Shown here: piece after piece, positions 1-64,000 of the stretch | Position numbering within the stretch: position 1 is the stretch's first letter | How the letters are laid out: the number at the start of each line of letters is the position of its first letter | NCBI GenBank assembly: GCA_964610465.1 | Contig: CAZSWA010000004.1 | Span: 8,365 to 72,364, forward strand | Direction: 5' to 3' | Source of the DNA: an uncultured Gammaproteobacteria bacterium | GTDB taxonomy: Bacteria > Patescibacteriota > Microgenomatia > Levybacterales > UBA12049 | Length of the DNA: 64,000 nucleotides | Translations under genes and position numbers: made by a program | The notes under the pieces: generated by a model | What the model was told of the DNA's origin: nothing | The model's database searches: none | Seen by the model: only the letters and a program-made list of their open reading frames with translations

Positions 1-441
1 AAACTCCCACATTTCATCAAGAATATCTTTCAAAGAAAAAGAAAACTAAAAGAATTGATTATATTTTTATCTCAAATGGTAATAGAAAACTTTCAATTCT
101 TTCAAAGCAAAACATCTTTAAGAATAAAATCAAACTTGAAGATGGAACAAAGATGTATCTCACGGATCACATCGGGCTTAAAGCACATTTTCAGTTGTCT
201 TAATAATTTAAATTGTATTTTCCTATATACGAAACTGTGAACTTTTTCGCTGGACGACAAGCGAATTGCAGGAGCCACTGCCCGCTTGCTTGACAAGCGT
301 AACCAAGAAAAAGTTTATAGCGGAGTAGGTAATAGATTACTATAATTATTTTACAATTCTACGTGATTGCTTCGTTCTGCATTGCAGAACTCGCAATGAC
401 ATGCAAAAAGTCATTTCAAATATACTCTTGATTCATGATTC

Positions 442-981
442 CTAATCATTTACCGTTGCCACTGCGACAAAGCGCTTTGAATCAAGAAATCCAGTACAAG
501 TATAAAGCGTTACTCTTTTATCCTTTGAAGCATCAAGGATATGCGTTTGATCAGGGGTTATGATAGCGGTATATTGAATCGTAAAATCCCGGCTAGACCC
601 GTCGTTAAAACGAATTTTGATATGCTCTCCTGGATGAGTCCATTGCAAAGGTCCTAAAAGACTACTCCAGTTATGTCCATAAATTACACTGTTTCCTTTG
701 TCTCCAGGCAGAGGAGTAGCATCAAGATATGATACACCTTTATCGGTTAATCCCCATTCATTATTCTTGATTTTTGCTTGGAAAATCGGTAAGTCTACAT
801 GTACATCATCAATAATTAATTCTTCAGGCTGTAGTGTTGTTTTGGTTTTTGTAGTATCTAAATGTGCATTTTCGAAAGTGTATTTTTTGGGATTTACCCG
901 CAGCCAATAAATATAGGTTCCAAAAAGAAGGCAAAACAGTCCAAAAAGTATAAGCAGGTTTCCTAATATTCTCGTAGACAT
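442..981 (-). CDS. Sortase (transpeptidase), N-terminal TM anchor
   Basis: TLxTC-type active site 'VTLYTCTG', conserved His in 'VIYGHNW', Arg near C-terminus; N-terminal hydrophobic anchor; adjacent to a LANTG-terminated substrate gene. Confidence 0.75.
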   Translation of the reverse strand: MSTRILGNLLILFGLFCLLFGTYIYWLRVNPKKYTFENAHLDTTKTKTTLQPEELIIDDVHVDLPIFQAKIKNNEWGLTDKGVSYLDATPLPGDKGNSVIYGHNWSSLLGPLQWTHPGEHIKIRFNDGSSRDFTIQYTAIITPDQTHILDASKDKRVTLYTCTGFLDSKRFVAVATVND

Positions 982-989
982 GGAAATAA

Positions 990-1613
990 CTATTTAGTGT
1001 TTCTTTTAAGAAACAACCCGGCAATTACGGAGAATAACCCGGCAAGAACTACCCCATACAAAAAGATGATATTCCCTGTATTGGCAAGACCTAAAACAGA
1101 TTGTACCGGAGAAGAGCTGTTATTACTCGTTGTATTGTTTGAGGTATTGTTGGTCGTATTATTGGTTGTGTTGTTTGTGGTGTTATTGATAGTATTGTTG
1201 GTGGTCGTATTGCAGGCAAAATTTGAATTTTGTGCTGCATATCTGTCGTCTGATAATCCCCATGCTGAGCCGCTTGGAATATCATACCAACCCTGACTCT
1301 GTAATACCTTTACATCATCGTCTGACAGTTGTGCTACATTCCACCAATTGGTTTGAATACCTTGACCGTTTGGAGGACAAAAACATTGCATATACATGTT
1401 GTTTTCTGACAACTCATATACCATATCACTGCCTTGTACGGTATTTTCATATCCTGGAATTCCATGGTCACCTTGTGTATAACTTACTTTAAGTGTTCCT
1501 TGCGGATTAATACATGATGGGAATGACGGGGTGGTTACGGCAAATGCAGGTCTTGCGAAGACTGCAAAAAGGGGCAGGGTAATAATGATGGTAACTATCT
1601 GCCTGAATTTCAT
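990..1613 (-). CDS. Sortase-substrate surface protein: signal peptide, Cys-containing globular domain, Asn/Thr-rich stalk (NNTTNNT repeats), C-terminal LANTG + TM + KRNTK tail
   Basis: N-terminal signal peptide (AFA|VT); low-complexity N/T repeats; C-terminal 'LANTGN' followed by hydrophobic helix and basic tail = LPXTG-like cell-wall sorting signal. Confidence 0.7.
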   Translation of the reverse strand: MKFRQIVTIIITLPLFAVFARPAFAVTTPSFPSCINPQGTLKVSYTQGDHGIPGYENTVQGSDMVYELSENNMYMQCFCPPNGQGIQTNWWNVAQLSDDDVKVLQSQGWYDIPSGSAWGLSDDRYAAQNSNFACNTTTNNTINNTTNNTTNNTTNNTSNNTTSNNSSSPVQSVLGLANTGNIIFLYGVVLAGLFSVIAGLFLKRNTK

Positions 1614-1671
1614 TATAAATATTACCCTATATTTAGTATGTTTGGAATTATAAAGTATGGATAAACAAAAG

Positions 1672-2937
1672 TCAATAAGGTAATTGTAATAGATAACTTA
1701 TAGGAAAAAGTAATGTGCTTAGTTGATAGGTTATAAAAGACAGAACTGCACTAAATGGTGTAACTAATGTAATATGAAGATTAGTATCGGCTGACGAGAA
1801 ACGAATAGTTTTGAGCATATAGGAAGGTGCTGCAAAGGTAATTTGTATCCCGTCCTGAAGGTAAGGCAAAGAGAATCCACCATTACTATTGGTAATAGTA
1901 CCATAACGGTTACCTGCTTCTATATGTACATTTGCAATTGGAATATGTTGCGAATTTGTGACTATACCTTGCACGTAATCCGCTGAGTAAAATTTTGCAA
2001 GTGTCTTAACAGAAGGAGAAGCAATACCATTGCTATCCCAAATTTCAGTTGATCCTCCTGTACCTACCCAATAACTCACTCCTACCAAATCTTTTATTGA
2101 TGCGAGTTTTGAGAGCGCGAAACGTATCCATTGCTCCTGTTGATTTTTTGTCATACTTCCGTGGATATCAGGTATCGGTGCGCCAAATTCTCCCAGCACT
2201 ACTTTTCCGCCGCTTCTTTGGGCAAAATCTTTTATGTCATGTGCAAGTTGTTCAGGAGTTGCGACATAGTGATCAACCGTCACAATCCCATCGAGTTGTT
2301 TGGTGGTTTCAGGGTCCATTACCAGACGTGCAACATCTCCATTCATAGAAAAATAATTTGATTCCACATTCTTGTGTATTTCCTGAAATGCTAATTTCGT
2401 TACGTTATATTCTGTGATTAAAAAATTGCGATATCCTTTTACATCCTGAGTATTTCTGGGGTCACCTGGACCACCATTTTCACATTCGGGGCAGGAACTA
2501 AATATATCTCCATCCTCAAATATATCAGGGTTATTAAGAATAAAGTTAAGTGTTTTTTCTATATGCTGGTTTTGTGATATCTTAGGATAATCAAACCAAC
2601 CCTCCCATCCGGAAAAATTTCCCCGAAACCAGACGTGCAGGTGATATTTACGGGCAGCACTTACCCAACGTTTGAGTATCGGCAAAAATTCATCATCATA
2701 GGGAGTCCCTATAGCCACATGAGTTGCACCAGTATTGGCAATTTCCCGCACTTGAGTATCGATAGCTTTATCAAAAGACGAGTCATTGAGTTTCTCACGG
2801 CTTAAATCGCGGGAATATTTCATCGTATCTATTGATTCAAATTCCCATTGAGTATGCGTTTGTGCAAACGCACGAGGTACATGAAGACTAACCCATGCGA
2901 AAAAAATGAAACTTAGTATCACTATCAGTATTTTCAT
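1672..2937 (-). CDS. Secreted glycoside hydrolase-like protein (clan GH-A TIM-barrel-like, 'LGEFG' motif) with C-terminal carboxypeptidase-regulatory-like beta-sandwich
   Basis: Signal peptide; GEFG-type motif typical of GH5/GH26-like nucleophile region; C-terminal 'GTITNSNGGFSLP' CarboxypepD_reg-like segment. Family assignment uncertain. Confidence 0.4.
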   Translation of the reverse strand: MKILIVILSFIFFAWVSLHVPRAFAQTHTQWEFESIDTMKYSRDLSREKLNDSSFDKAIDTQVREIANTGATHVAIGTPYDDEFLPILKRWVSAARKYHLHVWFRGNFSGWEGWFDYPKISQNQHIEKTLNFILNNPDIFEDGDIFSSCPECENGGPGDPRNTQDVKGYRNFLITEYNVTKLAFQEIHKNVESNYFSMNGDVARLVMDPETTKQLDGIVTVDHYVATPEQLAHDIKDFAQRSGGKVVLGEFGAPIPDIHGSMTKNQQEQWIRFALSKLASIKDLVGVSYWVGTGGSTEIWDSNGIASPSVKTLAKFYSADYVQGIVTNSQHIPIANVHIEAGNRYGTITNSNGGFSLPYLQDGIQITFAAPSYMLKTIRFSSADTNLHITLVTPFSAVLSFITYQLSTLLFPISYLLQLPY

Positions 2938-2963
2938 ATAAATGCGTAACTATTAGCTATCTG

Positions 2964-4637
2964 CTACTTTTGCTGTGCTAGAACAGGTTTTGTATGAAGA
3001 TCTGATAAATATTGAGGTTTTATTTCATAGATATCAGCAAAAGGGAAATGATGAATAAGTATGTATTTGTTCATTGCCGGGTTTGTATGAATAAGTTTAA
3101 ATGTCAAATCATTTGTATCGTGAGTTCTCATAATTATCCACCTTGCCCATCTGTCAGGATGTGCTGTTGCATAATCCCAATATAATCCTGTCCCCTCATG
3201 AATAAATTTACTCATAGGAAGACCTGATGAGAAAATTATAGCATCATGTGAAGCAACTGAGATAAGGATAAAACCATCTTGATTCGTTGCATGGTCACGT
3301 AACCATCCACTTACTTCCTTTACATTTTTACCACTTGATCCAACAAGCGCATCATCAATGGTAACCGCATCTCTTGCAGTAAAAGAGAAAAAGGTTACAA
3401 ATAGCAAAAGACCTATGAGAGCAAATCGTAATAATTTCAGTCTTTGCACGAGATATCCGATAAAAATCGCAAGAGATGGCAACATCATAAGTCCATAGCG
3501 GACATTAAACCATGACTTTCCTGAAATACCTTGCACATATAACACTGACTGACCCATATAGAGTGCCAAAACGTTAAAGAAAAATGGCGCTAAGAGAGCT
3601 GCCAAAGCGAGTTTAGTTTTTACCTTAATATTTTTGTCAAACCAAAGTATTACCGCTCCTGTTGCTCCCAAGAATAGAGTCAAAGCACCGGAATTATATA
3701 CAAGCGCATAGAGGTAAATAATAAGGGAAAGTAAAAAATTACCTTCCGTAGGAAGTGCACCTGCTCTTTTTAACTGTAGTTGCTGTTCACGAGCAGAATA
3801 AGGACCATTTATGAAATAAAGAGCATCCTTGAAAATCATCTGATTCCAAAGTAACCATAAAACAAGTCCAAAACCAGCAAGGGTCAGAAACAATACAAAA
3901 ATTCCTTCTGTTTTTTTATATCCATATTTTTTCCAGATGTATAATACCATGATGCAGGTGGAGAAAATTAAAAGAAACCATCCATCATAGCGTATAAGCG
4001 TTGAAAGCAATATCCAGAATCCGGCATAAATAAGATGAATAATTTGTTCGTTTTCATACCATACCAAAAGCTCATATACCCCAGCTGTCATAGTACCAAG
4101 CAACAAAAGCTCAGTCATGGCAGTTGATTGCATATAGAGAATATTAAGATTAGCTGCAAAGATAAATACGCCTGCAAGTCTTCCAATCATTCCCACACGT
4201 AAATGCTTTAAGAAAAGATACACAATAAGCCCGGTACCAATATAGGCAAGCATTGATTGTAATGCTCCTGCAAGCCCTGAGTGCCACATGAAATCATTCC
4301 ATACAGTTGCTATCATCAGAATATGAGGAAGAGGTAACCAGACACTTCCAAGCTGTGCAACACCAGGTTTAAGATTTTCAACTACACGTCTGGCAATATC
4401 TAAATGCGAACGGGCATCATTGTATGCAATACCAAGACCATTTTGATAAAACACAAAGAAGCTTGCTGCAGATATCAGAGAAAGAATTATTCCAAGCAAT
4501 AGAAGTGCTTTTTTTTCAAACCAATCCTGTATCCTGTTTAGAGTTGCAAACTGTAAAGTAAAACCTATTGATAGTGATTTAAGACTAAAACGCATAATTA
4601 TTTTCCTTTCTTGAAAGCGAAATCTTAGATATAACAA
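2964..4637 (-). CDS. Polytopic membrane glycosyltransferase, GT-C fold (PMT/ArnT-like, family 39/83-like) with C-terminal extracytoplasmic domain
   Basis: >10 predicted TM helices followed by ~150-aa soluble C-terminal domain; overlaps upstream paralog by ~50 nt (true start may be internal Met 'MRFSLKS' ~4595). Confidence 0.45.
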   Translation of the reverse strand: MLYLRFRFQERKIIMRFSLKSLSIGFTLQFATLNRIQDWFEKKALLLLGIILSLISAASFFVFYQNGLGIAYNDARSHLDIARRVVENLKPGVAQLGSVWLPLPHILMIATVWNDFMWHSGLAGALQSMLAYIGTGLIVYLFLKHLRVGMIGRLAGVFIFAANLNILYMQSTAMTELLLLGTMTAGVYELLVWYENEQIIHLIYAGFWILLSTLIRYDGWFLLIFSTCIMVLYIWKKYGYKKTEGIFVLFLTLAGFGLVLWLLWNQMIFKDALYFINGPYSAREQQLQLKRAGALPTEGNFLLSLIIYLYALVYNSGALTLFLGATGAVILWFDKNIKVKTKLALAALLAPFFFNVLALYMGQSVLYVQGISGKSWFNVRYGLMMLPSLAIFIGYLVQRLKLLRFALIGLLLFVTFFSFTARDAVTIDDALVGSSGKNVKEVSGWLRDHATNQDGFILISVASHDAIIFSSGLPMSKFIHEGTGLYWDYATAHPDRWARWIIMRTHDTNDLTFKLIHTNPAMNKYILIHHFPFADIYEIKPQYLSDLHTKPVLAQQK

Positions 4638-6186
4638 GAAGCACTGAGGTAAAAATGATAATAGAAAATATTATATCAAGATAATAATCCCACGCAGAAA
4701 TGAAATGTTTTGCAAAAGTCGTATAGATAAATGCCTTTGAGCCTTGCGTATTTAAATAATTAAAATTGCGAACATAGGTATAGTCTTGTTTTACTCCTGA
4801 GATTTTTTCAAGTGCTTGTGCTTCTATCATCGGAGGATTATTGCTTGTAGTAAGTGCACCTAATGTGTTAACTGCAGTAGAATAACTGAAAAGCATGAGA
4901 AATAATAAAAGAAAAATATTTTTCCGTCCAAAGCGGGTCAGATATATTGCAATAAAGATAGAAAGTATTGCATAAGAAGGAATTAAATAACGTGCGCCAA
5001 AGGCCCATCCCCCCCAGGGGTCACCCCACATTGCATAAAGGAGTATATTAATACCTATAACTGCTACAAAAAGTGATAAATAAGGAATTCTTCTCCTATA
5101 GGCAATAATCAAACCTATTACACCCAAAATCATAATTGGAGTAAAAATAAGTGTTCCTCTATCAGGACTGATAAATAATACAAAGAAACCATTTAAGAGA
5201 TATCTTGGGTTAAAAAATGTTATGGCATTTATTTCGTTGTTTTTTGGAGAAGTATTGGAGTTTGTGTTACCGGTTTTTGTAATTTTTGCTGCTGCTTCAA
5301 TGTTTAATTTGTTTATCTGTTTATTATTCACTGTCTGTATTTTTTCAACTCTTGGTAACGAACCGGATAACTGCAGAGGATTACCAAATGACATGAAGTT
5401 AAACCACAAGAGGAAAAGTACAGGGATAATTGCCGAAACAGCATTAAAAAGTCTTCCAAAATGAAGCTCTACATCCATAGATTTTCTACGTATTTTATAA
5501 GAGACAATCCCGAAAAGTGTATACAAACCAATAGGAAGTATCATAAATAAGTTTGAATAGTCTATGACAATTGATGTACCACAAAGAAACCATACCAGCA
5601 TATAGGAGAAAAAGTTTTTGTAACGGATAAGACAATAAATACTCAGAAGAATAAGAAAGGTTGAGATATGATGTTGATAAAAATCAACCGCATATGCATA
5701 TGCAGGAGTCGCAAAAAGAAAGGTAAGCCCGGCAATTGCTGACGCCAATTTATTTGCACCTAAACGTATTGCAATTGCCATAATAAGAAGCATATTCACA
5801 AGAGCAAATAATGCTATCATTGCAAATGTTCCTACTTGTGAGATTCCAAGTATTTTACCAACAAGATATCCTGGCATTCCTATAAATGACACACCAGGTG
5901 CAAAAAGTGATACATAGTGATTGTGAATAATAGCAAGATCTGGAGTTGCAAATTGCGCAACCGGAAGAGAAAATTGAAATGAATGGTCCTCGAGTACTGA
6001 GTAAAGTAAAGCAAATCTTCCACTCTGTTCAAACGGTCCATTTTCACGCCAGGAAGATGAGTTAAAGTTGTTACTTGTCGGATTTCCAGCAATACCACGT
6101 ATACTTAGCATTAAGATAACTGCGGTAAAAATAATGCAAAGCATTGGAAGAGAAATTTGTTGTAAGAAACGGAATACTGTTTTCAT
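4585..6186 (-). CDS. Polytopic membrane glycosyltransferase, GT-C fold (PMT/ArnT-like), paralog of previous
   Basis: Multi-TM N-terminal two-thirds, C-terminal soluble domain; architecture of dolichyl/undecaprenyl-phosphate-sugar dependent GT-C enzymes. Confidence 0.45.
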   Translation of the reverse strand: MKTVFRFLQQISLPMLCIIFTAVILMLSIRGIAGNPTSNNFNSSSWRENGPFEQSGRFALLYSVLEDHSFQFSLPVAQFATPDLAIIHNHYVSLFAPGVSFIGMPGYLVGKILGISQVGTFAMIALFALVNMLLIMAIAIRLGANKLASAIAGLTFLFATPAYAYAVDFYQHHISTFLILLSIYCLIRYKNFFSYMLVWFLCGTSIVIDYSNLFMILPIGLYTLFGIVSYKIRRKSMDVELHFGRLFNAVSAIIPVLFLLWFNFMSFGNPLQLSGSLPRVEKIQTVNNKQINKLNIEAAAKITKTGNTNSNTSPKNNEINAITFFNPRYLLNGFFVLFISPDRGTLIFTPIMILGVIGLIIAYRRRIPYLSLFVAVIGINILLYAMWGDPWGGWAFGARYLIPSYAILSIFIAIYLTRFGRKNIFLLLFLMLFSYSTAVNTLGALTTSNNPPMIEAQALEKISGVKQDYTYVRNFNYLNTQGSKAFIYTTFAKHFISAWDYYLDIIFSIIIFTSVLLVISKISLSRKENNYAF

Positions 6187-6192
6187 AGGGTA

Positions 6193-7134
6193 CTATTTGA
6201 ATGCAATTTCTTTTTGTGATATCCCTTTTTTTGTAGATTCTATAAGCTTCCATACTCCTTCTTTCTCAAAAGAGTTTTGTTTTTTCGGAAAAAGCTTCAT
6301 AAATGAGAAAAAAGCCCCTCCTCCAAAAAGAGAAACCGGATCCCTTACTACCATTTTTGCAAGTGCTCTTACTTTATATTGGAACGGAATCGTATATTCA
6401 TTTATTATATTTTCTCCAAACATTTTCATAAGGAGCACTCGCTCTCCATTTGTCCTATTCACTTGCAAAAAATAGTCATGGACATTATCAGGAGAACGAA
6501 AAAGCACTACTGCATCTTTGGCGAAATGGAAAGACAGCCCGTTTTTTTTAGCTGAGAAATAAAGATATTGTGATTCTGATGTAATTTTTTTAGGAATTCT
6601 TATTTTTTTTACTAGAGAACCACGTATTGCCATAATACAACCTCTTATATTATGAATATGATTTCCATTATTAACATCCTTCCGGGTTTCATACCACACT
6701 CTGGTCCATGTATTAATAAATTCTTCAACTGTTGTTTTTGCCTTAACAGGTAGATTATTCCCACCTACTATTCCTACAGATTCATCAAAATTTTTGATAA
6801 GGTTATCAATTACATATTTTGATGCCGGAAGTATATCAGCATCAAAACTAACCAGAAAGTCACTTTTATTCAATGCATAAAGCTGATTTAAGCGATAGGC
6901 TTTCCCACGTCTCTTTTTATCATCAATTATAGTTATTAGTTTGTTTTTCTGTGCTATTTCCTTTACTCTCACAACGGTATTATCGGTACAACCATCACAT
7001 ATCACAATAATGTTCTTAAGTACGTAATATCTCTGATTTTGCTTAAGTATTTCTGTAAGCAAGTTTTTAATATTGTTTTCTTCATTACAGGCAGGTATAC
7101 CTACTGTTACTGTTGGTTTTTTTAAAGATTTCAT
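6193..7134 (-). CDS. Glycosyltransferase family 2 (GT-A fold)
   Basis: N-terminal 'VGIPACNEE' ... 'DGCTDNT' ... 'FDADILP' DxD motif. Confidence 0.8.
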   Translation of the reverse strand: MKSLKKPTVTVGIPACNEENNIKNLLTEILKQNQRYYVLKNIIVICDGCTDNTVVRVKEIAQKNKLITIIDDKKRRGKAYRLNQLYALNKSDFLVSFDADILPASKYVIDNLIKNFDESVGIVGGNNLPVKAKTTVEEFINTWTRVWYETRKDVNNGNHIHNIRGCIMAIRGSLVKKIRIPKKITSESQYLYFSAKKNGLSFHFAKDAVVLFRSPDNVHDYFLQVNRTNGERVLLMKMFGENIINEYTIPFQYKVRALAKMVVRDPVSLFGGGAFFSFMKLFPKKQNSFEKEGVWKLIESTKKGISQKEIAFK

Positions 7135-7182
7135 GATTTCTACTCCTGCAATTATACTATAAGATAGTATATTTATCCAGTA

Positions 7183-8991
7183 TTATTCCAGCGCGATTCT
7201 CTTGGTAGATGAAGCTACTGTCCATCTGCTATCTATTGCTTTGTTTCTTGCTATTCTCGTCTTGATAAGTATATAAAGATAGGCACTAAAATATATAGGG
7301 TTCATAATAAAGAATTTAATAAGTGCCTTAAGCACTAAATAGGTAGGTAACACATATTCTGTTTCATCCAAAGGAACGAATTTACGCAGTTCCTGCTTTG
7401 ATGATTGAAACCGGGTAGACTGGAGAAGATGATCATGAAAAGATACTGGAGATTTATAATATACTTTCAGTTTAGGTAAATAGCGTGGCATAAAATTATA
7501 TGAGCGTGCGAGAAAGTAGAAATATGTATCATTATTAACCAATGTTTCAGGCAGTACAATTTTCCTTGCGAAATTGCCATCTAATCCAAGAAAAACTCCC
7601 CGAAAGGCTAAGTAATTACATCCCTTTTTCCATTTTCTCCTTACATCCATTTGTAACCGAACATTATAATTTACGCATTTCTCAAAAAATGATGAGCCGC
7701 TAAGTGGTACTGCTTCAACAGAAATTAGTCCATCTCTTTCAAGATGAGATTGTTTTAAAATTGACTCGAAAAGATGGGTATCTTTAATCATGGTATCTGC
7801 ATCGATAATAAAAAGCACATCTCCTTTAAAACGTGAGAAAATCTGATTGAGGCGTGTTGATTTTCCTTTTCTTTCTTTTTCAGCAATAAGAGTAATACGT
7901 GACTCTTTTATTTCCCTGGCCTTTTCAATAGTTTTATCTGAACTTCCATCAGAAACAACAATAATTTCTTTAAGAAAAAAATTATTTTCTTCCTGATGCA
8001 AAACTGATTGGATAATACGCTTAATATTTTTTTCTTCATTATAAGCAGGTATCCCTACTGATATGGAAATGTTTGTTTTATAAGAGTGGGAAAGTATTTT
8101 TGTTGAAGGTGTTGTTGCCCAAAGATCAGAAAAGTTCTTATTCGTTATTCTACTTTCTACTTTCCATTTCATTAACATGTAAAATATAAATAGAATTGGA
8201 TGAGATATAAAGAATTGCAGAGAGATTGTAAAAATAAGATGTTTCGGTCTTTCATAAACTTTTTCTATAAATTCTTTTGGAAAATAAGAAAGTAATGTGT
8301 TTTTAGCTGAAAAGATTTTTTGTCTTTCTTTTATCAGATCTTCAAGATTATGAGGAGCACGATAGTAACAAACGGCAGAAGTCTGGACAGTCGTTTTGAT
8401 ATTATTTTGTCTACACCATAAAAGAGCATACGAATCTTCCGGAACAGATATGGGCCACACAAGTTTTTTATATACAAGTTTACTAAACGCTCTTCCACTT
8501 CTTCCCGTACAAAATACATTCCGTGTTATAGGATTTTTGAATGTGCACTCTCTATAAATGTTACCCTGTATGGAAATTGCTTTTTCAAATATATTGCGGG
8601 GGGAAAGAGGTGTCTTGTTACCTTGTACCATTCCAATTTTGTTATTTTTTGCTATTGGCTTAAGAAGCTCGTCGATAAAAAGATTATTTACAGGCATGGT
8701 ATCTGCTTCAAAGAGTACGACTACATCAGTATCTGCCATCTTAAAAATTTTATTTTGAGCAGAAATTTGACCCTTTCGCTTTTTATTTCTAATTAAGGTA
8801 ATTTTTGAATTTTTTAAATCGAGAATATTTCTGTCTGTATTATCAGTGCTTGCATCAGACACGACAATAATTTGTTTTATGATAAAATATGTCTCTTTTT
8901 GTGACAAAATTTTATTAAGAAGATATATAATATTATGCTCTTCGTTGTAGGCAGGAATGCCAATTGTTACGGTAAGTTTTTTATTTTTCAT
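7183..8991 (-). CDS. Tandem double GT2 glycosyltransferase (two GT-A domains in one polypeptide)
   Basis: Two copies of the 'IGIPAYNEE(H/K)NI' ... 'SD(A/G)STD' ... 'DAD' GT2 signature at residues ~8 and ~310. Confidence 0.75.
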   Translation of the reverse strand: MKNKKLTVTIGIPAYNEEHNIIYLLNKILSQKETYFIIKQIIVVSDASTDNTDRNILDLKNSKITLIRNKKRKGQISAQNKIFKMADTDVVVLFEADTMPVNNLFIDELLKPIAKNNKIGMVQGNKTPLSPRNIFEKAISIQGNIYRECTFKNPITRNVFCTGRSGRAFSKLVYKKLVWPISVPEDSYALLWCRQNNIKTTVQTSAVCYYRAPHNLEDLIKERQKIFSAKNTLLSYFPKEFIEKVYERPKHLIFTISLQFFISHPILFIFYMLMKWKVESRITNKNFSDLWATTPSTKILSHSYKTNISISVGIPAYNEEKNIKRIIQSVLHQEENNFFLKEIIVVSDGSSDKTIEKAREIKESRITLIAEKERKGKSTRLNQIFSRFKGDVLFIIDADTMIKDTHLFESILKQSHLERDGLISVEAVPLSGSSFFEKCVNYNVRLQMDVRRKWKKGCNYLAFRGVFLGLDGNFARKIVLPETLVNNDTYFYFLARSYNFMPRYLPKLKVYYKSPVSFHDHLLQSTRFQSSKQELRKFVPLDETEYVLPTYLVLKALIKFFIMNPIYFSAYLYILIKTRIARNKAIDSRWTVASSTKRIALE

Positions 8992-9815
8992 ATAGCGTTT
9001 TGTGTTACCTTTCGCAGTATCTTTCTCATATAAATACCTGATGTCAAAAATGCTGCTTTAAATTCTATAAAACTGTGCGTCCCATCAACTCCCACCCGCG
9101 GAACGAGAAGCGGATTCGTTGATAGAGTAATAAGCTCATCCACTAAAGATAATCCCATTTTAAACCCCGCTTTCTTCACCGCTCTTTGCGCAGGTAGTGA
9201 AAAATAACCCTTCGGATAGGCAAAATAATTAATTTTGCAGTTAAGTTCTTTTTCAAGTTTCTTTTTTGATTGTACTATCTCATAATCAATATCTTTCTGA
9301 GAAATATGTAGGAGATTGGCATGAGTAGCACTATGTGAACCAATTTCCCATCCTGACTTTTGAAGGGTAAGTACTTCTTTTTTTGAAAGAAGCGGTTTCA
9401 TATTATCAAGTTCCTTTCTATTAGGCTTTTGGCTATCTGCAAGTACAAAAAGTATTGGTCTAATACCTAGCTTTTTAAAGTAGTCCTTTGTTTCATACAC
9501 ATCTTTATATCCATCATCAAAAGTAATTACTACTGACTTTCTCTCTATTTTCTTTTGTCTATTTATATATTTATATACATCATCAAGACTTATAAAGTCG
9601 TAATGTTTTCTAAGGTATTCTATTTGAGCCTTAAGTACATCAAAGGGGACAGCAAAACGCCATCTATCCTTTGATATACTGTGATAACAAAGTATTACAA
9701 TTTTATTTTTGTTCGTCAAAATAAGCACTTTATCAAGTAAAAACATACTCGCATACAATGCTTTTCTGGCTTTAAAAAATAACATATTTCTTATAAAATT
9801 TCGTAGAGTACTCAT
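8988..9815 (-). CDS. Polysaccharide deacetylase (CE4, NodB homology domain)
   Basis: 'VVITFDDGYKD' ... 'ILFVLAD' ... 'GWEIGSHSATH' NodB motifs; 4-nt overlap with neighbours (operon). Confidence 0.7.
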   Translation of the reverse strand: MSTLRNFIRNMLFFKARKALYASMFLLDKVLILTNKNKIVILCYHSISKDRWRFAVPFDVLKAQIEYLRKHYDFISLDDVYKYINRQKKIERKSVVITFDDGYKDVYETKDYFKKLGIRPILFVLADSQKPNRKELDNMKPLLSKKEVLTLQKSGWEIGSHSATHANLLHISQKDIDYEIVQSKKKLEKELNCKINYFAYPKGYFSLPAQRAVKKAGFKMGLSLVDELITLSTNPLLVPRVGVDGTHSFIEFKAAFLTSGIYMRKILRKVTQNAI

Positions 9816-12800
9816 GCTTTCTCAGCCTCCATAAAGATAAGATTTTTGAGTAATTCCTGTTGAGCCTGTCCTCTTACTGTATTTTCTATAATGGTTGCAA
9901 ATAAGGTTGCACTTTCATCCCAATCAAAATTCTTCGACCAGACAAATGCATTTCTGGAAAGTGTTTGCAGGTAAAATGAGTCATTGATAAGAAACTGCAT
10001 CGCACTGGTAAAATCTTTAATACTATGAGGCTTGACCAAAATTCCTGTTTTTCCATCCAGTACTGAATCAGATAATCCATTTACTTTTGATGCAATTACC
10101 GGTGTACCTGAAGCATTCGCCTCAATTACCGTAATACCCCAACCTTCAACTTCAGACGGTTGTAAAACTGCCCAGCTTTCGGAAAGAAGTGATGCTTTTT
10201 TCTTTTCATTTACTTTTCCCAGGAAATTTACTTGTTTTTGTATACCCAATTTTTTTACCAGTCTGGTAAGGCTTTTTAATGAATCTCCTTCGCCTGCTAT
10301 GGTAAGTCGCGCAGCTGGAACTGTTTTAAGAAGAAGTGAGAAAGCATTTATAGCAATATCAATATTTTTATAGGGTTTAAGTCTTCCTAAGTAGGCAAAT
10401 GATGGGTAAGGTGTCTTTTGTCCTGGTGTAAATCGTTGAGAATTTATCCCGTTGTAGATTATCTGAATTTGTTGTGAACTTGAAAAGCCCAGTTTATAGA
10501 TTTCCTTTCTTGATGACTCAGACACTGTAATAATGCTTTTATTTTTATACAGAAATGGCATACACTTAGCTTCAAGAAATTCAGCAACCTGAGCCAGCGG
10601 AAATGACAGATACCTTCTAAATACTTCCTGATGCACATGATGCACTACAAGAAATACAGGTTTTTTTACATATAAAGGACTGAAAAAAGGAATTCCATTC
10701 TCACAATCTATTACCACATCAGTTTTTTGCTTGAAGAAAAGAAGGTAATAAATAAATGCCCATATATATACAGTATATGTACCGCCCCTACGGATAATCT
10801 TCACACCATCTATAATCTGATTTCGAGGATTTTCTCCATCATTTCCGCAAAATACAGTTACACTATTACCTTCTTTAACCCATCGTTTGGCAAGTTCGTG
10901 AATATATACTTCAGCTCCTCCAGCCCAGGTATGTTTGATATCTCGCCAATTAAGAATAAGAACTCCAAGCCTTTTGTCGTGTTTGGGTTTACCTGGCTGA
11001 CTTCCTTTAAAACTTAAAAGATCAGCAAGATTAACTTCTACTACTTTCACAAAACGATAGTTAAGGTGCAAAAGCAACATAATTGCCAGATTTAATATCC
11101 CGGTCCATACCATTGCATTGACAATTGCCTGTATATTTGTATGATTTATTTGGATAAGCACGAATTGTAATCCTATCAAAAGGAAAGATGATATAGTTGA
11201 GGTATATGATTTCAAAGAAAGATAGTAAGATACATATACCCGTGAGATAGTAAAACACATGATAGAAAAAGAAAAAAGAGTAATATAAGAAATGATAATT
11301 GCTGCCTTTCCACCAAAAATTATTGGAAGTGTTTGATAACCGAAGACACCAAATACCAGAAATCCAATAAAGCTTAAGGAAAACGTTGCAGCCAATAAGA
11401 TGTAGAGTGTTTTTGTAGAATCTTTTTTGCCTCCTTCATTGCGACTTACAAGTGGTATGACAAACTGAGTAGAAAGACCTCCTAAGAAAAATACCATTTT
11501 GCCAACTAGTGAAATAAGCGCATATTTCCCTGCATCCTCTGCGGATAGATAATGTTTTGCAAGCATAATATCTAAACTCATAAACGCTAAAGTAGAAAGA
11601 CCTGACAATATGGAAGCAAGGAAATAATTATTAGGAAACTTTTTTACTTCCTGCTCATATTCTTTTTTAAGAATCGGGACTTGTTTTCTGCCTACAAGCA
11701 AAAAACTGAGAACAAATGCTAAGACAAAAGAAAGCGGAATAGAAATATACACTAACTCCGGAAGATTCAATTTAACAAATACAAACGCACTAATAAATTT
11801 GATAAAAGGTTCAAAAATAGTAAGGAGTGCGAGAGTTCCAAACATAAATTTTCCATAGAGATAACCCTTATCAACTGAAAATGCAAATCCAATAATCCAT
11901 ACAAAAACAAAAATGACAAAAGGTATAATGCTGTCTGACTTAAAATATTTTACAAGAAACGGTGAGGCACATAACCATAATGCAGAGATTATCAACGCAA
12001 AGTAGAATGAATTTTTGCGAATATGTTTCCAGAAATAAAATGCTGATATTTCTCCGTATTGTCCATCTAAAAATGCGCTCTTATAATTTACCGTTGAGTT
12101 AAGTGCTGCAAAGGGAATATTAGAAATAAATAAAAGGCTTGAAATAAGACTTATGAAACCAAAGTCAGCCAAATCTACTTCCTTGCCAACATATAAATTG
12201 AAGGCGAGATTGAGAACATTTGCTCCAAAACTTGCGACAACAAGAATTCCAGCTGAAAAAAGACCATTTTTAACTGCATTCTTAAAATTCAATTTTTGAT
12301 ATATTCCTGAAAAATCAGGGATAACTGAAGGAACTGGACGTGGCGGCATAAATGGTTTTTGTTGTTCTTTGAGTTTTGATTGCTGAGTCCTTTTTATTTC
12401 CGGTTTTGTCTTAAGATGAAGTCCATGTACTGTTTTCTCCCAATAATGAGGTTTAAAAAGCAGCTGTTGTATCGCAACAAGCGCCGCAATACTCATAAGA
12501 AGCCAATAGAACGGGATAAGTAGTGAATATTTCACCAGTGACCATTGATTTCTTTTGGCACAGCCAATCATGTAGTAATAAAGAAAAAGAAAATTTCCAA
12601 AGACAAAGGCAAAAATTGCCAGATAAAAATAAGGAACAAGGTACAGCGATTCAATGGTTGGTCCAAATATAGGATAAAATCCAAAATACAAAATAGTAAC
12701 AAGCCATAAGAAAGGATTTATCAGAAGAAACGCGAGCTTTCCACCTACAGTCATTTGGAAAATAAGCTCGTGATGCAACCCTTTTTTCCTGATAAATGTC

Positions 12801-14638
12801 CAGGAATTTCTCATATTCACAAGGTACGTCTGCATATAGCCTTTTATCCAGCGTGAACGCTGTCTTAACCAATTAGGAACTTTACTATTCGCTTCCTCAA
12901 GAGTGGTAGAGTCAATAACTGCCGTTTTATACCCTTGCTGGAATAAGCGGGTACCCAAATCCGCATCTTCTGTTACATTAAAAGGATCCCAACCTTGAAG
13001 TTCACGAAGATTTTTTGTTTTGAAATGATTACTTGTCCCGCCAAGAGGTAAGGCAGAATTAAGCGATTGAAGTCCTGTAAGCGTCAAATCAAACCACAAT
13101 GAGTATTCAGCGGTAAAAAAACGGGTAAGGAGATTCTGAGTTGGATTGTAGTAATTGAGCTTTGCCTGCATGCATTTCACATCACCTGGTGCCTTCTGGA
13201 AAGCAATATAGGCTTTCTTAAGTTGAAGTGGATCAGGCATGTCTTCTGCATCATAAATTACAAGATAATCACCTTTGGCAATTGCCAAACCATAATTACA
13301 GGCTTTAGGTTTTGTCTTTGGAGCTGAATTAGGTACTATTACTTTTCTAAAGTAGAAAGGTAATTTCATCTTCTTTATCGTATCTATGGTTTCAATATCA
13401 TCTTCTTCAAGAAGGAGTATTACATCAAGCTTGTTTTTAGGCCAGTCCAGCCTTGAGATAGCTTCAATAAATTGAGGTACTACATGTGCTTCTTTATACA
13501 AAGGACAAAGTATAGAGTAGATAGGAAGTGCAATTTCTGCAATCTCTGCAATTTCCTTATCCTCAAATATAATTTCAGCTGGTTTTCGAAGGCTCCGTAA
13601 GACAACGAATAAGTTAAAAACCGTATCAATAAAATAAATGATACTTAAGACTGAAACAACAATTCGAAGTGTATCAAGTGTATCTGCAATGAACCCTGCA
13701 ATAACTGTAAGAATAATCGTCAGAAGTCCAAGCTGCTGCCAGAAGTTCATTGTTTGAAGCGCAGAAAGATGAAGAGGCAGTGTAGTATGAGTAATATATT
13801 TCTTTTTTTTATAGCCAATACCTGCTCCTTGCATTGAGCTGTATTGTTTAGGTGGCACAATCATAGGAGGCATTTTTTTCATTTTGAGTCGCATAGCATT
13901 TGTTCCTATTTCAAGTGAACTTCTTGTGACGGACACCTTTGAATCCCCATATGCACGCGGAGCAAATACGATATCATAATTAGCAAGGGTAAAACCGGCT
14001 TGACGAGCCCTATGGAGAAATTCAAGATCAAAAGTCCACGCAGATGTAGGCTTAAATTTTATCGTTTCATATACCTCTTTTGTAAATACTTTAAGACCCG
14101 CTTGAATATCATTGGTTAATCCAAACATCATCTTTCCAAAGAGATAACGGAATGCTCTACTGACTGTTCTTCGCACAAATGATTCTTTATTCTTCTCTCT
14201 ATTCGCAACAACCACATCACTTTCTTTTAGCATTTTTACCATGGGGAGAATAGCATTTGGAGGATACTGTAAATCACCATCAATCATAACGAGGATATTG
14301 CCTGTGGCTTTCTGAAATCCTTCAATAAGAGAGTATGCTTTGCCTTTTCTACCTATTTTTCTGTACACTCTGACAAATTTGAGTTTTTGCAGTTTCTTAA
14401 GAATGCTAAACGTTCCATCTGTTGAGTAATCATCAACATAAATTATTTCAAATTGTTTTCCAGTCTTATTAAGCGTCTTTACCAGTTCTTTATGTAAAGA
14501 TTTAATATTATCAGCCTCATTATACAAAGGCACAATAACGCTTATACTTTGGTTTTTTGTGAACACAGTTCTCATCTTTCTCTGTTTCAGGCAGGAATTA
14601 GTGAAGTCTACGATAGTTCTTAATTGGGGAGTATTCAT
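9812..14638 (-). CDS. Giant 1608-aa fusion: GT2 (DPM1-like) + TM + processive GT2 (D,D,D,QRSRW) + MOP/Wzx-like polysaccharide flippase TM domain + C-terminal GT4 (GT-B)
   Basis: 'VIVPLYNEADNI...YVDDYSTDGT...DGDLQYPP'; second GT2 'ILCPLYKEAHV...YDAEDMP...TEDADLG...QRSRWIKG'; ~14 TM flippase-like block; C-terminal 'EGWGITVIEANASGTPVIAS' GT4 motif; uninterrupted ORF. Confidence 0.75.
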   Translation of the reverse strand: MNTPQLRTIVDFTNSCLKQRKMRTVFTKNQSISVIVPLYNEADNIKSLHKELVKTLNKTGKQFEIIYVDDYSTDGTFSILKKLQKLKFVRVYRKIGRKGKAYSLIEGFQKATGNILVMIDGDLQYPPNAILPMVKMLKESDVVVANREKNKESFVRRTVSRAFRYLFGKMMFGLTNDIQAGLKVFTKEVYETIKFKPTSAWTFDLEFLHRARQAGFTLANYDIVFAPRAYGDSKVSVTRSSLEIGTNAMRLKMKKMPPMIVPPKQYSSMQGAGIGYKKKKYITHTTLPLHLSALQTMNFWQQLGLLTIILTVIAGFIADTLDTLRIVVSVLSIIYFIDTVFNLFVVLRSLRKPAEIIFEDKEIAEIAEIALPIYSILCPLYKEAHVVPQFIEAISRLDWPKNKLDVILLLEEDDIETIDTIKKMKLPFYFRKVIVPNSAPKTKPKACNYGLAIAKGDYLVIYDAEDMPDPLQLKKAYIAFQKAPGDVKCMQAKLNYYNPTQNLLTRFFTAEYSLWFDLTLTGLQSLNSALPLGGTSNHFKTKNLRELQGWDPFNVTEDADLGTRLFQQGYKTAVIDSTTLEEANSKVPNWLRQRSRWIKGYMQTYLVNMRNSWTFIRKKGLHHELIFQMTVGGKLAFLLINPFLWLVTILYFGFYPIFGPTIESLYLVPYFYLAIFAFVFGNFLFLYYYMIGCAKRNQWSLVKYSLLIPFYWLLMSIAALVAIQQLLFKPHYWEKTVHGLHLKTKPEIKRTQQSKLKEQQKPFMPPRPVPSVIPDFSGIYQKLNFKNAVKNGLFSAGILVVASFGANVLNLAFNLYVGKEVDLADFGFISLISSLLFISNIPFAALNSTVNYKSAFLDGQYGEISAFYFWKHIRKNSFYFALIISALWLCASPFLVKYFKSDSIIPFVIFVFVWIIGFAFSVDKGYLYGKFMFGTLALLTIFEPFIKFISAFVFVKLNLPELVYISIPLSFVLAFVLSFLLVGRKQVPILKKEYEQEVKKFPNNYFLASILSGLSTLAFMSLDIMLAKHYLSAEDAGKYALISLVGKMVFFLGGLSTQFVIPLVSRNEGGKKDSTKTLYILLAATFSLSFIGFLVFGVFGYQTLPIIFGGKAAIIISYITLFSFSIMCFTISRVYVSYYLSLKSYTSTISSFLLIGLQFVLIQINHTNIQAIVNAMVWTGILNLAIMLLLHLNYRFVKVVEVNLADLLSFKGSQPGKPKHDKRLGVLILNWRDIKHTWAGGAEVYIHELAKRWVKEGNSVTVFCGNDGENPRNQIIDGVKIIRRGGTYTVYIWAFIYYLLFFKQKTDVVIDCENGIPFFSPLYVKKPVFLVVHHVHQEVFRRYLSFPLAQVAEFLEAKCMPFLYKNKSIITVSESSRKEIYKLGFSSSQQIQIIYNGINSQRFTPGQKTPYPSFAYLGRLKPYKNIDIAINAFSLLLKTVPAARLTIAGEGDSLKSLTRLVKKLGIQKQVNFLGKVNEKKKASLLSESWAVLQPSEVEGWGITVIEANASGTPVIASKVNGLSDSVLDGKTGILVKPHSIKDFTSAMQFLINDSFYLQTLSRNAFVWSKNFDWDESATLFATIIENTVRGQAQQELLKNLIFMEAEKA

Positions 14639-14983
14639 AACAGTTTTATTCCAAAACTCATAACTCCCGCATCGTAGAGCTCTTTTCCAATTTTTAAGTT
14701 AAATTTATGTAATAAAAAGTAAAGAAATGGGCAGACAATCTAGAGAATAGACAGGTATCTTACTCCTGTCATTATATATTTATATATAGGCTTAATAAAA
14801 AAGGGGCAGCTTTTACATAATTTTTAAGCCAAATATTATATATAACAGAGCTGGAGCCAAAAGTCAACTATTTGTTATAGAGAAGCTGAGGTTTTCATTT
14901 ATCCCGGTTTGTTTAATATATTATTAGAGGATATAATTCCAGACGCATTCTCTACAAAATTTTGAAGTCTTTGTTTTGCACTA

Positions 14984-16027
14984 TTACCCTTTTGAAGCCA
15001 GTTTATAGTAGCTGGTTTTTGTTTTTCCAAATTTCCTGAGCATTCCTTTTGATACAAGAGATGAGAGAAGTGCATGAGCTTGCTGTCTGCTTACCTTAAA
15101 GGACTCTTCAATATCTGAAGATTTTACTGCCTTTTTATCTATCACAATCTGGAGTACTTCTTCTTCTCTTGGGGTTACCAGTACTCGCTTTTCTCCTTCA
15201 AACTCATCAAGCATAAACCTACGGAGTTCATCAATTCTCCCAATAGCAGACTGCAATGAACTTGCAATTCCTTCCAGGAAATACTCAAGCCATACGGTAT
15301 TTTCACCCGTATCTGCAGTATGCAGCATATCAGAATAGGTAAGTCTATCTACATCATAATAGTCATCAAGAATAAAGTACTTTGAAACTTCATAATGCTC
15401 ACGCAAAAGATAATAGGTAGTAAGAAGTCTTGCCAGTCTTCCGTTTCCATCAAAGAACGGATGGATATAGGCAAATTGATGATGCAGTATCCCTGTTTTC
15501 AGCATAGGATGAAGTTCTTTCTCAGTTGTAAGCCATGTATAAAGCTCAGTTAGTGCTTCTTTTATCTCTTTGGCAGTATGAAAAGGAGGATTGTGTTTGA
15601 CCACATATTCACCGCTTTCTTTATGTCCCACAAAAACAGGACCATCACGCACTGTCCCTAAGTCTTTATGTTCTATACCCTCCATAAGACGATGATGTAG
15701 CTTTTCTGTAAGCTCTACGGTTATAGGTACCTGTTCACGTGCCATATTGGTTAGTGAAGTAAGAACTAGAAAGTAATTTTTAACTTCCCGCTCAGATTTT
15801 GTAGTAGGTATTCTATCTCCTAGAATCACGTTTGTGACATCTTGAGGAGAAAGGGGATTCCCTTCAATACTGGTTGAGTAATGAGTTGCCAGTATCTGGT
15901 TTTCCTGAAAAAGTCGGAGGGTAAGAGAAGGGATGAGTTTTTCTGACTGAATTTGACCGTACAATCTTTCTATTGTACCCAAGGTGTTGAGTATACGGAA
16001 TGTAAGCTTAAATTGAGGCTGAAACAT
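14984..16027 (-). CDS. fic: Fic/Doc family protein (AMPylator-type) with N-terminal inhibitory motif and C-terminal wHTH
   Basis: Canonical 'HPFFDGNGRLARLL' Fic motif; N-terminal 'STSIEGN' = [ST]xxxE[GN] auto-inhibitory helix motif. Confidence 0.85.
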   Translation of the reverse strand: MFQPQFKLTFRILNTLGTIERLYGQIQSEKLIPSLTLRLFQENQILATHYSTSIEGNPLSPQDVTNVILGDRIPTTKSEREVKNYFLVLTSLTNMAREQVPITVELTEKLHHRLMEGIEHKDLGTVRDGPVFVGHKESGEYVVKHNPPFHTAKEIKEALTELYTWLTTEKELHPMLKTGILHHQFAYIHPFFDGNGRLARLLTTYYLLREHYEVSKYFILDDYYDVDRLTYSDMLHTADTGENTVWLEYFLEGIASSLQSAIGRIDELRRFMLDEFEGEKRVLVTPREEEVLQIVIDKKAVKSSDIEESFKVSRQQAHALLSSLVSKGMLRKFGKTKTSYYKLASKG

Positions 16028-16050
16028 AGAGTAATTCTACCATAAACCGG

Positions 16051-16125
16051 TTTATTTGTCAATATATTTGTAAATATAATTGTAAGCTAAACATTTGTAA
16101 GGCTATTTGTAAGTTTATATGTAAA
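16051..16125. repeat. Six tandem ~12-bp repeats, consensus ATTTGTAAr (units start 16054, 16066, 16078, 16093, 16105, 16117)
   Basis: Read directly: atttgtcaa / atttgtaaa / aattgtaag / atttgtaag / atttgtaag / atatgtaaa with 12,12,15,12,12 bp spacing, immediately upstream of fic start (16027). Confidence 0.7.
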
Positions 16126-16127
16126 CA

Positions 16128-16355
16128 TCAGGGGAGAAGTATGCCTCTTATAAACTCACTTATCTTTGACCATGTACAGTTGATAACTGAGCTACAATCA
16201 ATCCTTACTCCTAAGACATTACTTACCTCATGCGTATTATTAACGATAACAAAAATGATAAAAAGCAAAAATAATGGAATTATAAGAATAAGTATTTGTT
16301 GGTAGGTAAACGCAGCTTCTTTCACTAATTGTTTTCTTCTTTTTTTCATGGGCAA
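16128..16355 (-). CDS. Small basic single-TM membrane protein (hypothetical); alternative + strand 53-aa ORF 16141-16302 with SD AGGGGAG is equally possible
   Basis: N-terminal KKRRK then hydrophobic helix; no clear RBS; ambiguous. Confidence 0.25.
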   Translation of the reverse strand: MPMKKRRKQLVKEAAFTYQQILILIIPLFLLFIIFVIVNNTHEVSNVLGVRIDCSSVINCTWSKISEFIRGILLP

Positions 16356-16495
16356 CAGGTACTTATCCAGTATACAATAATTACTTCATTTATTGTCAAT
16401 TATTGAATAAGTTTCTATAAATACTATATCCTCTTGACAAAAATTTTTAAATTTCTCATTATAAATTTATAGTCAAAGAAAGGAGGTCGAAAAGT

Positions 16496-16657
16496 ATGGC
16501 AAAGAGAACTGCCCGTAGAGTACATCATACAAAAGCTCATCATCCTGTACATCACAGATTGCACAAACCTGTAAACAATGTAGTTGGTTATAGTATCATT
16601 TTTGCAGTAGCAGCAATTGTATTGGTAATGGTAATGAGTTTTGCAGGAGCCAACTAA
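16496..16657 (+). CDS. Small His-rich, C-terminally membrane-anchored protein (53 aa: MAKRTARRVHHTKAHHPVHHRLHKP...)
   Basis: Strong SD AAAGGAGG 7 nt upstream of ATG; below the 60-aa ORF-track cutoff; 7 His in first 25 residues then hydrophobic helix. Confidence 0.5.
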   Translation: MAKRTARRVHHTKAHHPVHHRLHKPVNNVVGYSIIFAVAAIVLVMVMSFAGAN

Positions 16658-17214
16658 GAAGAAATTGCCTGTGCAAAAATTAAAAGCCTTTTAAGTGAAG
16701 TGCCAATAGGAGTACATGTTTGGAGTATAAGTTGATTTTTGTTGGTCTGAATAAGATAACTTATTTCATTAGGCCATATTTCTTTTTTGTTAATAACTTT
16801 ATAAATATATTGTTTATTGTTGTAAGTGATATAGATTAAATCTGCTTTTGTTAACTCTCCTAAACGGAGGAAGATAGTGTTGTAATGTGTTGTTTCCCAG
16901 GGCATTCCTGACGAATGAGCAAAAAGGTAAATTGTACCTTCTTCACCAGGAAGGGATGTATTTTTTGCTTGTGCAACTCCTTTCATAAGTGCACTTCTAT
17001 ATATCGCTTCATTAAATGGATCTACATTAAGAATAATTGGAGCTTGAGCGTGAATTTTTGGAATAGTAATAAATGTTCCTTTAAGTGTTGAGATAGTACG
17101 AATTTGTGGAGGAAAAATATATATAAAGATAATTGGGTAAAGGATATAACCAAGGCTTAGAAGTGAAACAAGTATCATAATATTTCCAAGATAATAGAGA
17201 AATTTATTTTTCAT
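16654..17214 (-). CDS. Sortase (second copy), N-terminal TM anchor
   Basis: 'LILQTCTP' TLxTC active site, 'LFAHS' His, Arg near C-terminus; heads cluster of repeat surface proteins. Confidence 0.7.
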   Translation of the reverse strand: MKNKFLYYLGNIMILVSLLSLGYILYPIIFIYIFPPQIRTISTLKGTFITIPKIHAQAPIILNVDPFNEAIYRSALMKGVAQAKNTSLPGEEGTIYLFAHSSGMPWETTHYNTIFLRLGELTKADLIYITYNNKQYIYKVINKKEIWPNEISYLIQTNKNQLILQTCTPIGTSLKRLLIFAQAISS

Positions 17215-17333
17215 ATACGTATAAAGCGCATCATAATACGAAAAGGTGCGAAAAGCAAATACAATTCCATGAGGAGTTTTGCATTGTAAAAGGATTGCAT
17301 AATAAATAAACCTTACAAAGCTTTTTCGTTTCC

Positions 17334-17360
17334 ATAAAAAAAGCGGACCTTGGGTCCGCT
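17334..17360 (-). terminator. Rho-independent terminator (GCGGACC-CTTG-GGTCCGC + T7 on minus strand)
   Basis: Perfect GC-rich 7-bp stem followed by TTTTTTT on minus strand directly downstream of repeat-protein gene 17370..18500. Confidence 0.65.
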
Positions 17361-17369
17361 TCTACAAGA

Positions 17370-18500
17370 TTAGAAGTTAAATCCGGGAGAATTTCCGGAG
17401 CGTAGTCTTAGATAAGCGCCCAGAATAAACATTAATATATTGCCAAATATTGCAATAAGTAACCAGTTATTTCCAGTTGCAGGGAGGATATTTGATGCGG
17501 CTGCACCTAATACTTGTCCGGCAGCTGCCAATGCTGTTGCAGGTCCCGAACTGACTCCAGATGAACTGGGAGATGGAGCAGAAGTCGGTTGAGATGAAGA
17601 ACTTGTAGGAGGAACTTGTTGCTCTTGTTTTTGCTGACAGCAGGTGATTGTTACTGCGCTTACATTTATTGGACCATTCTCAATTGATGTATTTGCCAAG
17701 ATATTCCCCGTTATAATACTCACTGTTCCTACGTTTCCATTTGCATTATTTTCTCCGGTATTCAGTTTATAACTTATTTCGTTAAGGACGACATTTGCCA
17801 TATTATTGACAAGTACGTTTGTAAAATTATTCCCGTTTATATGTACGTCATTTGTAGAATCTGCGCCGTTCCCGGATATTTTTACATTGACATCTCCGTT
17901 GCTATTTTGGGGAACGGTAACATCTGAGACATTGATAGGACCGTTTTTTATATTGGTATTTACTGATATATCTCCAGTATGTATAGAAGTATTTCCGGTA
18001 TTATCATTTGCATTATTGCGCCCCGTGTTAAGATTACCACTAATATGATTGGTTATTTCTGCATTTTGAGTAACGCTTACATTAGTTTGTGAAGAATTAT
18101 TAACTGTTACACTATTATTTGAACCAGAACCATTGCCGCTTATTGTAGCATTAGTTGAGGGTGGAGTAGAACAACAGGAATTATTGACCGTTGAACTATT
18201 CGCATTATTACTTATATTTGTTGATGAGTTTGCATTGCCAGTTGCGATATTGGTACTTCCGTTTGTATTATTTGAAGCGGTATTGCTTCCTGTATTTGCC
18301 GAAGAACTTACTGTATTATTTACGTTTGCGTTATTTGATTGTTGTACAGTAGTTTGGGGAGCAGAAGAAACATTTGCAGTGCTACTTGAACCAGAACCAT
18401 TACCGGTAATACTTATATCATCGGCATGCACTTTTGGTACATAAAGAACGATAAAAAGTAAAAAGCTTGTGGTAATAAATGCTGTTTTTCTATATTTCAT
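17370..18500 (-). CDS. Secreted Asn/Thr/Ser-rich repeat surface protein with C-terminal LPATG sorting signal
   Basis: Signal peptide; two ~70-aa internal modules (...NTG(R/E)NNAN(D/G)N(T/V)G..SI.TG.I..NTSI.NGPINVS.VT...); Ser/Pro-rich linker; 'LPATGNNW' + TM + 'RLRSGN' tail. Confidence 0.7.
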   Translation of the reverse strand: MKYRKTAFITTSFLLFIVLYVPKVHADDISITGNGSGSSSTANVSSAPQTTVQQSNNANVNNTVSSSANTGSNTASNNTNGSTNIATGNANSSTNISNNANSSTVNNSCCSTPPSTNATISGNGSGSNNSVTVNNSSQTNVSVTQNAEITNHISGNLNTGRNNANDNTGNTSIHTGDISVNTNIKNGPINVSDVTVPQNSNGDVNVKISGNGADSTNDVHINGNNFTNVLVNNMANVVLNEISYKLNTGENNANGNVGTVSIITGNILANTSIENGPINVSAVTITCCQQKQEQQVPPTSSSSQPTSAPSPSSSGVSSGPATALAAAGQVLGAAASNILPATGNNWLLIAIFGNILMFILGAYLRLRSGNSPGFNF

Positions 18501-18580
18501 AATACAGTTTATAAAGTAAGTAATAAATTTATTCAGTAATACACCTTACAGTGAGGCAGTTAATGTAAGTATGTGACAGC

Positions 18581-20848
18581 TTAGATTTTCTTAAGAAAAG
18601 TGCGATATAGTATTTTTCTTCCAACCCATGCAAGAGTAATCAATGGAAGAATGATTAATAACCATGCAAGATTTATAACAATATGTTGTTTCTGTGTGCT
18701 ATTGCTTATTAATGCTTTGGCAATCAGATTTCCATGATTTGGAATATTTGTACTAATTCCTGCTACTTGTGTTCCACCAGTTACTGAAGAATGGGATGTA
18801 CCATTGGTAAAGGTTGTATTAATAGAGCGCAAAATGCCTTGATTACCATTGATATCAGCTGCACTGACGCCATTGTTTAATGAATTATTGCTTATGTTGT
18901 TTTGGCTATTTTGTATTGTAGTATTAGAATTTTGTGTATTGTTTGCAACAGTTTGTTGATTTTGGTTATTATTACTGCTTGGTTCACTTTGCCCTGGAGT
19001 TACAAAATCCCCAAGCCATTTGCCAAATACATTTACTACCGTTACTACAAGGTGGCCATTGCCAACGATATTATTGTTCACAAAGTTTACAATGTTGGCA
19101 ATAATATTGGCATCACCTGTTTTGACATAGGTATTTCCGCCAGTGTTGTCATCTGCAGTATTGTTGCCGGTATTTGCACTAAGATTTAAATTATTGACAA
19201 TATTGGCAGTATTATTTTGTACAGTTGTTGTGTTATTTGACTGATTAATACTCGTATTGTTAGTACTACCTGCGCCATTGGTGTCATTAGATGCAGTGAC
19301 TTGTCCATTTTGGTCAACGGTAAAACTTGTGCCATTTGACCCTGCATAGTTTTGTCCATCCGGAGCGCCAAGAATTTTTCCAACCCATTGTCCAGCCTGA
19401 TTAACGAGTACTAACCACCATGTACCGCCATTCACATTGGAATTGGCAACATTGAGAACATGAGCATTCATATCAGTATTGCCGGTCGTAATATTGTTAT
19501 CACCATTGGTATTTCTGCTGGATTCATTATTGCCGCTATTGGCATCAAATAGGATATTGTTGGTAATTGAAGCATCGTTCGTTTGGAAACCGTTATTATT
19601 CAGTTGTGAAGAAAGAGTAGCATTATTGGTTGAATTTGTACCGTTTCCAGTATTGGCAACAGTTGTTCCACCGGTTAATGCAGCAACTTGTGACTCTGGT
19701 AATACAATATTGCCTTCAAGATTGCCATAAATATTTACTACTCCCAGCGTTACATTCCCTGCAAAGTTATTATTGGCAAAAGTGTATGCGTTCGCATCAA
19801 CATTGGCGTTGCCTGTCTTTATAGTAGTATCTCCACCGGTATTCTGACTTGCAATATTACTTCCAGAATTGGCTGAGAGAGTCATATTGTTACCAACTCC
19901 TGCTGTGTTGGTTTGCACTGTTGAGTTATTGTTTTGGCTGCTAAGAGAAGCGCTGTTGGTAGAATTTGCACCGTTTCCGGTGTTGGCAAGAGTGCTTGTA
20001 CCACCGGGGCATCCTGATACACAATTAGCTGCAAAATCCAGTACATAATCGCCTTTATGATCATCTGCAATATTAAATTCTGAAAGCATTACGCCGCTCA
20101 TATTGGTATTAAGAGTAGTTACTGCTGTACCTGAAGTATTGGCGTCTCCCGTATTGATAAACGAGGTACCGACATTTTGGGAAGCAGAGTTACTACCTGT
20201 ATCTGTTCCTTGTATCATGTTATTTCTAACATTACCAGTATTATTTTGTTGAGTAGTATTGTTATCACTTACTGTTGCCGATGAGTTATTATTTGAATTA
20301 GCTCCATTTCCAGAATTTATAATTGTGGCACCCTTCCCGGAATCACCAGCAGGAGCTACAGATGCATTATTATTGGCATCAGTAGTCACAATTGCAGAAT
20401 TTGTGGTAATCCCTGTATTGATAGTAGTATCACCAGTTTGACCATTGGAACTTTTCCCTGTTGTCTGAGGTAAAGAATTATTGTTTGGATTGTTTGTAGA
20501 ATTTGAGGGATTACTATTATTATTAGTAGAAGTAGATTGTTGATTATTTGTATTAACATTCTTTATTCCATCAGTATCCGTTTTTGGAGTTTGCGTAGGT
20601 GTTAGAGTTACACCAAGTGTAACAGATGGCGTTGAGGAAGGCGCACTTGGGGGTGTCGGTTGATTAACATCAACAGATGGAGGTGCTGGAGGTGGAGGCT
20701 CAGTTGGCGCAGCTGGTGCTGAAGGTGGAGGAACTATATCATCAGCGAGAACTGCTGCAGGCGTCACAATCGTTTGCATAAAAAGCAAACTTGCGATTGA
20801 AATAAGTGCGATTGATTTTTTAATTTTTATTATCATTTTATTATTCAT
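18581..20848 (-). CDS. Large secreted repeat protein (755 aa): signal peptide, Pro-rich PPPSAP linker, many Asn/Thr/Gly-rich modules, C-terminal TM + basic tail
   Basis: Shares 'TGNN..N.NTGG.T.I.TGNA' module with neighbours; C-terminal hydrophobic helix + 'GRKILYRTFLKKI'; no canonical LPXTG seen. Confidence 0.6.
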   Translation of the reverse strand: MNNKMIIKIKKSIALISIASLLFMQTIVTPAAVLADDIVPPPSAPAAPTEPPPPAPPSVDVNQPTPPSAPSSTPSVTLGVTLTPTQTPKTDTDGIKNVNTNNQQSTSTNNNSNPSNSTNNPNNNSLPQTTGKSSNGQTGDTTINTGITTNSAIVTTDANNNASVAPAGDSGKGATIINSGNGANSNNNSSATVSDNNTTQQNNTGNVRNNMIQGTDTGSNSASQNVGTSFINTGDANTSGTAVTTLNTNMSGVMLSEFNIADDHKGDYVLDFAANCVSGCPGGTSTLANTGNGANSTNSASLSSQNNNSTVQTNTAGVGNNMTLSANSGSNIASQNTGGDTTIKTGNANVDANAYTFANNNFAGNVTLGVVNIYGNLEGNIVLPESQVAALTGGTTVANTGNGTNSTNNATLSSQLNNNGFQTNDASITNNILFDANSGNNESSRNTNGDNNITTGNTDMNAHVLNVANSNVNGGTWWLVLVNQAGQWVGKILGAPDGQNYAGSNGTSFTVDQNGQVTASNDTNGAGSTNNTSINQSNNTTTVQNNTANIVNNLNLSANTGNNTADDNTGGNTYVKTGDANIIANIVNFVNNNIVGNGHLVVTVVNVFGKWLGDFVTPGQSEPSSNNNQNQQTVANNTQNSNTTIQNSQNNISNNSLNNGVSAADINGNQGILRSINTTFTNGTSHSSVTGGTQVAGISTNIPNHGNLIAKALISNSTQKQHIVINLAWLLIILPLITLAWVGRKILYRTFLKKI

Positions 20849-20931
20849 GTTTTACTTTTAATTACTTTTTATATTTTCGTCTTTTTGTAGGGCACCTCAC
20901 CGAAGTGCTAGCAAAGCGCCCTACCTAAAGA

Positions 20932-22197
20932 CTATCCAAGATGGAGAAAGTGTAATAAATCTCCGAGATCGAAAGAAAGTGACATTCCTCCGACTGAGAG
21001 TCCACCTTGTGAGAAAATATTCTCGTTTGCGTGATTACTGATAGTTGTATCAGCACTTGCATCGCCTGAGAATACATCTACTGGATCACCAGATCGTGCT
21101 CCTGCATCGTTTCGGTTTGCATCGTTATCACCAGTCTTTAAATTGTTGTTATTCACATCATTCCTAAGATTAGCGATATTCCCCAAACCTTCCCGTCCTC
21201 CTTGGTACACATCAAATGTACCTCCGAGTGTTGCATCAATGTCGTTGTCTGATTCAGATCCGTTACCAGAAATTTTTGCGGTTACATCACCGAGTAAGCA
21301 TCCACAATCGAGAGCGGCTGCATTGAAATTCGCCATATTGCGAATATCAGTTGTTGCATTTGCATTACCTGTGTAGACTGTTACATCTCCACCTGTATTG
21401 TCATTTGCATCATTGTTGCCGGTTCTAAGATCGTTAGTTACTCTATTGGTGATCCGTGCGTTATTGTCTTGCACTACAGTAACTGCTGGATCATTTCTGA
21501 GTGAAATAGAATTATCACTGAATGAGCCATTGCCTGAAATTACTGCATTAAGACTACCGCCTGTTCCGTTTCCATTTCCGCCAACCATCACAACATTTGC
21601 ATTTGCTCTATTATCAATAGAGGTATTGGATGTTGCATTACCAGTAAGTACAGTTACTGTACCACCAGTGTTTCGGTTTGCGTCATTGTTTCCAGTATTT
21701 TCGCGGTTATCTACATTGTTGTTGATAATCGCGTCGTTTGTCTGGAAAACTTGAGTAGAACCAGAATTGTTGAGTCTTACATCATTGTCAGAATGAGAAC
21801 CATTACCAGAAATAGTTACCTTTGTGTTACCTGCGGTTCCGCAGCTACCACATCCGCTTACACTGGCTTCGTTTCTATTTACTGCTGTTGAAAGATCAAC
21901 AGTTGATGAAGCTGCCCCTGTGTTCACAGTTACATCTCCACCTGTGTTGTCGTTAGCTCTATTATTTCCAGTATTTGCAGTTGTATTTACAGTGTTGGTA
22001 ACGTTTGCTGTATTGTTCTGAACAACACTTGTACTGTTACTAGAAGTAACATGAACGTCACTATCGCTGCTACTGCCATTTCCAGAAATAGTAAGATTTG
22101 TGTCGGCTAATGCCAAAGGTGCTAACGCATTAAGTAAGACTGCTCCGGTCGCTATTGCTGTTGCAAATTTGGTTTTATATGTCATTATATATTTCAC
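20932..22197 (-). CDS. Secreted repeat protein (421 aa), five-plus 'ISGNGS.SD.DV...TGNNDANDNTGGDVTV.TGNA' modules, paired Cys (CGSCG, DCGC)
   Basis: Signal peptide (ALA|DT); tandem ~65-aa modules homologous to 17370..18500 and 18581..20848 proteins. Confidence 0.6.
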   Translation of the reverse strand: MKYIMTYKTKFATAIATGAVLLNALAPLALADTNLTISGNGSSSDSDVHVTSSNSTSVVQNNTANVTNTVNTTANTGNNRANDNTGGDVTVNTGAASSTVDLSTAVNRNEASVSGCGSCGTAGNTKVTISGNGSHSDNDVRLNNSGSTQVFQTNDAIINNNVDNRENTGNNDANRNTGGTVTVLTGNATSNTSIDNRANANVVMVGGNGNGTGGSLNAVISGNGSFSDNSISLRNDPAVTVVQDNNARITNRVTNDLRTGNNDANDNTGGDVTVYTGNANATTDIRNMANFNAAALDCGCLLGDVTAKISGNGSESDNDIDATLGGTFDVYQGGREGLGNIANLRNDVNNNNLKTGDNDANRNDAGARSGDPVDVFSGDASADTTISNHANENIFSQGGLSVGGMSLSFDLGDLLHFLHLG

Positions 22198-22552
22198 CTC
22201 CTTCCTTTATGTGGTCTTGTAGAAAACTACAAGCACTTCTTTTCCCGTTTTCATTAAAAAAACGGAAGACACTCTCTCTAACTAATTGTTAGGAAGAGTA
22301 ACATCCGTTCTTTATGTGTTTCGTTTTATCTGTAACATCGGTTGAAATGTATCTCATTTCGTTCATTTATTCAGTAATTCTCCTTACAGGTTTAGTTGAT
22401 GAGCCACAAAAAAAAGGCACCCTTTTGTGAATATTCTTTCTAAGAATTATTCAGAAAAAGATGCCTCCGTTTGCGGTCAGCTCTTAATTTTGATTATTTA
22501 ATTTTTAAACTGCTGTACGTGTTTACCGGTACTAAATATACTTAACTCAAAA

Positions 22553-22774
22553 TCATTTGTCAATACCCATTTTTATATTTACATGTGATTTTCCATTATT
22601 TCCATTGTGATGGAAATTATTGAGAGTTTTTCTAATGTTTCTTTCTGTAATTTGGACTACTTTATTCTCTTGTACAAAAATCTCAACACTTCCAAAACCT
22701 CTAATATTTTTTAACGCATCAATAATTTCTTCAATTAATTTGGTACTGATTTTTTCAGTAGAATAATCTGTCAT
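22553..22774 (-). CDS. Small hypothetical protein (73 aa)
   Basis: ORF only; no recognised motif. Confidence 0.3.
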   Translation of the reverse strand: MTDYSTEKISTKLIEEIIDALKNIRGFGSVEIFVQENKVVQITERNIRKTLNNFHHNGNNGKSHVNIKMGIDK

Positions 22775-22794
22775 AATAGGAATTTATAAAACAA

Positions 22795-23640
22795 CTATTT
22801 TAAATTAAGCTTAAGAGAATCTTTTTTGCCGTTAATTTCTCCAACCTGTAACTCAAGAGTCTTGTAATTGTCATCTATCGGGAAACCGATTCTGGTATAT
22901 TTGGTCGATGTTGCCTGTACCTCAACTGGATCATTATGAATCTCAGGAGCAAGTTTTTCATTTGCGCCATTTACCACAAGTCTTACATAATCACGTGCGT
23001 TAAGAGAAATTCCTTTTGTATAGTCATTAGTAATTTTTAAATTAAGTATCAAAAATGTTCTTCCCTTGACTGCAGTTGCTTCCTGTCCTTTAATAAGAAT
23101 TACGTCCCTTTGTTCTGCATTTTGTATTTGATATTTTATCGTACTTAATTTATTTCCACTTGCATCAGTGATTGGAAATTCATACGTTTTATTAAGCGTC
23201 TGTGAAGCAATCGGCTTATTAAGATTCAAACGGCTCTCTACTGTGCCTAGAATTTTTGATGAACCATGAGTTGCATTCTGATAGAGCAAATAGATAACTG
23301 TGGCAAGAAGTATCACAATAACTGTGTAAGGAAGAAAAAATGGATTTTTAAAAAATCCTTTTGAAGTATGTTTTGCAGTATGAGTTGCTGAAGGAGATAC
23401 AGCTTCTTGAGAAAAAAATGCAATATTATTTATATCTATAGTAACTGCTTGTAATGAAGTCTCAGTTGTAATTTGCAGATTATTTTTATTTTTTATAAGA
23501 GAAAAGATTTTCCCTATAAATTCTTTTACCTTTGTTCCAAATATTTCAAAAGACAGTTGTGATCTTTGTGAACTGAAAGAGGATTGAAAGGTTGTTACAA
23601 ATTGTTTCATAAAAATATGATGATAATTGCTCCAGCGCAT
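22795..23640 (-). CDS. Membrane-anchored hypothetical protein (single TM, extracytoplasmic beta-rich C-terminal domain)
   Basis: One central hydrophobic helix 'YTVIVILLATVIYLLY'; no catalytic motif recognised. Confidence 0.4.
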   Translation of the reverse strand: MRWSNYHHIFMKQFVTTFQSSFSSQRSQLSFEIFGTKVKEFIGKIFSLIKNKNNLQITTETSLQAVTIDINNIAFFSQEAVSPSATHTAKHTSKGFFKNPFFLPYTVIVILLATVIYLLYQNATHGSSKILGTVESRLNLNKPIASQTLNKTYEFPITDASGNKLSTIKYQIQNAEQRDVILIKGQEATAVKGRTFLILNLKITNDYTKGISLNARDYVRLVVNGANEKLAPEIHNDPVEVQATSTKYTRIGFPIDDNYKTLELQVGEINGKKDSLKLNLK

Positions 23641-23703
23641 ATTATCAATATGTTTAGCATGTTTGTCAAGAGCCAGTTAGTGAAAATTTAGAAAATTTCT
23701 GTT

Positions 23704-24060
23704 CTAGAAATGAGGAGAGTGACGAAGATGTTTTTTTATTTGTCTTGGATGACGGAATTGAAATCTATCAGGATAGCGAAGACCTTGAATTATTCCTCCC
23801 AGAACTGCGCCTTTAAAGAGCATAAAATGTTGTATACTTTCTGATGAAACAAGAGTAAAAAAAGCAATTACTGATAAAGTTAACCAATGATGAATATGAT
23901 AGGTTTTATTTTTATAATGAATTCTTAGATTTGGTAAAAATTCGATATTGCCAAGACTTATATGGGGAACTTTATGCTTTTTCTTGAGCGGGTGGGAAAA
24001 ATAAAGAAAAAACAAATATCCTATCCAGACCGAGATTACAAAGATGATTATCTCTCTCAT
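23704..24060 (-). CDS. Small membrane protein, hypothetical
   Basis: Two-three hydrophobic helices, His-rich loops. Confidence 0.35.
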   Translation of the reverse strand: MREIIIFVISVWIGYLFFLYFSHPLKKKHKVPHISLGNIEFLPNLRIHYKNKTYHIHHWLTLSVIAFFTLVSSESIQHFMLFKGAVLGGIIQGLRYPDRFQFRHPRQIKKHLRHSPHF

Positions 24061-24252
24061 ACCTTGATAGATATACTCCGATACTTGCTATTATATACTA
24101 TTTTTATAAAAGTCAAGTCGTGATACTGTCATTCCCACTCACATACTTGTCATTCCCGCGAAGGTCGAAGATCCTACACATTTGTGTAGGGCGAGAATCT
24201 ATTGCTGTTAATTTAATTGGGGGAGCGACTCGGTACTACCAAGCCGCTCTCC

Positions 24253-24272
24253 GAAAAACCGCTCAGAGAGCG
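24253..24272 (-). terminator. Possible Rho-independent terminator (short GC stem + U-run on minus strand)
   Basis: cgctc aga gagcg with A-run 24254-24258 on + (= U-run after hairpin on minus). Confidence 0.35.
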
Positions 24273-24335
24273 AAAAATACGGCGCTATTGCCGTACTCCC
24301 GCATCTTAGCGGTGTTACAACTTTTATGTTGCGGT

Positions 24336-24587
24336 TTAGCTCACTGAAAGCTCAGTGAGATAGGGATCTGGAGCAGCGTCGAATCCTTTGTCTTTTAAAC
24401 GACGGATCACCTCATCCAGAATTTTATCTTCTACCTTCTTGAATCCTCCATATAAGAGGAAAATTGTTGGAAGGTCAAAAGACTTGACCTGTCCTGCTGG
24501 AGGAGGTTTCATAAGAAACTGATCTCTGATGTGCTCTACGATCAAAGCAGCTCCTTGTTGTTCTTCTTTGGACAGCTGAAACATCAT
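24336..24587 (-). CDS. Small hypothetical protein (83 aa) in GC-elevated patch
   Basis: ORF followed ~50 nt downstream by hairpin CGCTC-TCT-GAGCG + GTTTTT on minus strand (24253..24272). Confidence 0.35.
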   Translation of the reverse strand: MMFQLSKEEQQGAALIVEHIRDQFLMKPPPAGQVKSFDLPTIFLLYGGFKKVEDKILDEVIRRLKDKGFDAAPDPYLTELSVS

Positions 24588-25233
24588 CTTCTCCTTTGTG
24601 CTGTCTATTTTGAACTTCTCAGAAATACACTACGATGATGCACTCAAATCCTGCCTTACTCTCCTTTTTGAAATTCCTGTTGCCAATGTGCCTTCCCGCA
24701 CCAAACGCACCAGGTGAACTCAGATGGTGAGCATTGATTGCAGAACCTACATGTTGTATGCTTTACATGCAACGCGATAAAACCTTTATGAAGTTTCCCA
24801 ACAAGTTGGGTTGCTTCAAGATACACCGGCTTTTTTGTGCTTTTCTTTGGGATTGAGAACGAAGGTAACCTGTTAACTACAGGTATCTTCGTCTTTATCA
24901 CCAGTACTACGAAAACAAACAACCTCTTAAACAGAATCATCCTCTTTCTCCTTTTTGGAGCTAGCCGCTCTTCACCTTGATGAGCGACATTCCGAAGAGT
25001 TCTTCTGAACTCTCAAGAATACCACTCATCAAGAAAAGGAAAACTACTTCCGCAACAATTTCAAGGTGCAAACGATGTGATTATAACATAACCCTATAAT
25101 AAATTCACATGAGCAACAGACATACCAGTATTGTCATTTCGAATTCTATGTAGTAGATGAGAAATCTCTACAGTTTTTCTATTGAGATTTAAAAGATCTT
25201 CTACTTTCCCCCAACCTTAAAACTAACCATCTT

Positions 25234-25263
25234 TTGACAAATCAACAGCAAATACACTATACT
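25234..25263 (+). promoter_or_regulatory. Sigma70-like promoter TTGACA-18-TATACT for GT2 pair
   Basis: ttgaca at 25234-25239, tatact at 25258-25263. Confidence 0.4.
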
Positions 25264-25286
25264 CAAAAGTGAACTTGCAAAAACGT

Positions 25287-25997
25287 ATGAAATTAAGCGT
25301 AAGTATCGTAATCCCGACGTTTAACGAAGAGAAGTACTTACCTAACCTCCTCAAATCTATCCAGCGGCAAACTATTCAACCAAGAGAGATAATTGTTTCA
25401 GATGCATTCTCAGAAGACAAAACACGTCAAATCGCCAAATCTTTTGGGTGCAAAGTAGTAGACGGAGGACTGCCAGCCAAAGCCCGCAACAATGGCGCTC
25501 GAGCTGCTACTCAACCAATCCTTCTTTTTTTGGATGCTGATGTCGTCTTACCACCAAAATTTTTGGAGGAAACAGTCAACGAGTTCACTCAGCGCAACCT
25601 TGATATTGCCTCATGCTTTATTAAACCAATTTCTACTCATAAAATTGATCACATTATTCACGGAGTAGTCAATCAGTATTTCAATATGACCAAAAGCTTC
25701 AATCCGCATATTCCGGGATTTTGTATCTTTGTCAAAAAATCTATCCATCAAAAAATCCATGGGTTTGATGAAACCATTCGTCTTGCTGAAGATCATGATT
25801 ATGTGAATAGAGCGGAAAAAATTGGGAAGTTCGCATATCTTCAATCATATAAAATACCAGTCTCAATTCGACGGCTGTCAGAAGAAGGAAGATTGACAGT
25901 TGCATTAAAATATCTTGCAATAGAATTACATCTTCTATTCCTGGGGCAGATACGGAGAAATATTATTCATTATAAATTCGGTTCACATTTACGATAA
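25287..25997 (+). CDS. Small GT2 glycosyltransferase (paralog A); ORF-track start 25269 is GTG, ATG 25287 matches paralog
   Basis: 'VIPTFNEE' ... 'DAD' ... 'LAEDHDY'; ~75% identical to next gene. Confidence 0.75.
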   Translation: MKLSVSIVIPTFNEEKYLPNLLKSIQRQTIQPREIIVSDAFSEDKTRQIAKSFGCKVVDGGLPAKARNNGARAATQPILLFLDADVVLPPKFLEETVNEFTQRNLDIASCFIKPISTHKIDHIIHGVVNQYFNMTKSFNPHIPGFCIFVKKSIHQKIHGFDETIRLAEDHDYVNRAEKIGKFAYLQSYKIPVSIRRLSEEGRLTVALKYLAIELHLLFLGQIRRNIIHYKFGSHLR

Positions 25998-25999
25998 CC

Positions 26000-26710
26000 A
26001 TGAAACTGAGTGTAAGCGTCATCATACCCACATTTAACGAAGCAAGATTCTTACCAAAGCTTCTCAATTCTCTCAATAAACAAACCATGCAGCCAAAAGA
26101 AATTATCGTGTCTGATGCGTATTCAATTGATGACACGCGCGAAATTGCACAAGGATACGGGTGCAAAGTCATAAATGGAGGACTGCCAGCCAAAGCCCGC
26201 AATAATGGTGCTCGAGTTGCTACCCAACCAATCCTTCTTTTTCTGGATGCGGATGTAGTATTGCCGCCTAAATTTATTGAAGAAACACTCAGTGAGTTTA
26301 CTGAAAAAACTCTGGATATTGCTTCCTGTTTTGTGAAACCTATGTCAAGACTTAAGATTGATAAATTTTTGCATGAATTTGTAAATTACTACATGAAATT
26401 TACCAAAAAGTTTCATCCGCATATTCCAGGAGCCTGTATCTTTGTCAAAAAATCTATCCATCAAAAAATCCATGGGTTTGATGAATCAATCCGTCTTGCT
26501 GAAGATCATGATTATGTGAATCGTGCCAAAAAAGTCGGCAAATTTTCTTACCTTACATCCTATAAAATACCAATCTCCGTAAGACGCTTATCTGAAGAGG
26601 GGAGACTTAAGATATCACTTAAATATATTGCGATAGAGCTTCATCTTTTATTTTTGGGACAGATTAAGAAAAAAGTATTTGACTACAAATTCGGTGACTA
26701 TTTAAGATAA
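26000..26710 (+). CDS. Small GT2 glycosyltransferase (paralog B), tandem duplicate
   Basis: Near-colinear identity with 25287..25997 product. Confidence 0.75.
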   Translation: MKLSVSVIIPTFNEARFLPKLLNSLNKQTMQPKEIIVSDAYSIDDTREIAQGYGCKVINGGLPAKARNNGARVATQPILLFLDADVVLPPKFIEETLSEFTEKTLDIASCFVKPMSRLKIDKFLHEFVNYYMKFTKKFHPHIPGACIFVKKSIHQKIHGFDESIRLAEDHDYVNRAKKVGKFSYLTSYKIPISVRRLSEEGRLKISLKYIAIELHLLFLGQIKKKVFDYKFGDYLR

Positions 26711-26747
26711 TATAGTATTGAAAGCGTTTATTTGATACAAATTTTTT

Positions 26748-27833
26748 ATGTCACTACTTGATCAAGAATCCAGAGGCGAATCTTCTCTTCTTCCAATAGA
26801 ACACAATAAACCACAAGGAGAAACTCACCCTGCAGCAAATCAATCTACATTAGAGCAGGTTGAAAGGTCAATGGAAGGTAAACAAGATATGCTCTCTCTT
26901 GCTGATTATATAAGAGAAACAGGTAAACAAAGAGGTCCTAATCCTCACTATGAGCAATATATTATAAATCAAGATGGTCAAATAAAAGTAACAAGTCTTT
27001 TTGATTTACAGAATCAATTAGGAGAACTTGGAGTACCATTACAACTTTTAGGTGTCCAATCAATTGGCAATGAGAAACAAATGGTTGAAGCAAGAGTACA
27101 AGGTATAGATAGAACAAAAGATGGTTCAGGCTTTGAAAGACCAACTGTAAAAGAAGGACCACATATGATTCTCGCTCCTTATGCCGTTGATAACGATGGC
27201 AATTTGCACATATTTAGAACTATACAATATCGAACAGGACATGCAGCAATTGATACTCCCCGAGGATTTATCCAAACAACAAAAGACGAAACAGGTGAAA
27301 CAAAAGTTGATATCGATACACAACAAACTGCTGTTGAAACAAATATGAAACGTATTTTAAAAGAAGAAACAGGAGAAAGATTTTTGAAGATGGAAAGTAT
27401 TGTGTATCTTGGCGCACCACGCGTGAATGGAAGTTTTGTCGAATCACAAAGTCCTATGTTTGCAGTAAAAGTAGACTATGATACTTTTGCACAAAGCAAT
27501 AAAGTTATTACTCCTGAAGAATATGAACGGCAAAAAGAGCAGCTTGTTCATGAAGGACTGACTAACATTGTTCTAGATATGACTCAAGAACAATATCTAA
27601 ACTATAGACAGGATTCACAAATGAATCGGGATATCACAGCAGACTGGGGCTCAGATACAGTAGCTATGGATTTTCTTGCGCATAGACTTGAAGTAGCAAA
27701 TCAAATTGCTACAGAACGCCAACAGATTATAAAAACTTTTACTCAAGCGTTTAAAGAAATGAAACGGTTGAATCCACAAGTTTATCGTGAAGCATGGGAA
27801 AATACAATGAAATCAATGCATATAAAAAGTTAG
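26748..27833 (+). CDS. Hypothetical protein (361 aa), disordered N-terminus; partial Nudix-box-like 'RILKEETGE' segment
   Basis: Only a degenerate REUxEExGU-like stretch; not a confident Nudix call. Confidence 0.3.
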   Translation: MSLLDQESRGESSLLPIEHNKPQGETHPAANQSTLEQVERSMEGKQDMLSLADYIRETGKQRGPNPHYEQYIINQDGQIKVTSLFDLQNQLGELGVPLQLLGVQSIGNEKQMVEARVQGIDRTKDGSGFERPTVKEGPHMILAPYAVDNDGNLHIFRTIQYRTGHAAIDTPRGFIQTTKDETGETKVDIDTQQTAVETNMKRILKEETGERFLKMESIVYLGAPRVNGSFVESQSPMFAVKVDYDTFAQSNKVITPEEYERQKEQLVHEGLTNIVLDMTQEQYLNYRQDSQMNRDITADWGSDTVAMDFLAHRLEVANQIATERQQIIKTFTQAFKEMKRLNPQVYREAWENTMKSMHIKS

Positions 27834-27926
27834 TTTTGCTTATCTTTTTTTATCCTCATAAATGATATCTAAGTAAAGTTTTGTATATTTAAAATCAGAA
27901 AATTTCAGCTATAATGGGTATGATAA

Positions 27927-29870
27927 ATGCCAAAAGATGAAAAGCAAAAGCCAAGTCTGACTTGGCAAAAGCCGAGTTTGACTCGGAAAAAGTATTTTAT
28001 CATCGATTTTGACAGCACATTTGTCAAACATGAAGGATTGGAAGAACTTGCAGCACTTGCCCTTAAAAATAATCCTGATAAAGAAAAAATTCTCTCAGAA
28101 ATCAAATATTTAACTACCCTTGGCATGGAAGGAAAAATCCCATTTGATGAGAGTCTTAGAAAAAGAATTCAAACTCTTCATGCCAACAAAAACCACATTG
28201 AGAAACTGATAAAACTTCTTAAACGAAAAATCTCTGTATCTATCCAAAGAAACAAACGTTTTTTTAAAGAATATAAAGATACTATATATATACTCTCTGG
28301 AGGATTTAAGGAATTTATCTCACCTGTTGTGACTTCTTTTGGCATTGACGAATCACATATTTTTGCCAATACATTTGTTTTTGATAAAAAAGGTAACGTT
28401 CTTGGATTTGATACAAAAAATCTTTTATCACAAGAAAATGGGAAAGCCAAACTTCTCAAATCACTTAAACTCAATGGAGAAGTCGTTGTAATAGGAGATG
28501 GATATACTGATTATGAGCTTAAAAAATCAGGACTTGCTAAAAAATTTGTTGCTTTTACTGAAAATGTAAAAAGGGATGTGGTAGTAAAAAATGCAGATAT
28601 CATTGCTCCGACATTTGATGAATTCCTTTTTGTCAATAAATTACCAATGTCTTTATCGTATCCGAAAAATAGAATAAAAGTTCTCCTTCTTGAAAATATT
28701 GACAATAGTGCAGTAACACTTTTTGAAAAAGAAAGATATGCTATAGAATATTTTGAAAAAAGTATGTCTGAGAGCGAACTAATACAAAAACTAAATGATA
28801 TTCATATTCTTTGTATCCGTTCCCGAACTAATCTTACAAAAAATGTTTTAAATGCAGCGAGTAAACTTATGACAATAGGTGCATATTGTATTGGTACCAA
28901 TCAAATAGATTTATCTGCTGCATCAGAAAAGGGTATTGCAGTATTCAATGCGCCGTATAGTAATACAAGAAGTGTGGTAGAACTGGCACTCGGAGAAATA
29001 ATTATGCTGATGCGTAACACATTTGATAAAAGTACAAAACTGCATCAAGGTATTTGGGATAAATCAGCAAAGAATTCACATGAAGTAAGAGGAAAAACGC
29101 TTGGTATAATAGGATATGGGAATATAGGTTCACAACTTTCCATTCTTGCAGAAGCGCTTGGAATGAAAATATTTTTTTATGATACTGTTGAAAAACTTGC
29201 ACTTGGAAACGCACAAAAATGTACTACTCTTCAGGAACTTCTTAAAAAATCAGATATTGTGACAATTCACGTCGATGATAATCTCCAAAACCGGAATTTA
29301 ATAGGTGAGAAAGAATTCAAGATGATGAGAGATGGAGTGATATTTCTTAACTTAAGCCGCGGATTTGTTGTAGATATGCAAGCTTTGGTCAAATATGTGA
29401 AATCAGGAAAAATCAAAGGATGCGGAGTAGATGTATTTCCCAAAGAACCAAAATCAAAAGACGAACCATTTGTGTCAGAATTACAACGTCTCCCAAACGT
29501 TATTCTTACTCCACACGTTGGAGGGAGTACTGAAGAAGCGCAAAGAAATATTGCAGAATTTGTATCAATGAAAATTATTGATTATATTAATAGTGGAAAC
29601 ACCTATTTATGTGTAAATATGCCCAATTTGCAGTTACCTGTATTTATCAATAGTCATCGTCTGCTTCATATTCATAAAAATGTACCAGGTATGCTGGCGC
29701 AAATTACTAGTACATTATCAGAAAACAATATTAATATCACAGGACAATATCTCAAAACCAGTGACTCAATTGGATATGTAATAACTGACATCAATCAAAA
29801 ATACGATAAAAAAGTTCTCAATGTACTTAAGAAAATTCCCAATACTATCAGATTCCGTGTGCTATACTAA
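27927..29870 (+). CDS. serB-serA: Fused phosphoserine phosphatase (HAD, SerB) + D-3-phosphoglycerate dehydrogenase (SerA) with C-terminal ACT domain
   Basis: N-terminal 'IIDFDSTF' DxDxT HAD motif; C-terminal half 2-hydroxyacid DH with 'GIIGYGNIGSQ' NAD-binding motif and ACT-like tail. Confidence 0.8.
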   Translation: MPKDEKQKPSLTWQKPSLTRKKYFIIDFDSTFVKHEGLEELAALALKNNPDKEKILSEIKYLTTLGMEGKIPFDESLRKRIQTLHANKNHIEKLIKLLKRKISVSIQRNKRFFKEYKDTIYILSGGFKEFISPVVTSFGIDESHIFANTFVFDKKGNVLGFDTKNLLSQENGKAKLLKSLKLNGEVVVIGDGYTDYELKKSGLAKKFVAFTENVKRDVVVKNADIIAPTFDEFLFVNKLPMSLSYPKNRIKVLLLENIDNSAVTLFEKERYAIEYFEKSMSESELIQKLNDIHILCIRSRTNLTKNVLNAASKLMTIGAYCIGTNQIDLSAASEKGIAVFNAPYSNTRSVVELALGEIIMLMRNTFDKSTKLHQGIWDKSAKNSHEVRGKTLGIIGYGNIGSQLSILAEALGMKIFFYDTVEKLALGNAQKCTTLQELLKKSDIVTIHVDDNLQNRNLIGEKEFKMMRDGVIFLNLSRGFVVDMQALVKYVKSGKIKGCGVDVFPKEPKSKDEPFVSELQRLPNVILTPHVGGSTEEAQRNIAEFVSMKIIDYINSGNTYLCVNMPNLQLPVFINSHRLLHIHKNVPGMLAQITSTLSENNINITGQYLKTSDSIGYVITDINQKYDKKVLNVLKKIPNTIRFRVLY

Positions 29871-29950
29871 ATTGGTTATTGGTTTGCAGTTCTCAATTCA
29901 GAGTTAAAAAAACCAACTAACAGTGAATAATGAACTGTGAATTTTAGAAT

Positions 29951-31036
29951 ATGAATAGAATATTTTTTACTGTAGGGCCATCACAAATTTATCCAACTGT
30001 CGAAAAACATTTTGATGAGGCATTTGAAAAAGATGTTCCATCAATTTCACATAGAGGAAAAGAATTTAAAGAGTATTACAAAAATACATCAGATAATTTG
30101 AGAACGCTGCTTAACATTCCGAATACTCATCATATTTTCTTTACAGGGTCTTCAGTTGAAAGTATGGAACGGATATTAGAAAATACCGTAGAAACACATT
30201 CATTTCATCTGATTACAGGCGCTTTTTCAAAAAAATTTTATCAGTTTGCGGAACAATTGGGTAAAAAACCTTCTCAATATGAACTTCCAACGGGTGAGAA
30301 GATAGATTTCTCAAAAATTCCAATGCCGAAGGAAGCCGAAATTATTTGCATTACCCAAAATGATACAAGTAACGGCATCGCACTTCCCATGAAAGATATT
30401 TACGCGCTAAAAAAACAGCATAAGGATAAACTTATTGCAATGGATGTAGTTTCATCTGTTCCATATGTCGAAATAGACTTCTCCCAGATTGATATGGCAT
30501 TTTTTTCTGTTCAAAAAGGATTTGGTATTCCTGCCGGACTTGGACTCCTCATAGTAAATGATAAAGCTCTTGCCAAAACCCAAGCCCTGCTTGATAAAGG
30601 TATGTCTGTTGGTTGCTTTCGGAATTTTGTTGAACTTTTGCAAAAAGAAAAAAATTATCAAACACATGAAACGCCAAATGTACTTTTGATATATGTATTA
30701 GGAAAAGTGTGTGAAGATATGCGAAAAAAAGGAATCATAACAATACGAGAAGAAACGGAAGAGAAGGCAGCGTTATTGTATTCTTTTTTTGAAAAAAGCA
30801 AAGTTTATGAACCTCTCCTCAGCAATCCGGATTACCGTTCAAATACGACAATAGTGATTAATACAAAAGGAGAGACAAAAAAACTATTGGAGTTTCTATC
30901 AGCAAAGGGATTTATTGTAGGAAGCGGGTATGGAGAGAATAAAGAAAATCATATACGTATTGCAAATTTCCCGGCTCACACTCTGGAACATACCAAAAAG
31001 CTTCTTTCTCTTATAAAAGAATACAACTATCACTAA
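29951..31036 (+). CDS. serC: Phosphoserine aminotransferase (class V aminotransferase)
   Basis: 'FFSVQKGFGIPAGLGLLIV' resembles SerC PLP-Lys region (QKN..GPAGL); adjacent to serB-serA. Confidence 0.65.
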   Translation: MNRIFFTVGPSQIYPTVEKHFDEAFEKDVPSISHRGKEFKEYYKNTSDNLRTLLNIPNTHHIFFTGSSVESMERILENTVETHSFHLITGAFSKKFYQFAEQLGKKPSQYELPTGEKIDFSKIPMPKEAEIICITQNDTSNGIALPMKDIYALKKQHKDKLIAMDVVSSVPYVEIDFSQIDMAFFSVQKGFGIPAGLGLLIVNDKALAKTQALLDKGMSVGCFRNFVELLQKEKNYQTHETPNVLLIYVLGKVCEDMRKKGIITIREETEEKAALLYSFFEKSKVYEPLLSNPDYRSNTTIVINTKGETKKLLEFLSAKGFIVGSGYGENKENHIRIANFPAHTLEHTKKLLSLIKEYNYH

Positions 31037-31106
31037 GCTTCTTATAGTATTCTTACACATCCTTTGTTTTTTTCTTATTGCATACAGGTAAGCTATTGGA
31101 GAAGTA

Positions 31107-31364
31107 ATGAACATATTGAGTTGGTTTTTATTTGCAATTATTAATGCTGCGATATTATTTTCACTTGATCCAAATCCTGAAAGAGGTGGAAGATGGGAAG
31201 GAATTATTTTAGGAATTACAGGTGCATTCAATGCAAGCATCTTTTCTTATATTTTAGTGAAAGGGATCACATTGGAGTTGAGTGTTACCTTTTATGTAAT
31301 CCTTTTTATGGAAGCATGTATGCTGGCAAGTATGTTTTTTGGCAAAGCATTCAGGAAAATATAA
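31107..31364 (+). CDS. Small 3-TM membrane protein, hypothetical
   Basis: Hydrophobic helices; ORF only. Confidence 0.35.
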   Translation: MNILSWFLFAIINAAILFSLDPNPERGGRWEGIILGITGAFNASIFSYILVKGITLELSVTFYVILFMEACMLASMFFGKAFRKI

Positions 31365-31455
31365 CATAAATGCTCTATTGGGATTCTTACCTAATTGGTA
31401 AGTAAATATTATATACACTGATTAGCATTGTAGTACATTCTTTAAGAAATTATAT

Positions 31456-31722
31456 ATGAAATTTGTAGTTTATAACCAGGAAAAGAAGTTCACCATAGGA
31501 AATGTGGTAGTACCAGAAAACCAGGAATTGAATGAAATTATGAAAAAAGTAATGAATGAAAAAGAGCGCTCAAGAAATGACGATACGCAGTTATGTAATT
31601 TCAGAATAACTTCAACTAGAGGATATCTATTTGATGCAGATGAATACCACGAATCGATGAATGATGAAATAGAAAAAGAAATTGAAGAAGGTATAAGCTG
31701 GGAACAGGAGACAGTAAATTGA
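31456..31722 (+). CDS. Hypothetical acidic protein (88 aa)
   Basis: ORF only. Confidence 0.3.
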   Translation: MKFVVYNQEKKFTIGNVVVPENQELNEIMKKVMNEKERSRNDDTQLCNFRITSTRGYLFDADEYHESMNDEIEKEIEEGISWEQETVN

Positions 31723-31964
31723 AGCTCCTAAAAACTCTTGTATTGTAATTACCAAAAAATCTGTTTATAATGGGTTTATGGTAGTCCCATTCCTCATGGG
31801 GTTAGTGTTTATATTTGGATACCATTACCTTATAAACAGATAACTCTCTTGCCCAAAGTATACGGATACCAATTATAAAGCAGCAATTGTTGTGAGATTT
31901 TTGTCTATTTTTTTATTTTCCTCCACTTTTTAATTTCTGAAGCTTGTAATTCTTTAAACAATTG

Positions 31965-32336
31965 TTATTTTGTAAGTCTATGCAGTACTGAATTGATAAT
32001 TGAGAGAACTAGACTAAAAAGAATTGCCCACCAAAAACTATCTACAGAAAATCCATGTACAAGTTTTGCAGCCAAAAGAATAAGAGCTGCGTTGATAACT
32101 AATGTAAATAATCCCAAAGTAAGTATAGTAATCGGAAGAGTCAAAAGAAACAGAATTGGCTTAAGAATCGCGTTAATAATACCCAAAACCAAAGCAGCCA
32201 AAAGTGCAGTCTGGAAATTTGCCACATGAACACCTGGCAGTAGATACGCACTTATCAATATCGCAATTGTATAGATTAACCAATTAATAATAATCCTCAT
32301 TATTTTTATCATAATGATCTTAAAACCAAATGGCAA
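31965..32336 (-). CDS. 4-TM membrane protein, DUF360 / phage-holin-family-4-like
   Basis: Architecture and 'GLFTLVINAALILLAAKLVHGFSVDSFWWAILFSLVLSIIN' segment typical of YvlD/DUF360 proteins. Confidence 0.5.
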   Translation of the reverse strand: MPFGFKIIMIKIMRIIINWLIYTIAILISAYLLPGVHVANFQTALLAALVLGIINAILKPILFLLTLPITILTLGLFTLVINAALILLAAKLVHGFSVDSFWWAILFSLVLSIINSVLHRLTK

Positions 32337-32368
32337 GGGGAAAGTATAAAGCTTCGCAATGACGCTAT

Positions 32369-33007
32369 TTATTGGCTATTCGCTGCTTTTATGAACTGTA
32401 TTACTTCTTCATCAGTTACTTGAGGAAAATGCTCATACCATTTCGCAACAGCAACAAAACGTTGAGGTTCTGCAATACATATCATTTCATTGACAAAGTG
32501 TCGTAATATTTTTGCTGTTTCTTTTGCACAGACTGGTGCTGCCAGAATTATTTTCTTGGGCTTTTTCTCTCTTACAGAGTATACCGCTGCTATAATGCTA
32601 CTTCCAGTTGCTATACCATCATCTACTATAATCGCAGTTTTATTTTTTAGATTTACTTTACGAAAGTCAGTGTGATATATAGTTTGTCGATGAAGTATTT
32701 CTTTTTCTTCCTGAGCAATTATCTCATTTAATTTTTCATCTGGTAACCCAAGATAATCAATAGTATACGCATCAAGATAAATACTTCTCTTCTCAGCAAT
32801 TGCACCAATGCCATATTCTTTATTAAAAGGAGCACCCAATTTCCGCACAATAAGCAACCTCATCGGTAACTTCAGAATTTTCGCGACAGCATATGCGACC
32901 GGAACTCCACCACGAGGTAAGCCAATTACTACTGCATTTGTTTGTATGTAATTTTGTAGAGCATTCGCAAGTTGTTTTCCTGCATCTTTTCTGTCTTTAA
33001 ATTTCAT
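32369..33007 (-). CDS. Phosphoribosyltransferase-domain protein (type I PRTase fold)
   Basis: 'AIIVDDGIATGSS' PRPP-binding motif. Confidence 0.6.
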   Translation of the reverse strand: MKFKDRKDAGKQLANALQNYIQTNAVVIGLPRGGVPVAYAVAKILKLPMRLLIVRKLGAPFNKEYGIGAIAEKRSIYLDAYTIDYLGLPDEKLNEIIAQEEKEILHRQTIYHTDFRKVNLKNKTAIIVDDGIATGSSIIAAVYSVREKKPKKIILAAPVCAKETAKILRHFVNEMICIAEPQRFVAVAKWYEHFPQVTDEEVIQFIKAANSQ

Positions 33008-33049
33008 ACTCCTTCAACTATTATACTAAGTAGGAAAAGAAAAGAATTT

Positions 33050-33274
33050 ATGAATAAAAGGAATAACAGCAATACAAATAAATTACTTTTGACATTGACA
33101 ATAGCTTACCAAATTGGATTTCTCGTTGTTGGACCAATTGTGGTATGTCTTCTCATAGGTCTATGGCTTGATAGTGTATTTCATACTTCACCATTTTTAT
33201 TAATTCTAGGAGCAGTAATTGGATTTAGCGGGGGAATGTATTCAGCATATAAAATGACGAAATTATTACAATAA
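33050..33274 (+). CDS. AtpZ/AtpI-like small membrane protein (2 TM); internal ATG used because ORF-track start overlaps PRTase gene
   Basis: 'MNKRNN...LLLTLTIAYQIGFLVVGPIVVCLLIGLWLD' pattern. Confidence 0.4.
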   Translation: MNKRNNSNTNKLLLTLTIAYQIGFLVVGPIVVCLLIGLWLDSVFHTSPFLLILGAVIGFSGGMYSAYKMTKLLQ

Positions 33275-33296
33275 TCTACCGTGCTATAATTAGCAT

Positions 33297-33728
33297 ATGA
33301 TAAAAACCGCTGTTCTTAAAAAATATCTTCCTTATATTGCCTGGGTACAGGCACTTGTGGCAATGAGTTTAAGTCTTTTCTTTAGCGAAATTCTTCACTT
33401 GCCTCCATGTATTCTTTGCTGGTATCAAAGAATTTGTATGTATCCGCTTGTCGCAATACTTGCTGTTGGGATTCTTAGAAAAGATAAAAACGTGCCATTT
33501 TACGTCTTACCGCTTAGTATTATTGGTCTTCTTATCGCTATATATCATAATCTTTTGTATTATCATATTCTTCCTGAAAGCGTTGCGCCTTGTACACAAG
33601 GAGTCTCTTGTACTACAAAACTGATTGAGATTTTTGGTTTTATTACAATTCCACTTCTTTCTCTTATTGCCTTTGCAATGATTACAATTTGTATGATATT
33701 ATACGTAAGAATCAATAAGTCAAAATGA
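33297..33728 (+). CDS. dsbB: Disulfide bond formation protein B (BdbC/DsbB family)
   Basis: 4 TM; Cys pair 'CILC' in first loop and second Cys pair 'CTQGVSC'; translationally coupled (ATGA) to DsbA-like gene. Confidence 0.65.
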   Translation: MIKTAVLKKYLPYIAWVQALVAMSLSLFFSEILHLPPCILCWYQRICMYPLVAILAVGILRKDKNVPFYVLPLSIIGLLIAIYHNLLYYHILPESVAPCTQGVSCTTKLIEIFGFITIPLLSLIAFAMITICMILYVRINKSK

Positions 33729-34390
33729 GTCAGGAAGCAAAAATATTATCAGTTGTCGGTGTAATAACTTTGGTAATTATTGTAGGCGCTGCAATATTCC
33801 TGAATGGCGGTCAACAGCAACAAAATCAACAAACTACTACTATCAGTAAAGCTGATCAAAAATTGCTTGTCAAAAGTGATAGTCATCAAACTCAAAAACC
33901 AAACGCAAAAGTAGTACTCGTTGAGTTTGGAGATTATGAATGTCCGGCATGTGGTAGCGCGTATCCGATCGTCAATGAAATTTTAAGTACCTACAAAAAC
34001 AAAATTGATTTTGTTTTTAGAAATTTTCCACTCACAACTGTACATCAAAATGCCATGATAGCAGCAGAAGCTGCAGAAGCAGCAGGCGCTCAAGGAAAGT
34101 ATTGGGAAATGCACAATAAGCTGTATGAAAATCAACAGGAGTGGGGAGAAAGCACAAATCCAATGGATTTCTTTACTAATTATGCCAAAGAGTTGCATCT
34201 CAATGTCGATCAACTTGTAAATGATGTACAAAACAAAAAATATGAAAAACAAATTATGGCTGATGAGAATGATGGCAATGCGTTAGGTATCAATGCAACA
34301 CCTACATTTTTCCTTAACAATCAAGAATTAGTTGGAGTTCCAACTTACAATGATTTGAAAAATAAAATAGATGCGCTTCTTAAAAAATAA
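33725..34390 (+). CDS. dsbA: Thiol:disulfide oxidoreductase, DsbA/BdbD family (thioredoxin fold, CPAC)
   Basis: N-terminal TM anchor; 'YECPACG' active site. Confidence 0.75.
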   Translation: MSQEAKILSVVGVITLVIIVGAAIFLNGGQQQQNQQTTTISKADQKLLVKSDSHQTQKPNAKVVLVEFGDYECPACGSAYPIVNEILSTYKNKIDFVFRNFPLTTVHQNAMIAAEAAEAAGAQGKYWEMHNKLYENQQEWGESTNPMDFFTNYAKELHLNVDQLVNDVQNKKYEKQIMADENDGNALGINATPTFFLNNQELVGVPTYNDLKNKIDALLKK

Positions 34391-34426
34391 AAAAACAGTG
34401 AATTATAAACTGTGAACTAATTTGTC

Positions 34427-34882
34427 CTATTTACTCTTTTTCACGAGTCTTGAGGTATTAATAATTTCCAGCACCTGTCCGTCTCTTGTCTCTATTTGAT
34501 TCACGCCCGTCATACGCTGGTATTCTTGCAGATAATCAGACAATGATGCTTCTCTTTCTTTCATATCAAGTCGAAGACTTTTTATCTTGTCAGCAAGCTG
34601 TGCAACTGATGGTTGCTTGGAAATCTGTTGTCTTACTGATGATTTGGCTTTGTTAGCTTCTTTTACTTTTTCTGTGTGCTCCCGATAAGTTGGATTGTTA
34701 TTAAAGGTATCTTCAAACATTTCACGAAGTTTTTTAAGTTCTCCGTTTAATTTATCAAGACTGTCAAAATTGTTTTTGATCATTTCTTCAAGATTGAGAA
34801 GAACAGTTGCTTGATTGGTATCAGAAAGGCTGGCTGAATCTACTTCTTCACCGTCAATAATGTCATTTTGGCCATCATCCAT
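34427..34882 (-). CDS. Hypothetical acidic coiled-coil protein
   Basis: ORF only. Confidence 0.35.
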   Translation of the reverse strand: MDDGQNDIIDGEEVDSASLSDTNQATVLLNLEEMIKNNFDSLDKLNGELKKLREMFEDTFNNNPTYREHTEKVKEANKAKSSVRQQISKQPSVAQLADKIKSLRLDMKEREASLSDYLQEYQRMTGVNQIETRDGQVLEIINTSRLVKKSK

Positions 34883-34964
34883 AGGTTACTCTACTATACA
34901 AAAAAACGGCGACTAAAATCAAGAGGGAATTAAAAAATATATAAATTCGTGTATAATTACTCCT

Positions 34965-35600
34965 ATGTCAGAAGAAGAAAAGAAACAGAAAGTAAGAGAA
35001 ATTCTAAAAAGACTTTACAAAATTTATCCGCATCCTAAAACTGCTCTCAATCATTCCAATCCTCTGGAATTACTTATTGCAACGATTTTATCAGCACAAA
35101 CGACTGACAAACTGGTAAATACACTCACTCCTGCGCTTTTTGAGAAATATCATACAGCCAAAGACTATGCAGATGCACCCCTTCCAGACCTCGAGAAGTA
35201 TATCAACAAAGTAAACTTTTATAAAAATAAAGCAAAATCCATAAAAGCAGCTGCAAAAATAATTGATGAAAAATATCACGGCAAAGTTCCAGATACTATG
35301 GAAGAGTTGGACGCATTGCCAGGAGTTGCCAGAAAAACAGCCAATGTTGTTTTGGGAAATGCATATCATAAAGCAGAAGGAATTGTAGTTGATACTCATG
35401 TAAGAAGATTATCAAAAAAATTTGGGTTTACTACTTCAGATGATCCAGTTAAGATAGAACAGGATTTGATGAAAATTGTTCCAAAAGAGAACTGGATAGA
35501 TTTCTCGCATTTACTTATTAAGTTTGGGAGAGAATATTGTCCGGCGCATCCGCATACATGTGATGAGTGTCCCCTTGGAGAACTTTGCCCGGAAAAATAA
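34965..35600 (+). CDS. nth: Endonuclease III (HhH-GPD base-excision glycosylase, 4Fe-4S)
   Basis: HhH 'LPGVARKTANVVLG', catalytic Lys/Asp region, C-x6-C-x2-C-x5-C cluster 'CPAHPHTCDECPLGELC'. Confidence 0.9.
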   Translation: MSEEEKKQKVREILKRLYKIYPHPKTALNHSNPLELLIATILSAQTTDKLVNTLTPALFEKYHTAKDYADAPLPDLEKYINKVNFYKNKAKSIKAAAKIIDEKYHGKVPDTMEELDALPGVARKTANVVLGNAYHKAEGIVVDTHVRRLSKKFGFTTSDDPVKIEQDLMKIVPKENWIDFSHLLIKFGREYCPAHPHTCDECPLGELCPEK

Positions 35601-35602
35601 TT

Positions 35603-37417
35603 TTACGCGCGGCCTTGTGCTTTAAGTCTTCTTGCTTCAACTTCATCCAAAATCATTTTTCTAATTCGTATATTTTTGGGCGTTACTTCAACTAGCTCGT
35701 CATCACTTATATATTCTAACGCATCTTCCAGGCTCATAACTCTTGGTGTATTAAAATGTTCCATAGTCCCTTCACCTTTTGAACGCATATTGGACAGTTT
35801 TTTAGTTTTGCAGACATTAATGAAAAGATCATCACTTCTTGCATGTTGTCCAACTACCTGCCCTTTATATACATTTACTGCAGGCCCGATAAAAAGTTCC
35901 CCTCTGTCTTGAGCATTTACCAAACCATATAAATTGGAAACTCCTGATTCATGAGCAACAAGAGACCCTTGATCACGCTTTAATGGTTCTCCTGAATCTA
36001 TATCATATTTGTAAAATATTGTATTAATAATACCAAGTCCTCTGGTATCTGTCAGAAATTCACTTCTATAGCCAAATAAATCTTTGGTTGCAATAATAAA
36101 CTCAAAATATGCAAGACTGTTTTCAGTAGACATATCCTGTAATTGTCCATGACGATTCCCCATTTTTTGCATGACAATTCCTGAATAATCCTGAGGCACT
36201 TCAATAAATACTCGTTCAAACGGTGCCATTTTTTTGCCGTCTATTTCTTTTATGATAACTTGAGGTCGTGAAACCTGAAATTCATATCCTTCACGTCTCA
36301 TACGCTCAATAAGTATTGCCAGATGCAATTCTCCGCGTCCTGAAACTAACCATTTTCCATCAGGCGTATCTTCAACCCGTAGAGCCATATCTGTTTCTGT
36401 TTCTTTATGAATCCGCTCATTAATTTGCCGTGAAGTTTTAAATTCGCCTTCCTGACCTGCAAAAGGAGAATCATTTACAGAAAAAGTCATTTTGACGGTT
36501 GGTTCTTCAATCGCGAGGACTGGAAGTGCGATAGGATTTGTACTATCTGCAATAGTTTCTCCAATAGTGATATCAGGAATCCCGGCAATTGCTACAATAT
36601 CTCCTGCTGACGCACTTTCAACTTCTACTCTATCAAGTCCATCAAATGACATAAGAAAGGTAAGCTTATATTTCTTCATCATCCCACTTCTATTAATATG
36701 CATAATATCCTGATTCTGCTTTGCTGTACCGTTATAGATACTTCCTATCGCAATCCTTCCTTTAAAATTATCACGGGATAGGGAAGTAACCAATATTTGC
36801 AGTGGCTTTTGAGGATCACCTTGAGGAGCTTGAATATATTGTTCTATCGCTCCAAACACAGGTGAGATATCCTGCATAGAGGATAAATCAGGAGTAAGGC
36901 CTGCCTTGCCTTCTTTGGCTGATGCATACACAATAGGGAAGTCTGCAGTATTGTCATCTGCTCCAAGTTCTAAAAAAAGATCTAATGTTTTATCTAAGAC
37001 ATAATTAATACGGGCATCCGGTTTGTCTATTTTGTTAACAACTACGATGATACGAAGTTTCTTCTCAAGTGCTTTTCGTAAGACAAATCGTGTTTGGGGC
37101 ATTGGGCCTTCTTTGGCATCAATAAGTAGTAAGCATCCATCGGCCATAGTAAGTACGCGTTCTACCTCTCCGCCGAAATCAGCATGTCCTGGAGTATCAA
37201 TAATATTGATTTTGACATCATTCCATCTGACTGAAGCGTTTTTGGAAAAAATAGTTATCCCACGCTCTCGCTCGAGCTCATTGGAATCCATGATAAGTTC
37301 TGTTCCAACAAGTTCTTTGTTGAGTTTAGTCTTGGATTGACGAAGTAGTGCATCTACGAGCGTAGTTTTCCCATGGTCAACGTGTGCAATAATCGCAACA
37401 TTTCGAATTGGTATCAT
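35603..37417 (-). CDS. typA: Translational GTPase TypA/BipA
   Basis: '[17 protein letters not shown]' G1, DTPGH G3, NKID G4; 604 aa; SD AAGGAG upstream. Confidence 0.95.
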
Positions 37418-37530
37418 ATATCTCCTTAAAGGTCACTGTCCTTAACAGCATATCCTATATTAGTATCATACCATTATATAGGAGAAATAACAATGCGAGA
37501 TTTAAAACCCGCTACCTATTCAGATGAAAA

Positions 37531-37569
37531 TCATGAAAAAGGCGGGTTCCTCGGAAGAGGAATCCCGCC
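37531..37569 (-). terminator. Rho-independent terminator on minus strand (12-bp stem GGCGGGTTCCTC / GAGGAATCCCGCC, GGAA loop, then TTTTTCAT)
   Basis: Read directly; lies between typA promoter and left edge of GC-rich island. Confidence 0.55.
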
Positions 37570-37726
37570 AATGGTATATATTGACGCTCAGAGAGCGAAA
37601 CGCACCACACGCAATTCTATAGTTTTTCGCAATCCTTGCGTTTGTTTGCATTCCTTAAATGAATAGGTGGATTATAAATCCAGCGACAAGCATGGAAACA
37701 GGAACACCTATTTCCATGAGTAGGAA

Positions 37727-38062
37727 GTGCATATAGTCTTCCGTGTTGACCTTGTGGTACTGGTAGCAGATTGCACCTCGACCCTAGCGCGTCAGTTTAA
37801 AATCACTGGCGAAATCCACACTACAGAAAAGAGAAGACTAACGCAGGAGTGGGCAGCAGCATTCTTAGCCGCTGGGTTCAATGGAATCCGCTACTTCGTT
37901 CGCAATGACACCTCTCTAACTCTTGTTGGAATAGCCCTCTTTTATACGGCTGGACAAGCATCATGGCCTGTCATTAAGACTGAACCCATTAGCGATGCAC
38001 TTATCGCCAAAGCGGAGCAGGTATTCGGGATCAGGGTTGCGCCTCCCACCAGCATACTCTGA
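37727..38062 (+). pseudogene. RES-domain toxin, 5'-truncated (C-terminal ~100 aa only)
   Basis: 'QEWAAAFLAAGFNGIRYFVRNDTSLTLVGIALFYTA' matches C-terminal region of RES/MbcT-type toxins; begins exactly at island left edge. Confidence 0.5.
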
Positions 38063-38628
38063 CACATGCCTGATGTCGCACAATCTACAATTTGAGACGT
38101 GGAAATACCGTCTTGAGGCTAGGGCTTCTTACGTAACGTATCCTTATAACTGCCAAATCCCCTGCTATGGGATGTATGGCATTTTGGCACTAGGCCGGGG
38201 TTTTATGGGATCTGAAGTGTTGCCTTTAGTATTGACGGTACATCCATTGCCTTACATACGGGAGATATAGATTGGTATGCCGCATTATCTTGGTCTGTGC
38301 GAACGACGGCTGTTGGTCCCGAAAGCATGGGCCTCGTCGCACCACCAACAACATAGGCTCTGACAGTGCCGCCGCGCAATTGATCCTCGAATATTGGCAA
38401 ACTCGGCCAATGGGCCTGCCGTTGAATGTTTTCTGGTCTGAGGTGATAGATGACCTGCCAATAGTACTCACGAGGCGGCTCCGACGGCTTGTTGCCAGTC
38501 ACGTACCAGCCGTAAACTGACAATCGCCGAATGATGTCAGGTGGGTTGGGCAAGATGTAGCTGAACGATGACCGAATCTCAACGTCCCACGTTAGCGCCT
38601 GATCACTGATGCGCAGATCGTACAAGTC

Positions 38629-39213
38629 GTGGTTCATCCAGCTATCTGTGCGAAGGTGTTTGTGCTTGACCCTCAAGGGGTTGGTTCCCGCTTTGACCCG
38701 TTGCACGCCAACCTGACAGAAGACCAATTCTATGCCTCAGCCTCGCACCTGTTGTTTCAGCCTGACGAGGGAGAAGGAAGGATATTCACACAGCGCGCAA
38801 CAGTGATGCTGACGCAGATGTTTCTTGCAGCACGCGCCGAAGGTATGGCACCGCTGCCTTATACCCGTTATCTGGTTCGTTTGGGACTGGCAGGCACGGC
38901 AGCCCGACTCAACAGCGTCTCACCTGAGCTGGCAACGCAGTTTCTTGACGTTGAGTATTCCCAAGCAAACCTGACAGACAGGTTTCTACTCTCTTCTTGG
39001 GGAACCCTCACGGCGCGACTTCGCCCCTTATTAACAGAAACCGTCATTCGCTCGTTGAGTGGCACCGATTTTATGCCTTCTGACCTTATGACATCTGATG
39101 TACCAACTACTATCTATTTGCGCTGGCCTGAAAAAGACTTACTTCCGTTATCTCCATTGGTTCGGCTTTTGTGGGGTACATCGCCTGAATCCTGGAGAAG
39201 CACGCTTCCATGA
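38629..39213 (+). pseudogene. Type IV coupling protein (VirD4/TraG family) internal fragment
   Basis: 'VLDPQGVGSRFDPL' (cf. DPKGE ... RWNPL) followed by 'ASASHLLFQPDEGEGRIFTQRATVMLTQMFLAA' T4CP all-alpha region; no Walker A upstream, truncated C-terminus; overlapped by antisense ORF. Confidence 0.5.
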
Positions 39214-39296
39214 CCAGAAAGAACGTGGATAGAATACGTCAAACTCATTGTCACAGAGAGCGATGTGAGACTTAAATGTTGATGTCCGACTAAGAC

Positions 39297-39325
39297 TTGA
39301 CAAATATAGATATCAGTCCTATAAT
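39297..39325 (+). promoter_or_regulatory. Perfect-consensus sigma70 promoter TTGACA-17-TATAAT
   Basis: ttgaca 39297-39302, 17-nt spacer, tataat 39320-39325; ATG at 39336 about 10 nt downstream (leaderless-like). Confidence 0.6.
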
Positions 39326-39335
39326 AACATTATAT

Positions 39336-39545
39336 ATGCTTGAGAATGAAACAATCATACGGGATGCAATCTCCAAGAGAGATGCATTGATCCGTAAGTT
39401 AACGGAATATAGTAGACCAAATGAAATGAAGGAAGAAAGGGAAATGCAGCCATTAGTATTTGATGCTGTGGAACTCACTGCGGAATTAGTCGAAGACAAA
39501 GCCGAAGCTCATAGGCAAATTGCAGGCATATACCGATTGCATTAG
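39336..39545 (+). CDS. Small hypothetical protein (69 aa) driven by consensus promoter
   Basis: ATG immediately after predicted TSS; no SD. Confidence 0.4.
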   Translation: MLENETIIRDAISKRDALIRKLTEYSRPNEMKEEREMQPLVFDAVELTAELVEDKAEAHRQIAGIYRLH

Positions 39546-40087
39546 AGGGAATAAGGATACACGGAGGCTCTTCAAGACCTGGTAATGATCTGGATAACAT
39601 GAATAAAGGCTATTGGGATGGCTATCACCGCCATTTCATGGCGTACATGGAGAGCAAGCAACATACCCGCGAGACAAACCTCAGCCGATAAGCCTACACA
39701 TTTCTTCCCCTGAGTACACTTCATGGAAGACGCAAGAGGGGACAACCGCATACCCTAGGCTTTGACAATGCGCTCTGGAGCGAGCTTCTTGCTCCTCCAG
39801 CGAGCCGTTGTCCTTTTGGCCGGGTGAGGAGACGCGGCAATATATGGCAGCTCGTTTGGAAGCCATTGGCACTTACCAACCAAGCCCAAACAGAGGACTC
39901 TTGTAGCGAAGGTATGCCATGTAGCAGCCCAGTATGCAAGCTCAGCCCTTCTGACTGGAGATACCGTTTCCAAGACAACGCTTGAGAGGAAAAGGGAGCG
40001 CAAGAAACTGCTTGAGGAGGTTGAGAAGAGGAGAAGGGGGATATATAAGAAATTCTTGGAGAAGCAAGATGCTAAGCGATAAATGCG

Positions 40088-40369
40088 CTAACGCTTATCC
40101 CACGTATAGGCATCATGATTTTCACTTAAATCTACTGGCCCTTTGATGCCTTCACGCATCGCTAAGTGGGACAACTCCAAGAGCGCCTGAGCAGAGCGAT
40201 TCTGTTCAGGTTCTCGCAACCGTTCCAACATATCCAAACTCACAATGGCAAATTGCGGCTCGTTTTTACTCATGACAATGGTTGGCGTATGTGTCTTCTT
40301 GACCTCTTCAACCACTTTCTTGTAATTTCTTTGGACTTCTCGAATGTTTGTATAGTTAGTGCCACTCAT
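40088..40369 (-). CDS. Phd/YefM-type antitoxin-like protein
   Basis: 'TNIREVQRNYKKVVEEVKK...TPTIVMSKNEPQFAIVSLDMLERL' matches Phd/YefM N-terminal fold pattern. Confidence 0.5.
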   Translation of the reverse strand: MSGTNYTNIREVQRNYKKVVEEVKKTHTPTIVMSKNEPQFAIVSLDMLERLREPEQNRSAQALLELSHLAMREGIKGPVDLSENHDAYTWDKR

Positions 40370-40480
40370 ATGATATATTTTGATACAACTAGTATCATTA
40401 TGTGAATAAGTCTACATCATTTATGTCATTTTGTCAAATGTCAGTGATATTCGACAATTGAATGGCAAATTTATTGGCAC

Positions 40481-40509
40481 TTGACATTTGTGCTTAAAAT
40501 CTATACAAT
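40481..40509 (+). promoter_or_regulatory. Sigma70-like promoter TTGACA-17-TACAAT upstream of PIN gene
   Basis: ttgaca 40481-40486, tacaat 40504-40509, ATG 40518 (leaderless-like). Confidence 0.55.
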
Positions 40510-40517
40510 TATGCGTA

Positions 40518-40955
40518 ATGAGGAACATTGTTGTTATAGTAGATTCAGATGCCATTATCTCTCTTGTAAATCCTGCCGATGCTAACAAACAAAGAGCAGC
40601 CTATATACTTACCAAATTCCAACAAATGAAGGCCAATCTGTACTTCCCAGCCACTACCATCGTTGAGGCAATTACCACATGTCAGAGAACATTGTCATCA
40701 CCAGTTCTTACCAATGCCATGTTTGATAAAGTGAAGAGACATGAGTTGTCCATACTGCAAGTTGACGAGGAAGTTATCGCCTTAGCAACTAGCTTATTCA
40801 GTCCTGATGGATCAAAACAAAATACATTCTTTGATGCAGTGGTTGCTGCTATGGCGAGACAGTATAAAGCAGATGCAATATTCAGCTTTGATAAATGGTA
40901 CATTAAGATTGGCCTAACTAACGCTGAAGACTATTTAGAGGCATTTATAAGGTGA
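40518..40955 (+). CDS. PIN-domain (VapC-like) ribonuclease
   Basis: 'IVVIVDSDAIISL' N-terminal acidic motif, 'FFDAVVAA' and 'FSFDKWY' distal acidic residues; start chosen at internal Met following promoter. Confidence 0.6.
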   Translation: MRNIVVIVDSDAIISLVNPADANKQRAAYILTKFQQMKANLYFPATTIVEAITTCQRTLSSPVLTNAMFDKVKRHELSILQVDEEVIALATSLFSPDGSKQNTFFDAVVAAMARQYKADAIFSFDKWYIKIGLTNAEDYLEAFIR

Positions 40956-41132
40956 TGTATTCGGAAAGATAGTGGTCAAACTGTGAAAATATGCCAGAAT
41001 TGTGGAGGGGAATATAAGGGTCATTCCGCAATTAGTAGGAAAGACAAAAATGCACCCGTTTGCTCCAAGTGCCATCTTCTTGAAGTGCTGACTCCCTATG
41101 CAAGCTGGAGCAAGCAACATAAAGGAGCCTGA

Positions 41133-41342
41133 TTATTCCCCTGCTTTCTCCCTTTCCCCTCTCCTCAGAGCTCCAGTTACTACCTCTTCATACATCTCAA
41201 ACACGCGGTCTATCACGTCAGGATACTTTCGAAGCTCTTCCACAGGGTTTGCCTTGCCAAAGGGCGTGCCTCTGTCTTTAAGCCATTGATACATCTTGCC
41301 AATGGCTTGCACCTTGTCATCTTGTGCTGGCGTGAGTGACAC
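41133..41342 (-). CDS. Small hypothetical protein (69 aa, GTG start), paralog of upstream gene
   Basis: 'VSLTPAQDDKVQAIGKMYQWLKDRG' aligns with 'MSVTPKQQDELDSIGFMSQYLTEHG'; start 1 nt after neighbour's stop. Confidence 0.45.
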   Translation of the reverse strand: MSLTPAQDDKVQAIGKMYQWLKDRGTPFGKANPVEELRKYPDVIDRVFEMYEEVVTGALRRGEREKAGE

Positions 41343-41343
41343 G

Positions 41344-41559
41344 TTACACCTCCTGAGTGGCGTTGTACTCCTGTCTCCTTGCCACAGCACTCTCGACCGT
41401 TGCTTTGACGAGTGCGTAGTAGTCGCTGATGAAATCAGGGTCAGCTTCAAGCCATTCCCGCCACGGAATACCAAGCGCCGGATAGCCGTGTTCAGTTAAG
41501 TATTGAGACATGAAGCCGATGCTATCCAGCTCATCCTGTTGCTTCGGTGTTACGCTCAC
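41344..41559 (-). CDS. Small hypothetical protein (71 aa), tandem paralog
   Basis: See above. Confidence 0.45.
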   Translation of the reverse strand: MSVTPKQQDELDSIGFMSQYLTEHGYPALGIPWREWLEADPDFISDYYALVKATVESAVARRQEYNATQEV

Positions 41560-41988
41560 AGCTCACCTGACTTTCCGTCGCGTGCCCAACAATGCTACAA
41601 CAGACGGTACGTGCAGCAAGTTCAAGTCCACGTCGGAGGCTGCCCAAGACGACCAAGGAAGGACATGCAGAAGCGGTGGCATATGTGGTTGGCAACGCAT
41701 TTCGGCCTGCTGTCACCAAACAGCGCTGATTACCTCACCATGTGGGGCAATACACCTGAAGCGTTGAAACGCGAACTGGGAGTGGTGACAGATGCGGCCT
41801 CACACAGCATTCATGCTATCCACTGCCTCAACTCGGCGAGGCGCAATCCCACGATGGAGAAGTGCCTGGGTGAAGAAGAACTGTACGACGAGCACGTCAG
41901 GCACTTATCCTGCCCTGTTCTCGTCTCGTTTGTCGGGAGAGACCGCTTCCGCACCCGATTGGTTGCCTTTTCCCAAAGCGGCTGAGGC

Positions 41989-43158
41989 ATGGTACACTGG
42001 AGTACGCGTCATTCGACGACTCCGATTTCCCTATTACGGAGTTGGGCACACATGAAACCGATGACGGATGCGCTTGCCCTTTGGAACAGCCTCGACGACT
42101 CCTACCTCGAACCCTCAGACGTCGAGCGTTCGCTAACCTCGCCCTTTGATCCCGTCTGGCAGATGGACCAGAATGGAATCGTGACCGCGGTCAATTCGCT
42201 TGCTCTATGGCTGTGGGGAGCGCCACACGTTGCCAGGGGCATAGACTCACTTTCGGTGTTGGGAGAGAGCTTTTTTGTGGTCGTGGCGCGGAACGAGGGC
42301 CGGATTCCGAATACGAAAGAGACCTTGGCGACGAGAACGGAGTTCTGGGCGGCAGTGTTCCGCTTGGAACATCATTTCTCCGCGCATCGTGCTTCTCCAC
42401 TAGCAGTTGTACGCGCTGCACAGCCCTCATTGCAGCGGCTTTACCAGAACCTCGACATGGACGACCTGGATCACGTGTCAGTTTTCCCGATGACATTGGT
42501 CTCTCCATCTTCGTCTGAGGAACCTAACTTGCGGTTCGAGGTGATGATCTCGGGCATCATTTCAGACGACCATCCGGCTGGATTTCTTGTCCAATGTGGT
42601 GCGAGCAATAACAACACTTCCTTCATTTTGGAGAAATGGTATAATATACTAACATATGGTGGAAATGACAAAGATAACTATGTAAGATACCTAAACGATG
42701 GAGGAGGTGTAACGCACGGAACAAAGATGAAGGAGAAAGATACATCACAGGTGCCAAGTCAATCCGAAGAAGGAGATACGTGGCGCAATCTGCTTGGCCC
42801 ATTGCTGAATTACCGGCAAGTGGAGCAGGTTCTAAAACCAGCATATGGCGAGAGCATTCGTGATTTGGTTGGGAAGAGACGCCTTATTGCCCTCCCGACA
42901 AGAGAGGGAGAGGTGGTGTACCCTGGGTTCCAATTCACAAGCGAAGGGCAAGTACTCAACGAAGTTGGTTCAGTGCTGCGTGCCTTCAGCGAAGCAATTG
43001 GTGATGAGGAAATATTGCAGTATACGACGGCCTCGTGGTTCAAGAGCGGACAACGCTATCTTGAGGGAATGACTCCGATGCAGTGGATTGAGCAGAAGCG
43101 CAGCCCAAGAAGGTTGAAAGAGGCTGCGAATATCACTGCGGCCCACTTGGCTCAGTAA
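41989..43158 (+). CDS. Hypothetical protein with C-terminal Xre/MbcA(DUF2384)-like antitoxin segment
   Basis: C-terminal 'WFKSGQRYLEGMTPMQWIEQKRSPRRLKEAANI' resembles DUF2384 'W...LgG.tP..l' motif; immediately upstream of RES fragment; true start may be Met at ~42052. Confidence 0.4.
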   Translation: MVHWSTRHSTTPISLLRSWAHMKPMTDALALWNSLDDSYLEPSDVERSLTSPFDPVWQMDQNGIVTAVNSLALWLWGAPHVARGIDSLSVLGESFFVVVARNEGRIPNTKETLATRTEFWAAVFRLEHHFSAHRASPLAVVRAAQPSLQRLYQNLDMDDLDHVSVFPMTLVSPSSSEEPNLRFEVMISGIISDDHPAGFLVQCGASNNNTSFILEKWYNILTYGGNDKDNYVRYLNDGGGVTHGTKMKEKDTSQVPSQSEEGDTWRNLLGPLLNYRQVEQVLKPAYGESIRDLVGKRRLIALPTREGEVVYPGFQFTSEGQVLNEVGSVLRAFSEAIGDEEILQYTTASWFKSGQRYLEGMTPMQWIEQKRSPRRLKEAANITAAHLAQ

Positions 43159-43188
43159 AATTGAGATATTAATGAAACCTAATGGAAA

Positions 43189-43575
43189 GTGGCGTACGGC
43201 ACAAATTCGATTCAAGTGAGGAGAATCGTGGGTTTTCTGGGACATCCCCCACCACCTAACGGGCTCATGAATTTTCCTCGTTTCAACTTGGAGCCGTTGC
43301 CTTTGTACCGCGCTCATTGGGCTTTCCACAAACCTTGGTGGTTCGGATACATCTCGCGCAACAAGAAGTCGGGCCGTTTTGACCTTCCTCTGCCTCATGG
43401 CACCTGCTATTCGGCAACCGACGAACTCGGGGCCTTCATTGAGAAATTCCAAGACCTTGACGTCAATCTGCGGAAATTGATAGACGCCTCAAACATGTCA
43501 ACTCTCTCTGTTCCTTCGCCCGTGACCCTATGTCAGGAGACTGCCAATGGTTACCAGTCCCATGCTAACAGGTAA
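43189..43575 (+). pseudogene. RES-domain toxin, N-terminal part (possibly frameshifted; continuation in +1 frame to ~43741)
   Basis: 'SGRFDLPLPHGTCYSATDELGAFIE' = GRW...Y.A...A..E RES core; stops at 43575, overlapping ORF 43547..43741 may be frameshifted remainder. Confidence 0.5.
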
Positions 43576-43888
43576 AGAAATAGCAATTGTATGGAATGGT
43601 TCGGATATAAACCATTGCCATAGGAACATGAGGACAAGTCCGTACACGAAAATGTCCAAGACCAACGCTGCTAGGCCTACAACCAATCCTCCCAAGGTCT
43701 TCATTGTGCTCCACCTTTTGGAGCTGTCGCAACCACTATGAGTAGCGACCCTAATGACTCTTTCGGAATCACCAGGGAACTACCCACAAGGATATGGATT
43801 ATAATCATTTCTTATCAATGTGCAAACGAACAAAGTTTATCAGAATGCTACTCGGTTGTCAATACTATAAGACTATTTGATTGAGGTA

Positions 43889-44338
43889 TTACTGTTTAAG
43901 AGGGGTTATACCTGTTACATCTTCCAATCGTTCAATGCGTTGTCTATGGTTTTCCACCTCTCTTATTAGTTCACTGTTTATTTCTGCCAAATCTCTTACC
44001 TCTCTTGTAATATCATTTTTTAATTCTTCCTTTGCTGAATCTATTTTTGCAGATAATCTTTTTTCCAAGCTTTTCTCTGATGCTTGGATTTCCTGTCGTG
44101 TATAATCACGCAGTTTTTCATTATTTGCTTCAAGTAATTTCTGTATTTGGTTTATGTCATCTCTTGTCATACTTTCTAATATATAACTTTTGCCTATCCT
44201 AATCAACAAACAAAAGTGTAAGAAAAATTTAATTTTATTCTTTCTCTGAGCCTTTTTTGGTTGAAGGAATAAAAGCAGAAAGTATTGTACCGGCAAGCAT
44301 GAAGAAAAGCGCATTCTTAAATGCTTCTTTGGATGCAT
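43889..44338 (-). CDS. Coiled-coil hypothetical protein (likely starts at internal Met ~44165)
   Basis: Heptad-rich 'EKSLEKRLSAKIDSAKEELKNDITREVRDLAEINSELIREVENHRQRIERLE'. Confidence 0.4.
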   Translation of the reverse strand: MHPKKHLRMRFSSCLPVQYFLLLFLQPKKAQRKNKIKFFLHFCLLIRIGKSYILESMTRDDINQIQKLLEANNEKLRDYTRQEIQASEKSLEKRLSAKIDSAKEELKNDITREVRDLAEINSELIREVENHRQRIERLEDVTGITPLKQ

Positions 44339-45875
44339 CTACAATAGATTGATTCACATCATTTTTTACAGAAGATGCAATTGCCGGAAAACGATTAATA
44401 CCTGAGACTGAATAACTTTGCCCCTGACTTTCTATATTGATATTTTTGAGTTGTGCAATAATAGGTTGCTTTATCACAGGTGAAATATGTGTATCCTGTT
44501 TGATATAGGTATCTAACCGCATTGTAAGAGAAGTTGCAAGGATTGTCCCGATAATTGCAGTTCCTATACTTGACCCAATTTGCCGCATAGTAGCATTGGC
44601 AGCCGATGCTTCTCCTGCAAGTTGCAAAGGCGCAGAAGATAGTACGACATTCGTCAGCTGTGCAGATGCCATTCCAATACCAAGCCCAAACACCATAAAA
44701 GCAGGAGTAAGACTAAGTGGAGTTGCAGAAATACTAAGTGAGTTCATAAGGAGAAAATCTCCTAGTGCAAACATCAACATACCAAAAGTAACTACCCATT
44801 TTGGTGAAATGCGGGAAGCGACAAAACCTGTAATTGAACCAACTATAAATGACGCAATTGATGAAGGAAGAAATACAAGTCCTGTCTGAAATGCAGTAAG
44901 CCCGAGAACTTTTTGTAAATAAATAGGCAAGATAAAAAAAGTACCTATTTGCCCTAATGAAATAATGCCAACAGTGAGAAGACCTAGCGTAAACCCAATA
45001 TTTTTGAAAAGACTGGGTTTTAGTAACGGAGCTTGCTTTTTTCTCTCTTCAATAAATTCAGTTATAATAAATGCGCTGATAAATACTGCTGCAATTGCAA
45101 ACGCAAAAGGGATAACCGAAATAGTGGAAAAAGGCCAAGACCAAGTCCCGATACTAAATGGTTTTGCAGGATTCCACCATCCATAATTTCTTCCTTCAAT
45201 AATTGCGAAAATCAAACTAAAAAAGCCGATTCCTGAAAAAAAAGTCCCAAGCCAATCAAATCTTCCTTCTTTGGCAACTTTTGATTCTTTGATAAAAACT
45301 GAACCAAGGATAGCGATGATAGCAACAAGGACATTAATACGAAGCGACCATCTCCATGATGCATATGTGGTCAGATATCCTCCAAGAAGTGGTCCGACAG
45401 CAGCTGATGCGCCGGCAACTGAACCCCAGATACCAAATGCAATCGCGCGTTCTCTTCCTTGAAACTCACTTGCTAAGAGAGAGAGAGAAGAAGTAAGCAT
45501 CATTGCTGCACCAATTGCTTCGATAAATGCTTCACCAAAAAAAAGGATATATACATTGAGAGAGATTGAGGCAATAAATGATCCTATGGCAAAAAATACT
45601 GTTCCCAAAAGAAATATTTTTTTTCGCCCAAACAAATCTCCCAAACGTCCAACTGTAATAAGAAGTGTTGCAATAATAAGCGCATATCCTGAAACAACCC
45701 ATTGCATGGCATCAAAAGTAGTATTCAAATCACGAAGAATATAGGGAATTGCTACGTTTAAAACAGTGTTATCAATAATTACTATTGCGAGTCCTAAGGA
45801 AAGAAATACAAGAGCAAGCCAGCGATATTTGACAGATGAAAGGTCAGCTAACTTCATACTAAACAGAATCAGCAC
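44235..45875 (-). CDS. MFS transporter, DHA2-like 14-TM drug:H+ antiporter family
   Basis: 'GRLGDLFGRKK' MFS motif A; 14 hydrophobic segments. Confidence 0.8.
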   Translation of the reverse strand: MLILFSMKLADLSSVKYRWLALVFLSLGLAIVIIDNTVLNVAIPYILRDLNTTFDAMQWVVSGYALIIATLLITVGRLGDLFGRKKIFLLGTVFFAIGSFIASISLNVYILFFGEAFIEAIGAAMMLTSSLSLLASEFQGRERAIAFGIWGSVAGASAAVGPLLGGYLTTYASWRWSLRINVLVAIIAILGSVFIKESKVAKEGRFDWLGTFFSGIGFFSLIFAIIEGRNYGWWNPAKPFSIGTWSWPFSTISVIPFAFAIAAVFISAFIITEFIEERKKQAPLLKPSLFKNIGFTLGLLTVGIISLGQIGTFFILPIYLQKVLGLTAFQTGLVFLPSSIASFIVGSITGFVASRISPKWVVTFGMLMFALGDFLLMNSLSISATPLSLTPAFMVFGLGIGMASAQLTNVVLSSAPLQLAGEASAANATMRQIGSSIGTAIIGTILATSLTMRLDTYIKQDTHISPVIKQPIIAQLKNINIESQGQSYSVSGINRFPAIASSVKNDVNQSIVDASKEAFKNALFFMLAGTILSAFIPSTKKGSEKE

Positions 45876-45962
45876 TCTAATTCCTTTGCATAAATGTAGA
45901 ATGAAAATATGATAATAAAAAGGAAAGAATATATCAATGGTAAAAGTAAAAGAAAGATGAAA

Positions 45963-46952
45963 CTAATTAGTAAAGTAACTATTGATAGGAAGCAAGCTTG
46001 CAATACTGACTATTTTTGAGGTATCTGAACGATTAAGAAGATCTGAAATTTTGACAAAAGTAAATTCTCTCTTCTTTAAATCATCAATAATTATGGGTAA
46101 TGCATCAGCTGTGTTTGGGGTATTCTCAGGACCACCAAGATGCATCACAATGATTGAACCATTGTCTACATGACTTTCAACATTGTGAACTATAGAAACA
46201 GTATTTTTGTTAAACCCATCGTTGGCTACAACATCCCAATGGACTACTTTAAGATTCTCCTTAGAAGTAAGTGTTAAATCTTTTTGTGAGTAACAGCCAC
46301 CTGGAAAACGGAAATATTTATTTTGAGTACCTGTATATTCCTTCAAAAGTTTTTGTGTCTTTTCTATTTCGTCTTTATCTTGACTTGATGAAATCTGAGG
46401 TAAACCATAACAAAACCCCGAGAAGGATGGATGAGAGTAGGAATGATTTCCAAGTTCTAGAAGCGGATTTTTTGCAAATGCTGAGACTATATCGGGATAT
46501 AATTCAATCCACATACCTGTCAAAAAGATAGTGGCTTTGGTATTAGTACTATCCAACACGTCAGTTACCCGCTTGTCATAATAGGTTGATGCTTTTTTTG
46601 ATTTAAGCAGCAACATCATACCTGGTGTCATATCCGCATCGAAAGTAAGTGCTATTTCTTTTTTGTCTCTTGGACCATGAAGATATATTTGCTGGTTTGC
46701 AGTCTGATTTTTTGAATCGATGTTTTCAGCATCTTGTTTCAATGGCATATTTAATGATCTTGTAAAAAAAGCGGATGAAGATTGTAGTTGAGAAACCTGC
46801 TCGCTGGATGGAAGAAGAAGAGTAAAAATCAAACTATCCAAAAAAAGGACAAGGAAAAAAGTAAAAAATGCGAGATGAATACGTAAAGAAGTTTTCTTGT
46901 TTTTATGTTTTCTTTGAAAAATAACAATTTCTTTTGTTTTCTTTTGTTGCAT
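45963..46952 (-). CDS. Membrane-anchored polysaccharide deacetylase (CE4/NodB)
   Basis: 'ALTFDADMTPG', 'HSYSHP', 'HLGG' NodB motifs; N-terminal TM. Confidence 0.7.
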   Translation of the reverse strand: MQQKKTKEIVIFQRKHKNKKTSLRIHLAFFTFFLVLFLDSLIFTLLLPSSEQVSQLQSSSAFFTRSLNMPLKQDAENIDSKNQTANQQIYLHGPRDKKEIALTFDADMTPGMMLLLKSKKASTYYDKRVTDVLDSTNTKATIFLTGMWIELYPDIVSAFAKNPLLELGNHSYSHPSFSGFCYGLPQISSSQDKDEIEKTQKLLKEYTGTQNKYFRFPGGCYSQKDLTLTSKENLKVVHWDVVANDGFNKNTVSIVHNVESHVDNGSIIVMHLGGPENTPNTADALPIIIDDLKKREFTFVKISDLLNRSDTSKIVSIASLLPINSYFTN

Positions 46953-47068
46953 TATAGAAATGGTAAGCGGACATTATTCTAGATCATGTTTAAAATACGA
47001 TGCAATAGGCAATATACTTTCCCCGTATAGACTTTTTCAAAAAAAGTATATAATAAAATTATCACTAA

Positions 47069-48475
47069 ATGAAGTATTTTGTTTTTACCTATGACGGGCA
47101 TGGATTACCAATCGCCCAACATCTCCAGCAAGAAGGCAAAGATGTAATAGTTGGACAAGTACACGATAAAAAAGATATTATTTCTCCCATAGAAAATGAT
47201 TCTGCTGTTGAGGAACCACAAGAAAAAGAACAAAGATTATCTCTTTTCAATGGTATTATTGATAAAAAACCTGCACATGAATTGATAGAAAAAATGAAAA
47301 CTATCAAAGACCCGGAAAACTACTTTGTTTTTTTTGACTTCAATAATTTATTCAAATTTAGTGAACAGATAAAAGATTTGGGATTCCATGGTAATTTTCC
47401 AACTGAAAAAGACCATCTATTTGAGCTAGATAGAGATCAATCAAAAGAGTTCGTACGAAAGCATTATGCAAGATTTAATATTGGTGAAAAACGGGAGTTT
47501 AAAAAAATTGCTGAAGCAATCCATTTTCTTGAACAGACAGAGGATATTTGGGTACTCAAAGGTCTTGATGATAACGCAGGTTCTGTGGTACCAGATGTTG
47601 AAGATTCACGTCTTGCTGCCGGACAATTAATAGAAGCGTTATACCACAATAGAGATGTATACGAAAGCGTGGGATTTATTCTAGAACTTCTGATTCCCAA
47701 TATTATAGAACTGACTCCTGAAAAACTTTATTATGATGGTGAACCAATTGCAGTGACACTTGATATTGAAAACAAACCTATTGGCAGTGGCAATATCTCG
47801 ATTCAAACCGGATGTGCTGCAGATTTGGTATTTCCTATAGATATGGAAGACAGGATCAGTAAAATTGCATTTCCTCCTATTATTGATGAAATGGCAAAAG
47901 CACATAAAGGACTATTTATTTGGGATGCATCTTTACTTATTAATAAAAGGGATGGGAAAATTTATTTTGGTGAATTTTGTTCCAATCGTCCGGGATATAA
48001 CGCATTTTTTACAGAACTTGCTCAAGCCACTTCTGTATCTGATTTTTTTGAAAATCTTGCTCAGAAAAAAAATCCATTTAAACTGGGAACTGTTGCTGCT
48101 TCTGTCAGAATCTTCAATATGAATAGGAACCCTCAAACTGATACCATAGTTTCAGGAATAAAAATAGACTATAACCCGGGAATTGAAAAGGATCTTTGGC
48201 TTTGGGATGCTGTCAGGAAAGGAAAAAAAGTTGTAGATGTAGGGTATGACTGGAACTTAGCAGTAATTACAGGTTCAGGAAAATCAATAGATGATGCAAT
48301 ACAAAAGCTCTATAAGAATGTTGATAATTTTTCATTTGTAGGAGGATATTATAGACCTAAATTTGATTATCTTTCACTTGAATATCCAACCTCTATTATC
48401 AATAGGCTTAATTATGGTGTAGAACGCACGTGGTATAAACTACCGTTTGCAGTAAAAGTAGGGAATATACGCTGA
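47069..48475 (+). CDS. purD: Divergent phosphoribosylamine-glycine ligase-like ATP-grasp protein
   Basis: 'GLFIWDASLLINKRDGKIYFGEFCSNRPG' aligns to PurD '[27 protein letters not shown]'; context of pur genes. Confidence 0.5.
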   Translation: MKYFVFTYDGHGLPIAQHLQQEGKDVIVGQVHDKKDIISPIENDSAVEEPQEKEQRLSLFNGIIDKKPAHELIEKMKTIKDPENYFVFFDFNNLFKFSEQIKDLGFHGNFPTEKDHLFELDRDQSKEFVRKHYARFNIGEKREFKKIAEAIHFLEQTEDIWVLKGLDDNAGSVVPDVEDSRLAAGQLIEALYHNRDVYESVGFILELLIPNIIELTPEKLYYDGEPIAVTLDIENKPIGSGNISIQTGCAADLVFPIDMEDRISKIAFPPIIDEMAKAHKGLFIWDASLLINKRDGKIYFGEFCSNRPGYNAFFTELAQATSVSDFFENLAQKKNPFKLGTVAASVRIFNMNRNPQTDTIVSGIKIDYNPGIEKDLWLWDAVRKGKKVVDVGYDWNLAVITGSGKSIDDAIQKLYKNVDNFSFVGGYYRPKFDYLSLEYPTSIINRLNYGVERTWYKLPFAVKVGNIR

Positions 48476-48964
48476 TTATTTTTTGCGCTTTACCGTCTTT
48501 TTACCCATTTTTACTCCGTTTGTTTTTATAAGTTGTATTTTCTTTCTCTGGATAAGCTTTTTCTGTTTAATTTTTGCATTGGTTTCTTCAATGAGAGTTT
48601 TAACTGGCACGGTATATATCCTTTTTTGATGATTTTTCCAATCAAATCCTAAATTTTTGATAAATTGTCGCTCAATCACATTGGCCATATTATGAAATTT
48701 ACTGTACAGTCTATATTCTTCAGGATATTTGTCTGGGGCTGAAGGGTCGTTGTCAAACTTATCTATAAGCTTTGATGGGATACCAGCAGATTGGATAAGC
48801 ATATATTCAATAAACTCATGAATGAAAATGGCATTATTGAGTATCTCATCTCCCATATCATAGCTTATGATATTGTTTTCGTAGTAATCTCCCACGTCAT
48901 CATAGCGCATAATGCGCTTTACTCTAAACTTCAGTTTCTTAAGGTCAACAATGCGATTTTTCAT
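48476..48964 (-). CDS. Hypothetical protein, basic C-terminus
   Basis: ORF only. Confidence 0.35.
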   Translation of the reverse strand: MKNRIVDLKKLKFRVKRIMRYDDVGDYYENNIISYDMGDEILNNAIFIHEFIEYMLIQSAGIPSKLIDKFDNDPSAPDKYPEEYRLYSKFHNMANVIERQFIKNLGFDWKNHQKRIYTVPVKTLIEETNAKIKQKKLIQRKKIQLIKTNGVKMGKKTVKRKK

Positions 48965-49076
48965 AGAACAGGCTCAAGAAGTAATAAAGTGAGCCTATAA
49001 TGTAGTATATCAATAAATTCAACAGGTGACAACAGCTAAAATTGTCTTCGTCACCTGCTTTAGCTTCAAAATCAGG

Positions 49077-49247
49077 CTATTTACGCCTATGAGCTTTCCC
49101 TCCAAGACTTGCCACCCGCGCTCTGGTTTGAGGATCAGCAGCTTTAAGGCCACGAATACGGTGATATGCTTGACCACCTTTACGGCCTACTTCTTCCCGG
49201 GTTTTTTGATCTGCTGATGCAAGCCCTCTTCTACTTTTATCTGCCAT
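49077..49247 (-). CDS. KGG-repeat general stress protein (YciG/con-10-like), 56 aa
   Basis: rc translation MADKSRRGLASADQKTREEVGRKGGQAYHRIRGLKAADPQTRARVASLGGKAHRRK; strong SD GGAGGTG 8 nt upstream; below ORF-track cutoff. Confidence 0.65.
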   Translation of the reverse strand: MADKSRRGLASADQKTREEVGRKGGQAYHRIRGLKAADPQTRARVASLGGKAHRRK

Positions 49248-49464
49248 TCTTTATCACCTCCTTTTAATTGTACTCCACAGAGTACAAGGCCCTTCTTCTC
49301 CTTGATTGTTGGTTATGCCGTAAGCTGAAAGCTTATGGTGCCTTTCAAAAGGATAAAAAACTTTAACAAACCAATATTATTAGACAATGAGAATTAAGTA
49401 ATAACTCTAAAAGAAACTGCTTAGAATTGCCTTTTCCTGCGATATTTTTTACAATAGAATATAA

Positions 49465-50187
49465 ATGACGAATAAGAAAAAATATAATCATCGTAACCTC
49501 ATACATCACTCAACTGTTGGTACGTTGCTTCTTCTTGAAATCGTCTTTGGAATTGCGTTAAGTGTCTTGTCATTCTATATATTTATGAAAATCCGGAGTG
49601 AAATATTTGAGAAAGAGCTTACTCAGTTTGATACTACCGTATCCTTTTTTTTCTATGCATTACGAAGACCATGGCTTACCTATATTATGCTTATCATTTC
49701 ATTTATGGGAGATTATTTTGTGGTAATTGCAAGTATCATTACTGCCTTGCTACTTTTTTTTAAAAATCATAAAAGGGGAGCATTCCTTTTCTTTAGTATA
49801 GTAATCATGAGTGTCATTATTGATTCCCTTTTAAAAAACCTTATCCAACGTCCAAGACCAACATTTTCTCCACTTATAATAGAGCACAGTTATAGTTTCC
49901 CTTCTGGCCATTCAATGAATTCTTTTGTATTTTATTCTCTTCTTGCCTATATGGTTTATCACTATACTAAAAACATTACACTCACATTTTTTGCGTTTCT
50001 CATTGCGGATGTAATTATTCTACTTATTGGCATAAGCCGTATTTATCTTGGCGTACATTATCCAACAGATGTTATTGCAGGGTTTGTTGCTGGATTCTGG
50101 TGGTTTGTAACTGTAATGCTTATCGATAGAACACTTATTTTTTACAATGTCTGGAGACAAAAAAATATATCAATGAAAAAAAGATAG
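49465..50187 (+). CDS. PAP2 family phosphatase (undecaprenyl-diphosphatase-like)
   Basis: 'KxxxxxxRP' 'PSGHS' 'SRxxxxxHxxxD' (GVHYPTDV) PAP2 tripartite motifs. Confidence 0.75.
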   Translation: MTNKKKYNHRNLIHHSTVGTLLLLEIVFGIALSVLSFYIFMKIRSEIFEKELTQFDTTVSFFFYALRRPWLTYIMLIISFMGDYFVVIASIITALLLFFKNHKRGAFLFFSIVIMSVIIDSLLKNLIQRPRPTFSPLIIEHSYSFPSGHSMNSFVFYSLLAYMVYHYTKNITLTFFAFLIADVIILLIGISRIYLGVHYPTDVIAGFVAGFWWFVTVMLIDRTLIFYNVWRQKNISMKKR

Positions 50188-50188
50188 A

Positions 50189-50680
50189 TTATTTGTTTGT
50201 TGCGGGTTTTATAAATTTAATATATCCAAGTGTCAATGCAGTAATTAACCCTACAGACGTTACGAGAAAACGAAACATGTTATCTTGAGTTTCAAATCCT
50301 CTTCCTATACTATATATAAGAGTAAATACGCCGCCCAAAAGCAACCCATCTGCAATTACAAGTATGCTCTTAAAAAACGTAAGGCTTACTACCAATACTA
50401 TTATTGCTGATATTAAGGCAATAACTGAGACATTCCTTTGATATATGTTTTGTTGTTTGTTATATGCATCCCACATCTTCTGATTTTCTATATCTTCCTG
50501 TTTTTGTTGTTGATAGTATACATTGTATTCTTTGCTATCAGTTGGAGGAGGTGAAACAAGTTTTGGTAAAGAGATATTTTCGGGAGCTTTAGGAGCCGGA
50601 TAAAATGCAGCAATTCCTACTCCTACAAAAATAGCAATAAGTATCCCAAGAAAGAGAGTATAAATAAGTTTAATTATCAC
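50189..50680 (-). CDS. Membrane protein, hypothetical
   Basis: ORF, 3-4 TM. Confidence 0.35.
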   Translation of the reverse strand: MIIKLIYTLFLGILIAIFVGVGIAAFYPAPKAPENISLPKLVSPPPTDSKEYNVYYQQQKQEDIENQKMWDAYNKQQNIYQRNVSVIALISAIIVLVVSLTFFKSILVIADGLLLGGVFTLIYSIGRGFETQDNMFRFLVTSVGLITALTLGYIKFIKPATNK

Positions 50681-50751
50681 AGCTTTTCTTTATTAAACTC
50701 TACATTCTCAATTATGTCAAGTAAAGTTAAGGGTAAGAAATAATAGGTAAT

Positions 50752-51594
50752 TCAATTTGTATGAATGGCACTATGTATAATCTCAGCGCTTTGACATATT
50801 CCTTTAAGGTCTGTATGAATTTCCATTGTCACAAGCCCATTATAGTGTTCATGTTGTAAAGTACGCAAAAATTCTTTTACTGGAATGACTCCTTTACCAA
50901 GCGGTAAATGTCGTCCTGCAAAAAGAAATAACACATTTCCTAACGGACGCTTTTTGTAATCACCAATATGGATATTTACTACTCTTTGTTTATTGAGTTT
51001 ATAGAAATCTATAATATCTGCTCCTACCTGTGCAGTATGAGTAGTATCAAGCGTCACAAAAAAATTATTTTTTTCAACTAATTCCGAAAATTTTTGAGGA
51101 TGCCATGCAGCAGTATTGAGAAAGGATGCAATATGTTTCTCTCGATTTTCAAACCCAGCTTTTATACCATATTGTTTTTCAAGTTTATGAATTTCATCAA
51201 TATATTTTTTTTGATAAATTTGTCTCCCAGCAGAAGCCAAATGAAGCACTACTATTTTTGCACCAAGAATATCAGCCATTTGGAAAAGTTTTTTAACCTC
51301 AGAGATTTTTGTAGTACCGAGTAATCGCAATGGTTGATGTAGACTTAAAACTTTTATTCCATATACCTTAAGCAAGGAATTTACCTCTTCCATATCCTCA
51401 AAGGTTGCATGTAGAGGAAGAAGAAGCTCAATTCCCTCTACTCCCGATTTTTTTAAAGATTCAAAAACTTCAGAATGGGAATGTCCGTCAAATATCTTAT
51501 TCTTTAATATCTTATGTATAAGCTTTTTTTTATGCGGCAGAATGTCAGTTAAAAAAAGAGAGGTTGAGACCTTCATAGGTATATTATAAAACAT
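50752..51594 (-). CDS. Sugar phosphate isomerase/epimerase (xylose-isomerase-like TIM barrel)
   Basis: Fold-level resemblance only. Confidence 0.45.
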   Translation of the reverse strand: MFYNIPMKVSTSLFLTDILPHKKKLIHKILKNKIFDGHSHSEVFESLKKSGVEGIELLLPLHATFEDMEEVNSLLKVYGIKVLSLHQPLRLLGTTKISEVKKLFQMADILGAKIVVLHLASAGRQIYQKKYIDEIHKLEKQYGIKAGFENREKHIASFLNTAAWHPQKFSELVEKNNFFVTLDTTHTAQVGADIIDFYKLNKQRVVNIHIGDYKKRPLGNVLFLFAGRHLPLGKGVIPVKEFLRTLQHEHYNGLVTMEIHTDLKGICQSAEIIHSAIHTN

Positions 51595-51627
51595 TACACA
51601 ATGTGTTCCAAGATGAAAAAAAGAGTT

Positions 51628-52734
51628 CTACACTCTAAGCTGTAAATGTTCAGCAGTATATGTGATATTTTTAGGAACGATTACTACTTGTTTTTTACCT
51701 TTAGTTATATATCCTGCATCAATACTTTCAAAACCATTTTGTATCACTATTTTCTGAGCTTTCCTGACATTTTTAGGTGATATAAAAATTGCATAGTCCA
51801 TTCCCATATTATATGTTGCATATATCTCACTATCTGAAATATTTGCATGTTTTTGAATAAAAAGGAATATTTCTTGAGGTTCAAATATTTTTTCAATTAT
51901 ATAAGTAAAATTTTGTCTTGCTCGCATTATTTTTCTAAACCCATGTCCGGTAATATTGGAAATGTAATGGATAGAGATATCATTTTCCAATAAATTCTGA
52001 ACCAGCTTTGCGTATATATTGGTTTTTGTTAAAAGTGCATCACCATACATAACTCCATCGGGTAATTTTGTTGCATATCCTTTTTTAAGTTTTTTGGCAA
52101 TAGCACGCGCTAATGATGCACCGTTGGCATTTATCCCGTTACTTTTTATAAGTAAAATCCTATCATTTTCTTGTAAATTATTATCAATAATAAGATTTTT
52201 TTTGTCATTAATTATCCCAATTGCACATCCTCCTAAATCAATCGTATTTTTAGAAATAATTCCTTTGAGCGTTGGTGTTTCTCCACCTCCCCAACTAACA
52301 CTTGCAATATCACATGCAGTCTTCCATCCATTTATTAAATCTTGCATTCTTTTTTGGTCAGATAACCAATCATTATTTTCAATAGCCCAATATGCATGCA
52401 GTACTAAAGGCATTGCACCAACTGAAACTAAATCATTAATAATTGTTGCAACCGTATCATGACCTATGATGTCGTAATATGTCCGTCCGTTTATCTCTCT
52501 CATCGCATCAGCAATAAGATTTTTAGTACCTAATCCTTCAATGACTGATGCCATATATATATTTCTTTGTTTCCATACATATGCTGATTCTCCACGAGTA
52601 TCCGAAATTTCTATGAAATTATTTTTTAAGAGATTTCTTGCAGTGTCTTGCGCTGCAATCTGTGCAAGAATCTTAATTGGATCTTTAGTATTATAATTAT
52701 CACCAACTTGAGAATAGGAGATTTTTTTCCTCAT
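51628..52734 (-). CDS. purM: Phosphoribosylformylglycinamidine cyclo-ligase (AIR synthase), long form
   Basis: PurM-type N-terminal region, 'GGGETP' ; pur operon context. Confidence 0.6.
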   Translation of the reverse strand: MRKKISYSQVGDNYNTKDPIKILAQIAAQDTARNLLKNNFIEISDTRGESAYVWKQRNIYMASVIEGLGTKNLIADAMREINGRTYYDIIGHDTVATIINDLVSVGAMPLVLHAYWAIENNDWLSDQKRMQDLINGWKTACDIASVSWGGGETPTLKGIISKNTIDLGGCAIGIINDKKNLIIDNNLQENDRILLIKSNGINANGASLARAIAKKLKKGYATKLPDGVMYGDALLTKTNIYAKLVQNLLENDISIHYISNITGHGFRKIMRARQNFTYIIEKIFEPQEIFLFIQKHANISDSEIYATYNMGMDYAIFISPKNVRKAQKIVIQNGFESIDAGYITKGKKQVVIVPKNITYTAEHLQLRV

Positions 52735-52737
52735 ATG

Positions 52738-53700
52738 TTATATAAATTTTATATTCTTCTTAATTCTTTCTTCAAAAGGATATCTGTATACTTTAAATTT
52801 TTCTCCAGTTATCATTTCATACACTGCTATATATCTTCGTGCGGTTTGAACAATTAATTCATTTGACATTTCAGGAGGTACCCCATCACCTTTGTAACCT
52901 TGTTTTGCATACCAAAGACGTAAAAATTCCTTATCAAAATTCTCAGGTTCCAATCCTTTTGCAAATCGTTTTTCATAAGTATCAGCAACCCAAAAGCGTG
53001 ATGAATCCGGAGTATGAATTTCATCCATCAATGTCAATTCTCCGTTGTAGAATCCAAATTCATATTTCGTATCAACTAAAATTAAGCCATGTTTTTGGCA
53101 ATGTTTACTCCCGTATGCAAAAAGTGCAAGTGCTGCTTCTTCCATTTGTCGATATACTTTTTTATTCACTAATTTTCTTTCAATAATTTCTTCACGTGTT
53201 AATCTTTCATCATGTCCGTTTTTTCCGCCTCCGTGAGTTGTTGGGGTAATAATAGTTGAGGGAAGTTTTTGATTCTTGTGTAGATTGTCTGGAAATTTTA
53301 ATCCATAAATAGTCCTCTTTCCTTTTGCATAAGATCCCCAAATTGATGTATTAGTAACTCCAGATATATAACCTCTCACTATCATTTCTATTGGAATACC
53401 TTCACAACTTTTGGCAATGGTAACATTTGGATCAGGAATTTTCAGTATATGGTTTGGAATAATCTTTTCTGTTTTCTCAAACCAAAATGCAGCAAGAGAA
53501 TTTAATACACTTCCTTTAAAAGGAATATATCCTAGAACTACATCAAAAGCTGATTGTCTATCAGTTGTAATAATAATTCGTTTATCAGGTAATATATAAT
53601 AGTCACGAACTTTCCCCTGATGTTTTTTCCCAAATTCAGAAATATCTATTGTTTTAAGTACATTTGGTAAAGATGAAAGTATTGTATGTGATTGTATCAT
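52738..53700 (-). CDS. purC: SAICAR synthetase, long (eukaryote/archaea-like) form
   Basis: 320 aa; N-terminal 'GKVRD' P-loop-like, context. Confidence 0.75.
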
Positions 53701-54221
53701 TTATTTTGCAATTTTAGGTATTCCTTAAATCCTATTTTTTCTATTTTCTTCACTTTTTTGATAACTGAATGGTTTTGTTCTTTTTGATATATATCAAGTT
53801 TTCTGTAAATTGTTTTATTTGTTGTCCCAATAATTTTGGCAGCAAGTAACCCTGCATTTTTTGCGCCATTAATTGCAACGGTTGCGACTGGAATTCCTGG
53901 AGGCATTTGCACAATTGATAAAAGGGAATCCATCCCTTCCAGATTTTTTCCTCTCACAGGTACTCCAATTACGGGAAGTAGTGTAAGTGCAGCAATCATA
54001 CCGGGCAAATGTGCTGCTCCTCCTGCTCCCGCAATAATTACTTTGATTCCACGTTTTGCTGCATTTTTTGCATACTCATACATCCTATCAGGAGTTCTAT
54101 GTGCTGAAACAATAGTAATTTCAAATGTGATTCCAAATTCTTCCAAGAGTAATGCTGCTTCCTGCATAACAGAAAGGTCAGAATCCGATCCCATGATTAT
54201 TCCTACTAATGGTTTTTGCAT
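53697..54221 (-). CDS. purE: N5-CAIR mutase
   Basis: '[10 protein letters not shown]' ... '[15 protein letters not shown]'. Confidence 0.85.
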
Positions 54222-54243
54222 AAATTTTCAATTATTACTCTTT

Positions 54244-55371
54244 TTAAATTGTAATGTACTTTCTTGCCTTTAGTGCTTTTTTATATGCTCCATCAATTGT
54301 ATTACCAGTTGCTGTAACATGTCCCATTTTCCGCTCTGTTTTAGTATCAGCTTTTCCATAAATATGTACTGCAACCTGTGGAATAGCAAGTGCTTTTTCA
54401 AGTCCTGATATATTAGCTTTTGCATTTCTTTCTCCTAGAATATTTACCATAACAGCTGCGGGAACTATCATCTCTGTTTGACCAAGACGCATTCCCGTAA
54501 TTGCTCTTATATGCTGTTCAAATTGAGATATAACGCATGCCTCAATTGTATAATGTCCAGAATTATGTACCCGAGGCGCGATTTCATTTATCAGAACCTC
54601 ATTATCTTTGGTTAAAAACATTTCTATACCGAAAACTCCTGCACCTCTTAGATGTTTCATTACTTTTATTCCCAAATCATTTGCTTTTTTTATCAATTTA
54701 TTGTCAATTTGAGCAGGAGCAAAAACAATATGACAAATGTTATTTTTGTGAATCGTTTCAACCACTGGATATGTCTTGATTTCTCCTTTTGTACTTCTTG
54801 CAACCATAATAGCTAATTCTTTTACAAATGGCACGAATTTTTCAACGTATAATTTCCTTCCTTTTAATTTTTGTAGACATCCATCAATATCTGATTCTTT
54901 TATTATCATTGCATTTCCTCGACCATCATATGCATTGAATCTGGCTTTAAGAAGTAGGGGATATCCGAATTTTTTTGCGACTTTTACAATATCTTCTTTT
55001 ATACTCACTTCAACAAAATCAGCAATCGCAATTCCTGCTTTTCTCAAAAATTTTTTTTGAAGTAATTTATCTTTAATGATTGCAAGAGTTTTGGGTGATG
55101 GATTTATCATTACACCTCTTTTTGAAAGTTCTTCAAGAAGTTTAGCATTGGCAAGTTCTATTTCAAATGTGAGAAAATCTGAAGTTTTTGCAAGTTCACG
55201 GATTGCTTTTTCATCGTTATAATCTGCAACAATTTGAAAATCTGAAACTTGCCCTGCGGGACTATGTGGAGTAGGATCAACTACACTTACAATAAATCCC
55301 ATTTTTTTCGCTTCAAACGCGAGCATTCGTCCTAGTTGTCCGCCTCCTACAATACCTATCCTGTTTCGCAT
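54244..55371 (-). CDS. purK: N5-carboxyaminoimidazole ribonucleotide synthase (ATP-grasp)
   Basis: 'IGIVGGGQLGRML' N-terminus, ATP-grasp core. Confidence 0.8.
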   Translation of the reverse strand: MRNRIGIVGGGQLGRMLAFEAKKMGFIVSVVDPTPHSPAGQVSDFQIVADYNDEKAIRELAKTSDFLTFEIELANAKLLEELSKRGVMINPSPKTLAIIKDKLLQKKFLRKAGIAIADFVEVSIKEDIVKVAKKFGYPLLLKARFNAYDGRGNAMIIKESDIDGCLQKLKGRKLYVEKFVPFVKELAIMVARSTKGEIKTYPVVETIHKNNICHIVFAPAQIDNKLIKKANDLGIKVMKHLRGAGVFGIEMFLTKDNEVLINEIAPRVHNSGHYTIEACVISQFEQHIRAITGMRLGQTEMIVPAAVMVNILGERNAKANISGLEKALAIPQVAVHIYGKADTKTERKMGHVTATGNTIDGAYKKALKARKYITI

Positions 55372-55404
55372 ATAGAAATAATCCGTATAATCTTATTATA
55401 TAAA

Positions 55405-56796
55405 CTAAATCACTTTTTTGATTTCTTTCACTAATAACAGTGCTCTTTCTTTTGCGTTCCCAATATGATGATGTACGTCAAAAAGTTCTGTGATTTTTTC
55501 TTTCGATATATATTTTTTGATTTTTTTATTTTCTATTATAAGTTTTTCCATTGGATTTTCTTTCCCGTCTTGTATTTCATTCCAGGCACTCATCGCAATT
55601 ATCCGAAGTACTTCATGCATCTCCTGCCTATTTGCACCTTGTGTTACTGCCTCCATCAAAATTGCTTCAGTTGCAGCAAAAGGAGCAAATTGAGAGAGAT
55701 TATATGCAATTTTTTTCTCATTAACTATCAAACCTTCAATAATTTTATTTCCGGTATTTATAATTTCATCCAATGCTAAAAATACTTCAGGAATTACTAT
55801 CCTTTTATTTGCAGAATCATCAAGTGTACGTTCAAGATAGGAAAGAGTAGCGTTTTCTAAAACAACCGATGGCAATGAAGCGACATAGCGAGCAAGTGAA
55901 CAGATTTTCTCAGATTGTATCGGGTTTTTCTTAAATGGCATTGCGGATGATCCAACTTGTTTTTTGCCAAATGGTTCTGACCATTCACCAAAGGAAGGGG
56001 ACTGAAGAATTCGTACATCACCTGCAAATTTTGCAAGACTTGATACAATACTGTTAAGTACACATATAACCAAATAATCATATTTTCGCGAAGATACTTG
56101 TGTAGTAATTAATGCTGCATCAATTCCAATTTCTGCCATCACATTCCTTTCTAAAGCTTCAACTGTTATCTTTGTTCCCTTCAATACTGCCTTATATCCA
56201 GCAGCAGTTCCGACAGCTCCCTTCATACCTTTGCCTTTGATTTGTGTTTTAACAAATTGTAAAAATTGAAAATCCGTAAGCAAATCCTGTGCATAAAAAC
56301 TTAAGCGATACCCAACAGTCGTTGGTTCAGCTGGCTGCAAGTGAGTATATCCAATACATGAGAGAGAAGCATATGTTTCTATTTTTTTTGAGAATTGAAA
56401 AAGTAGTATTTTTAATTTCTTTTCAATAATTTCCAACGCTTCTTTTATACGAAGAGTATCTGTATTATCTACGATATCCATACTAGTTGCACCAAGATGG
56501 ATTTTACCTCCTCCTATTTTTGTGTTCTCTGCATATTCTCGTATTGCGGCTATTACATCATGTTTAGTTTCTTTCTCATTCTCTAATATTTTTTTGATAT
56601 CTATTTTATCTTGTTGTTTTTCCAAATCTTCTAATTCTTTTTTTGATACAAGTCCTGCTTTATATTGTGCTCTTGCTAAAGCTACCCAAATTTTTCTCCA
56701 CAATAAATATTTATGCTGTTCACTAAAAACTTTGCGCATTTCTGGACTCCCATAGCGCCATGTAAATGGTGATAGATAATTATCAAACGTATTCAT
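55405..56796 (-). CDS. purB: Adenylosuccinate lyase
   Basis: Fumarate-lyase signature 'GSSAMPFKKNP'. Confidence 0.85.
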   Translation of the reverse strand: MNTFDNYLSPFTWRYGSPEMRKVFSEQHKYLLWRKIWVALARAQYKAGLVSKKELEDLEKQQDKIDIKKILENEKETKHDVIAAIREYAENTKIGGGKIHLGATSMDIVDNTDTLRIKEALEIIEKKLKILLFQFSKKIETYASLSCIGYTHLQPAEPTTVGYRLSFYAQDLLTDFQFLQFVKTQIKGKGMKGAVGTAAGYKAVLKGTKITVEALERNVMAEIGIDAALITTQVSSRKYDYLVICVLNSIVSSLAKFAGDVRILQSPSFGEWSEPFGKKQVGSSAMPFKKNPIQSEKICSLARYVASLPSVVLENATLSYLERTLDDSANKRIVIPEVFLALDEIINTGNKIIEGLIVNEKKIAYNLSQFAPFAATEAILMEAVTQGANRQEMHEVLRIIAMSAWNEIQDGKENPMEKLIIENKKIKKYISKEKITELFDVHHHIGNAKERALLLVKEIKKVI

Positions 56797-56802
56797 TTGT
56801 AT

Positions 56803-57897
56803 TTAAGTAATAATAGCCTGCAATTTATTATTTGTTATTGCATTCTTTATCTCCATTGCAATTCTTCTTCCTACACTTATCGGTTTTCCATAAAGATATG
56901 CGCTGTATGGAGTAGCGGTAATTCCGGGTGATCCAGGAACCCTGGGAGAGACATCAATGGTAACTATTTCCTTTTTTGGAGGACCTGGAATAATAATTGA
57001 TTGGAGTGCAAAAGGGCCAATAATTCCAGGAGGCGTCATTTCTTTACATGCATTCACAAATCGTTCACCCATATTAAATGCATCCTCAAGAAGAGATTCA
57101 AGAACAGTTACTGCGATATGTCCTGCTTCCTCATATTTCACATTTATTTTTTCAAGGATTTCTTTTTGATAATGAATAGGTAACTTTGTAATGCCTTCAA
57201 AATTGGTTTGTCGCCTCGTATCAGTTCCTAATAATTCTAAAGATTGAGTAATAGGAGAATAGAAGAAATTAAAATTTACTTGTACCCCGACGATAAATTC
57301 TTCAATTACGGCGTTTTTAATTTGTTCTTTTGTAAAAATTCCATCTTGCAGTTTTTTTTCAACTTGCATTTGATAATCCTTAAAATTTTCAACTAAGAAA
57401 AACGCTCTCTCAAAGATCCGTTCTTTCTCAAGTACTTTGACTAAACATATACGATCAATATCTTTTGGATTAGTAAATTGCAGGGGATAGCGAATGTTTG
57501 CTTTCTTTAATAATTCATACTGGTTTGGATGGAAACCTCGCTCTTCAATTTTGAGTAATTTCTTATTTCCAAAAACAGGAACTTTAAATTTAGTTTCTAT
57601 TGATTGATAATCAAAATGAAGATAGGCTTCAAATGAACGATTAGGAATAAAAATTGCGTTTTTTGTTATTATTTTTTTTTGTATTTCATTTCTTAAAATA
57701 TCAGAAAACTTTTCTAAAACCATACAGTTATCGATACAGCCTTGAGAGTTTTGAGTTTTATAATAGGTAGTATATATTTTCTCACGTCCTTTTTGACATA
57801 CCACAAGAGTTTGGAATCCCTCATCTTTTGCTCCTCTACATACATCAAGCGCTGAATGGCTTCCAATAGTTGCAATTGTGATGTTGTTTTTTTTCAT
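56803..57897 (-). CDS. purP: Archaeal-type FAICAR synthetase PurP (ATP-grasp, formate-dependent)
   Basis: 'IATIGSHSALDVCRGAKDEGF' PurP N-terminal hallmark; ~360 aa. Confidence 0.7.
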   Translation of the reverse strand: MKKNNITIATIGSHSALDVCRGAKDEGFQTLVVCQKGREKIYTTYYKTQNSQGCIDNCMVLEKFSDILRNEIQKKIITKNAIFIPNRSFEAYLHFDYQSIETKFKVPVFGNKKLLKIEERGFHPNQYELLKKANIRYPLQFTNPKDIDRICLVKVLEKERIFERAFFLVENFKDYQMQVEKKLQDGIFTKEQIKNAVIEEFIVGVQVNFNFFYSPITQSLELLGTDTRRQTNFEGITKLPIHYQKEILEKINVKYEEAGHIAVTVLESLLEDAFNMGERFVNACKEMTPPGIIGPFALQSIIIPGPPKKEIVTIDVSPRVPGSPGITATPYSAYLYGKPISVGRRIAMEIKNAITNNKLQAIIT

Positions 57898-57912
57898 TAT
57901 AATTTCTTCAAT

Positions 57913-59448
57913 TTAATGTTTAAACGCCCGAATTCCTGTGATAAGCATAGTAATCTGAGCATCATTACATGCAGTAATAGTTTCTTTATCGCGAATAGAA
58001 CCACCTGGTTGAATTATTGCTTTTATACCGGCTTTTATTAAAACATCCGGACCATCACGAAAAGGGAAAAAGCCATCAGTTGCAGCAACAGCTCCTTTAA
58101 GTGAACGGTTTGCTTTCCATACACACAACTCACAGCATCTTTTTCTATCTTGTTGCCCGACTCCTGATGAAATAAGTACTCCATCTTTTACTGCAACTAC
58201 ACAATTTGATTTACTTATCTGACAAATTTTCCAGGCAAATAATAAGTCATCCAATTGTTTTTTTGTGGGTTTTTTGTGAGTAACGCAAATAAGTTTCTTT
58301 GGATCTAATTGATAAGTATCTAAATCTTGTACGAGAAATCCTCCTCTAATTTTTTTTATCTCTTTATAATTTTTAGGAGCTGGTTTTGATAAATAGGGAT
58401 TTTCAAAAAGTTGGAGCTTTGGTTTTAATGAAAATACTGCAAGTGCTTTTTTAGTAAATGCAGGTGCTGCAATAATTTCAAAGAATTTTTTGTCTCTCAT
58501 CATTAATTCAGCTAATTCTTTCGTGACAGAACGATTAAAAAGAATTATTCCACCAAATGCAGCAAGAGAATCTCCTTCGTACCATGCTTTCTTAAATGCA
58601 TCATCTATAGTGTTACACAAAGCTGCTCCACATGGATTTGTATGTTTCAAAATAACACATGCTGGTTGCTTCTTTCCTATTAATGAAATAACCTGAAGAC
58701 CTCCATCTAAATCAAGATAGTTACAGTATGAAGTTTCTTTCCCTTGTAATTTGGTAAATTTTCCAAGTCCTAATGAATCATCTGAGTTTTCATCTTTAAA
58801 AAAGATTCCTTGCTGATGAGGATTTTCTCCATAACGTAATAGTGTTCCATTCTGAAGAGAAAAAAACAAATCATTTGTATTAGCTTCAATTTGAAAAAAA
58901 TTTGCTATCATTGCATCATAATTTGTTACATAGGAAAAGGCTTTTGCTGCAAGAAGTTTCCTGGTATCATTACTTGTCTGACCATTTGATGCTATCTCAT
59001 TTATTACAACTGCATAATCGTGAGGATTTACAATTACTGTTACACTTTCATAATTTTTGGCAGCTGCCCGCACCATTGTAGGACCACCTACATCAATCAT
59101 TTCAATCCCCGGATTTTCCCAAAAAGGATAAAAATTACATATCACATAATCGATAGAAGGTATGTTCAGTTTCTTAGCTTGCTTTCTGTGTGAGGTATCT
59201 TTTCTATCAAAAAGGATACCTGATGCTATCTGGAAACTAATTGTTTTCATTCTGCCGTTAAAACTTTCTGGAGAACGAGTAATAGTTTCTATAGGAGTAA
59301 ACTGTATATCGTTTTCTTTTAAATGTTTCGCAGTTCCACCTGTTGCAATAAGCGCTATATCTTTTTTTACTAACGATTTCGCCAAACTAATAATTCCGGT
59401 TTTATCATATACACTAAGTAATGCATAGCTTTGCTGTTTTTTATTCAT
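57913..59448 (-). CDS. purH: Bifunctional AICAR transformylase / IMP cyclohydrolase
   Basis: MGS-like N-terminus 'ALLSVYDKTGI', AICARFT domain, 511 aa. Confidence 0.9.
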   Translation of the reverse strand: MNKKQQSYALLSVYDKTGIISLAKSLVKKDIALIATGGTAKHLKENDIQFTPIETITRSPESFNGRMKTISFQIASGILFDRKDTSHRKQAKKLNIPSIDYVICNFYPFWENPGIEMIDVGGPTMVRAAAKNYESVTVIVNPHDYAVVINEIASNGQTSNDTRKLLAAKAFSYVTNYDAMIANFFQIEANTNDLFFSLQNGTLLRYGENPHQQGIFFKDENSDDSLGLGKFTKLQGKETSYCNYLDLDGGLQVISLIGKKQPACVILKHTNPCGAALCNTIDDAFKKAWYEGDSLAAFGGIILFNRSVTKELAELMMRDKKFFEIIAAPAFTKKALAVFSLKPKLQLFENPYLSKPAPKNYKEIKKIRGGFLVQDLDTYQLDPKKLICVTHKKPTKKQLDDLLFAWKICQISKSNCVVAVKDGVLISSGVGQQDRKRCCELCVWKANRSLKGAVAATDGFFPFRDGPDVLIKAGIKAIIQPGGSIRDKETITACNDAQITMLITGIRAFKH

Positions 59449-59449
59449 A

Positions 59450-60463
59450 TTAATCTAAAATGGATGAAAGTTTTTTCTTTTGTATTGCGTATTTTATTTC
59501 GCGGGCGATTCGTCTTCCTGTACTCATCGGTTCATCATAATAAAGATAAGAATAGGGAGAACCATTGGTAAATAAATTAGTTCCAGCAACAATTCTGCAG
59601 GAAATTTCCATTATAAAGAATTTTTGATCAGGAGTAATTATAGTCTCAAGACAAAAAGGACCAAAAAGTCCTTTTTTATCAATAATTTTTTGAGAAGTTT
59701 CTACTACTCTTAAACCCATATCATAGGCTTCCGCCAACATTGCTTCCCGTAGGGTAAGAGGACTGTTTCCAACAACAACATAGCTTGGTTCTATTGCTAA
59801 TCCTTTTTGTCCAAGAAGTGGGATTCTTCCAATTGAGTCTACATTTGTCTCGTACCGTCTATCTATACTCATAATTTCAAGTGTTTTTCTGATGGGAGAA
59901 TAAAAGTAGTGAATATATAAAGGGACTCCAATAATATATTGTTGAATAATATATTTCTTTGAATCAAATTTTTTTAATTTTCTTTCAATGTCTTTTCTAT
60001 CTCTTGCATAAAGATATCCCTTGCCTCCTGCAGCACCATATGACTTTATTATTATTGGATATGTTGTGACATCTTTTGCAGAAGAAAATTGAGGAGGGAC
60101 ATTAATATGTGCACGAGTAAGCCATTCTCTCTGCCTTTGTCTATCTTCTTCCCAATCAATAACATTCTTATTACCATAGTACATTGTTTTCATTTTTTTA
60201 TTTTTTTCGCTGCCTAAATATGCAACAAATGATCCATGCGGAATAATAATGACATTTTTAGCAATAAGTTTTTTTTCAATTGATGGGAATTCGGAAAAGG
60301 ATTGAATGACAATAAATTCATCAATAAAAGGAAATGTTTTATAAAATTTCAATTTATCCTGTGTGGTAATAAGAAGGGTAGTAAATTTTTCGTCTTTTGC
60401 ACCTTTCAAAATTTGCAGAGCGGAATGACTTCCTAATGTTGCAATAGTAAATCGTTTATTCAT
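59450..60463 (-). CDS. purP: Second PurP-like FAICAR synthetase paralog
   Basis: 'FTIATLGSHSALQILKGAKDEKF'. Confidence 0.65.
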   Translation of the reverse strand: MNKRFTIATLGSHSALQILKGAKDEKFTTLLITTQDKLKFYKTFPFIDEFIVIQSFSEFPSIEKKLIAKNVIIIPHGSFVAYLGSEKNKKMKTMYYGNKNVIDWEEDRQRQREWLTRAHINVPPQFSSAKDVTTYPIIIKSYGAAGGKGYLYARDRKDIERKLKKFDSKKYIIQQYIIGVPLYIHYFYSPIRKTLEIMSIDRRYETNVDSIGRIPLLGQKGLAIEPSYVVVGNSPLTLREAMLAEAYDMGLRVVETSQKIIDKKGLFGPFCLETIITPDQKFFIMEISCRIVAGTNLFTNGSPYSYLYYDEPMSTGRRIAREIKYAIQKKKLSSILD

Positions 60464-61281
60464 TATATAAAATAACGTACGGCATTTTTAAAGATTGCGA
60501 GACCCGGACCGTATTTTGGAAGTTTTTTCCCTTGACGAGAGTATAATTCTTTCAAATATGTCCAATGAGGTTGTTGAGTAAATAGTACGGCGCGTTCGGG
60601 ATGAGGCATAAGCCCAAGTATTCTTCCAGTGCTATCAGTTATCCCTGCAATATTATCTATTGTTCCTGTTGGATTTTGTTGATAATTAAAAAACTTACAG
60701 ATATCACCATTTGTATAACGAAGTGCAATTTGGTTTTTTTCTTTCATGAATGAAAATATTTCTTTTGTCGTAAATAATTTCCCTTCACCGTGGGCTATAG
60801 GAAGCAAAATTGTTTTTAAATTTGTAAACCAAGGACTCTTACTATTTTCTACTTCCAAATCAGTCCAACGGACAGTATAGCGCGCGGTATCGTTATGCAT
60901 AAGAGCTATTTGTCTTTTGCCATAGACATTATTAAGAGAAGGCAATAATCCTAAATTTGCAATTATTTGAAATCCGTTACAAATACCAAGTATAAGTCTA
61001 TCTTTTGTAATAAATTTTTCTATATCAGTCCACAAATGATTTCTTACTTTATTGGCAAAAGCATTTCCAGAGCCAGTATCATCACCATATGAAAATCCTC
61101 CCGGGAAAACTAGAATAGAATATTGTTGAAGACGAGTATGATTAGCTATTAAGTCATTTATATGTACTATGTCTACAGATGCATCTGCCATTTCAAAAGC
61201 AAATTTTGTTTCTTCTTCACAATTTAATCCGTAGCCTGAAAAAATGAGTACTTTTATTTTTTTCATATTAATATTCAGCAA
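60463..61281 (-). CDS. purQ: FGAM synthase glutaminase subunit
   Basis: 'ILGICNGFQ' Cys nucleophile, 'HPE' His-Glu. Confidence 0.8.
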   Translation of the reverse strand: MLNINMKKIKVLIFSGYGLNCEEETKFAFEMADASVDIVHINDLIANHTRLQQYSILVFPGGFSYGDDTGSGNAFANKVRNHLWTDIEKFITKDRLILGICNGFQIIANLGLLPSLNNVYGKRQIALMHNDTARYTVRWTDLEVENSKSPWFTNLKTILLPIAHGEGKLFTTKEIFSFMKEKNQIALRYTNGDICKFFNYQQNPTGTIDNIAGITDSTGRILGLMPHPERAVLFTQQPHWTYLKELYSRQGKKLPKYGPGLAIFKNAVRYFI

Positions 61282-64000
61282 ATGTTTCTTTATATAATGT
61301 AAGCAATCTGTTTATATCTGTTTTAATTAAGGAGTTTTTATTTTTATCAGTAATGGTAAATGACTCATTTCCAAGAACGATACCAACTTGCGCAAATGGA
61401 ATATTTTTCATCATTTTTTCAAACTCCTCTTTATTTTCAGGAGATACCGTAACAATCACTCTTCCTTGAGTTTCTGAAAAAAGTGCAATGTCTTCCCTTT
61501 TATATTTTCCCGGCAGATGAGTAAGGCTTATATGCATACCAAGCATTCCTCCCATCGCTGTTTTGGCAAGTGCCACAGCAAGTCCTCCTTTACCAATACT
61601 TTGCGCTGAAGCAATAAGATTTCTTCTTATCGCATGGGCTAATGCGTTATATAAAAGTTTGTTTTTGTTTGCATTAACATTTGGTATTTTATTTCCTATA
61701 TATACTTTGTGTTTTAGCTCACCTATATATCGATAATATTCAGATGCACCTAATTCTCCAAAAGTTTCACCCATTATATATACTATGTCTCCTGGGAATT
61801 TCGCATCAAGTGATACAGCTTTTGTAACATCATCAATTATTCCAATTGATGAAATAAGAAGAGTAGGTGGGATAGAAATTTTCAATGGTTTTCCATTCAT
61901 ATCAAATCCATTAAAATCGTTAAACATACTATCTTTCCCGGATATAAATGGAGTTCCATATGCAGTTGCGATAGCGTAACATGCTTGTACTGCTTTTTTA
62001 AGCTCACCCAATCTTTCTAGATTTTTTGAACTGCACCAACAGAAATTGTCTAGAATTGCAATAGTATTAGGGTTTGCACCTTGGGCAATACTATTTCGAA
62101 CTGCCGTATCTACGGCACATGCAGCCATTTGATATGTATCGATATCACTATATTCTGGATAAATTCCTTGAGAGAGTACAATACCCTTATTGGATGAAAG
62201 TATAGGACGAAAAGTGGTTGCTTCTCCATTTATTCTTCCTCTGCCTTGTAATGGTTTTATTACTGATGTTCCTTGTACTTCATAATCATATTGAGCCGAA
62301 ATAAATTCGTAGCTTGCAAGATTTAATCGTTTCATCATCCCATGAAGTACATCTGTATAATCTTTTAAAATAGAAATATGAGGTTCTTCATATTGTTTAT
62401 TTTTTGATGCAGTTTTTAAATGAATTTGAGGTAGCCCGTCATGCAGAAATTTTAAATCAATATCCATAATAACTTTTCCACAGTATGATACGATGCATTT
62501 CCCAGAGTCTGTAAATTCTCCAATTACCGTGGCTTCTATATCTCTTTTTTGCATAAGCTTTACAAATTCTTTCCATTTATCTTTTGGAACTGCAAGTGTC
62601 ATACGCTCTTGAGATTCTGATATCCAAATTTGCCATGGAGAAAGTCCTGCATATTTAAGAGGTACTTTATCAAGCATTACAAAACATCCGTTTGATTCTT
62701 TTGCCATTTCTGCAACAGAGCAAGATAGTCCGCCGGCTCCATTATCAGTAATACTGGTAAATAAATTCATATCTCTTGCTTCTTTAATTAGAGCATCACT
62801 CAATTTTTTTTGGGTAATTGGATCACCTATTTGTACTGCACTTATCGGACTTGAAGAATTCAGTGCTTCTGAAGAAAAAGTAGCACCATGTATCCCATCT
62901 AACCCGACTCGTCCACCAACCATTACAATATAATCTCCTGGCATTGCTTTTTTGATATAACTTTCTTTCTTGTGAATTTTTTTAGGAATAAGTCCCACCG
63001 TACCGACAAATACCAATGGTTTTCCCTTATACCTATCATTAAAACACACAAATCCCTGCGGTGTTGGGATACCTGAACAATTGCCACCAGAGTTTACTCC
63101 GGCAATCACTCCTTCCATTATGCGTTTTGGTGAAAGCATTTTTTGTGTTAAACTGCTATCTCGATAAATTGGTGTTGTATCCTGAGGGCTTGCAAAACAA
63201 AATCCATATGTATTGGCAACTGGTTTTGCTCCCAAACCAAATCCTATTGCATCTCTGTTTACTCCAACAATTCCTGTGATTGCTCCCCCAAATGGGTCAA
63301 GAGCTGATGGACTGTTGTGTGTTTCAACTTTGTAGGTAATAAGAAATTTTTCATCAAAAGAAATTGCTCCTGAATTGTCAGTAAATACTGAAACACAATT
63401 ATCTTTTTTTCCTTTTTTCTCTCTTATCTTGTCTGTTGCTTTCCTAATATATTTTGTGAACAAACCTTCCGCATTGCTATCAATTGGACTATTAAAAATA
63501 GTATGCTTGCAATGTTCAGACCACGTTTGAGCAAGAGCTTCAAGTTCTATATCTGTAGGATTGCGTCTAAGTTTTGTAAAATATTTCTGAATTGTTTTCA
63601 TTGAGATAAGTGAGAGAGCCAAAGGACCCCGTCTTGTTCCATCTTTATCTTGTATTCCGAGTTTTCCAATGTTGGTAAGTTCATCATCTGATACTTGTAA
63701 ATTAACGTCTATTACTTCTGGATTTTTTACAATACTAACTTTGGGAATTTTTATATCTAAATTATTTTTGTGAAACTCTTTATATCCTTTTATATATGCT
63801 CTTTGGATAAGCGGGTTATAAAGACTATCAGCAATTTGTTTTATTTCAGTTTTTGTGAGATTTCCTTTTATAAAAGTTATTTGTGATGTATAGACATTCT
63901 CATCGTTTATAAATTTCGTTTGCAATAAATCTTCTATTGTTTCTTTTACAGTAGTTGCGATATTGTCAGTAACGCCAGGAAGAAAACCAATTTCAATTGA
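61268..64000 (-). CDS. purL: FGAM synthase large subunit with N-terminal PurS-like extension (purS-purL fusion); 5' end beyond window
   Basis: AIRS/AIRS_C repeats; reading frame stays open upstream of the TTG at 63925 to the window end, encoding 'IEIGFLPGVTDNIATTVKETIEDL' PurS-like segment. Confidence 0.8.
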   Translation of the reverse strand, partial: SIEIGFLPGVTDNIATTVKETIEDLLQTKFINDENVYTSQITFIKGNLTKTEIKQIADSLYNPLIQRAYIKGYKEFHKNNLDIKIPKVSIVKNPEVIDVNLQVSDDELTNIGKLGIQDKDGTRRGPLALSLISMKTIQKYFTKLRRNPTDIELEALAQTWSEHCKHTIFNSPIDSNAEGLFTKYIRKATDKIREKKGKKDNCVSVFTDNSGAISFDEKFLITYKVETHNSPSALDPFGGAITGIVGVNRDAIGFGLGAKPVANTYGFCFASPQDTTPIYRDSSLTQKMLSPKRIMEGVIAGVNSGGNCSGIPTPQGFVCFNDRYKGKPLVFVGTVGLIPKKIHKKESYIKKAMPGDYIVMVGGRVGLDGIHGATFSSEALNSSSPISAVQIGDPITQKKLSDALIKEARDMNLFTSITDNGAGGLSCSVAEMAKESNGCFVMLDKVPLKYAGLSPWQIWISESQERMTLAVPKDKWKEFVKLMQKRDIEATVIGEFTDSGKCIVSYCGKVIMDIDLKFLHDGLPQIHLKTASKNKQYEEPHISILKDYTDVLHGMMKRLNLASYEFISAQYDYEVQGTSVIKPLQGRGRINGEATTFRPILSSNKGIVLSQGIYPEYSDIDTYQMAACAVDTAVRNSIAQGANPNTIAILDNFCWCSSKNLERLGELKKAVQACYAIATAYGTPFISGKDSMFNDFNGFDMNGKPLKISIPPTLLISSIGIIDDVTKAVSLDAKFPGDIVYIMGETFGELGASEYYRYIGELKHKVYIGNKIPNVNANKNKLLYNALAHAIRRNLIASAQSIGKGGLAVALAKTAMGGMLGMHISLTHLPGKYKREDIALFSETQGRVIVTVSPENKEEFEKMMKNIPFAQVGIVLGNESFTITDKNKNSLIKTDINRLLTLYKETFAEY

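What the first reader, a model, noticed from the sequence alone, without database searches (positions are those of the whole stretch)
1672..14638. Surface glycan assembly locus with two PMT/ArnT-like GT-C enzymes next to Ser/Thr/Asn-rich sortase substrates, a candidate protein O-glycosylation system
A co-directional minus-strand block encodes a secreted GH-like enzyme, two polytopic GT-C proteins, a GT2, a GT2-GT2 fusion, a CE4 deacetylase and a giant GT/flippase fusion. Several overlaps are 4 nt (translational coupling). GT-C enzymes of the PMT family O-mannosylate Ser/Thr-rich secreted proteins in Actinobacteria. Here they flank proteins with long N/T/S-rich stalks. The arrangement fits a lipid-linked sugar pathway: GT2 makes polyprenyl-P-sugar, a flippase moves it, and GT-C transfers it to surface proteins.
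Basis: inference. Interest (0 to 1): 0.7.

Follow-up and report, generated by a model that had tools for sequence, protein, structure and literature searches.

The report
Conserved surface-glycan operon of Microgenomates
This is a nine-gene operon, conserved across the uncultivated Microgenomates bacteria, that most likely builds and decorates a cell-surface polysaccharide using two previously unclassified membrane glycosyltransferases; it is kept next to one small wall-anchored protein and its own sortase, and that link is unexplained.

Summary
The gene block is real, but it runs further than reported, to 442..14638 on the minus strand. It is one tight operon. It encodes a 1608-aa fusion (polyprenyl-P-sugar-synthase-like GT2, processive QxxRW GT2 synthase, 12-TM module, GT4), a CE4 deacetylase, a GT2-GT2 fusion, a GT2, two polytopic proteins (memA, memB), a secreted GH-like protein, a 207-aa LANTG protein and a sortase.

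memA and memB have no Pfam, NCBIfam-level or PDB sequence assignment. Their AlphaFold models match only GT-C enzymes. Remote relatives of memB reach Pfam PMT_2.

The module memA-memB-GHl-small protein-sortase is syntenic across Microgenomates. The glycosyltransferase and sugar-modifying genes upstream of it vary, as in polysaccharide loci. Relatives of memB occur fused to memA, to the GH-like protein, to GH5 or GH113 domains, to processive GT2 synthases, and to GtrA plus GT2.

This favours extracytoplasmic glycan decoration or assembly from polyprenyl-P-sugars over protein O-mannosylation. The N/T-rich stalk is specific to this genome; orthologous stalks are Gly-rich, acidic, Pro/Thr-rich or FN3 domains. 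Protein glycosylation is not excluded. The conserved link to the sortase substrate is the interesting open point.

The parts
9812..14638 (-). 1608-aa multidomain protein ('giant'). Residues 29-260 (nt 13859-14554): GT2 resembling polyprenyl-phosphate sugar synthases, followed by TM helices at 303-344. Residues 370-735 (nt 12434-13531): processive GT2 synthase with YDAED (462), TED (556) and QRSRW (593), followed by TM helices. Residues 770-1225 (nt 10964-12331): ~12-TM module, possibly a MOP/Wzx-like flippase. Residues 1235-1590 (nt 9869-10936): GT4.
   Evidence: Pfam. NCBIfam by segment: domain 1 best hits PgfS 99 bits, ArnC 74 bits, AglJ, Dol-P-hexose transferase, PpgS; domain 2 hits CelA and PgaC. 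Hydropathy. Motif positions. 12-TM module: no hit for the window copy; 1/16 homologues hit Polysacc_synt_3 at 1e-11 and 1/16 hit MatE.
8988..9815 (-). CE4 polysaccharide de-N-acetylase (275 aa), PgaB/IcaB-like. No clear signal peptide. Overlaps both neighbours by 4 nt (ATGA).
   Evidence: Pfam Polysacc_deac_1 at 2e-21. NCBIfam PgaB and IcaB hits, below cut-off. Sequence. Overlaps.
7183..8991 (-). GT2-GT2 tandem fusion (602 aa) with one hydrophobic segment between the two halves.
   Evidence: Two Glycos_transf_2 stretches. Hydropathy.
6193..7134 (-). Single-domain GT2 glycosyltransferase (313 aa), soluble.
   Evidence: Pfam Glycos_transf_2 at 9e-21.
4585..6186 (-). memA: 533-aa polytopic GT-C-fold glycosyltransferase of an unclassified family. 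The first outside loop carries near-invariant E53 and R57 and invariant P82-D83.
2964..4595 (-). memB: 543-aa polytopic GT-C-fold glycosyltransferase with a C-terminal extracytoplasmic alpha/beta domain (residues 425-543, nt 2967-3323). Invariant Y58-N-D60-A-R-S-H64 lies in the first outside loop (nt 4398-4424). The start ATG at 4595 overlaps the end of memA by 11 nt.
   Evidence: No Pfam, NCBIfam or PDB sequence hit. Model pLDDT 77. Foldseek: STT3, ArnT (TM 0.54), AglB, PglB. Family conservation 61-67% identity. Remote relatives hit PMT_2 at 27-35 bits. Start site.
1672..2937 (-). GHl: 421-aa secreted or membrane-anchored protein. It has an N-terminal hydrophobic signal, a ~300-aa conserved domain (possible clan GH-A-like TIM barrel with an LGEFG motif; nt 1978-2862) and a C-terminal CarboxypepD_reg beta-sandwich (nt 1771-1974).
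   Evidence: Pfam CarboxypepD_reg. 5/32 homologues weakly hit Glyco_hydro_cc and 1/32 hits Cellulase. The same family is fused to the C-terminus of memB in P0252, P0260, P0293 and P0376. No PDB sequence hit. hhalign against GH5 is not significant.
990..1613 (-). Small surface protein (207 aa). It has a signal peptide, a ~108-aa head domain with 4 conserved Cys and a Trp-rich GIQTNWW motif (nt 1212-1535), a 41-aa N/T/S linker with 14 N-x-S/T sequons (nt 1089-1211), an LANTG sorting motif (nt 1074-1088), and a TM segment plus basic tail.
   Evidence: Sequence. Family alignment. Linker and motif survey. Composition. No Pfam or PDB match. All homologues are annotated 'hypothetical'.
442..981 (-). 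Sortase (179 aa, N-terminal TM anchor), encoded 8 nt downstream of its presumed LAxTG substrate. Last gene of the operon.
   Evidence: Pfam Sortase at 2e-18. Found directly downstream of the small protein in 62/66 metagenome loci and 35/52 genome loci. The next gene lies on the opposite strand.

Best explanation
The operon 442..14638 (minus strand) makes, decorates and processes a cell-surface glycan in a Microgenomates (CPR/Patescibacteria) bacterium.

Inferred from domain homology:
- On the cytoplasmic face, the processive QxxRW GT2 synthase domain, the GT4 and the extra GT2s build a glycan that probably contains HexNAc.
- The CE4 enzyme de-N-acetylates it.
- Export goes through the synthase channel and/or the 12-TM module.
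- The N-terminal GT2 domain of the giant protein loads a monosaccharide onto polyprenyl phosphate.

Inferred from fold, conservation and fusions:
- Outside the membrane, memA and memB act as a GT-C pair, probably a heterocomplex.
- They transfer sugar from the lipid-P-sugar onto the exported glycan, or extend or attach that glycan.
- The GH-like protein, which sits on the outer face next to the C-terminal domain of memB, trims or remodels the product.

Shown: the small LAxTG protein has the signals of a substrate of the adjacent dedicated sortase.

Speculative: the Cys/Trp-rich head of the small protein on a variable stalk may bind or organise the glycan at the wall.
For: - GT-C fold for both membrane proteins. 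Every significant structural hit is a GT-C enzyme.
- Invariant acidic residues lie in the first outside loop.
- memA lies directly upstream of memB in 72/72 loci. The genes overlap by 11 nt here. They occur as one chain in P0242.
- Relatives of memB are fused to several partners: GtrA+GT2 (P0327); processive GT2 synthases (P0291, P0348, P0350, P0388); synthase plus GH113 (P0332); GH5 (six proteins); the GHl family itself (four proteins).
- Domain 1 of the giant protein best matches PgfS, ArnC, AglJ and Dol-P-hexose synthases. Domain 2 matches CelA and PgaC and carries QRSRW.
- A synthase, a CE4 and a glycanase-like protein together form the usual triad of synthase-dependent exopolysaccharide systems (own knowledge: Pga, Pel, Bcs).
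- Gene content upstream varies between lineages: GT2s, GT4, RmlC, epimerase, PIG-L, acetyl-, pyruvyl- and methyltransferases. The module memA-memB-GHl is constant, as in polysaccharide loci.
- GT-C enzymes that decorate wall polymers from C55-P-sugars are well established (PMC8035078).
Against: - No acceptor has been identified by any direct evidence.
- The fusion evidence comes partly from distant paralogues of memB, which may act on different substrates.
- The GH assignment of GHl is not proven.
- The operon contains no GtrA-type flippase, and the 12-TM module is only weakly MOP-like.
- The model gives no necessary role to the small LAxTG protein and its sortase, yet these lie downstream of memB in about 75% of genome loci.
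- A cluster with a similar layout, S. mutans Pgf, glycosylates LPXTG adhesins.
Confidence: 0.5

Rival explanations
1. Dedicated protein glycosylation. memA/memB transfer sugar from polyprenyl-P-sugar, or memB transfers a lipid-linked oligosaccharide en bloc as an oligosaccharyltransferase does. The acceptor is the adjacent small LAxTG protein and perhaps other N/S/T-rich surface proteins. These are then fixed to the wall by sortase.
For: - The small protein and sortase lie downstream of the GT-C pair in 39/52 genome loci, and 24/40 small-protein-centred metagenome loci have memB upstream.
- The window's stalk is N/T/S-rich with 14 sequons.
- The top Foldseek hits for memB are the oligosaccharyltransferases STT3, AglB and PglB.
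- Precedent: the S. mutans Pgf cluster encodes a GT-A, two GT-C enzymes and LPXTG adhesins that it O-glycosylates.
- Domain 1 of the giant protein best matches PgfS.
Against: - Orthologous stalks are often poor in S/T and lack sequons. They are acidic, Gly-rich, 5-14 residues long, or replaced by FN3.
- About 25-40% of loci separate the GT-C pair from the small protein.
- Fusions of memB relatives to GH5, GH113, GHl and processive synthases are hard to explain for a protein glycosyltransferase.
- There is no PMT (PF02366), YfhO or STT3 Pfam hit, and no conserved WWDYG motif.
- memB is far more conserved (70% column identity) than the proposed acceptor (35%).
Confidence: 0.2
2. Lipoglycan or glycolipid assembly, comparable to mycobacterial LM/LAM or LTA glycosylation. 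The GT-C pair extends a membrane-anchored glycolipid from polyprenyl-P-sugar donors. The synthase product is a separate polymer.
For: - The best structural matches of memA include ALG12, ALG9, GPI-MT-I, AftB and PimE, all of which elongate lipid-linked glycans.
- A GT4 plus a de-N-acetylase (CE4 here, PIG-L in other loci) resembles the early steps of glycolipid pathways.
Against: - No lipid-anchor-specific enzyme was identified.
- The fusions to processive synthases and GH5 point to a polymer substrate.
- Nothing distinguishes this reading computationally from the best explanation.
Confidence: 0.13
3. Glycan-anchored protein (GPI-like logic). The sortase ligates the small protein to an amino group on the operon's glycan or glycolipid rather than to peptidoglycan. 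The amino group would come from de-N-acetylated GlcN, or from GlcN aminoacylated by FemAB-like enzymes. GHl would act as a transglycosylase.
For: - A dedicated sortase-substrate pair is embedded in the glycan operon.
- De-N-acetylases are recurrent in the variable part: CE4 in at least 21 loci and PIG-L in at least 8. FemAB-like Acetyltransf_6 genes occur in at least 7 loci, some fused to PIG-L.
- The component list parallels GPI assembly: a GT4, a de-N-acetylase, a Dpm1-like GT2, GT-C transferases and a transpeptidase acting on a C-terminal signal (own knowledge).
Against: - The idea rests purely on analogy.
- Sortases normally use lipid II. The window also carries a Peptidase_S11 gene nearby on the source contig.
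- The deacetylase is not universal in the flanks that were sampled.
- No evidence bears on the nucleophile.
Confidence: 0.07

Closest known systems
Multi-component (three-component) transmembrane glycosylation systems: GtrB/CsbB/GacI-type GT-A + flippase + GT-C such as YfhO, GtlB or GacL (review PMC8035078)
   Same: - A membrane-linked GT2 resembles C55-P-sugar synthases.
- Polytopic GT-C enzymes carry an outside acidic loop residue.
- One relative of memB has GtrA, GT2 and GT-C in a single chain.
- The genetic context is a wall-glycan locus.
   Different: - The GT-C proteins belong to two families without Pfam models and are not YfhO.
- They come as an obligate adjacent pair.
- There is no GtrA gene in the operon.
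- The GT-A domain is fused into a 1608-aa synthase/GT4 protein.
- The module is linked to a GH-like protein and a sortase substrate.
Synthase-dependent exopolysaccharide systems (PgaCD/PgaB PNAG, IcaADBC, BcsA/BcsZ cellulose, Pel)
   Same: - A processive GT2 carries D,D,D and QxxRW motifs followed by TM helices.
- A CE4 de-N-acetylase lies next to it.
- A secreted glycanase-like protein is present.
   Different: - The synthase is one domain of a four-module fusion.
- The system additionally has a GT-C pair and several non-processive GTs.
- No c-di-GMP (PilZ) module was detected.
- The host is a monoderm-type CPR organism.
Streptococcus mutans Pgf protein O-glycosylation cluster (PgfS, PgfM1, PgfE, PgfM2 with the adhesins Cnm/CnaB/CbpA; Nat Commun 2025, PMC12041528)
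   Same: - One GT-A and two GT-C membrane proteins are encoded with sortase-anchored surface proteins.
- Domain 1 of the giant protein best matches the PgfS model (99 bits).
   Different: - The score is far below the PgfS equivalog cut-off of 500.
- PgfM1 and PgfM2 are YfhO-family proteins; memA and memB are not.
- There is no epimerase here.
- The Pgf cluster has no processive synthase, CE4 or GH.
- Pgf acceptors are S/T-rich IDRs, a feature that is not conserved in the small protein family.
PMT_2 / GT39-GT83 clan (ArnT, bacterial Pmt, uncharacterised 'GT39 family' proteins)
   Same: - Remote relatives of memB pass the PMT_2 gathering score.
   Different: - The window proteins do not hit PMT or PMT_2 themselves.
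- There is no DE motif.
- There is no lipid A in a monoderm CPR cell.
- memB carries its own conserved YNDARSH loop and C-terminal domain.
Class E sortase / LAxTG substrates of Actinobacteria (e.g. Streptomyces SrtE1 and long chaplins; PMC5148588)
   Same: The sorting motif is LAxTG in 48/52 family members, followed by a TM segment and a basic tail. A sortase gene is adjacent.
   Different: - The sortase class was not determined here.
- The substrate head domain is unrelated to chaplins.
- Embedding of the pair in a glycan operon has not been described in the papers searched.

Membership tests
GT-C glycosyltransferase superfamily (fold level) | Polytopic membrane protein whose structure superposes on known GT-C enzymes | tested here: met
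   [not shown]
GT-C glycosyltransferase superfamily (fold level) | Conserved acidic residue in the first extracytoplasmic loop after TM1 | tested here: met
   memB D60 is invariant within YNDARSH, about 10 residues after TM1. memA has invariant D83 and near-invariant E53 in loop 30-97. The N-termini are rich in K/R, so this loop faces outside (sequence). A catalytic role was not tested.
GT-C glycosyltransferase superfamily (fold level) | Uses a polyprenyl-phosphate-linked sugar donor | not testable with these tools
   Context supports it. A PgfS/ArnC/Dol-P-hexose-synthase-like GT2 domain is in the operon, and a GtrA+GT2+memB-like fusion (P0327) exists.
Protein O-mannosyltransferase (PMT, GT39; Pfam PF02366) | Match to the PMT model PF02366 / PMT_4TMC | tested here: not met
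   No Pfam family at E<=10 for either protein. None among 31 memA homologues at E<=1.
Protein O-mannosyltransferase (PMT, GT39; Pfam PF02366) | Asp-Glu (DE) motif in loop 1 (own knowledge of the family) | tested here: not met
   memB has N59-D60 and memA has P82-D83. No invariant DE pair occurs in loop 1.
Protein O-mannosyltransferase (PMT, GT39; Pfam PF02366) | Ser/Thr of secreted proteins as acceptor | not testable with these tools
   Indirect evidence only. S/T-rich stalks are not conserved in the adjacent substrate family.
Pfam PMT_2 (PF13231; ArnT-like / GT39-GT83-like) | Score above the gathering threshold of 26.1 bits | tested here: inconclusive
   The window's memB gives no hit. Ten remote relatives found with the memB profile score 27-35 bits. 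The homology is therefore transitive. memA has no such link.
   No Pfam hit. No WaaL, Wzy or SEDS structure appears among the fold matches.
Oligosaccharyltransferase (STT3/PglB/AglB) | STT3 Pfam domain and a conserved WWDYG motif in the C-terminal domain (own knowledge) | tested here: not met
   No Pfam hit. The memB C-terminal domain has invariant H466-E-G..G..Y472-W473, but the next two positions vary, so there is no WWDYG motif. The structural similarity is at fold level only.
Synthase-dependent exopolysaccharide system | Processive GT2 with a QxxRW motif and following TM helices | tested here: met
   QRSRW at residue 593, YDAED at 462, TED at 556, TM segments at 635-723. CelA hit at 2.6e-17 and PgaC hit at 4.6e-15, both below equivalog cut-offs.
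Synthase-dependent exopolysaccharide system | Associated polysaccharide de-N-acetylase and glycoside hydrolase | tested here: inconclusive
   The CE4 is clear. The hydrolase identity of GHl is only weakly supported.
S. mutans Pgf system | PgfS equivalog, YfhO-family PgfM1/PgfM2, PgfE epimerase | tested here: not met
   PgfS model scores 99 bits against a cut-off of 500. No YfhO hit. No epimerase in this operon.
Sortase-anchored surface protein | Signal peptide, LPXTG-type motif, hydrophobic segment, basic tail, cognate sortase | tested here: met
   The window protein has LANTG + TM + KRNTK. LAxTG occurs in 48/52 homologues. A Sortase Pfam domain is encoded adjacent. The sortase is adjacent in 62/66 loci.

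The most novel reading that the evidence does not exclude
The conserved five-gene module (GT-C pair, GH-like protein, small LAxTG protein, dedicated sortase) may be a machine that covalently joins a protein and a glycan at the cell surface. One version: the small protein is the dedicated carrier onto which the operon's glycan is transferred. The other version: the sortase ligates the protein to an amino-sugar or aminoacylated glycan or glycolipid, a bacterial counterpart of GPI-type anchoring. In the second version the de-N-acetylase and, in other lineages, FemAB-like genes would create the nucleophile.
Probability: 0.12. Interest if true: 0.85.

Novelty: new variant of a known kind. Interest (0 to 1): 0.55.

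Why it matters
Microgenomates are a large uncultivated lineage whose cell envelope is essentially unknown.

This operon supplies several testable leads:
- It assigns a probable function, GT-C glycosyltransferase pair, to two abundant 'hypothetical' membrane protein families. There are more than 1000 and more than 4900 database relatives, and memB relatives occur in 274 species-level genomes.
- It links these families to a GH-like protein family and to a small sortase-anchored protein family that also lack annotation.
- It defines a conserved envelope-biogenesis module that could be expressed heterologously.
- If the sortase substrate turns out to be the acceptor or the anchor of the glycan, this would be a new way of coupling proteins and glycans in bacteria.
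- The unusually high conservation of memB makes it a candidate lineage marker and a candidate essential envelope enzyme.

Tried and rejected
- Direct family assignment of memA and memB failed by Pfam at E<=10, NCBIfam, phmmer against PDB and profile hmmsearch against PDB. The only result was a weak LA_3751/3752 hit for memA.
- I tested whether memA and memB are paralogues. hhalign gave probability 0.8%, so no detectable homology.
- I tested whether GHl is a GH5. hhalign against the GH5 domains fused to memB relatives was not significant, and the profile search against PDB found nothing for the catalytic part.
- I tested whether the 12-TM module is a flippase. The window copy gave no hit in Pfam, NCBIfam or PDB, and only 2 of 16 homologues gave MOP-type hits.
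- A Foldseek search against afdb50 was not available.
- The first metagenome scan with the broad small-protein alignment failed because no stretch was conserved enough. It was repeated with a narrower alignment.
- The promoter and terminator scan was uninformative, with fewer promoter-like sites than in shuffled sequence.
- I suspected an rRNA operon in the GC-rich 38-44 kb stretch. This was rejected: no Rfam hit even at E<=1e-3.
- I considered a conserved S/T-rich stalk as the acceptor. This was rejected after surveying 52 orthologues.
- Literature searches for CPR or Microgenomates together with GT-C, sortase or glycosyltransferase found no description of this module. Méheust 2019 notes only that sortase is near-ubiquitous in Microgenomates and that many Microgenomates-enriched families are hypothetical membrane proteins.

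Full report
**What is there**

Between 442 and 14638 the minus strand carries nine tightly packed genes. An independent gene call on the same contig in a public assembly gives the same genes. It also shows that the next downstream gene is on the opposite strand.

In transcription order the genes are:

1. 9812-14638: a 1608-aa multidomain protein ('giant').
2. 8988-9815: a CE4 deacetylase.
3. 7183-8991: a GT2-GT2 fusion.
4. 6193-7134: a GT2.
5. 4585-6186: memA, a 533-aa polytopic protein.
6. 2964-4595: memB, a 543-aa polytopic protein.
7. 1672-2937: GHl, a 421-aa secreted protein.
8. 990-1613: a 207-aa protein ending in LANTG, a hydrophobic segment and KRNTK.
9. 442-981: a sortase.

Two junctions are ATGA 4-nt overlaps. 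memB starts at ATG 4595, 11 nt before the memA stop, behind an AGGAAA motif. The other gaps are 6-58 nt.

**Domain content**

Pfam confirms the GT2, the GT2-GT2 fusion, the CE4, and GT2+GT2+GT4 in the giant protein. Scanning the giant protein by segment gives four modules:

- Residues 29-260, followed by TM helices at 303-344. The best matches are models for polyprenyl-phosphate sugar synthases: PgfS 99 bits, ArnC 74 bits, AglJ, haloarchaeal Dol-P-hexose transferase and PpgS. All are below equivalog cut-offs.
- Residues 370-735. These match cellulose synthase and PgaC models and carry YDAED, TED and QRSRW motifs followed by TM helices. This is a processive synthase.
- Residues 770-1225. These form about 12 hydrophobic segments with no hit for the window copy. 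Among 16 homologous modules, one hits Polysacc_synt_3 (1e-11) and one hits MatE. 'Flippase' is plausible but weak.
- Residues 1235-1590. This is a GT4.

The CE4 resembles PgaB and IcaB and has no obvious signal peptide.

**The two polytopic proteins**

Neither protein has any Pfam match even at E<=10. memB has no NCBIfam match. memA has only a weak match to the LA_3751/LA_3752 'putative glycosyltransferase' family. Sequence and profile searches of the PDB find nothing.

Both belong to large, well-conserved families annotated only as hypothetical proteins from Patescibacteria (Levy-, Davies-, Gottesman-, Roizmanbacteria and others). memA has more than 1100 relatives at about 50% identity. memB has more than 4900 relatives at 61-67% identity.

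AlphaFold models built on these alignments are good: memA has pLDDT 88 and pTM 0.90, memB has pLDDT 77.

- For memB, the significant Foldseek hits are STT3, ArnT (TM 0.54), AglB, PglB, AftA and Pmt4. memB also has a C-terminal extracytoplasmic alpha/beta domain.

Both proteins have an invariant acidic residue in the first loop after TM1: memB D60 within YNDARSH, and memA D83 with near-invariant E53. 'GT-C' is thus confirmed at fold level.

'PMT-like' is not specifically supported. The similarity to Pmt4 is no greater than to enzymes acting on lipid A, lipid-linked oligosaccharides, arabinan or GPI. The DE motif is absent and no PMT model matches.

A full HMMER search with the memB profile against 1.84 billion representatives found 2733 related clusters. 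Several remote members pass the PMT_2 gathering score at 27-35 bits. memB is therefore a divergent branch of the ArnT/PMT_2-type clan by transitive homology. memA and memB are not detectably homologous to each other.

**Conservation of the arrangement**

A scan of one genome per GTDB species found memB relatives in 274 genomes. Where the organism names are reliable, these are Microgenomates lineages. In 81 non-redundant loci:

| Arrangement | Count |
|---|---|
| memA immediately upstream of memB | 72/72 |
| GHl downstream of memB | 66/71 (adjacent in 54) |
| Small LAxTG protein downstream | 39/52 |
| Sortase right after the small protein | 35/52 |

The reverse test used 80 metagenome loci fetched with the small protein:

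| Arrangement | Count |
|---|---|
| Sortase immediately downstream of the small protein | 62/66 |
| GHl upstream | 36/49 |
| memB upstream | 24/40 |
| memA upstream | 24/37 |

Upstream of memA the content varies. GT2s are present in 56 of 69 loci, giant-like proteins in 54, and CE4 in at least 21. Other components are a family of unknown function, DRL oxidoreductase, GT4, NAD-epimerase, PIG-L, RmlC, FemAB-like Acetyltransf_6, pyruvyl-, acetyl- and methyltransferases, and a nucleotidyltransferase. A variable 'structure' part next to a constant 'assembly' part is the pattern of polysaccharide loci.

**Rosetta-stone fusions**

Among the 150 best memB-profile hits the following fusions occur:

- One protein is memA+memB in a single chain (P0242).
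- Four are memB+GHl (P0252, P0260, P0293, P0376).
- Six carry a C-terminal GH5 cellulase domain in the position of GHl.
- One is processive GT2 synthase + memB-like + GH113 (P0332).
- Four are GT2 synthase (+GT2) + memB-like.
- One is GtrA + GT2 + memB-like (P0327), a complete three-component glycosylation system in one chain.

These fusions tie the memB family to four partners: memA as a physical partner, a polyprenyl-P-sugar donor pathway, a processive polysaccharide synthase, and an extracytoplasmic glycanase-type domain. This is the strongest evidence that the acceptor is a glycan.

It also lends indirect support to the GH-like label of GHl. On its own, GHl rests on weak Glyco_hydro_cc hits in 5 of 32 members, and it is not significantly similar to GH5 by hhalign.

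**The sortase substrates**

The 207-aa protein belongs to a family with the following parts:

- a signal peptide;
- a ~105-residue head with four conserved Cys and Trp-rich motifs (QCFC, GIQTNWW, WGL);
- a linker;
- (V)LG-LAxTG in 48/52 members;
- a TM segment and a basic tail.

The linker is 5-58 residues long and its composition is not conserved. It is N/T-rich here (14 sequons), S/G-rich in many members, Pro/Thr-rich in some, and acidic or 'SDGR'-repeat in others. Some members have almost no S/T. In one subgroup an FN3 domain lies between the head and the LAxTG signal.

The architecture is a head displayed on a variable spacer. The family has no Pfam or PDB relative, and all database members are annotated 'hypothetical'.

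Upstream of the operon, beyond a Fic gene, lie a second sortase and three proteins with 37-44% N+S+T. One of them ends in LPATG. They are not part of the conserved module.

**Mechanism**

I commit to a glycan-directed model with confidence about 0.5.

- The synthase, GT4 and GT2 domains assemble a glycan that probably contains HexNAc, and the CE4 de-N-acetylates it.
- Domain 1 of the giant protein makes a polyprenyl-P-sugar.
- The memA-memB GT-C pair uses that donor outside the membrane to decorate, extend or attach the glycan.
- GHl processes the product.
- The small protein is wall-anchored by its dedicated sortase. It may bind or organise the glycan.

What is shown: the folds, motifs, synteny, fusions and sorting signals. 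What is inferred: donor, acceptor, sugar identity, export route and any role of the small protein.

The main rival, at about 0.2, is dedicated protein glycosylation of the small protein. It is supported by the conserved linkage and by the S. mutans Pgf precedent. In that cluster a GT-A, two GT-C enzymes and LPXTG adhesins are co-encoded, and the adhesins are O-glycosylated. It is weakened by the non-conserved stalks and by the GH and synthase fusions.

A lipoglycan variant (about 0.13) and a GPI-like 'sortase ligates protein to glycan' variant (about 0.07) cannot be excluded.

**Comparison with known systems and novelty**

The operon works most like two known kinds of system combined. One is the multi-component transmembrane glycosylation system of Gram-positive wall polymers (PMC8035078). 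The other is a synthase-dependent exopolysaccharide system.

It is not a member of the PMT, ArnT, YfhO, STT3 or Wzy/WaaL families by any test run here. memB is a remote PMT_2-clan relative. memA is an unclassified GT-C family.

No paper in the searchable library describes the module. Méheust et al. 2019 report only that sortase is near-ubiquitous in Microgenomates and that most Microgenomates-enriched families are hypothetical, many of them membrane proteins.

I rate it a new variant of a known kind. The obligate GT-C pair and the conserved coupling to a GH-like protein and a dedicated sortase substrate are the new elements. Interest is 0.55.

Noticed in passing
window 37500-43800: This stretch has GC 0.46-0.50 against about 0.33 elsewhere. 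It contains only short, broken ORFs, including an antitoxin-like ORF (40088-40369) and a PIN-like ORF (40488-40955). There is no Rfam match even at E<=1e-3 and no tRNA. It could be a foreign island, a decayed mobile element or an assembly chimera.
   Followed up: partly
window 16654-22197: A second sortase (16654-17214) lies next to three surface proteins with 37-44% N+S+T and a recurring 'SGNG..S.N...NTG.N.A..NTG...TG.A' repeat. The 376-aa protein ends in LPATG + TM. The 755-aa protein has only a C-terminal TM. The 421-aa protein has no anchor. This is a separate sortase-substrate set using LPxTG rather than LAxTG.
   Followed up: partly
L003 1-2568: Upstream of the homologous cassette in another Microgenomates contig, a PMT/PMT_2 + GH8 fusion protein lies next to a GT2 synthase on the opposite strand. 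This is another GT-C/glycanase/synthase association.
   Followed up: no
P0327, P0242 (representative proteins): P0327 combines GtrA_DPMS_TM, GT2 and a memB-like GT-C in one 972-aa chain. P0242 is memA+memB in one 1065-aa chain.
   Followed up: partly
window 1089-1211 and orthologues (e.g. L048 12956-13555, L007 4648-5244, L030 6717-7277): The linkers of the small proteins often contain one or two extra 'VLG(A/T)S(T/A)' copies ahead of the final VLG-LAxTG. These look like degenerate duplications of the sorting signal.
   Followed up: no
L143 218-1459; L044 12983-13957; L068 14364-15620: Variant forms of the small protein exist. One ORF runs straight into the sortase reading frame. Two others have the head domain followed by a Cys-containing multi-TM region instead of LAxTG.
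   Followed up: no
window 2964-4595 (memB family, alignment A2): memB is unusually conserved for a CPR membrane protein. Mean column identity is 70% over 31 sequences from different Microgenomates lineages. The corresponding values are 50% for memA and GHl and 35% for the small protein. This suggests a conserved donor and acceptor.
   Followed up: no
L001 7102-9994: In a Daviesbacteria genome the position of the CE4 gene is taken by a PIG-L + Acetyltransf_6 (FemAB-like) fusion and a second Acetyltransf_6 gene, directly upstream of memA. Similar genes recur in other loci.
   Followed up: partly
window 1647-1675 (minus strand): A near-consensus sigma-70-like site (TTGACT-17-TATAAT) lies at the end of the GHl gene, just upstream of the small-protein gene. 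It could be an internal promoter for the small protein and sortase. Overall, such sites are no more frequent than in shuffled sequence.
   Followed up: no

What the first reader, a model, noticed from the sequence alone, without database searches (positions are those of the whole stretch)
9812..14638. 1608-aa single-ORF fusion of GT2 + processive GT2 (QRSRW) + MOP flippase + GT4
Four normally separate polysaccharide-synthesis functions are fused in one uninterrupted reading frame. Domain signatures are intact: DxD motifs, D...QRSRW, ~14 TM helices, and the EGWG...GTPVIAS GT4 motif. A synthase-flippase-GT megaprotein would channel a lipid-linked glycan from priming to export. It is unusual and may be a genome-reduction-driven fusion.
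Basis: seen in the sequence. Interest (0 to 1): 0.65.

Follow-up and report, generated by a model that had tools for sequence, protein, structure and literature searches.

The report
Four-enzyme glycan-assembly megaprotein in Patescibacteria
A real, widely conserved 1608-residue membrane protein of candidate-phyla-radiation bacteria joins a lipid-carrier sugar-loading enzyme, a cellulose-synthase-like enzyme, a Wzx-type flippase and a GT4 glycosyltransferase, and it seems to work with unannotated outer-face transferases encoded just downstream to build a cell-surface glycan.

Summary
Window 9812-14638 (minus strand) is one uninterrupted 1608-aa ORF. An independent assembly reproduces it exactly, and more than 115 full-length orthologues (49-56% identity) exist in Microgenomates-type Patescibacteria, so it is not an artefact.

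All four domain calls are supported, with refinements:
- **GT2 #1** is a DPMS/GtrB/ArnC-type polyprenyl-phosphate sugar synthase (DxDxQ motif).
- **GT2 #2** is a BcsA/HAS-like membrane synthase (DD, DAED, TED, QRSRW).
- **The central block** has a 12-TM MOP/Wzx fold. The window copy itself gives no Pfam hit; the call rests on orthologues and a structure model.
- **The C-terminus** is a GT4 with an EX7E motif.

The protein is not self-contained. It heads a conserved cluster that includes a Pfam-less family, shown here to have a GT-C fold. That family is the most constant partner of GT2 #2 and is fused to it in Chloroflexota.

Fused, split and domain-shuffled forms coexist. They indicate two modules, GT2a+GT2b and MOP+GT4.

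The closest mechanistic precedents are the streptococcal/lactococcal GacI/J-K-L and WpsA/B-G-J systems. I rate this a new variant of a known kind, of moderate interest. Sugar specificity, acceptor and step order are inferred, not shown.

The parts
9812..14638 (-). Whole 1608-aa megaprotein ORF (GT2a-GT2b-MOP-GT4), first gene of the cluster
13853..14566 (-). GT2a (aa 25-262): DPMS/GtrB/ArnC-like polyprenyl-phosphate sugar synthase domain, D120-G-D122-L-Q124
   Evidence: PF00535; PDB DPMS 5mlz 1.2e-21, ArnC 1.2e-16, GtrB 2.5e-16; NCBIfam PgfS 2e-28, below cut-off; residues invariant in 40 orthologues
12404..13810 (-). GT2b (aa 277-745): BcsA/HAS-like membrane-embedded synthase-type GT2. N-terminal TM hairpin (about 303-344), catalytic domain with EEDD 411, KPKACN 443, DAED 463, TED 556, QRSRW 593, then C-terminal TM/interface helices (629-723) and the conserved PHYWEKTxHG tail
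12293..12403 (-). Lys/Pro-rich, poorly conserved linker (aa 746-782). It is the junction where split genomes have a gene boundary, and it contains no hydrophobic segment
10994..12292 (-). MOP-superfamily (Wzx/PST-like) flippase domain (aa 783-1215), 12 TM helices plus a C-terminal helix
   Evidence: No Pfam hit for the window copy; 6/15 orthologous domains hit PF01943 and 4/15 hit PF13440; AF2 pLDDT 87, pTM 0.86; Foldseek top 50 hits all MATE/MurJ/WzxE
9815..10972 (-). GT4 (GT-B fold) glycosyltransferase domain (aa 1223-1608), EX7E at 1498-1506
   Evidence: PF13439 + PF00534; PDB MshA 2e-18, TarM, PimA; NCBIfam Agl16 9e-33, below cut-off
8988..9815 (-). Polysaccharide deacetylase (PF01522); its start overlaps the megaprotein stop by 4 nt
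   Evidence: present in 14 related loci; fused to unk533 in L031
7183..8991 (-). 602-aa tandem GT2-GT2 protein; present as two separate genes of about 300 aa in other genomes
6193..7134 (-). 313-aa soluble GT2
4585..6186 (-). unk533: polytopic membrane protein, probably a GT-C-like transferase (unproven); co-varies with the MOP module
   Evidence: about 9 hydrophobic segments; NCBIfam LA_3751/3752 putative glycosyltransferase 1.7e-9, below cut-off; hhalign against unk557 inconclusive; co-occurrence with MOP
2964..4637 (-). unk557 (likely start Met15, nt 4595): Pfam-less GT-C-fold membrane glycosyltransferase with an invariant YNDARSH motif in the first external loop; the most constant partner of GT2b
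1672..2937 (-). unk421: secreted protein with an unidentified domain, a CarboxypepD_reg domain and a C-terminal TM; conserved in 25 loci; function unresolved
990..1613 (-). unk207: signal peptide + conserved Cys-containing domain + Asn/Thr-rich stalk + LANTG sorting signal; candidate sortase substrate and possible glycan acceptor
442..981 (-). Sortase (PF04203) following unk207

Best explanation
The ORF is a genuine, conserved multi-enzyme membrane protein of Microgenomates-type Patescibacteria. It fuses two functional modules of a polyprenyl-phosphate-based cell-surface glycan pathway.

Module 1 is GT2a+GT2b. GT2a is a DPMS/GtrB/GacI-type enzyme that loads a sugar onto undecaprenyl (polyprenyl) monophosphate at the inner face of the membrane. 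GT2b is a BcsA/HAS-like membrane synthase that most likely extends a beta-linked chain, possibly on that lipid primer. In genomes that lack the flippase it probably also gets the chain across the membrane.

Module 2 is MOP+GT4. The GT4, helped by the small soluble GT2s and the deacetylase encoded downstream, elaborates a lipid-linked unit, and the Wzx-type MOP domain flips it outward.

Outside the cell, the GT-C-fold protein unk557 and the probably related unk533, both encoded downstream, transfer the lipid-linked glycans onto the final acceptor. That acceptor could be a wall polymer or the Ser/Thr/Asn-rich sortase-anchored protein encoded at the end of the cluster.

Shown: the ORF is real, the domain and fold assignments hold, the catalytic motifs are conserved, and the components are linked by synteny and by a network of fusions. 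Inferred: the lipid carrier, the order of steps, processivity and export by GT2b, the sugars and the acceptor.
For: The ORF is real: identical product in an independent assembly; more than 115 full-length orthologues; the same architecture in many GTDB species. GT2a: nearest solved relatives are DPMS, ArnC and GtrB, sharing the D(A/G)DLQxPP motif, and D120/D122/Q124 are invariant; DxDxQ is described as the hallmark of polyisoprenyl-phosphate GT2s (PMC10821137). GT2b: the profile hits E. coli BcsA at 5.5e-22, Rhodobacter BcsA at 1e-12 and HAS1 at 1.4e-6, and the residue alignment runs through KAxN, DxD, TED and QxxRW into the TM helices. MOP. GT4. unk557 has a GT-C fold: the top 42 Foldseek hits are STT3, ALG12, ArnT, DPY19, AftA, AglB, PglB and PMT, and an acidic motif in the first external loop is invariant. 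Linkage: GT2b and unk557 occur together in 45 of 60 loci; MOP with GT4 in 27 of 29 MOP-containing loci; MOP with unk533 in 23 of 29 (Fisher p about 1e-4). Rosetta-stone fusions verified as single ORFs: GT2b-unk557, GT2a-like-unk557, deacetylase-unk533, MOP-GT4-GT2. Among 150 representatives of the MOP family, 35 are MOP+GT4, 13 are MOP plus a small GT2, 12 are GT2b+MOP+GT4 and 9 are the four-module form. Experimental precedent for GT2 (C55-P-sugar synthase) + cytoplasmic GTs + Wzx flippase + GT-C transferases: the Gac and Wps systems and Pgf/GtrB-PgtC.
Against: There are no biochemical data for any member. No module reaches a curated NCBIfam cut-off, so the placements are at superfamily level. 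The window's own MOP domain has no direct sequence-family hit. The AF2 models rest on shallow alignments (15 and 34 sequences), and the unk557 TM-scores are only about 0.5 with a low-confidence first external loop. unk533 is not established as GT-C. GT2b seems to have only about 4 TM helices, fewer than BcsA or HAS, so self-export is uncertain, and the membrane topology is inferred, not modelled. The co-occurrence statistics are not corrected for phylogeny, and tblastn may miss divergent MOP copies. No priming phosphoglycosyltransferase and no GacJ/WpsB-like activator was found in the window. The promoter and terminator scans were uninformative.
Confidence: 0.6

Rival explanations
1. One reading: a self-contained linear assembly line. 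All four domains act in series on one lipid-linked glycan. GT2a primes, GT2b (NodC-like, acting at the cytoplasmic face) and GT4 extend, and the MOP domain then exports that single product. The downstream GT-C proteins would only carry out the final transfer.
For: The domain order GT2a-GT2b-MOP-GT4 is the same in every four-domain orthologue. GT2b has few TM helices, and the deacetylase has no clear signal peptide, which resembles the NodC/NodB pair acting in the cytoplasm. The linker is cytoplasmic by charge.
Against: GT2a+GT2b+unk557 triads and GT2b-unk557 fusions exist with no MOP or GT4 nearby, so the GT2b product must reach the outside without this flippase. GT2a+GT2b+GT4 ORFs of about 1160-1200 aa have no room for a flippase. 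MOP+GT4 is a common stand-alone protein. GT2b aligns with the export-competent synthases BcsA and HAS through their TM region.
Confidence: 0.25
2. GT2b is not a processive polymer synthase but a single-addition lipid glycosyltransferase, like GT21 ceramide glucosyltransferase or glycosyl-diacylglycerol synthases. On this reading the protein makes membrane glycolipids rather than a polymer.
For: Pfam PF13506 (GT21) hit at 3.9e-8. QxxRW also occurs in non-processive lipid GT2s (established knowledge). Only about 4 TM helices. Fusion to a lipid-donor-using GT-C enzyme.
Against: The best matches by a wide margin are CelA, PgaC, BcsA and HAS. The alignment with BcsA covers the acceptor-binding region and TM5-6. 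A co-conserved PF01522 deacetylase parallels the PgaC/PgaB, IcaA/IcaB and NodC/NodB pairs.
Confidence: 0.1
3. The single ORF is an assembly or frameshift artefact that joins separate genes.
For: Split versions of the same genes exist in some related genomes.
Against: An independent Logan assembly of SRR12266077 (contig seen in 6 samples) carries the identical 1608-aa product. More than 115 orthologues at 49-56% identity from NCBI, JGI, ENA and Logan are full length with the same domain order. Conservation continues across all junctions. The split forms have real spacers, promoter-like boxes and their own start codons.
Confidence: 0.01
4. The MOP domain is a MurJ-type lipid II (peptidoglycan) flippase or a MATE-type exporter that happens to be fused to glycosyltransferases, rather than a Wzx-type glycan flippase.
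For: By Foldseek E-value, MATE and MurJ rank as high as WzxE. No sequence family is detected in the window copy.
Against: Orthologous domains hit the Polysacc_synt families PF01943 and PF13440. The domain has 12 TM helices like Wzx, not 14 like MurJ. The highest target-normalised TM-score is to WzxE (0.73). The domain is systematically fused to GT4 or GT2 domains.
Confidence: 0.04

Closest known systems
Four-component extracytoplasmic glycosylation systems: S. pyogenes GacI/GacJ-GacK-GacL and L. lactis/cremoris WpsA/WpsB-WpsC..F-WpsG-WpsH/I/J (PMC10821137)
   Same: [quoted passage not shown] All component classes are present in this cluster.
   Different: Here the GT2, flippase and a GT4 are one polypeptide, and a BcsA-like synthase, absent from Gac/Wps, is inserted between them. 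No GacJ/WpsB-like activator was found; the GT2b TM hairpin may anchor GT2a instead. The GT-C proteins belong to Pfam-less families. No activity data exist.
S. mutans Pgf and streptococcal GtrB/PgtC protein O-glycosylation (PMC5856776, PMC12041528)
   Same: GT2a's best NCBIfam match is PgfS. Two GT-C-type membrane proteins are encoded nearby. A sortase-anchored surface protein with a Ser/Thr/Asn-rich stalk lies in the same cluster, like the Thr-rich LPXTG adhesins Cnm and WapA.
   Different: The PgfS score (99.5 bits) is far below the curated cut-off of 500. Pgf has no synthase-like GT2, MOP domain or GT4. Glycosylation of unk207 is pure inference.
Membrane-integrated processive GT2 synthases: BcsA, hyaluronan synthase, PgaC/IcaA, NodC
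   Same: GT2b shares the DD, DxD, TED and QxxRW motifs and the layout of TM helices flanking the catalytic domain. An adjacent PF01522 deacetylase parallels PgaB, IcaB and NodB.
   Different: Scores are far below the CelA and PgaC cut-offs (62 against 699; 56 against 422). There is no PilZ domain. It has apparently only about 4 TM helices. Its constant partner is a GT-C enzyme, which no characterised synthase system has.
Three-component Gtr (GtrA/GtrB/GtrC) and CsbB/GtcA/YfhO systems (PMC7389260)
   Same: The same logic: Und-P-sugar synthase, then flippase, then GT-C transferase.
   Different: The flippase there is a small GtrA/GtcA-family protein, not a 12-TM MOP transporter, and nothing is fused.
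Archaeal Agl N-glycosylation (AglJ, AglR, AglS/AglB, Agl16); comparison partly from my own knowledge
   Same: There are NCBIfam hits to AglJ for GT2a (4.9e-14) and Agl16 for GT4 (9e-33). Both use a monophosphate-linked carrier, a Wzx-like flippase and GT-C transferases. STT3 and AglB are among the top fold matches of unk557.
   Different: All hits are far below the cut-offs. unk557 lacks a conserved WWDYG motif: the family consensus is YWxxA, so it is not an oligosaccharyltransferase by that criterion.

Membership tests
Polyprenyl-phosphate glycosyltransferases of GT2 (DPM1/DPMS, GtrB, ArnC, GacI/WpsA, PgfS): GT2a | GT-A catalytic domain (PF00535) whose closest solved relatives are DPMS, ArnC and GtrB | tested here: met
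   (5mlz 1.2e-21, 9hwj 1.2e-16, 5ekp 2.5e-16)
Polyprenyl-phosphate glycosyltransferases of GT2: GT2a | Extended DxDxQ metal/diphosphate-binding motif (PMC10821137) | tested here: met
   D120-G-D122-L-Q124 aligns with DADLQ of DPMS, ArnC and GtrB and is invariant in 40 orthologues (that alignment's numbering is 1 lower)
Polyprenyl-phosphate glycosyltransferases of GT2: GT2a | Own C-terminal TM helices (GtrB, DPMS, ArnC) or a small membrane activator (GacJ/WpsB) | tested here: inconclusive
   GT2a has no TM helix of its own. The TM hairpin at 303-344 belongs to the GT2b module, because stand-alone GT2b proteins include it. No GacJ-like gene was seen, but none was searched for specifically.
Polyprenyl-phosphate glycosyltransferases of GT2: GT2a | Curated equivalog score (PgfS, ArnC, AglJ, PpgS) | tested here: not met
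   PgfS 99.5 bits against a cut-off of 500; ArnC 74 against 529. Superfamily-level placement only.
Polyprenyl-phosphate glycosyltransferases of GT2: GT2a | Transfer of a sugar to C55-P or Dol-P | not testable with these tools
   Needs a membrane assay with labelled nucleotide sugars
Processive membrane-integrated GT2 synthases (BcsA/HAS/PgaC/NodC): GT2b | D, DxD, TED, QxxRW catalytic motifs | tested here: met
   EEDD 411, DAED 463, TED 556, QRSRW 593; aligned to BcsA; invariant in orthologues
Processive membrane-integrated GT2 synthases: GT2b | Catalytic domain flanked by TM helices that form a translocation channel (6-8 TM in HAS and BcsA) | tested here: inconclusive
Processive membrane-integrated GT2 synthases: GT2b | Curated equivalog score for CelA or PgaC | tested here: not met
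   CelA 62 bits against 699; PgaC 56 against 422
MOP superfamily, PST/Wzx family: central domain | Sequence match to PF01943, PF13440 or PF14667 | tested here: inconclusive
   The window copy has no hit at E<=10. Six of 15 orthologous domains hit PF01943 (best 8.8e-10) and four of 15 hit PF13440 (best 3.8e-15).
MOP superfamily, PST/Wzx family: central domain | MOP fold, 12 TM helices in two six-helix lobes | tested here: met
   AF2 pLDDT 87, pTM 0.86; the top 50 Foldseek hits are all MATE, MurJ or WzxE, TM 0.62-0.73
MOP superfamily, PST/Wzx family: central domain | Flipping of a lipid-linked glycan | not testable with these tools
   Needs complementation or a flippase assay
GT4 (GT-B fold, retaining): C-terminal domain | PF13439 + PF00534 domains and the EX7E motif | tested here: met
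   EGWGITVIE at 1498; PDB MshA, TarM, PimA
GT-C fold glycosyltransferases: unk557 (window 2964-4637) | GT-C fold: polytopic N-terminal membrane domain plus an extracytoplasmic C-terminal domain | tested here: met
   AF2 pLDDT 76.7, pTM 0.75; the top 42 Foldseek PDB hits are all GT-C enzymes, E down to 1.7e-6, TM about 0.5-0.6
GT-C fold glycosyltransferases: unk557 | Conserved acidic residue or motif in the first extracytoplasmic loop | tested here: met
   Y58-N-D60-A-R-S-H64 is invariant in 34 sequences. The loop is modelled at low confidence.
GT-C fold glycosyltransferases: unk557 | Match to a described GT-C sequence family (PMT, PMT_2, STT3, YfhO, ArnT ...) | tested here: not met
   No Pfam or NCBIfam hit, even at E<=10; 120 relatives carry no Pfam annotation
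Oligosaccharyltransferases (STT3/AglB/PglB): unk557 | WWDYG motif in the C-terminal domain | tested here: not met
   The window has YWDYA, but the family consensus is YWxxA and the Asp is not conserved

The most novel reading that the evidence does not exclude
The conserved core (GtrB-like GT2a + BcsA-like GT2b + the Pfam-less GT-C unk557) could be a so-far undescribed type of glycan pathway. In it, a synthase-type GT2 elongates and exports a polyprenyl-monophosphate-primed chain, and a dedicated GT-C 'ligase' transfers the chain onto the wall or onto a sortase-anchored glycoprotein. The fused MOP+GT4 module with unk533 would add a Wzx-dependent side branch. This would be the main envelope glycopolymer or glycoprotein machinery of Microgenomates, and a related version would exist in Chloroflexota, Dormibacterota and some Firmicutes.
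Probability: 0.2. Interest if true: 0.75.

Novelty: new variant of a known kind. Interest (0 to 1): 0.5.

Why it matters
Candidate-phyla-radiation bacteria are uncultured, and their envelopes are almost uncharacterised. This protein and its cluster give a testable blueprint for how one large CPR lineage builds a surface glycan.

Natural fusions also act as 'Rosetta stones'. Here they tie five enzyme classes into one pathway: a lipid-carrier sugar synthase, a cellulose-synthase-like enzyme, a Wzx flippase, a GT4 and two unannotated membrane-protein families.

Three results could be used straight away:
- The large 'hypothetical protein' family unk557 (thousands of members, no Pfam model) is identified as GT-C fold.
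- That family is linked to a BcsA-like synthase across four phyla.
- The single-chain flippase-glycosyltransferase is an attractive target for structural work on how lipid-linked intermediates are handed from enzyme to flippase.

Tried and rejected
- **Pfam and NCBIfam on the window's central block, unk557 and unk533:** nothing, even at E<=10, apart from one weak NCBIfam hit for unk533.
- **Profile of the central block against PDB sequences:** only spurious orexin-receptor hits, caused by TM composition. Rejected.
- **unk533 against unk557 by hhalign:** probability 16%. The unk533 profile against PDB found nothing, and its 120 relatives carry no annotation. The GT-C status of unk533 is left open.
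- **unk421 profile against PDB:** no significant hit. The idea that it is the pathway's glycoside hydrolase is not supported. The GEFG-like motif is only a recollection of GH5 enzymes.
- **OST hypothesis for unk557:** rejected, because the WWDYG-like Asp is not conserved.
- **Promoter and terminator scan:** fewer sites than in shuffled sequence, so uninformative. The operon structure is inferred only from overlapping or tightly spaced genes.
- **GC-rich 38-44 kb stretch as an rRNA operon:** rejected. There are no Rfam hits and no 16S primer site.
- **Literature searches for this fusion:** nothing specific. The JGI label 'XagB' led only to Xanthomonas biofilm papers.

Full report
**Observation.** The ORF listing returns one uninterrupted ORF at 9812..14638 on the minus strand (ATG start, 1608 aa).
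- DGDLQ at 120
- DAED at 463
- TED at 556
- QRSRW at 593
- EGWGITVIE (an EX7E motif) at 1498
- GTPVIAS at 1511

Pfam places PF00535 at 33-182, PF13641/PF13632 at 374-684, and PF13439 plus PF00534 at 1240-1564, all far above their gathering scores.

The one claim that sequence signatures do not support is the flippase. The window's residues ~742-1230 have no Pfam hit and residues ~783-1215 no NCBIfam hit, even at E<=10 for Pfam.

**Not an artefact.** Three lines of evidence rule this out.
- The identical 1608-aa product, with the same neighbours, is on record in an independently produced Logan assembly of run SRR12266077. That contig was seen in 6 samples.
- A search of 5.8 billion proteins returned 120 listed hits. 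All but two (1424 and 1440 aa) are 1533-1922 aa long, at 49-56% identity and about 97% coverage. They come from NCBI, JGI, ENA and Logan, and the named ones are Levybacteria, Curtissbacteria or Patescibacteria.
- In a 40-sequence alignment, conservation runs through all domains. Only the Lys/Pro-rich linker (aa 746-782) and the central membrane block are variable.

**Domain by domain.**

*GT2a (aa ~25-262).* Its nearest solved relatives are all polyprenyl-phosphate sugar synthases: dolichol-phosphate mannose synthase (1.2e-21), ArnC (1.2e-16) and GtrB (2.5e-16). The residue alignments share the D(A/G)DLQxPP signature. D120, D122 and Q124 are invariant in orthologues (that alignment lacks Met1, so its numbers are one lower). 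PMC10821137 describes DxDxQ as the hallmark of polyisoprenyl-phosphate GT2 enzymes. The best NCBIfam match is PgfS, but it is far below the cut-off.

*GT2b (aa ~277-745).* A profile built from stand-alone and fused copies hits E. coli BcsA at 5.5e-22, Rhodobacter BcsA at 1e-12 and hyaluronan synthase at 1.4e-6. The pairwise alignment with BcsA runs through KAxN, the DxD equivalent, TED and QxxRW, and continues into two TM helices. GT2b is therefore synthase-like. Processivity is inferred.

*Central block.* Six of 15 orthologous domains hit PF01943, and four hit PF13440. An AF2 model (pLDDT 87, pTM 0.86) shows 12 TM helices plus a terminal helix. All 50 top Foldseek matches are MOP transporters, including MurJ and the lipid III flippase WzxE (TM up to 0.73).

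*C-terminus.* This is an ordinary GT4. It matches MshA, TarM and PimA.

**The parts occur separately, in many combinations.** I scanned one genome per GTDB species and resolved 80 loci to ORF level. The forms found were:

| Form | Where |
|---|---|
| Four-domain ORF | Woese-, Ames-, Gottesman-, Davies-, Roizman-, Levy- and Dojkabacteria |
| GT2b+MOP+GT4 | several Patescibacteria loci |
| GT2a+GT2b and MOP+GT4 as adjacent genes | several Patescibacteria loci |
| GT2a+GT2b+GT4 ORFs of ~1160-1200 aa, too short to hold a flippase | several Patescibacteria loci |
| GT2a+GT2b followed only by unk557 | several Patescibacteria loci |
| Separate GT2b, GT2a and unk557 genes | Paenibacillus, Clostridium, Desulforamulus |
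| GT2b alone, or fused to unk557 | Chloroflexota |

The split forms are real genes. They have 35-268-nt spacers, TATAAT-like boxes and their own start codons.

An exhaustive HMMER search with the window's flippase domain found 2279 relatives. Among the 150 best representatives, 75 show no other module, 35 are MOP+GT4, 13 are MOP plus a small GT2, 12 are GT2b+MOP+GT4 and 9 are four-domain.

**The neighbourhood changes the interpretation.** The megaprotein gene follows a 345-bp gap and heads a tightly packed same-strand run of genes:
1. PF01522 deacetylase (4-nt overlap with the megaprotein gene)
2. a tandem GT2-GT2 protein
3. a small GT2
4. unk533
5. unk557
6. unk421
7. unk207
8. a sortase

unk557 has no Pfam or NCBIfam hit, and its relatives are annotated as 'hypothetical protein'. 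Its AF2 model (pLDDT 76.7) nevertheless matches only GT-C enzymes in the top 42 Foldseek hits: STT3, ALG12, ArnT, DPY19, AftA, AglB, PglB and PMT. It also carries an invariant YNDARSH motif in the first external loop. It lacks a conserved WWDYG motif, so it is not an oligosaccharyltransferase by that criterion.

In the 60 loci with enough flanking sequence:
- unk557 accompanies GT2b in 45.
- MOP goes with GT4 in 27 of 29 MOP-containing loci.
- MOP goes with unk533 in 23 of 29 (Fisher p about 1e-4, not corrected for phylogeny).

Several fusions were verified as single ORFs:
- GT2b-unk557 (Chloroflexota)
- GT2a-like-unk557 (Ca. Nephthysia)
- deacetylase-unk533
- MOP-GT4-GT2

unk207 and its relatives have a signal peptide, a conserved Cys-containing domain, a Ser/Thr/Gly/Asn-rich stalk and an LAxTG/LPxTG sorting signal.

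**Most likely mechanism.** The protein joins two modules of a polyprenyl-phosphate-based surface-glycan pathway.
- *Module 1.* GT2a loads a sugar on the lipid monophosphate. GT2b extends a beta-linked chain and probably exports it where no flippase is present.
- *Module 2.* GT4, with the neighbouring soluble GT2s and the deacetylase, elaborates a lipid-linked unit, and the Wzx-type domain flips it.
- *Outside the cell.* The GT-C enzyme unk557, and probably unk533, transfer the glycans to the final acceptor.

The folds, motifs, synteny and fusions are shown. The carrier, step order, sugars, export by GT2b and the acceptor are inferred.

Topology is also inferred. The linkers in the MOP fusion and in the GT-C fusion both lack any hydrophobic segment, and both partner families canonically start in the cytoplasm. 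Residues 705-723 are flanked by positively charged loops on both sides. This suggests two C-terminal TM helices plus an interface helix, with a cytoplasmic end.

**Comparison with known systems.** The closest functional precedents are the 'four-component' systems GacI/J-GacK-GacL and WpsA/B-WpsC..F-WpsG-WpsH/I/J. In those, a DPMS-like GT2 makes GlcNAc-P-C55, cytoplasmic GTs elongate it, a Wzx-type flippase exports it, and GT-C enzymes polymerise or attach it (PMC10821137). The Pgf and GtrB/PgtC protein O-glycosylation systems are also close (PMC12041528, PMC5856776).

This case differs in four ways:
- Three of those components and an extra GT4 sit in one polypeptide.
- A BcsA-like synthase is inserted, and its constant partner is a GT-C enzyme. 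I found no characterised system with that pairing.
- There is no GacJ/WpsB-type activator.
- The GT-C proteins belong to undescribed families.

None of the modules reaches an equivalog cut-off, so membership is at superfamily level only.

**Novelty and verdict.** Four literature searches found no description of this fusion, although the proteins sit in public databases labelled 'glycosyltransferase'. Every domain belongs to a known superfamily, and the logic is that of known lipid-carrier glycosylation systems. I therefore rate it a new variant of a known kind, with interest 0.5. It is a solid lead for CPR envelope biology and a useful Rosetta stone, rather than a categorical surprise.

The idea that genome reduction drove the fusion has no support.

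**Caveats.**
- The AF2 alignments are shallow.
- unk557 TM-scores are about 0.5.
- unk533 and unk421 are unresolved.
- The co-occurrence counts are not phylogenetically independent.
- The promoter and terminator scans were uninformative.
- Two fold libraries were unavailable.

Noticed in passing
window 990-1613 (-) and 442-981 (-); also L009, L010, L012, L013, L020, L025, L026, L029, L034, L041: A conserved small secreted protein family: signal peptide, a Cys-containing domain of about 120 aa (FPSC..QCFC..GIQTNWWK..WGL), a Ser/Thr/Gly/Asn-rich stalk (the window copy has 14 N-x-S/T sequons), an LAxTG/LPxTG sorting signal, a TM segment and a basic tail. A sortase gene usually follows it. It is a candidate glycosylated surface protein.
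   Followed up: partly
window 2964-4637 (-): unk557 belongs to a very large 'hypothetical protein' family (4928 hits at E<=1e-3; the top 120 are 61-67% identical) with no Pfam or NCBIfam model. Structure prediction shows a GT-C fold. The family deserves a family model.
   Followed up: yes
window 7183-8991 (-): The 602-aa neighbour is itself a tandem fusion of two GT2 domains. In other genomes (for example L001, L004, L045) these are two adjacent genes of about 300 aa.
   Followed up: partly
window about 37700-43600: A GC-rich island (0.46-0.50 against about 0.33 elsewhere) with short, fragmented ORFs. It is not an rRNA operon: there are no Rfam hits at gathering score or at E<=0.001, and no 16S 515F site. 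It contains a PIN-domain ORF (40488-40955) and several ORFs with no family. It may be foreign or mobile DNA.
   Followed up: partly
window 50752-63925 (-): A purine-biosynthesis operon (PurL-like, GATase_5, PurH, adenylosuccinate lyase, PurK, SAICAR synthetase, AIRS) that includes two paralogous DUF1246/DUF1297 genes (56803-57897 and 59450-60463). These are the archaeal PurP-type domains.
   Followed up: no
window 27927-29870 (+): Another fusion protein: an HAD hydrolase domain, a D-2-hydroxyacid dehydrogenase and an ACT domain in 647 aa. It looks like a phosphoserine-phosphatase/phosphoglycerate-dehydrogenase (SerB-SerA-like) fusion.
   Followed up: no
window 14984-16027 (-), 16654-17214 (-), 45963-46952 (-): A Fic-domain protein with a C-terminal winged-helix region lies directly upstream of the megaprotein gene. 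A second sortase and a second PF01522 deacetylase lie elsewhere in the window.
   Followed up: no
loci L001-L003, L007, L012, L019, L020, L022, L024-L026 and others: Many TPA metagenome bins that carry this clearly Patescibacteria-type cluster are titled 'uncultured Gammaproteobacteria', 'Bdellovibrionales' or 'Pseudomonadales'. The record taxonomy looks unreliable.
   Followed up: no
L031:1314-4757; L066:9272-12589; L034:10300-13695: Further single-ORF fusions among cluster components: deacetylase-unk533 (1148 aa), GT2a-like-unk557 (1106 aa, Ca. Nephthysia) and MOP-GT4-GT2 (1132 aa).
   Followed up: yes

Follow-up and report, generated by a model that had tools for sequence, protein, structure and literature searches.

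SoFic-type proteins are single-gene anti-phage or toxin modules, which raises the question of how they are kept harmless. We addressed this question at a locus in a 64-kb stretch of DNA (the window) in which a gene for a class II Fic protein of 347 amino acids with a C-terminal winged helix (fic, 14984..16027, minus strand) is preceded by an array of short direct repeats. The first-pass annotation of this locus had read the array as a regulator-binding element. Comparison across related loci agrees with this reading, as the register of the repeats is conserved and phased triplets occur solely at fic. It also points to the winged helix of Fic itself, which had been put forward as a candidate, as the best-supported predicted binder, in line with the published precedents of CccR and SoFic.

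Two phased triplets and the fic promoter

The six units start at 16054, 16066, 16078, 16093, 16105 and 16117 of the plus strand, with spacings of 12, 12, 15, 12 and 12 bp, 5' of the fic start codon (16027, minus strand), exactly as had been reported. As plus-strand 9-mers they read ATTTGTCAA (16054), ATTTGTAAA (16066), AATTGTAAG (16078), ATTTGTAAG (16093 and again 16105) and ATATGTAAA (16117). Read in the direction of fic, the unit has the form TTKACAAWTA with two variable bases after it, and the orientation is identical in all six, with an AC core that is never GT. The layout is that of two triplets, not of the six equal repeats that the annotation had assumed. The proximal operator triplet O1 (16053..16086, minus strand) keeps its exact register across 56 aligned promoters and consists of the units CTTACAATTA (16086-16077), TTTACAAATA (16074-16065) and, closest to fic, TTGACAAATA (16062-16053), which score 11.8, 14.1 and 14.4 bits with a position weight matrix. 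The distal triplet O2 (16092..16125, minus strand) lies 39 bp upstream of O1, measured unit to unit, and comprises TTTACATATA (16125-16116), CTTACAAATA (16113-16104) and CTTACAAATG (16101-16092). Tandem Repeats Finder likewise called two 12-bp arrays, at 16053-16085 and 16093-16124.

The phased clustering of the units, and not the frequency of the 9-mer, is the non-random part of this pattern. The lone 9-mer is not enriched in the 64-kb window, with 91 matches at up to one mismatch vs 94 expected. In-phase chains of three units at 12-bp spacing, scored with the weight matrix, occur twice in the window, both times at the fic array, and not once in 200 dinucleotide-preserving shuffles of it; when periods from 8 to 16 were tried in the window, a triple appeared at 12 only. 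The annotation had named a genome-wide AT-rich low-complexity pattern as evidence against its reading, and the data do not bear this out: although the single motif occurs at chance frequency, the phased triplets are found only upstream of fic. Neither of the geometries suggested earlier fits the array. Relative to a 10.5-bp helix, a 12-bp period advances each unit by about 51 degrees, which is not one helical turn along one DNA face, and phased A-tract curvature requires A-tracts at about 10-11 bp and conservation confined to A/T runs, whereas the units here recur every 12 bp without deviation and conservation is strongest at a C. A pseudo-palindromic dimer site (TATTT-AC-AAATA) was also considered and rejected, as positions 11-12 are unconserved and the AC core is strictly oriented. 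Scanning the window with Rfam at gathering thresholds and with a tRNA search returned no RNA gene, and the array is therefore not part of one. Elsewhere in the window, an open reading frame (990-1613, minus strand) contains tandem repeats of 12-, 24- and 36-bp periodicity (GTATTGTTGGTG...) at 1121-1212; they have no relation to the fic array and probably encode a repeated segment of a surface protein.

The annotation had seen nothing to suggest another role for the array, yet a promoter close to consensus has its -35 box in the proximal unit. A promoter scan placed the -35 hexamer TTGACA at 16057..16062 (minus strand), within the proximal unit of O1, and, together with the aligned loci, an extended -10 element TGgTAGAAT at 16034..16042 (minus strand); separated by a 17-nt spacer, the two match the sigma-70 consensus at 11/12 positions. 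The unit closest to fic has C/G (TTGACA) because it doubles as the -35 hexamer, and TTGACA occupies the -35 position in 55/56 aligned loci. The -10 element ends 6 nt upstream of the ATG, as it does in about 40/56 orthologous loci, and no Shine-Dalgarno sequence precedes the fic ATG. The fic mRNA is therefore predicted to start at the A of the ATG (start codon 16025..16027, minus strand), and judging by this distance it is probably leaderless. Four loci (L018, L023, L034 and L055) carry insertions of 40-110 bp between the fic promoter and the ATG, which disrupt the leaderless arrangement. They have terminal inverted repeats (e.g. GTCATTCTGA...TCAGGATGAC) and are MITE-like in appearance, and in L034 the -10 box is apparently duplicated at the insertion.

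Conservation of the operator and its linkage to fic

A genome scan recovered 63 loci, mostly from MAGs of Levybacteria, Curtissbacteria and other Patescibacteria. Nearly all of their upstream regions share the order triplet, 17-nt spacer, TATAAT, 6 nt and ATG, and an alignment of 56 promoters, anchored at the -35 box, yields the consensus tTTACAAttAnn TTTACAaATAnn TTGACAAtTAan. Across these 56 promoters, the highest information content (2.1-2.5 bits) falls on the C and exceeds that of the -10 hexamer; positions 9-10 of the unit (TA), well beyond the hexamer, are conserved as well, and nothing upstream of the O1 triplet is conserved in fixed register. In all chains detected in the related loci, chain length is exactly three units. 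Adding metagenome loci to the genome loci brought the collection to 108 non-identical fic promoters, mostly from Levybacteria and other CPR, with proteins that are 45-78% identical, and the proximal triplet is present in exact 12-bp register in these 108. A second triplet lies upstream in 37/108 (34%), so that the distal block accompanies about one third of the orthologous promoters. Offsets between O1 and O2 cluster at 41 bp (n=9) and 48-51 bp (n=16), with the others scattered; a single helical phase between the triplets was rejected in view of these two offset classes (about 41 and about 50 bp) and the scattered values. Four Curtissbacteria-type loci have the triplet one unit further downstream, which places a unit inside the -35/-10 spacer and fits a repressor site.

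The pattern is tightly linked to fic. We counted 2 phased triplets in the window (64 kb) and about 70 across the related loci (366 kb); all are upstream of fic and on the fic strand, and none was found away from fic in the same sequences. For contig scans we used the operator pattern TTACAWWWANNNTTACAWATANNTTGACAA, which had 0 matches in viral contigs and 81 exact matches in metagenome contigs. In 67/81 a fic homolog lies directly downstream of the match on the same strand, its start usually 29-31 nt past the pattern. Among the 14/81 without fic downstream of the match, 3 have only 18-143 nt of sequence beyond it, too short for a call, and the other 11 were inspected. In L091, L110 and a second site of L072, the pattern is inside a 359-aa open reading frame and codes for LTNTFTNILTIL; in L072 a fic gene with an operator of its own lies 4.7 kb away, and these coding-region matches could be chance or a secondary site. 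The match in L113 is a look-alike palindromic operator of a Phd/YefM antitoxin, and its near-duplicate L107 is among the 3 short fragments. The L081 match lies upstream of rpL1 in an A+T-rich genome, and several of the 11 have no downstream open reading frame. L099 (reverse strand, site 1738 of the reverse complement) has a triplet and a TATACT -10 box before a 122-aa Bro-N/RhuM-like open reading frame, with fic absent within 650 nt, which reflects either promoter capture or a second target.

No other gene shares this linkage. When open reading frames within 1.5 kb of fic were clustered in 57 loci, no family occurred in >11 loci, and the families that recur near fic reflect synteny among close relatives. 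Since no flanking family is conserved, the array is co-inherited with Fic and with no other protein. In the window, a 1608-aa glycosyltransferase (two GT2 domains and GT4/GT1, many transmembrane segments; 9812-14638, minus strand) lies directly downstream of fic, and the 345-bp gap between the two contains a promoter-like site, TTGACT-17-TATATA. Upstream, a 73-aa open reading frame with a KKRRK N-terminus and one transmembrane helix (16128-16349, minus strand) ends in a stop codon that lies 3 nt away from the distal unit of the operator; were this a genuine gene, transcripts reading through its end would run into the operator. On the plus strand there are a small open reading frame at 16141-16305 and, divergent from fic, one of 53 amino acids at 16496-16657 (MAKRTARRVHHTKAHHPVHH..., then a transmembrane segment; 16434-16657 with upstream signals). 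The latter is preceded by a strong Shine-Dalgarno sequence (AAAGGAGG) and a promoter of the form TTGACA-17-CATTAT, and is not a called gene on the public contig. None of these three small open reading frames has a Pfam match or homologs in 148 loci, which argues that the array belongs to fic and not to them.

The Fic protein and its candidate recognition helix

The window protein has both sequence signatures of a class II Fic. The inhibitory motif (S/T)xxxE(G/N) is present as STSIEG at residues 51-56 and is invariant across homologs, in agreement with the earlier assignment to class II with an SxxxEG inhibitory helix. The catalytic motif HxFx(D/E)GNGRxxR is present as HPFFDGNGRLAR at residues 189-200, and H189, F191, D193, G194, N195, G196, R197 and R200 are invariant in 36 homologs. 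The Pfam Fic domain is matched at E = 3e-18, and residues 285-341 match the TrmB, MarR_2 and Penicillinase_R winged helices weakly. Relatives of the protein number in the thousands at 67-78% identity. The PADLOC SoFic profile covers residues 7-341 (E = 3e-55), and the score of 78.7 bits against the NCBIfam SoFic equivalog NF046030 is below the cut-off of 550. By profile scores, the window Fic is a distant SoFic-family member and not an ortholog of SO_4266. Sequence matches in the PDB include SoFic (3eqx, 3zcn), CccR (7xux; E = 7e-15) and CbFic2 (8cil), and Foldseek aligned an AlphaFold2 model of the protein (mean pLDDT 75) over its full length with 4rgl, CbFic2, SoFic, a Fic protein of M. marinum and CccR (3eqx, 7xux and 8cil among them). 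The protein is thus predicted to be a SoFic-type AMP-transferase, like SoFic, CccR and CbFic2 in its domains.

According to the model and the translation, the winged helix-turn-helix comprises residues 283-347 (coding region 14987..15181, minus strand). It is canonical in the AlphaFold2 model, with helices at 286-298, 303-310 and 314-326 and wing strands at 330-333 and 340-343. The recognition helix, SRQQAHALLSSLVS (residues 314-326 in the model), is coded at 15050-15091 on the minus strand by a translation check. The helix V(S/T)RQQ(A/G)H..L..LV is constant in 51/51 full-length proteins with a window-type operator, and R314, Q315, Q316 and H318 are invariant both in these 51 and in 36 homologs. 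It is kept even in a Roizmanbacteria/Microgenomates subgroup that is 45-48% identical and whose winged helix has otherwise diverged, and in a six-frame translation of the window the motif occurs once. The locus and its more than 100 orthologous promoters provide a sharply delimited operator open to testing, in which TTKACAAWTA x3 merges with the -35 box of a probably leaderless promoter; SRQQAH is the candidate recognition helix.

Distant homologs of the same Fic-winged helix architecture (27-30% identity), from Bacteroidota and a G+C-rich bacterium, differ from the window protein and its operator both in the helix and in the array. L063 combines the helix SSRSIY with an array of TTTAATTACAC (x5.5, period 11, at 1489-1548), L059 the helix KNRSTY with an array of period 11 (x5.1, at 2920-2975), and the G+C-rich L061 the helix SMRMAA with an array of CTCGATTATGG (x4.5, at 2932-2981). 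These arrays have about 5 units with an 11-bp period and lie directly upstream, and their unit sequences are unrelated to that of the window. The recognition helix and the repeat sequence therefore appear to co-vary between clades, over few independent contrasts. Within the main clade there is no residue-by-base co-variation, and the RQQGH and RQQAF variants track no operator change.

Known systems offer both likenesses and differences. CccR of Yersinia pseudotuberculosis, a Fic protein with a helix-turn-helix domain, represses its own promoter through sites at the -35/-10 boxes, and its operator is an inverted repeat, AGATAATCAT-N26-ATGATAATCT, bound by a back-to-back dimer (PMC9755527). It resembles the window system in combining Fic with a C-terminal helix-turn-helix domain and in having, like the window array, a repeated motif that overlaps the core promoter of its own gene. 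In contrast, an inverted repeat of the form 10-N26-10 differs from the three (or 3+3) head-to-tail 12-bp units of the window, the sequences are unrelated, and CccR is a T6SS effector while there is no sign of a T6SS role for the window Fic. SoFic (SO_4266, Shewanella oneidensis) has the inhibitory N-terminal helix, Fic core and winged helix in the same order, although the window protein is only about 19-24% identical to it. As a dimer, but not as a monomer, SoFic binds its own promoter specifically, within the 100 bp that precede the start codon (bioRxiv 10.64898/2026.07.09.737422). The fragments listed in Table S2 of the same preprint cover 298 bp of SoFic upstream sequence, in which we found ATGTCGAT five times: on the plus strand at -107, -68 and -28 (39 and 40 bp apart) and on the minus strand at -137 and -57, the -68/-57 pair forming the palindrome ATGTCGATTGAATCGACAT. 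The copies occur in both orientations and form no phased triplet as in the window, whereas the 39-40 bp between direct copies resembles the offset between O1 and O2. We suggest that ATGTCGAT is probably the SoFic operator.

Two other relatives were compared with the window locus. E. coli Sofic has a downstream antitoxin, AS1 (PMC12249575), which is without a counterpart here: 14638-14984 contains no convincing open reading frame for an AS1-like protein, and no conserved small open reading frame adjoins fic in the other loci. CbFic2 of Coxiella burnetii, a Fic protein with a winged helix and a top structural match to the window protein (8cil), has no known operator. Through its helix-turn-helix domain it binds host chromatin irrespective of sequence, and this DNA binding controls both its dimerisation and which of its two activities, AMPylase or deAMPylase, prevails (PMC10628234).

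Proposed autoregulation and competing explanations

Given these observations, we consider it probable that the winged helix of Fic binds the units upstream of its own gene, that O1, when occupied, blocks the -35 box of what is in itself a strong promoter and thereby brings about negative autoregulation, and that O2 adds cooperativity. The locus would then be a self-contained single-gene module, in which a sigma-70-type, near-consensus and probably leaderless promoter drives fic and the C-terminal winged helix of the product occupies the tandem TTKACAAWTA units. Since O1 spans -59 to -26, the -35 hexamer included, its occupancy should exclude RNA polymerase, and negative autoregulation would keep the amount of a potentially toxic enzyme low and buffered. 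O2, 39 bp upstream, may assist as a secondary operator, with cooperative or bridging contacts increasing occupancy. We infer both Fic as the binder and repression rather than activation, from sequence comparison and from analogy with CccR and SoFic. The exclusive linkage to fic, the lack of any other conserved partner gene and the clade-level co-variation of helix and repeat count in favour of Fic as the binder. As SoFic and CccR form symmetric dimers, three head-to-tail sites are not the expected substrate, and this counts against it; a simple one-face version is further opposed by a 12-bp period that is not a helical repeat and by offsets between O1 and O2 that vary (39-41, 48-53 and others), and an operator used by Fic only by about 11 metagenome matches that fic does not follow, among them L099, where the site drives another gene.

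Tandem sites are familiar from other winged-helix proteins. OmpR/PhoB-type winged helices bind head-to-tail direct repeats that adjoin or replace the -35 box, showing that a winged helix can read tandem sites. These proteins are response-regulator activators that use a 10-11-bp spacing at weak promoters, whereas the window promoter is near-consensus and the period 12 bp. Among partition systems, pBtoxis has two blocks of 12-bp tubC repeats, and in R1 the parC repeats lie on either side of the promoter. TubR is a small winged-helix DNA-binding protein that acts on direct-repeat blocks just upstream of its own gene, much as we propose for Fic, and occupancy of tubC represses the operon promoter (PMC6009700). 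In contrast to fic, where no partner NTPase is present, the TubR-tubC and ParR-parC arrays serve in partition together with such an NTPase (TubZ or ParM), and the proteins are unrelated to Fic; the likeness lies in how the array works and is not one of family membership. In the literature we came across no earlier account of Fic genes with operators made of tandem direct repeats. Since autorepression by CccR and binding of SoFic to its own promoter have been published, we read the window array as a new operator layout of a known kind.

Several other explanations of the array deserve consideration. The units could be bound by a different host-encoded transcription factor, with fic as one member of its regulon, and both the oddity of direct repeats as a substrate for a symmetric Fic dimer and the few matches near other genes, such as the Bro-N/RhuM-like open reading frame of L099 or the coding-region matches of L072, L091 and L110, would be accommodated in this way. 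We regard such a factor as unlikely, since there is no other triplet in the window or in 366 kb of flanks, 67/81 metagenome matches are at fic, the array accompanies fic through unrelated contexts with no other gene conserved alongside, and in distant clades the array sequence changes along with the Fic recognition helix. Equally, the array might serve no regulator at all and belong to the promoter architecture, either as an UP-element-like or curved A+T-rich tract or as reiterated -35-like hexamers that recruit RNA polymerase. Every unit is indeed -35-like (TTTACA or TTGACA), the region is A+T-rich at the location of an UP element, and the promoter scan returned a weak promoter-like match, CTTACA-17-TATATT, within the array. 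However, a 12-bp period does not sum bends in phase, conservation peaks at the C and includes the TA at positions 9-10, well outside the hexamer, and no such triplets occur at other promoters in 430 kb of these genomes. The variable distance of the distal triplet, the unit inside the spacer in four loci and the G+C-containing unit CTCGATTATGG of G+C-rich distant homologs speak against promoter architecture as well, making this explanation improbable.

It is harder still to view the array as the iterons of an origin of replication, as partition sites resembling centromeres or as the recombination sites of a fic-carrying mobile element, and we consider this highly improbable. Blocks of short direct repeats are also seen in iterons and in tubC/parC (PMC6009700), and the varied contexts of fic are those expected of a mobile cassette. 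Yet no rep, par, integrase or transposase gene is conserved beside fic, the neighbours in the window are a sortase and the glycosyltransferase, viral contigs contain no match, and the array is in register with the -35/-10 boxes and the start codon, which indicates a transcriptional constraint.

Autoregulation by Fic, the reading we favour, would bear on how the gene travels. Our results suggest that promoter, operator, repressor and effector lie within about 1.15 kb, and such packing would explain the movement of fic between CPR genomes, which carry few regulators. It is also conceivable, but rather unlikely, that the phased triplets are more than a repressor site and set the oligomeric state of the enzyme as an assembly platform, for example with three dimers bridging O1 and O2 (39-41 bp apart). 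Fic might then be switched between AMPylating and deAMPylating states, as in the DNA-induced dimerisation of CbFic2, and the chromosome-bound pool could represent a safe, latent defence toxin that is freed or activated when infection disturbs DNA binding. If such a platform exists, iteron-like tandem operators would be a family-wide rule for SoFic-type genes. Beyond the clades described above, plasmid homologs from Aeromonas, Microvirga and Pantoea (25-29% identity) each have their own upstream repeated motif, as judged by eye only, and some signs point to a wide spread of tandem arrays among SoFic-type genes. The comparison thus points to arrays in other clades, and to ATGTCGAT as the predicted site of SoFic.
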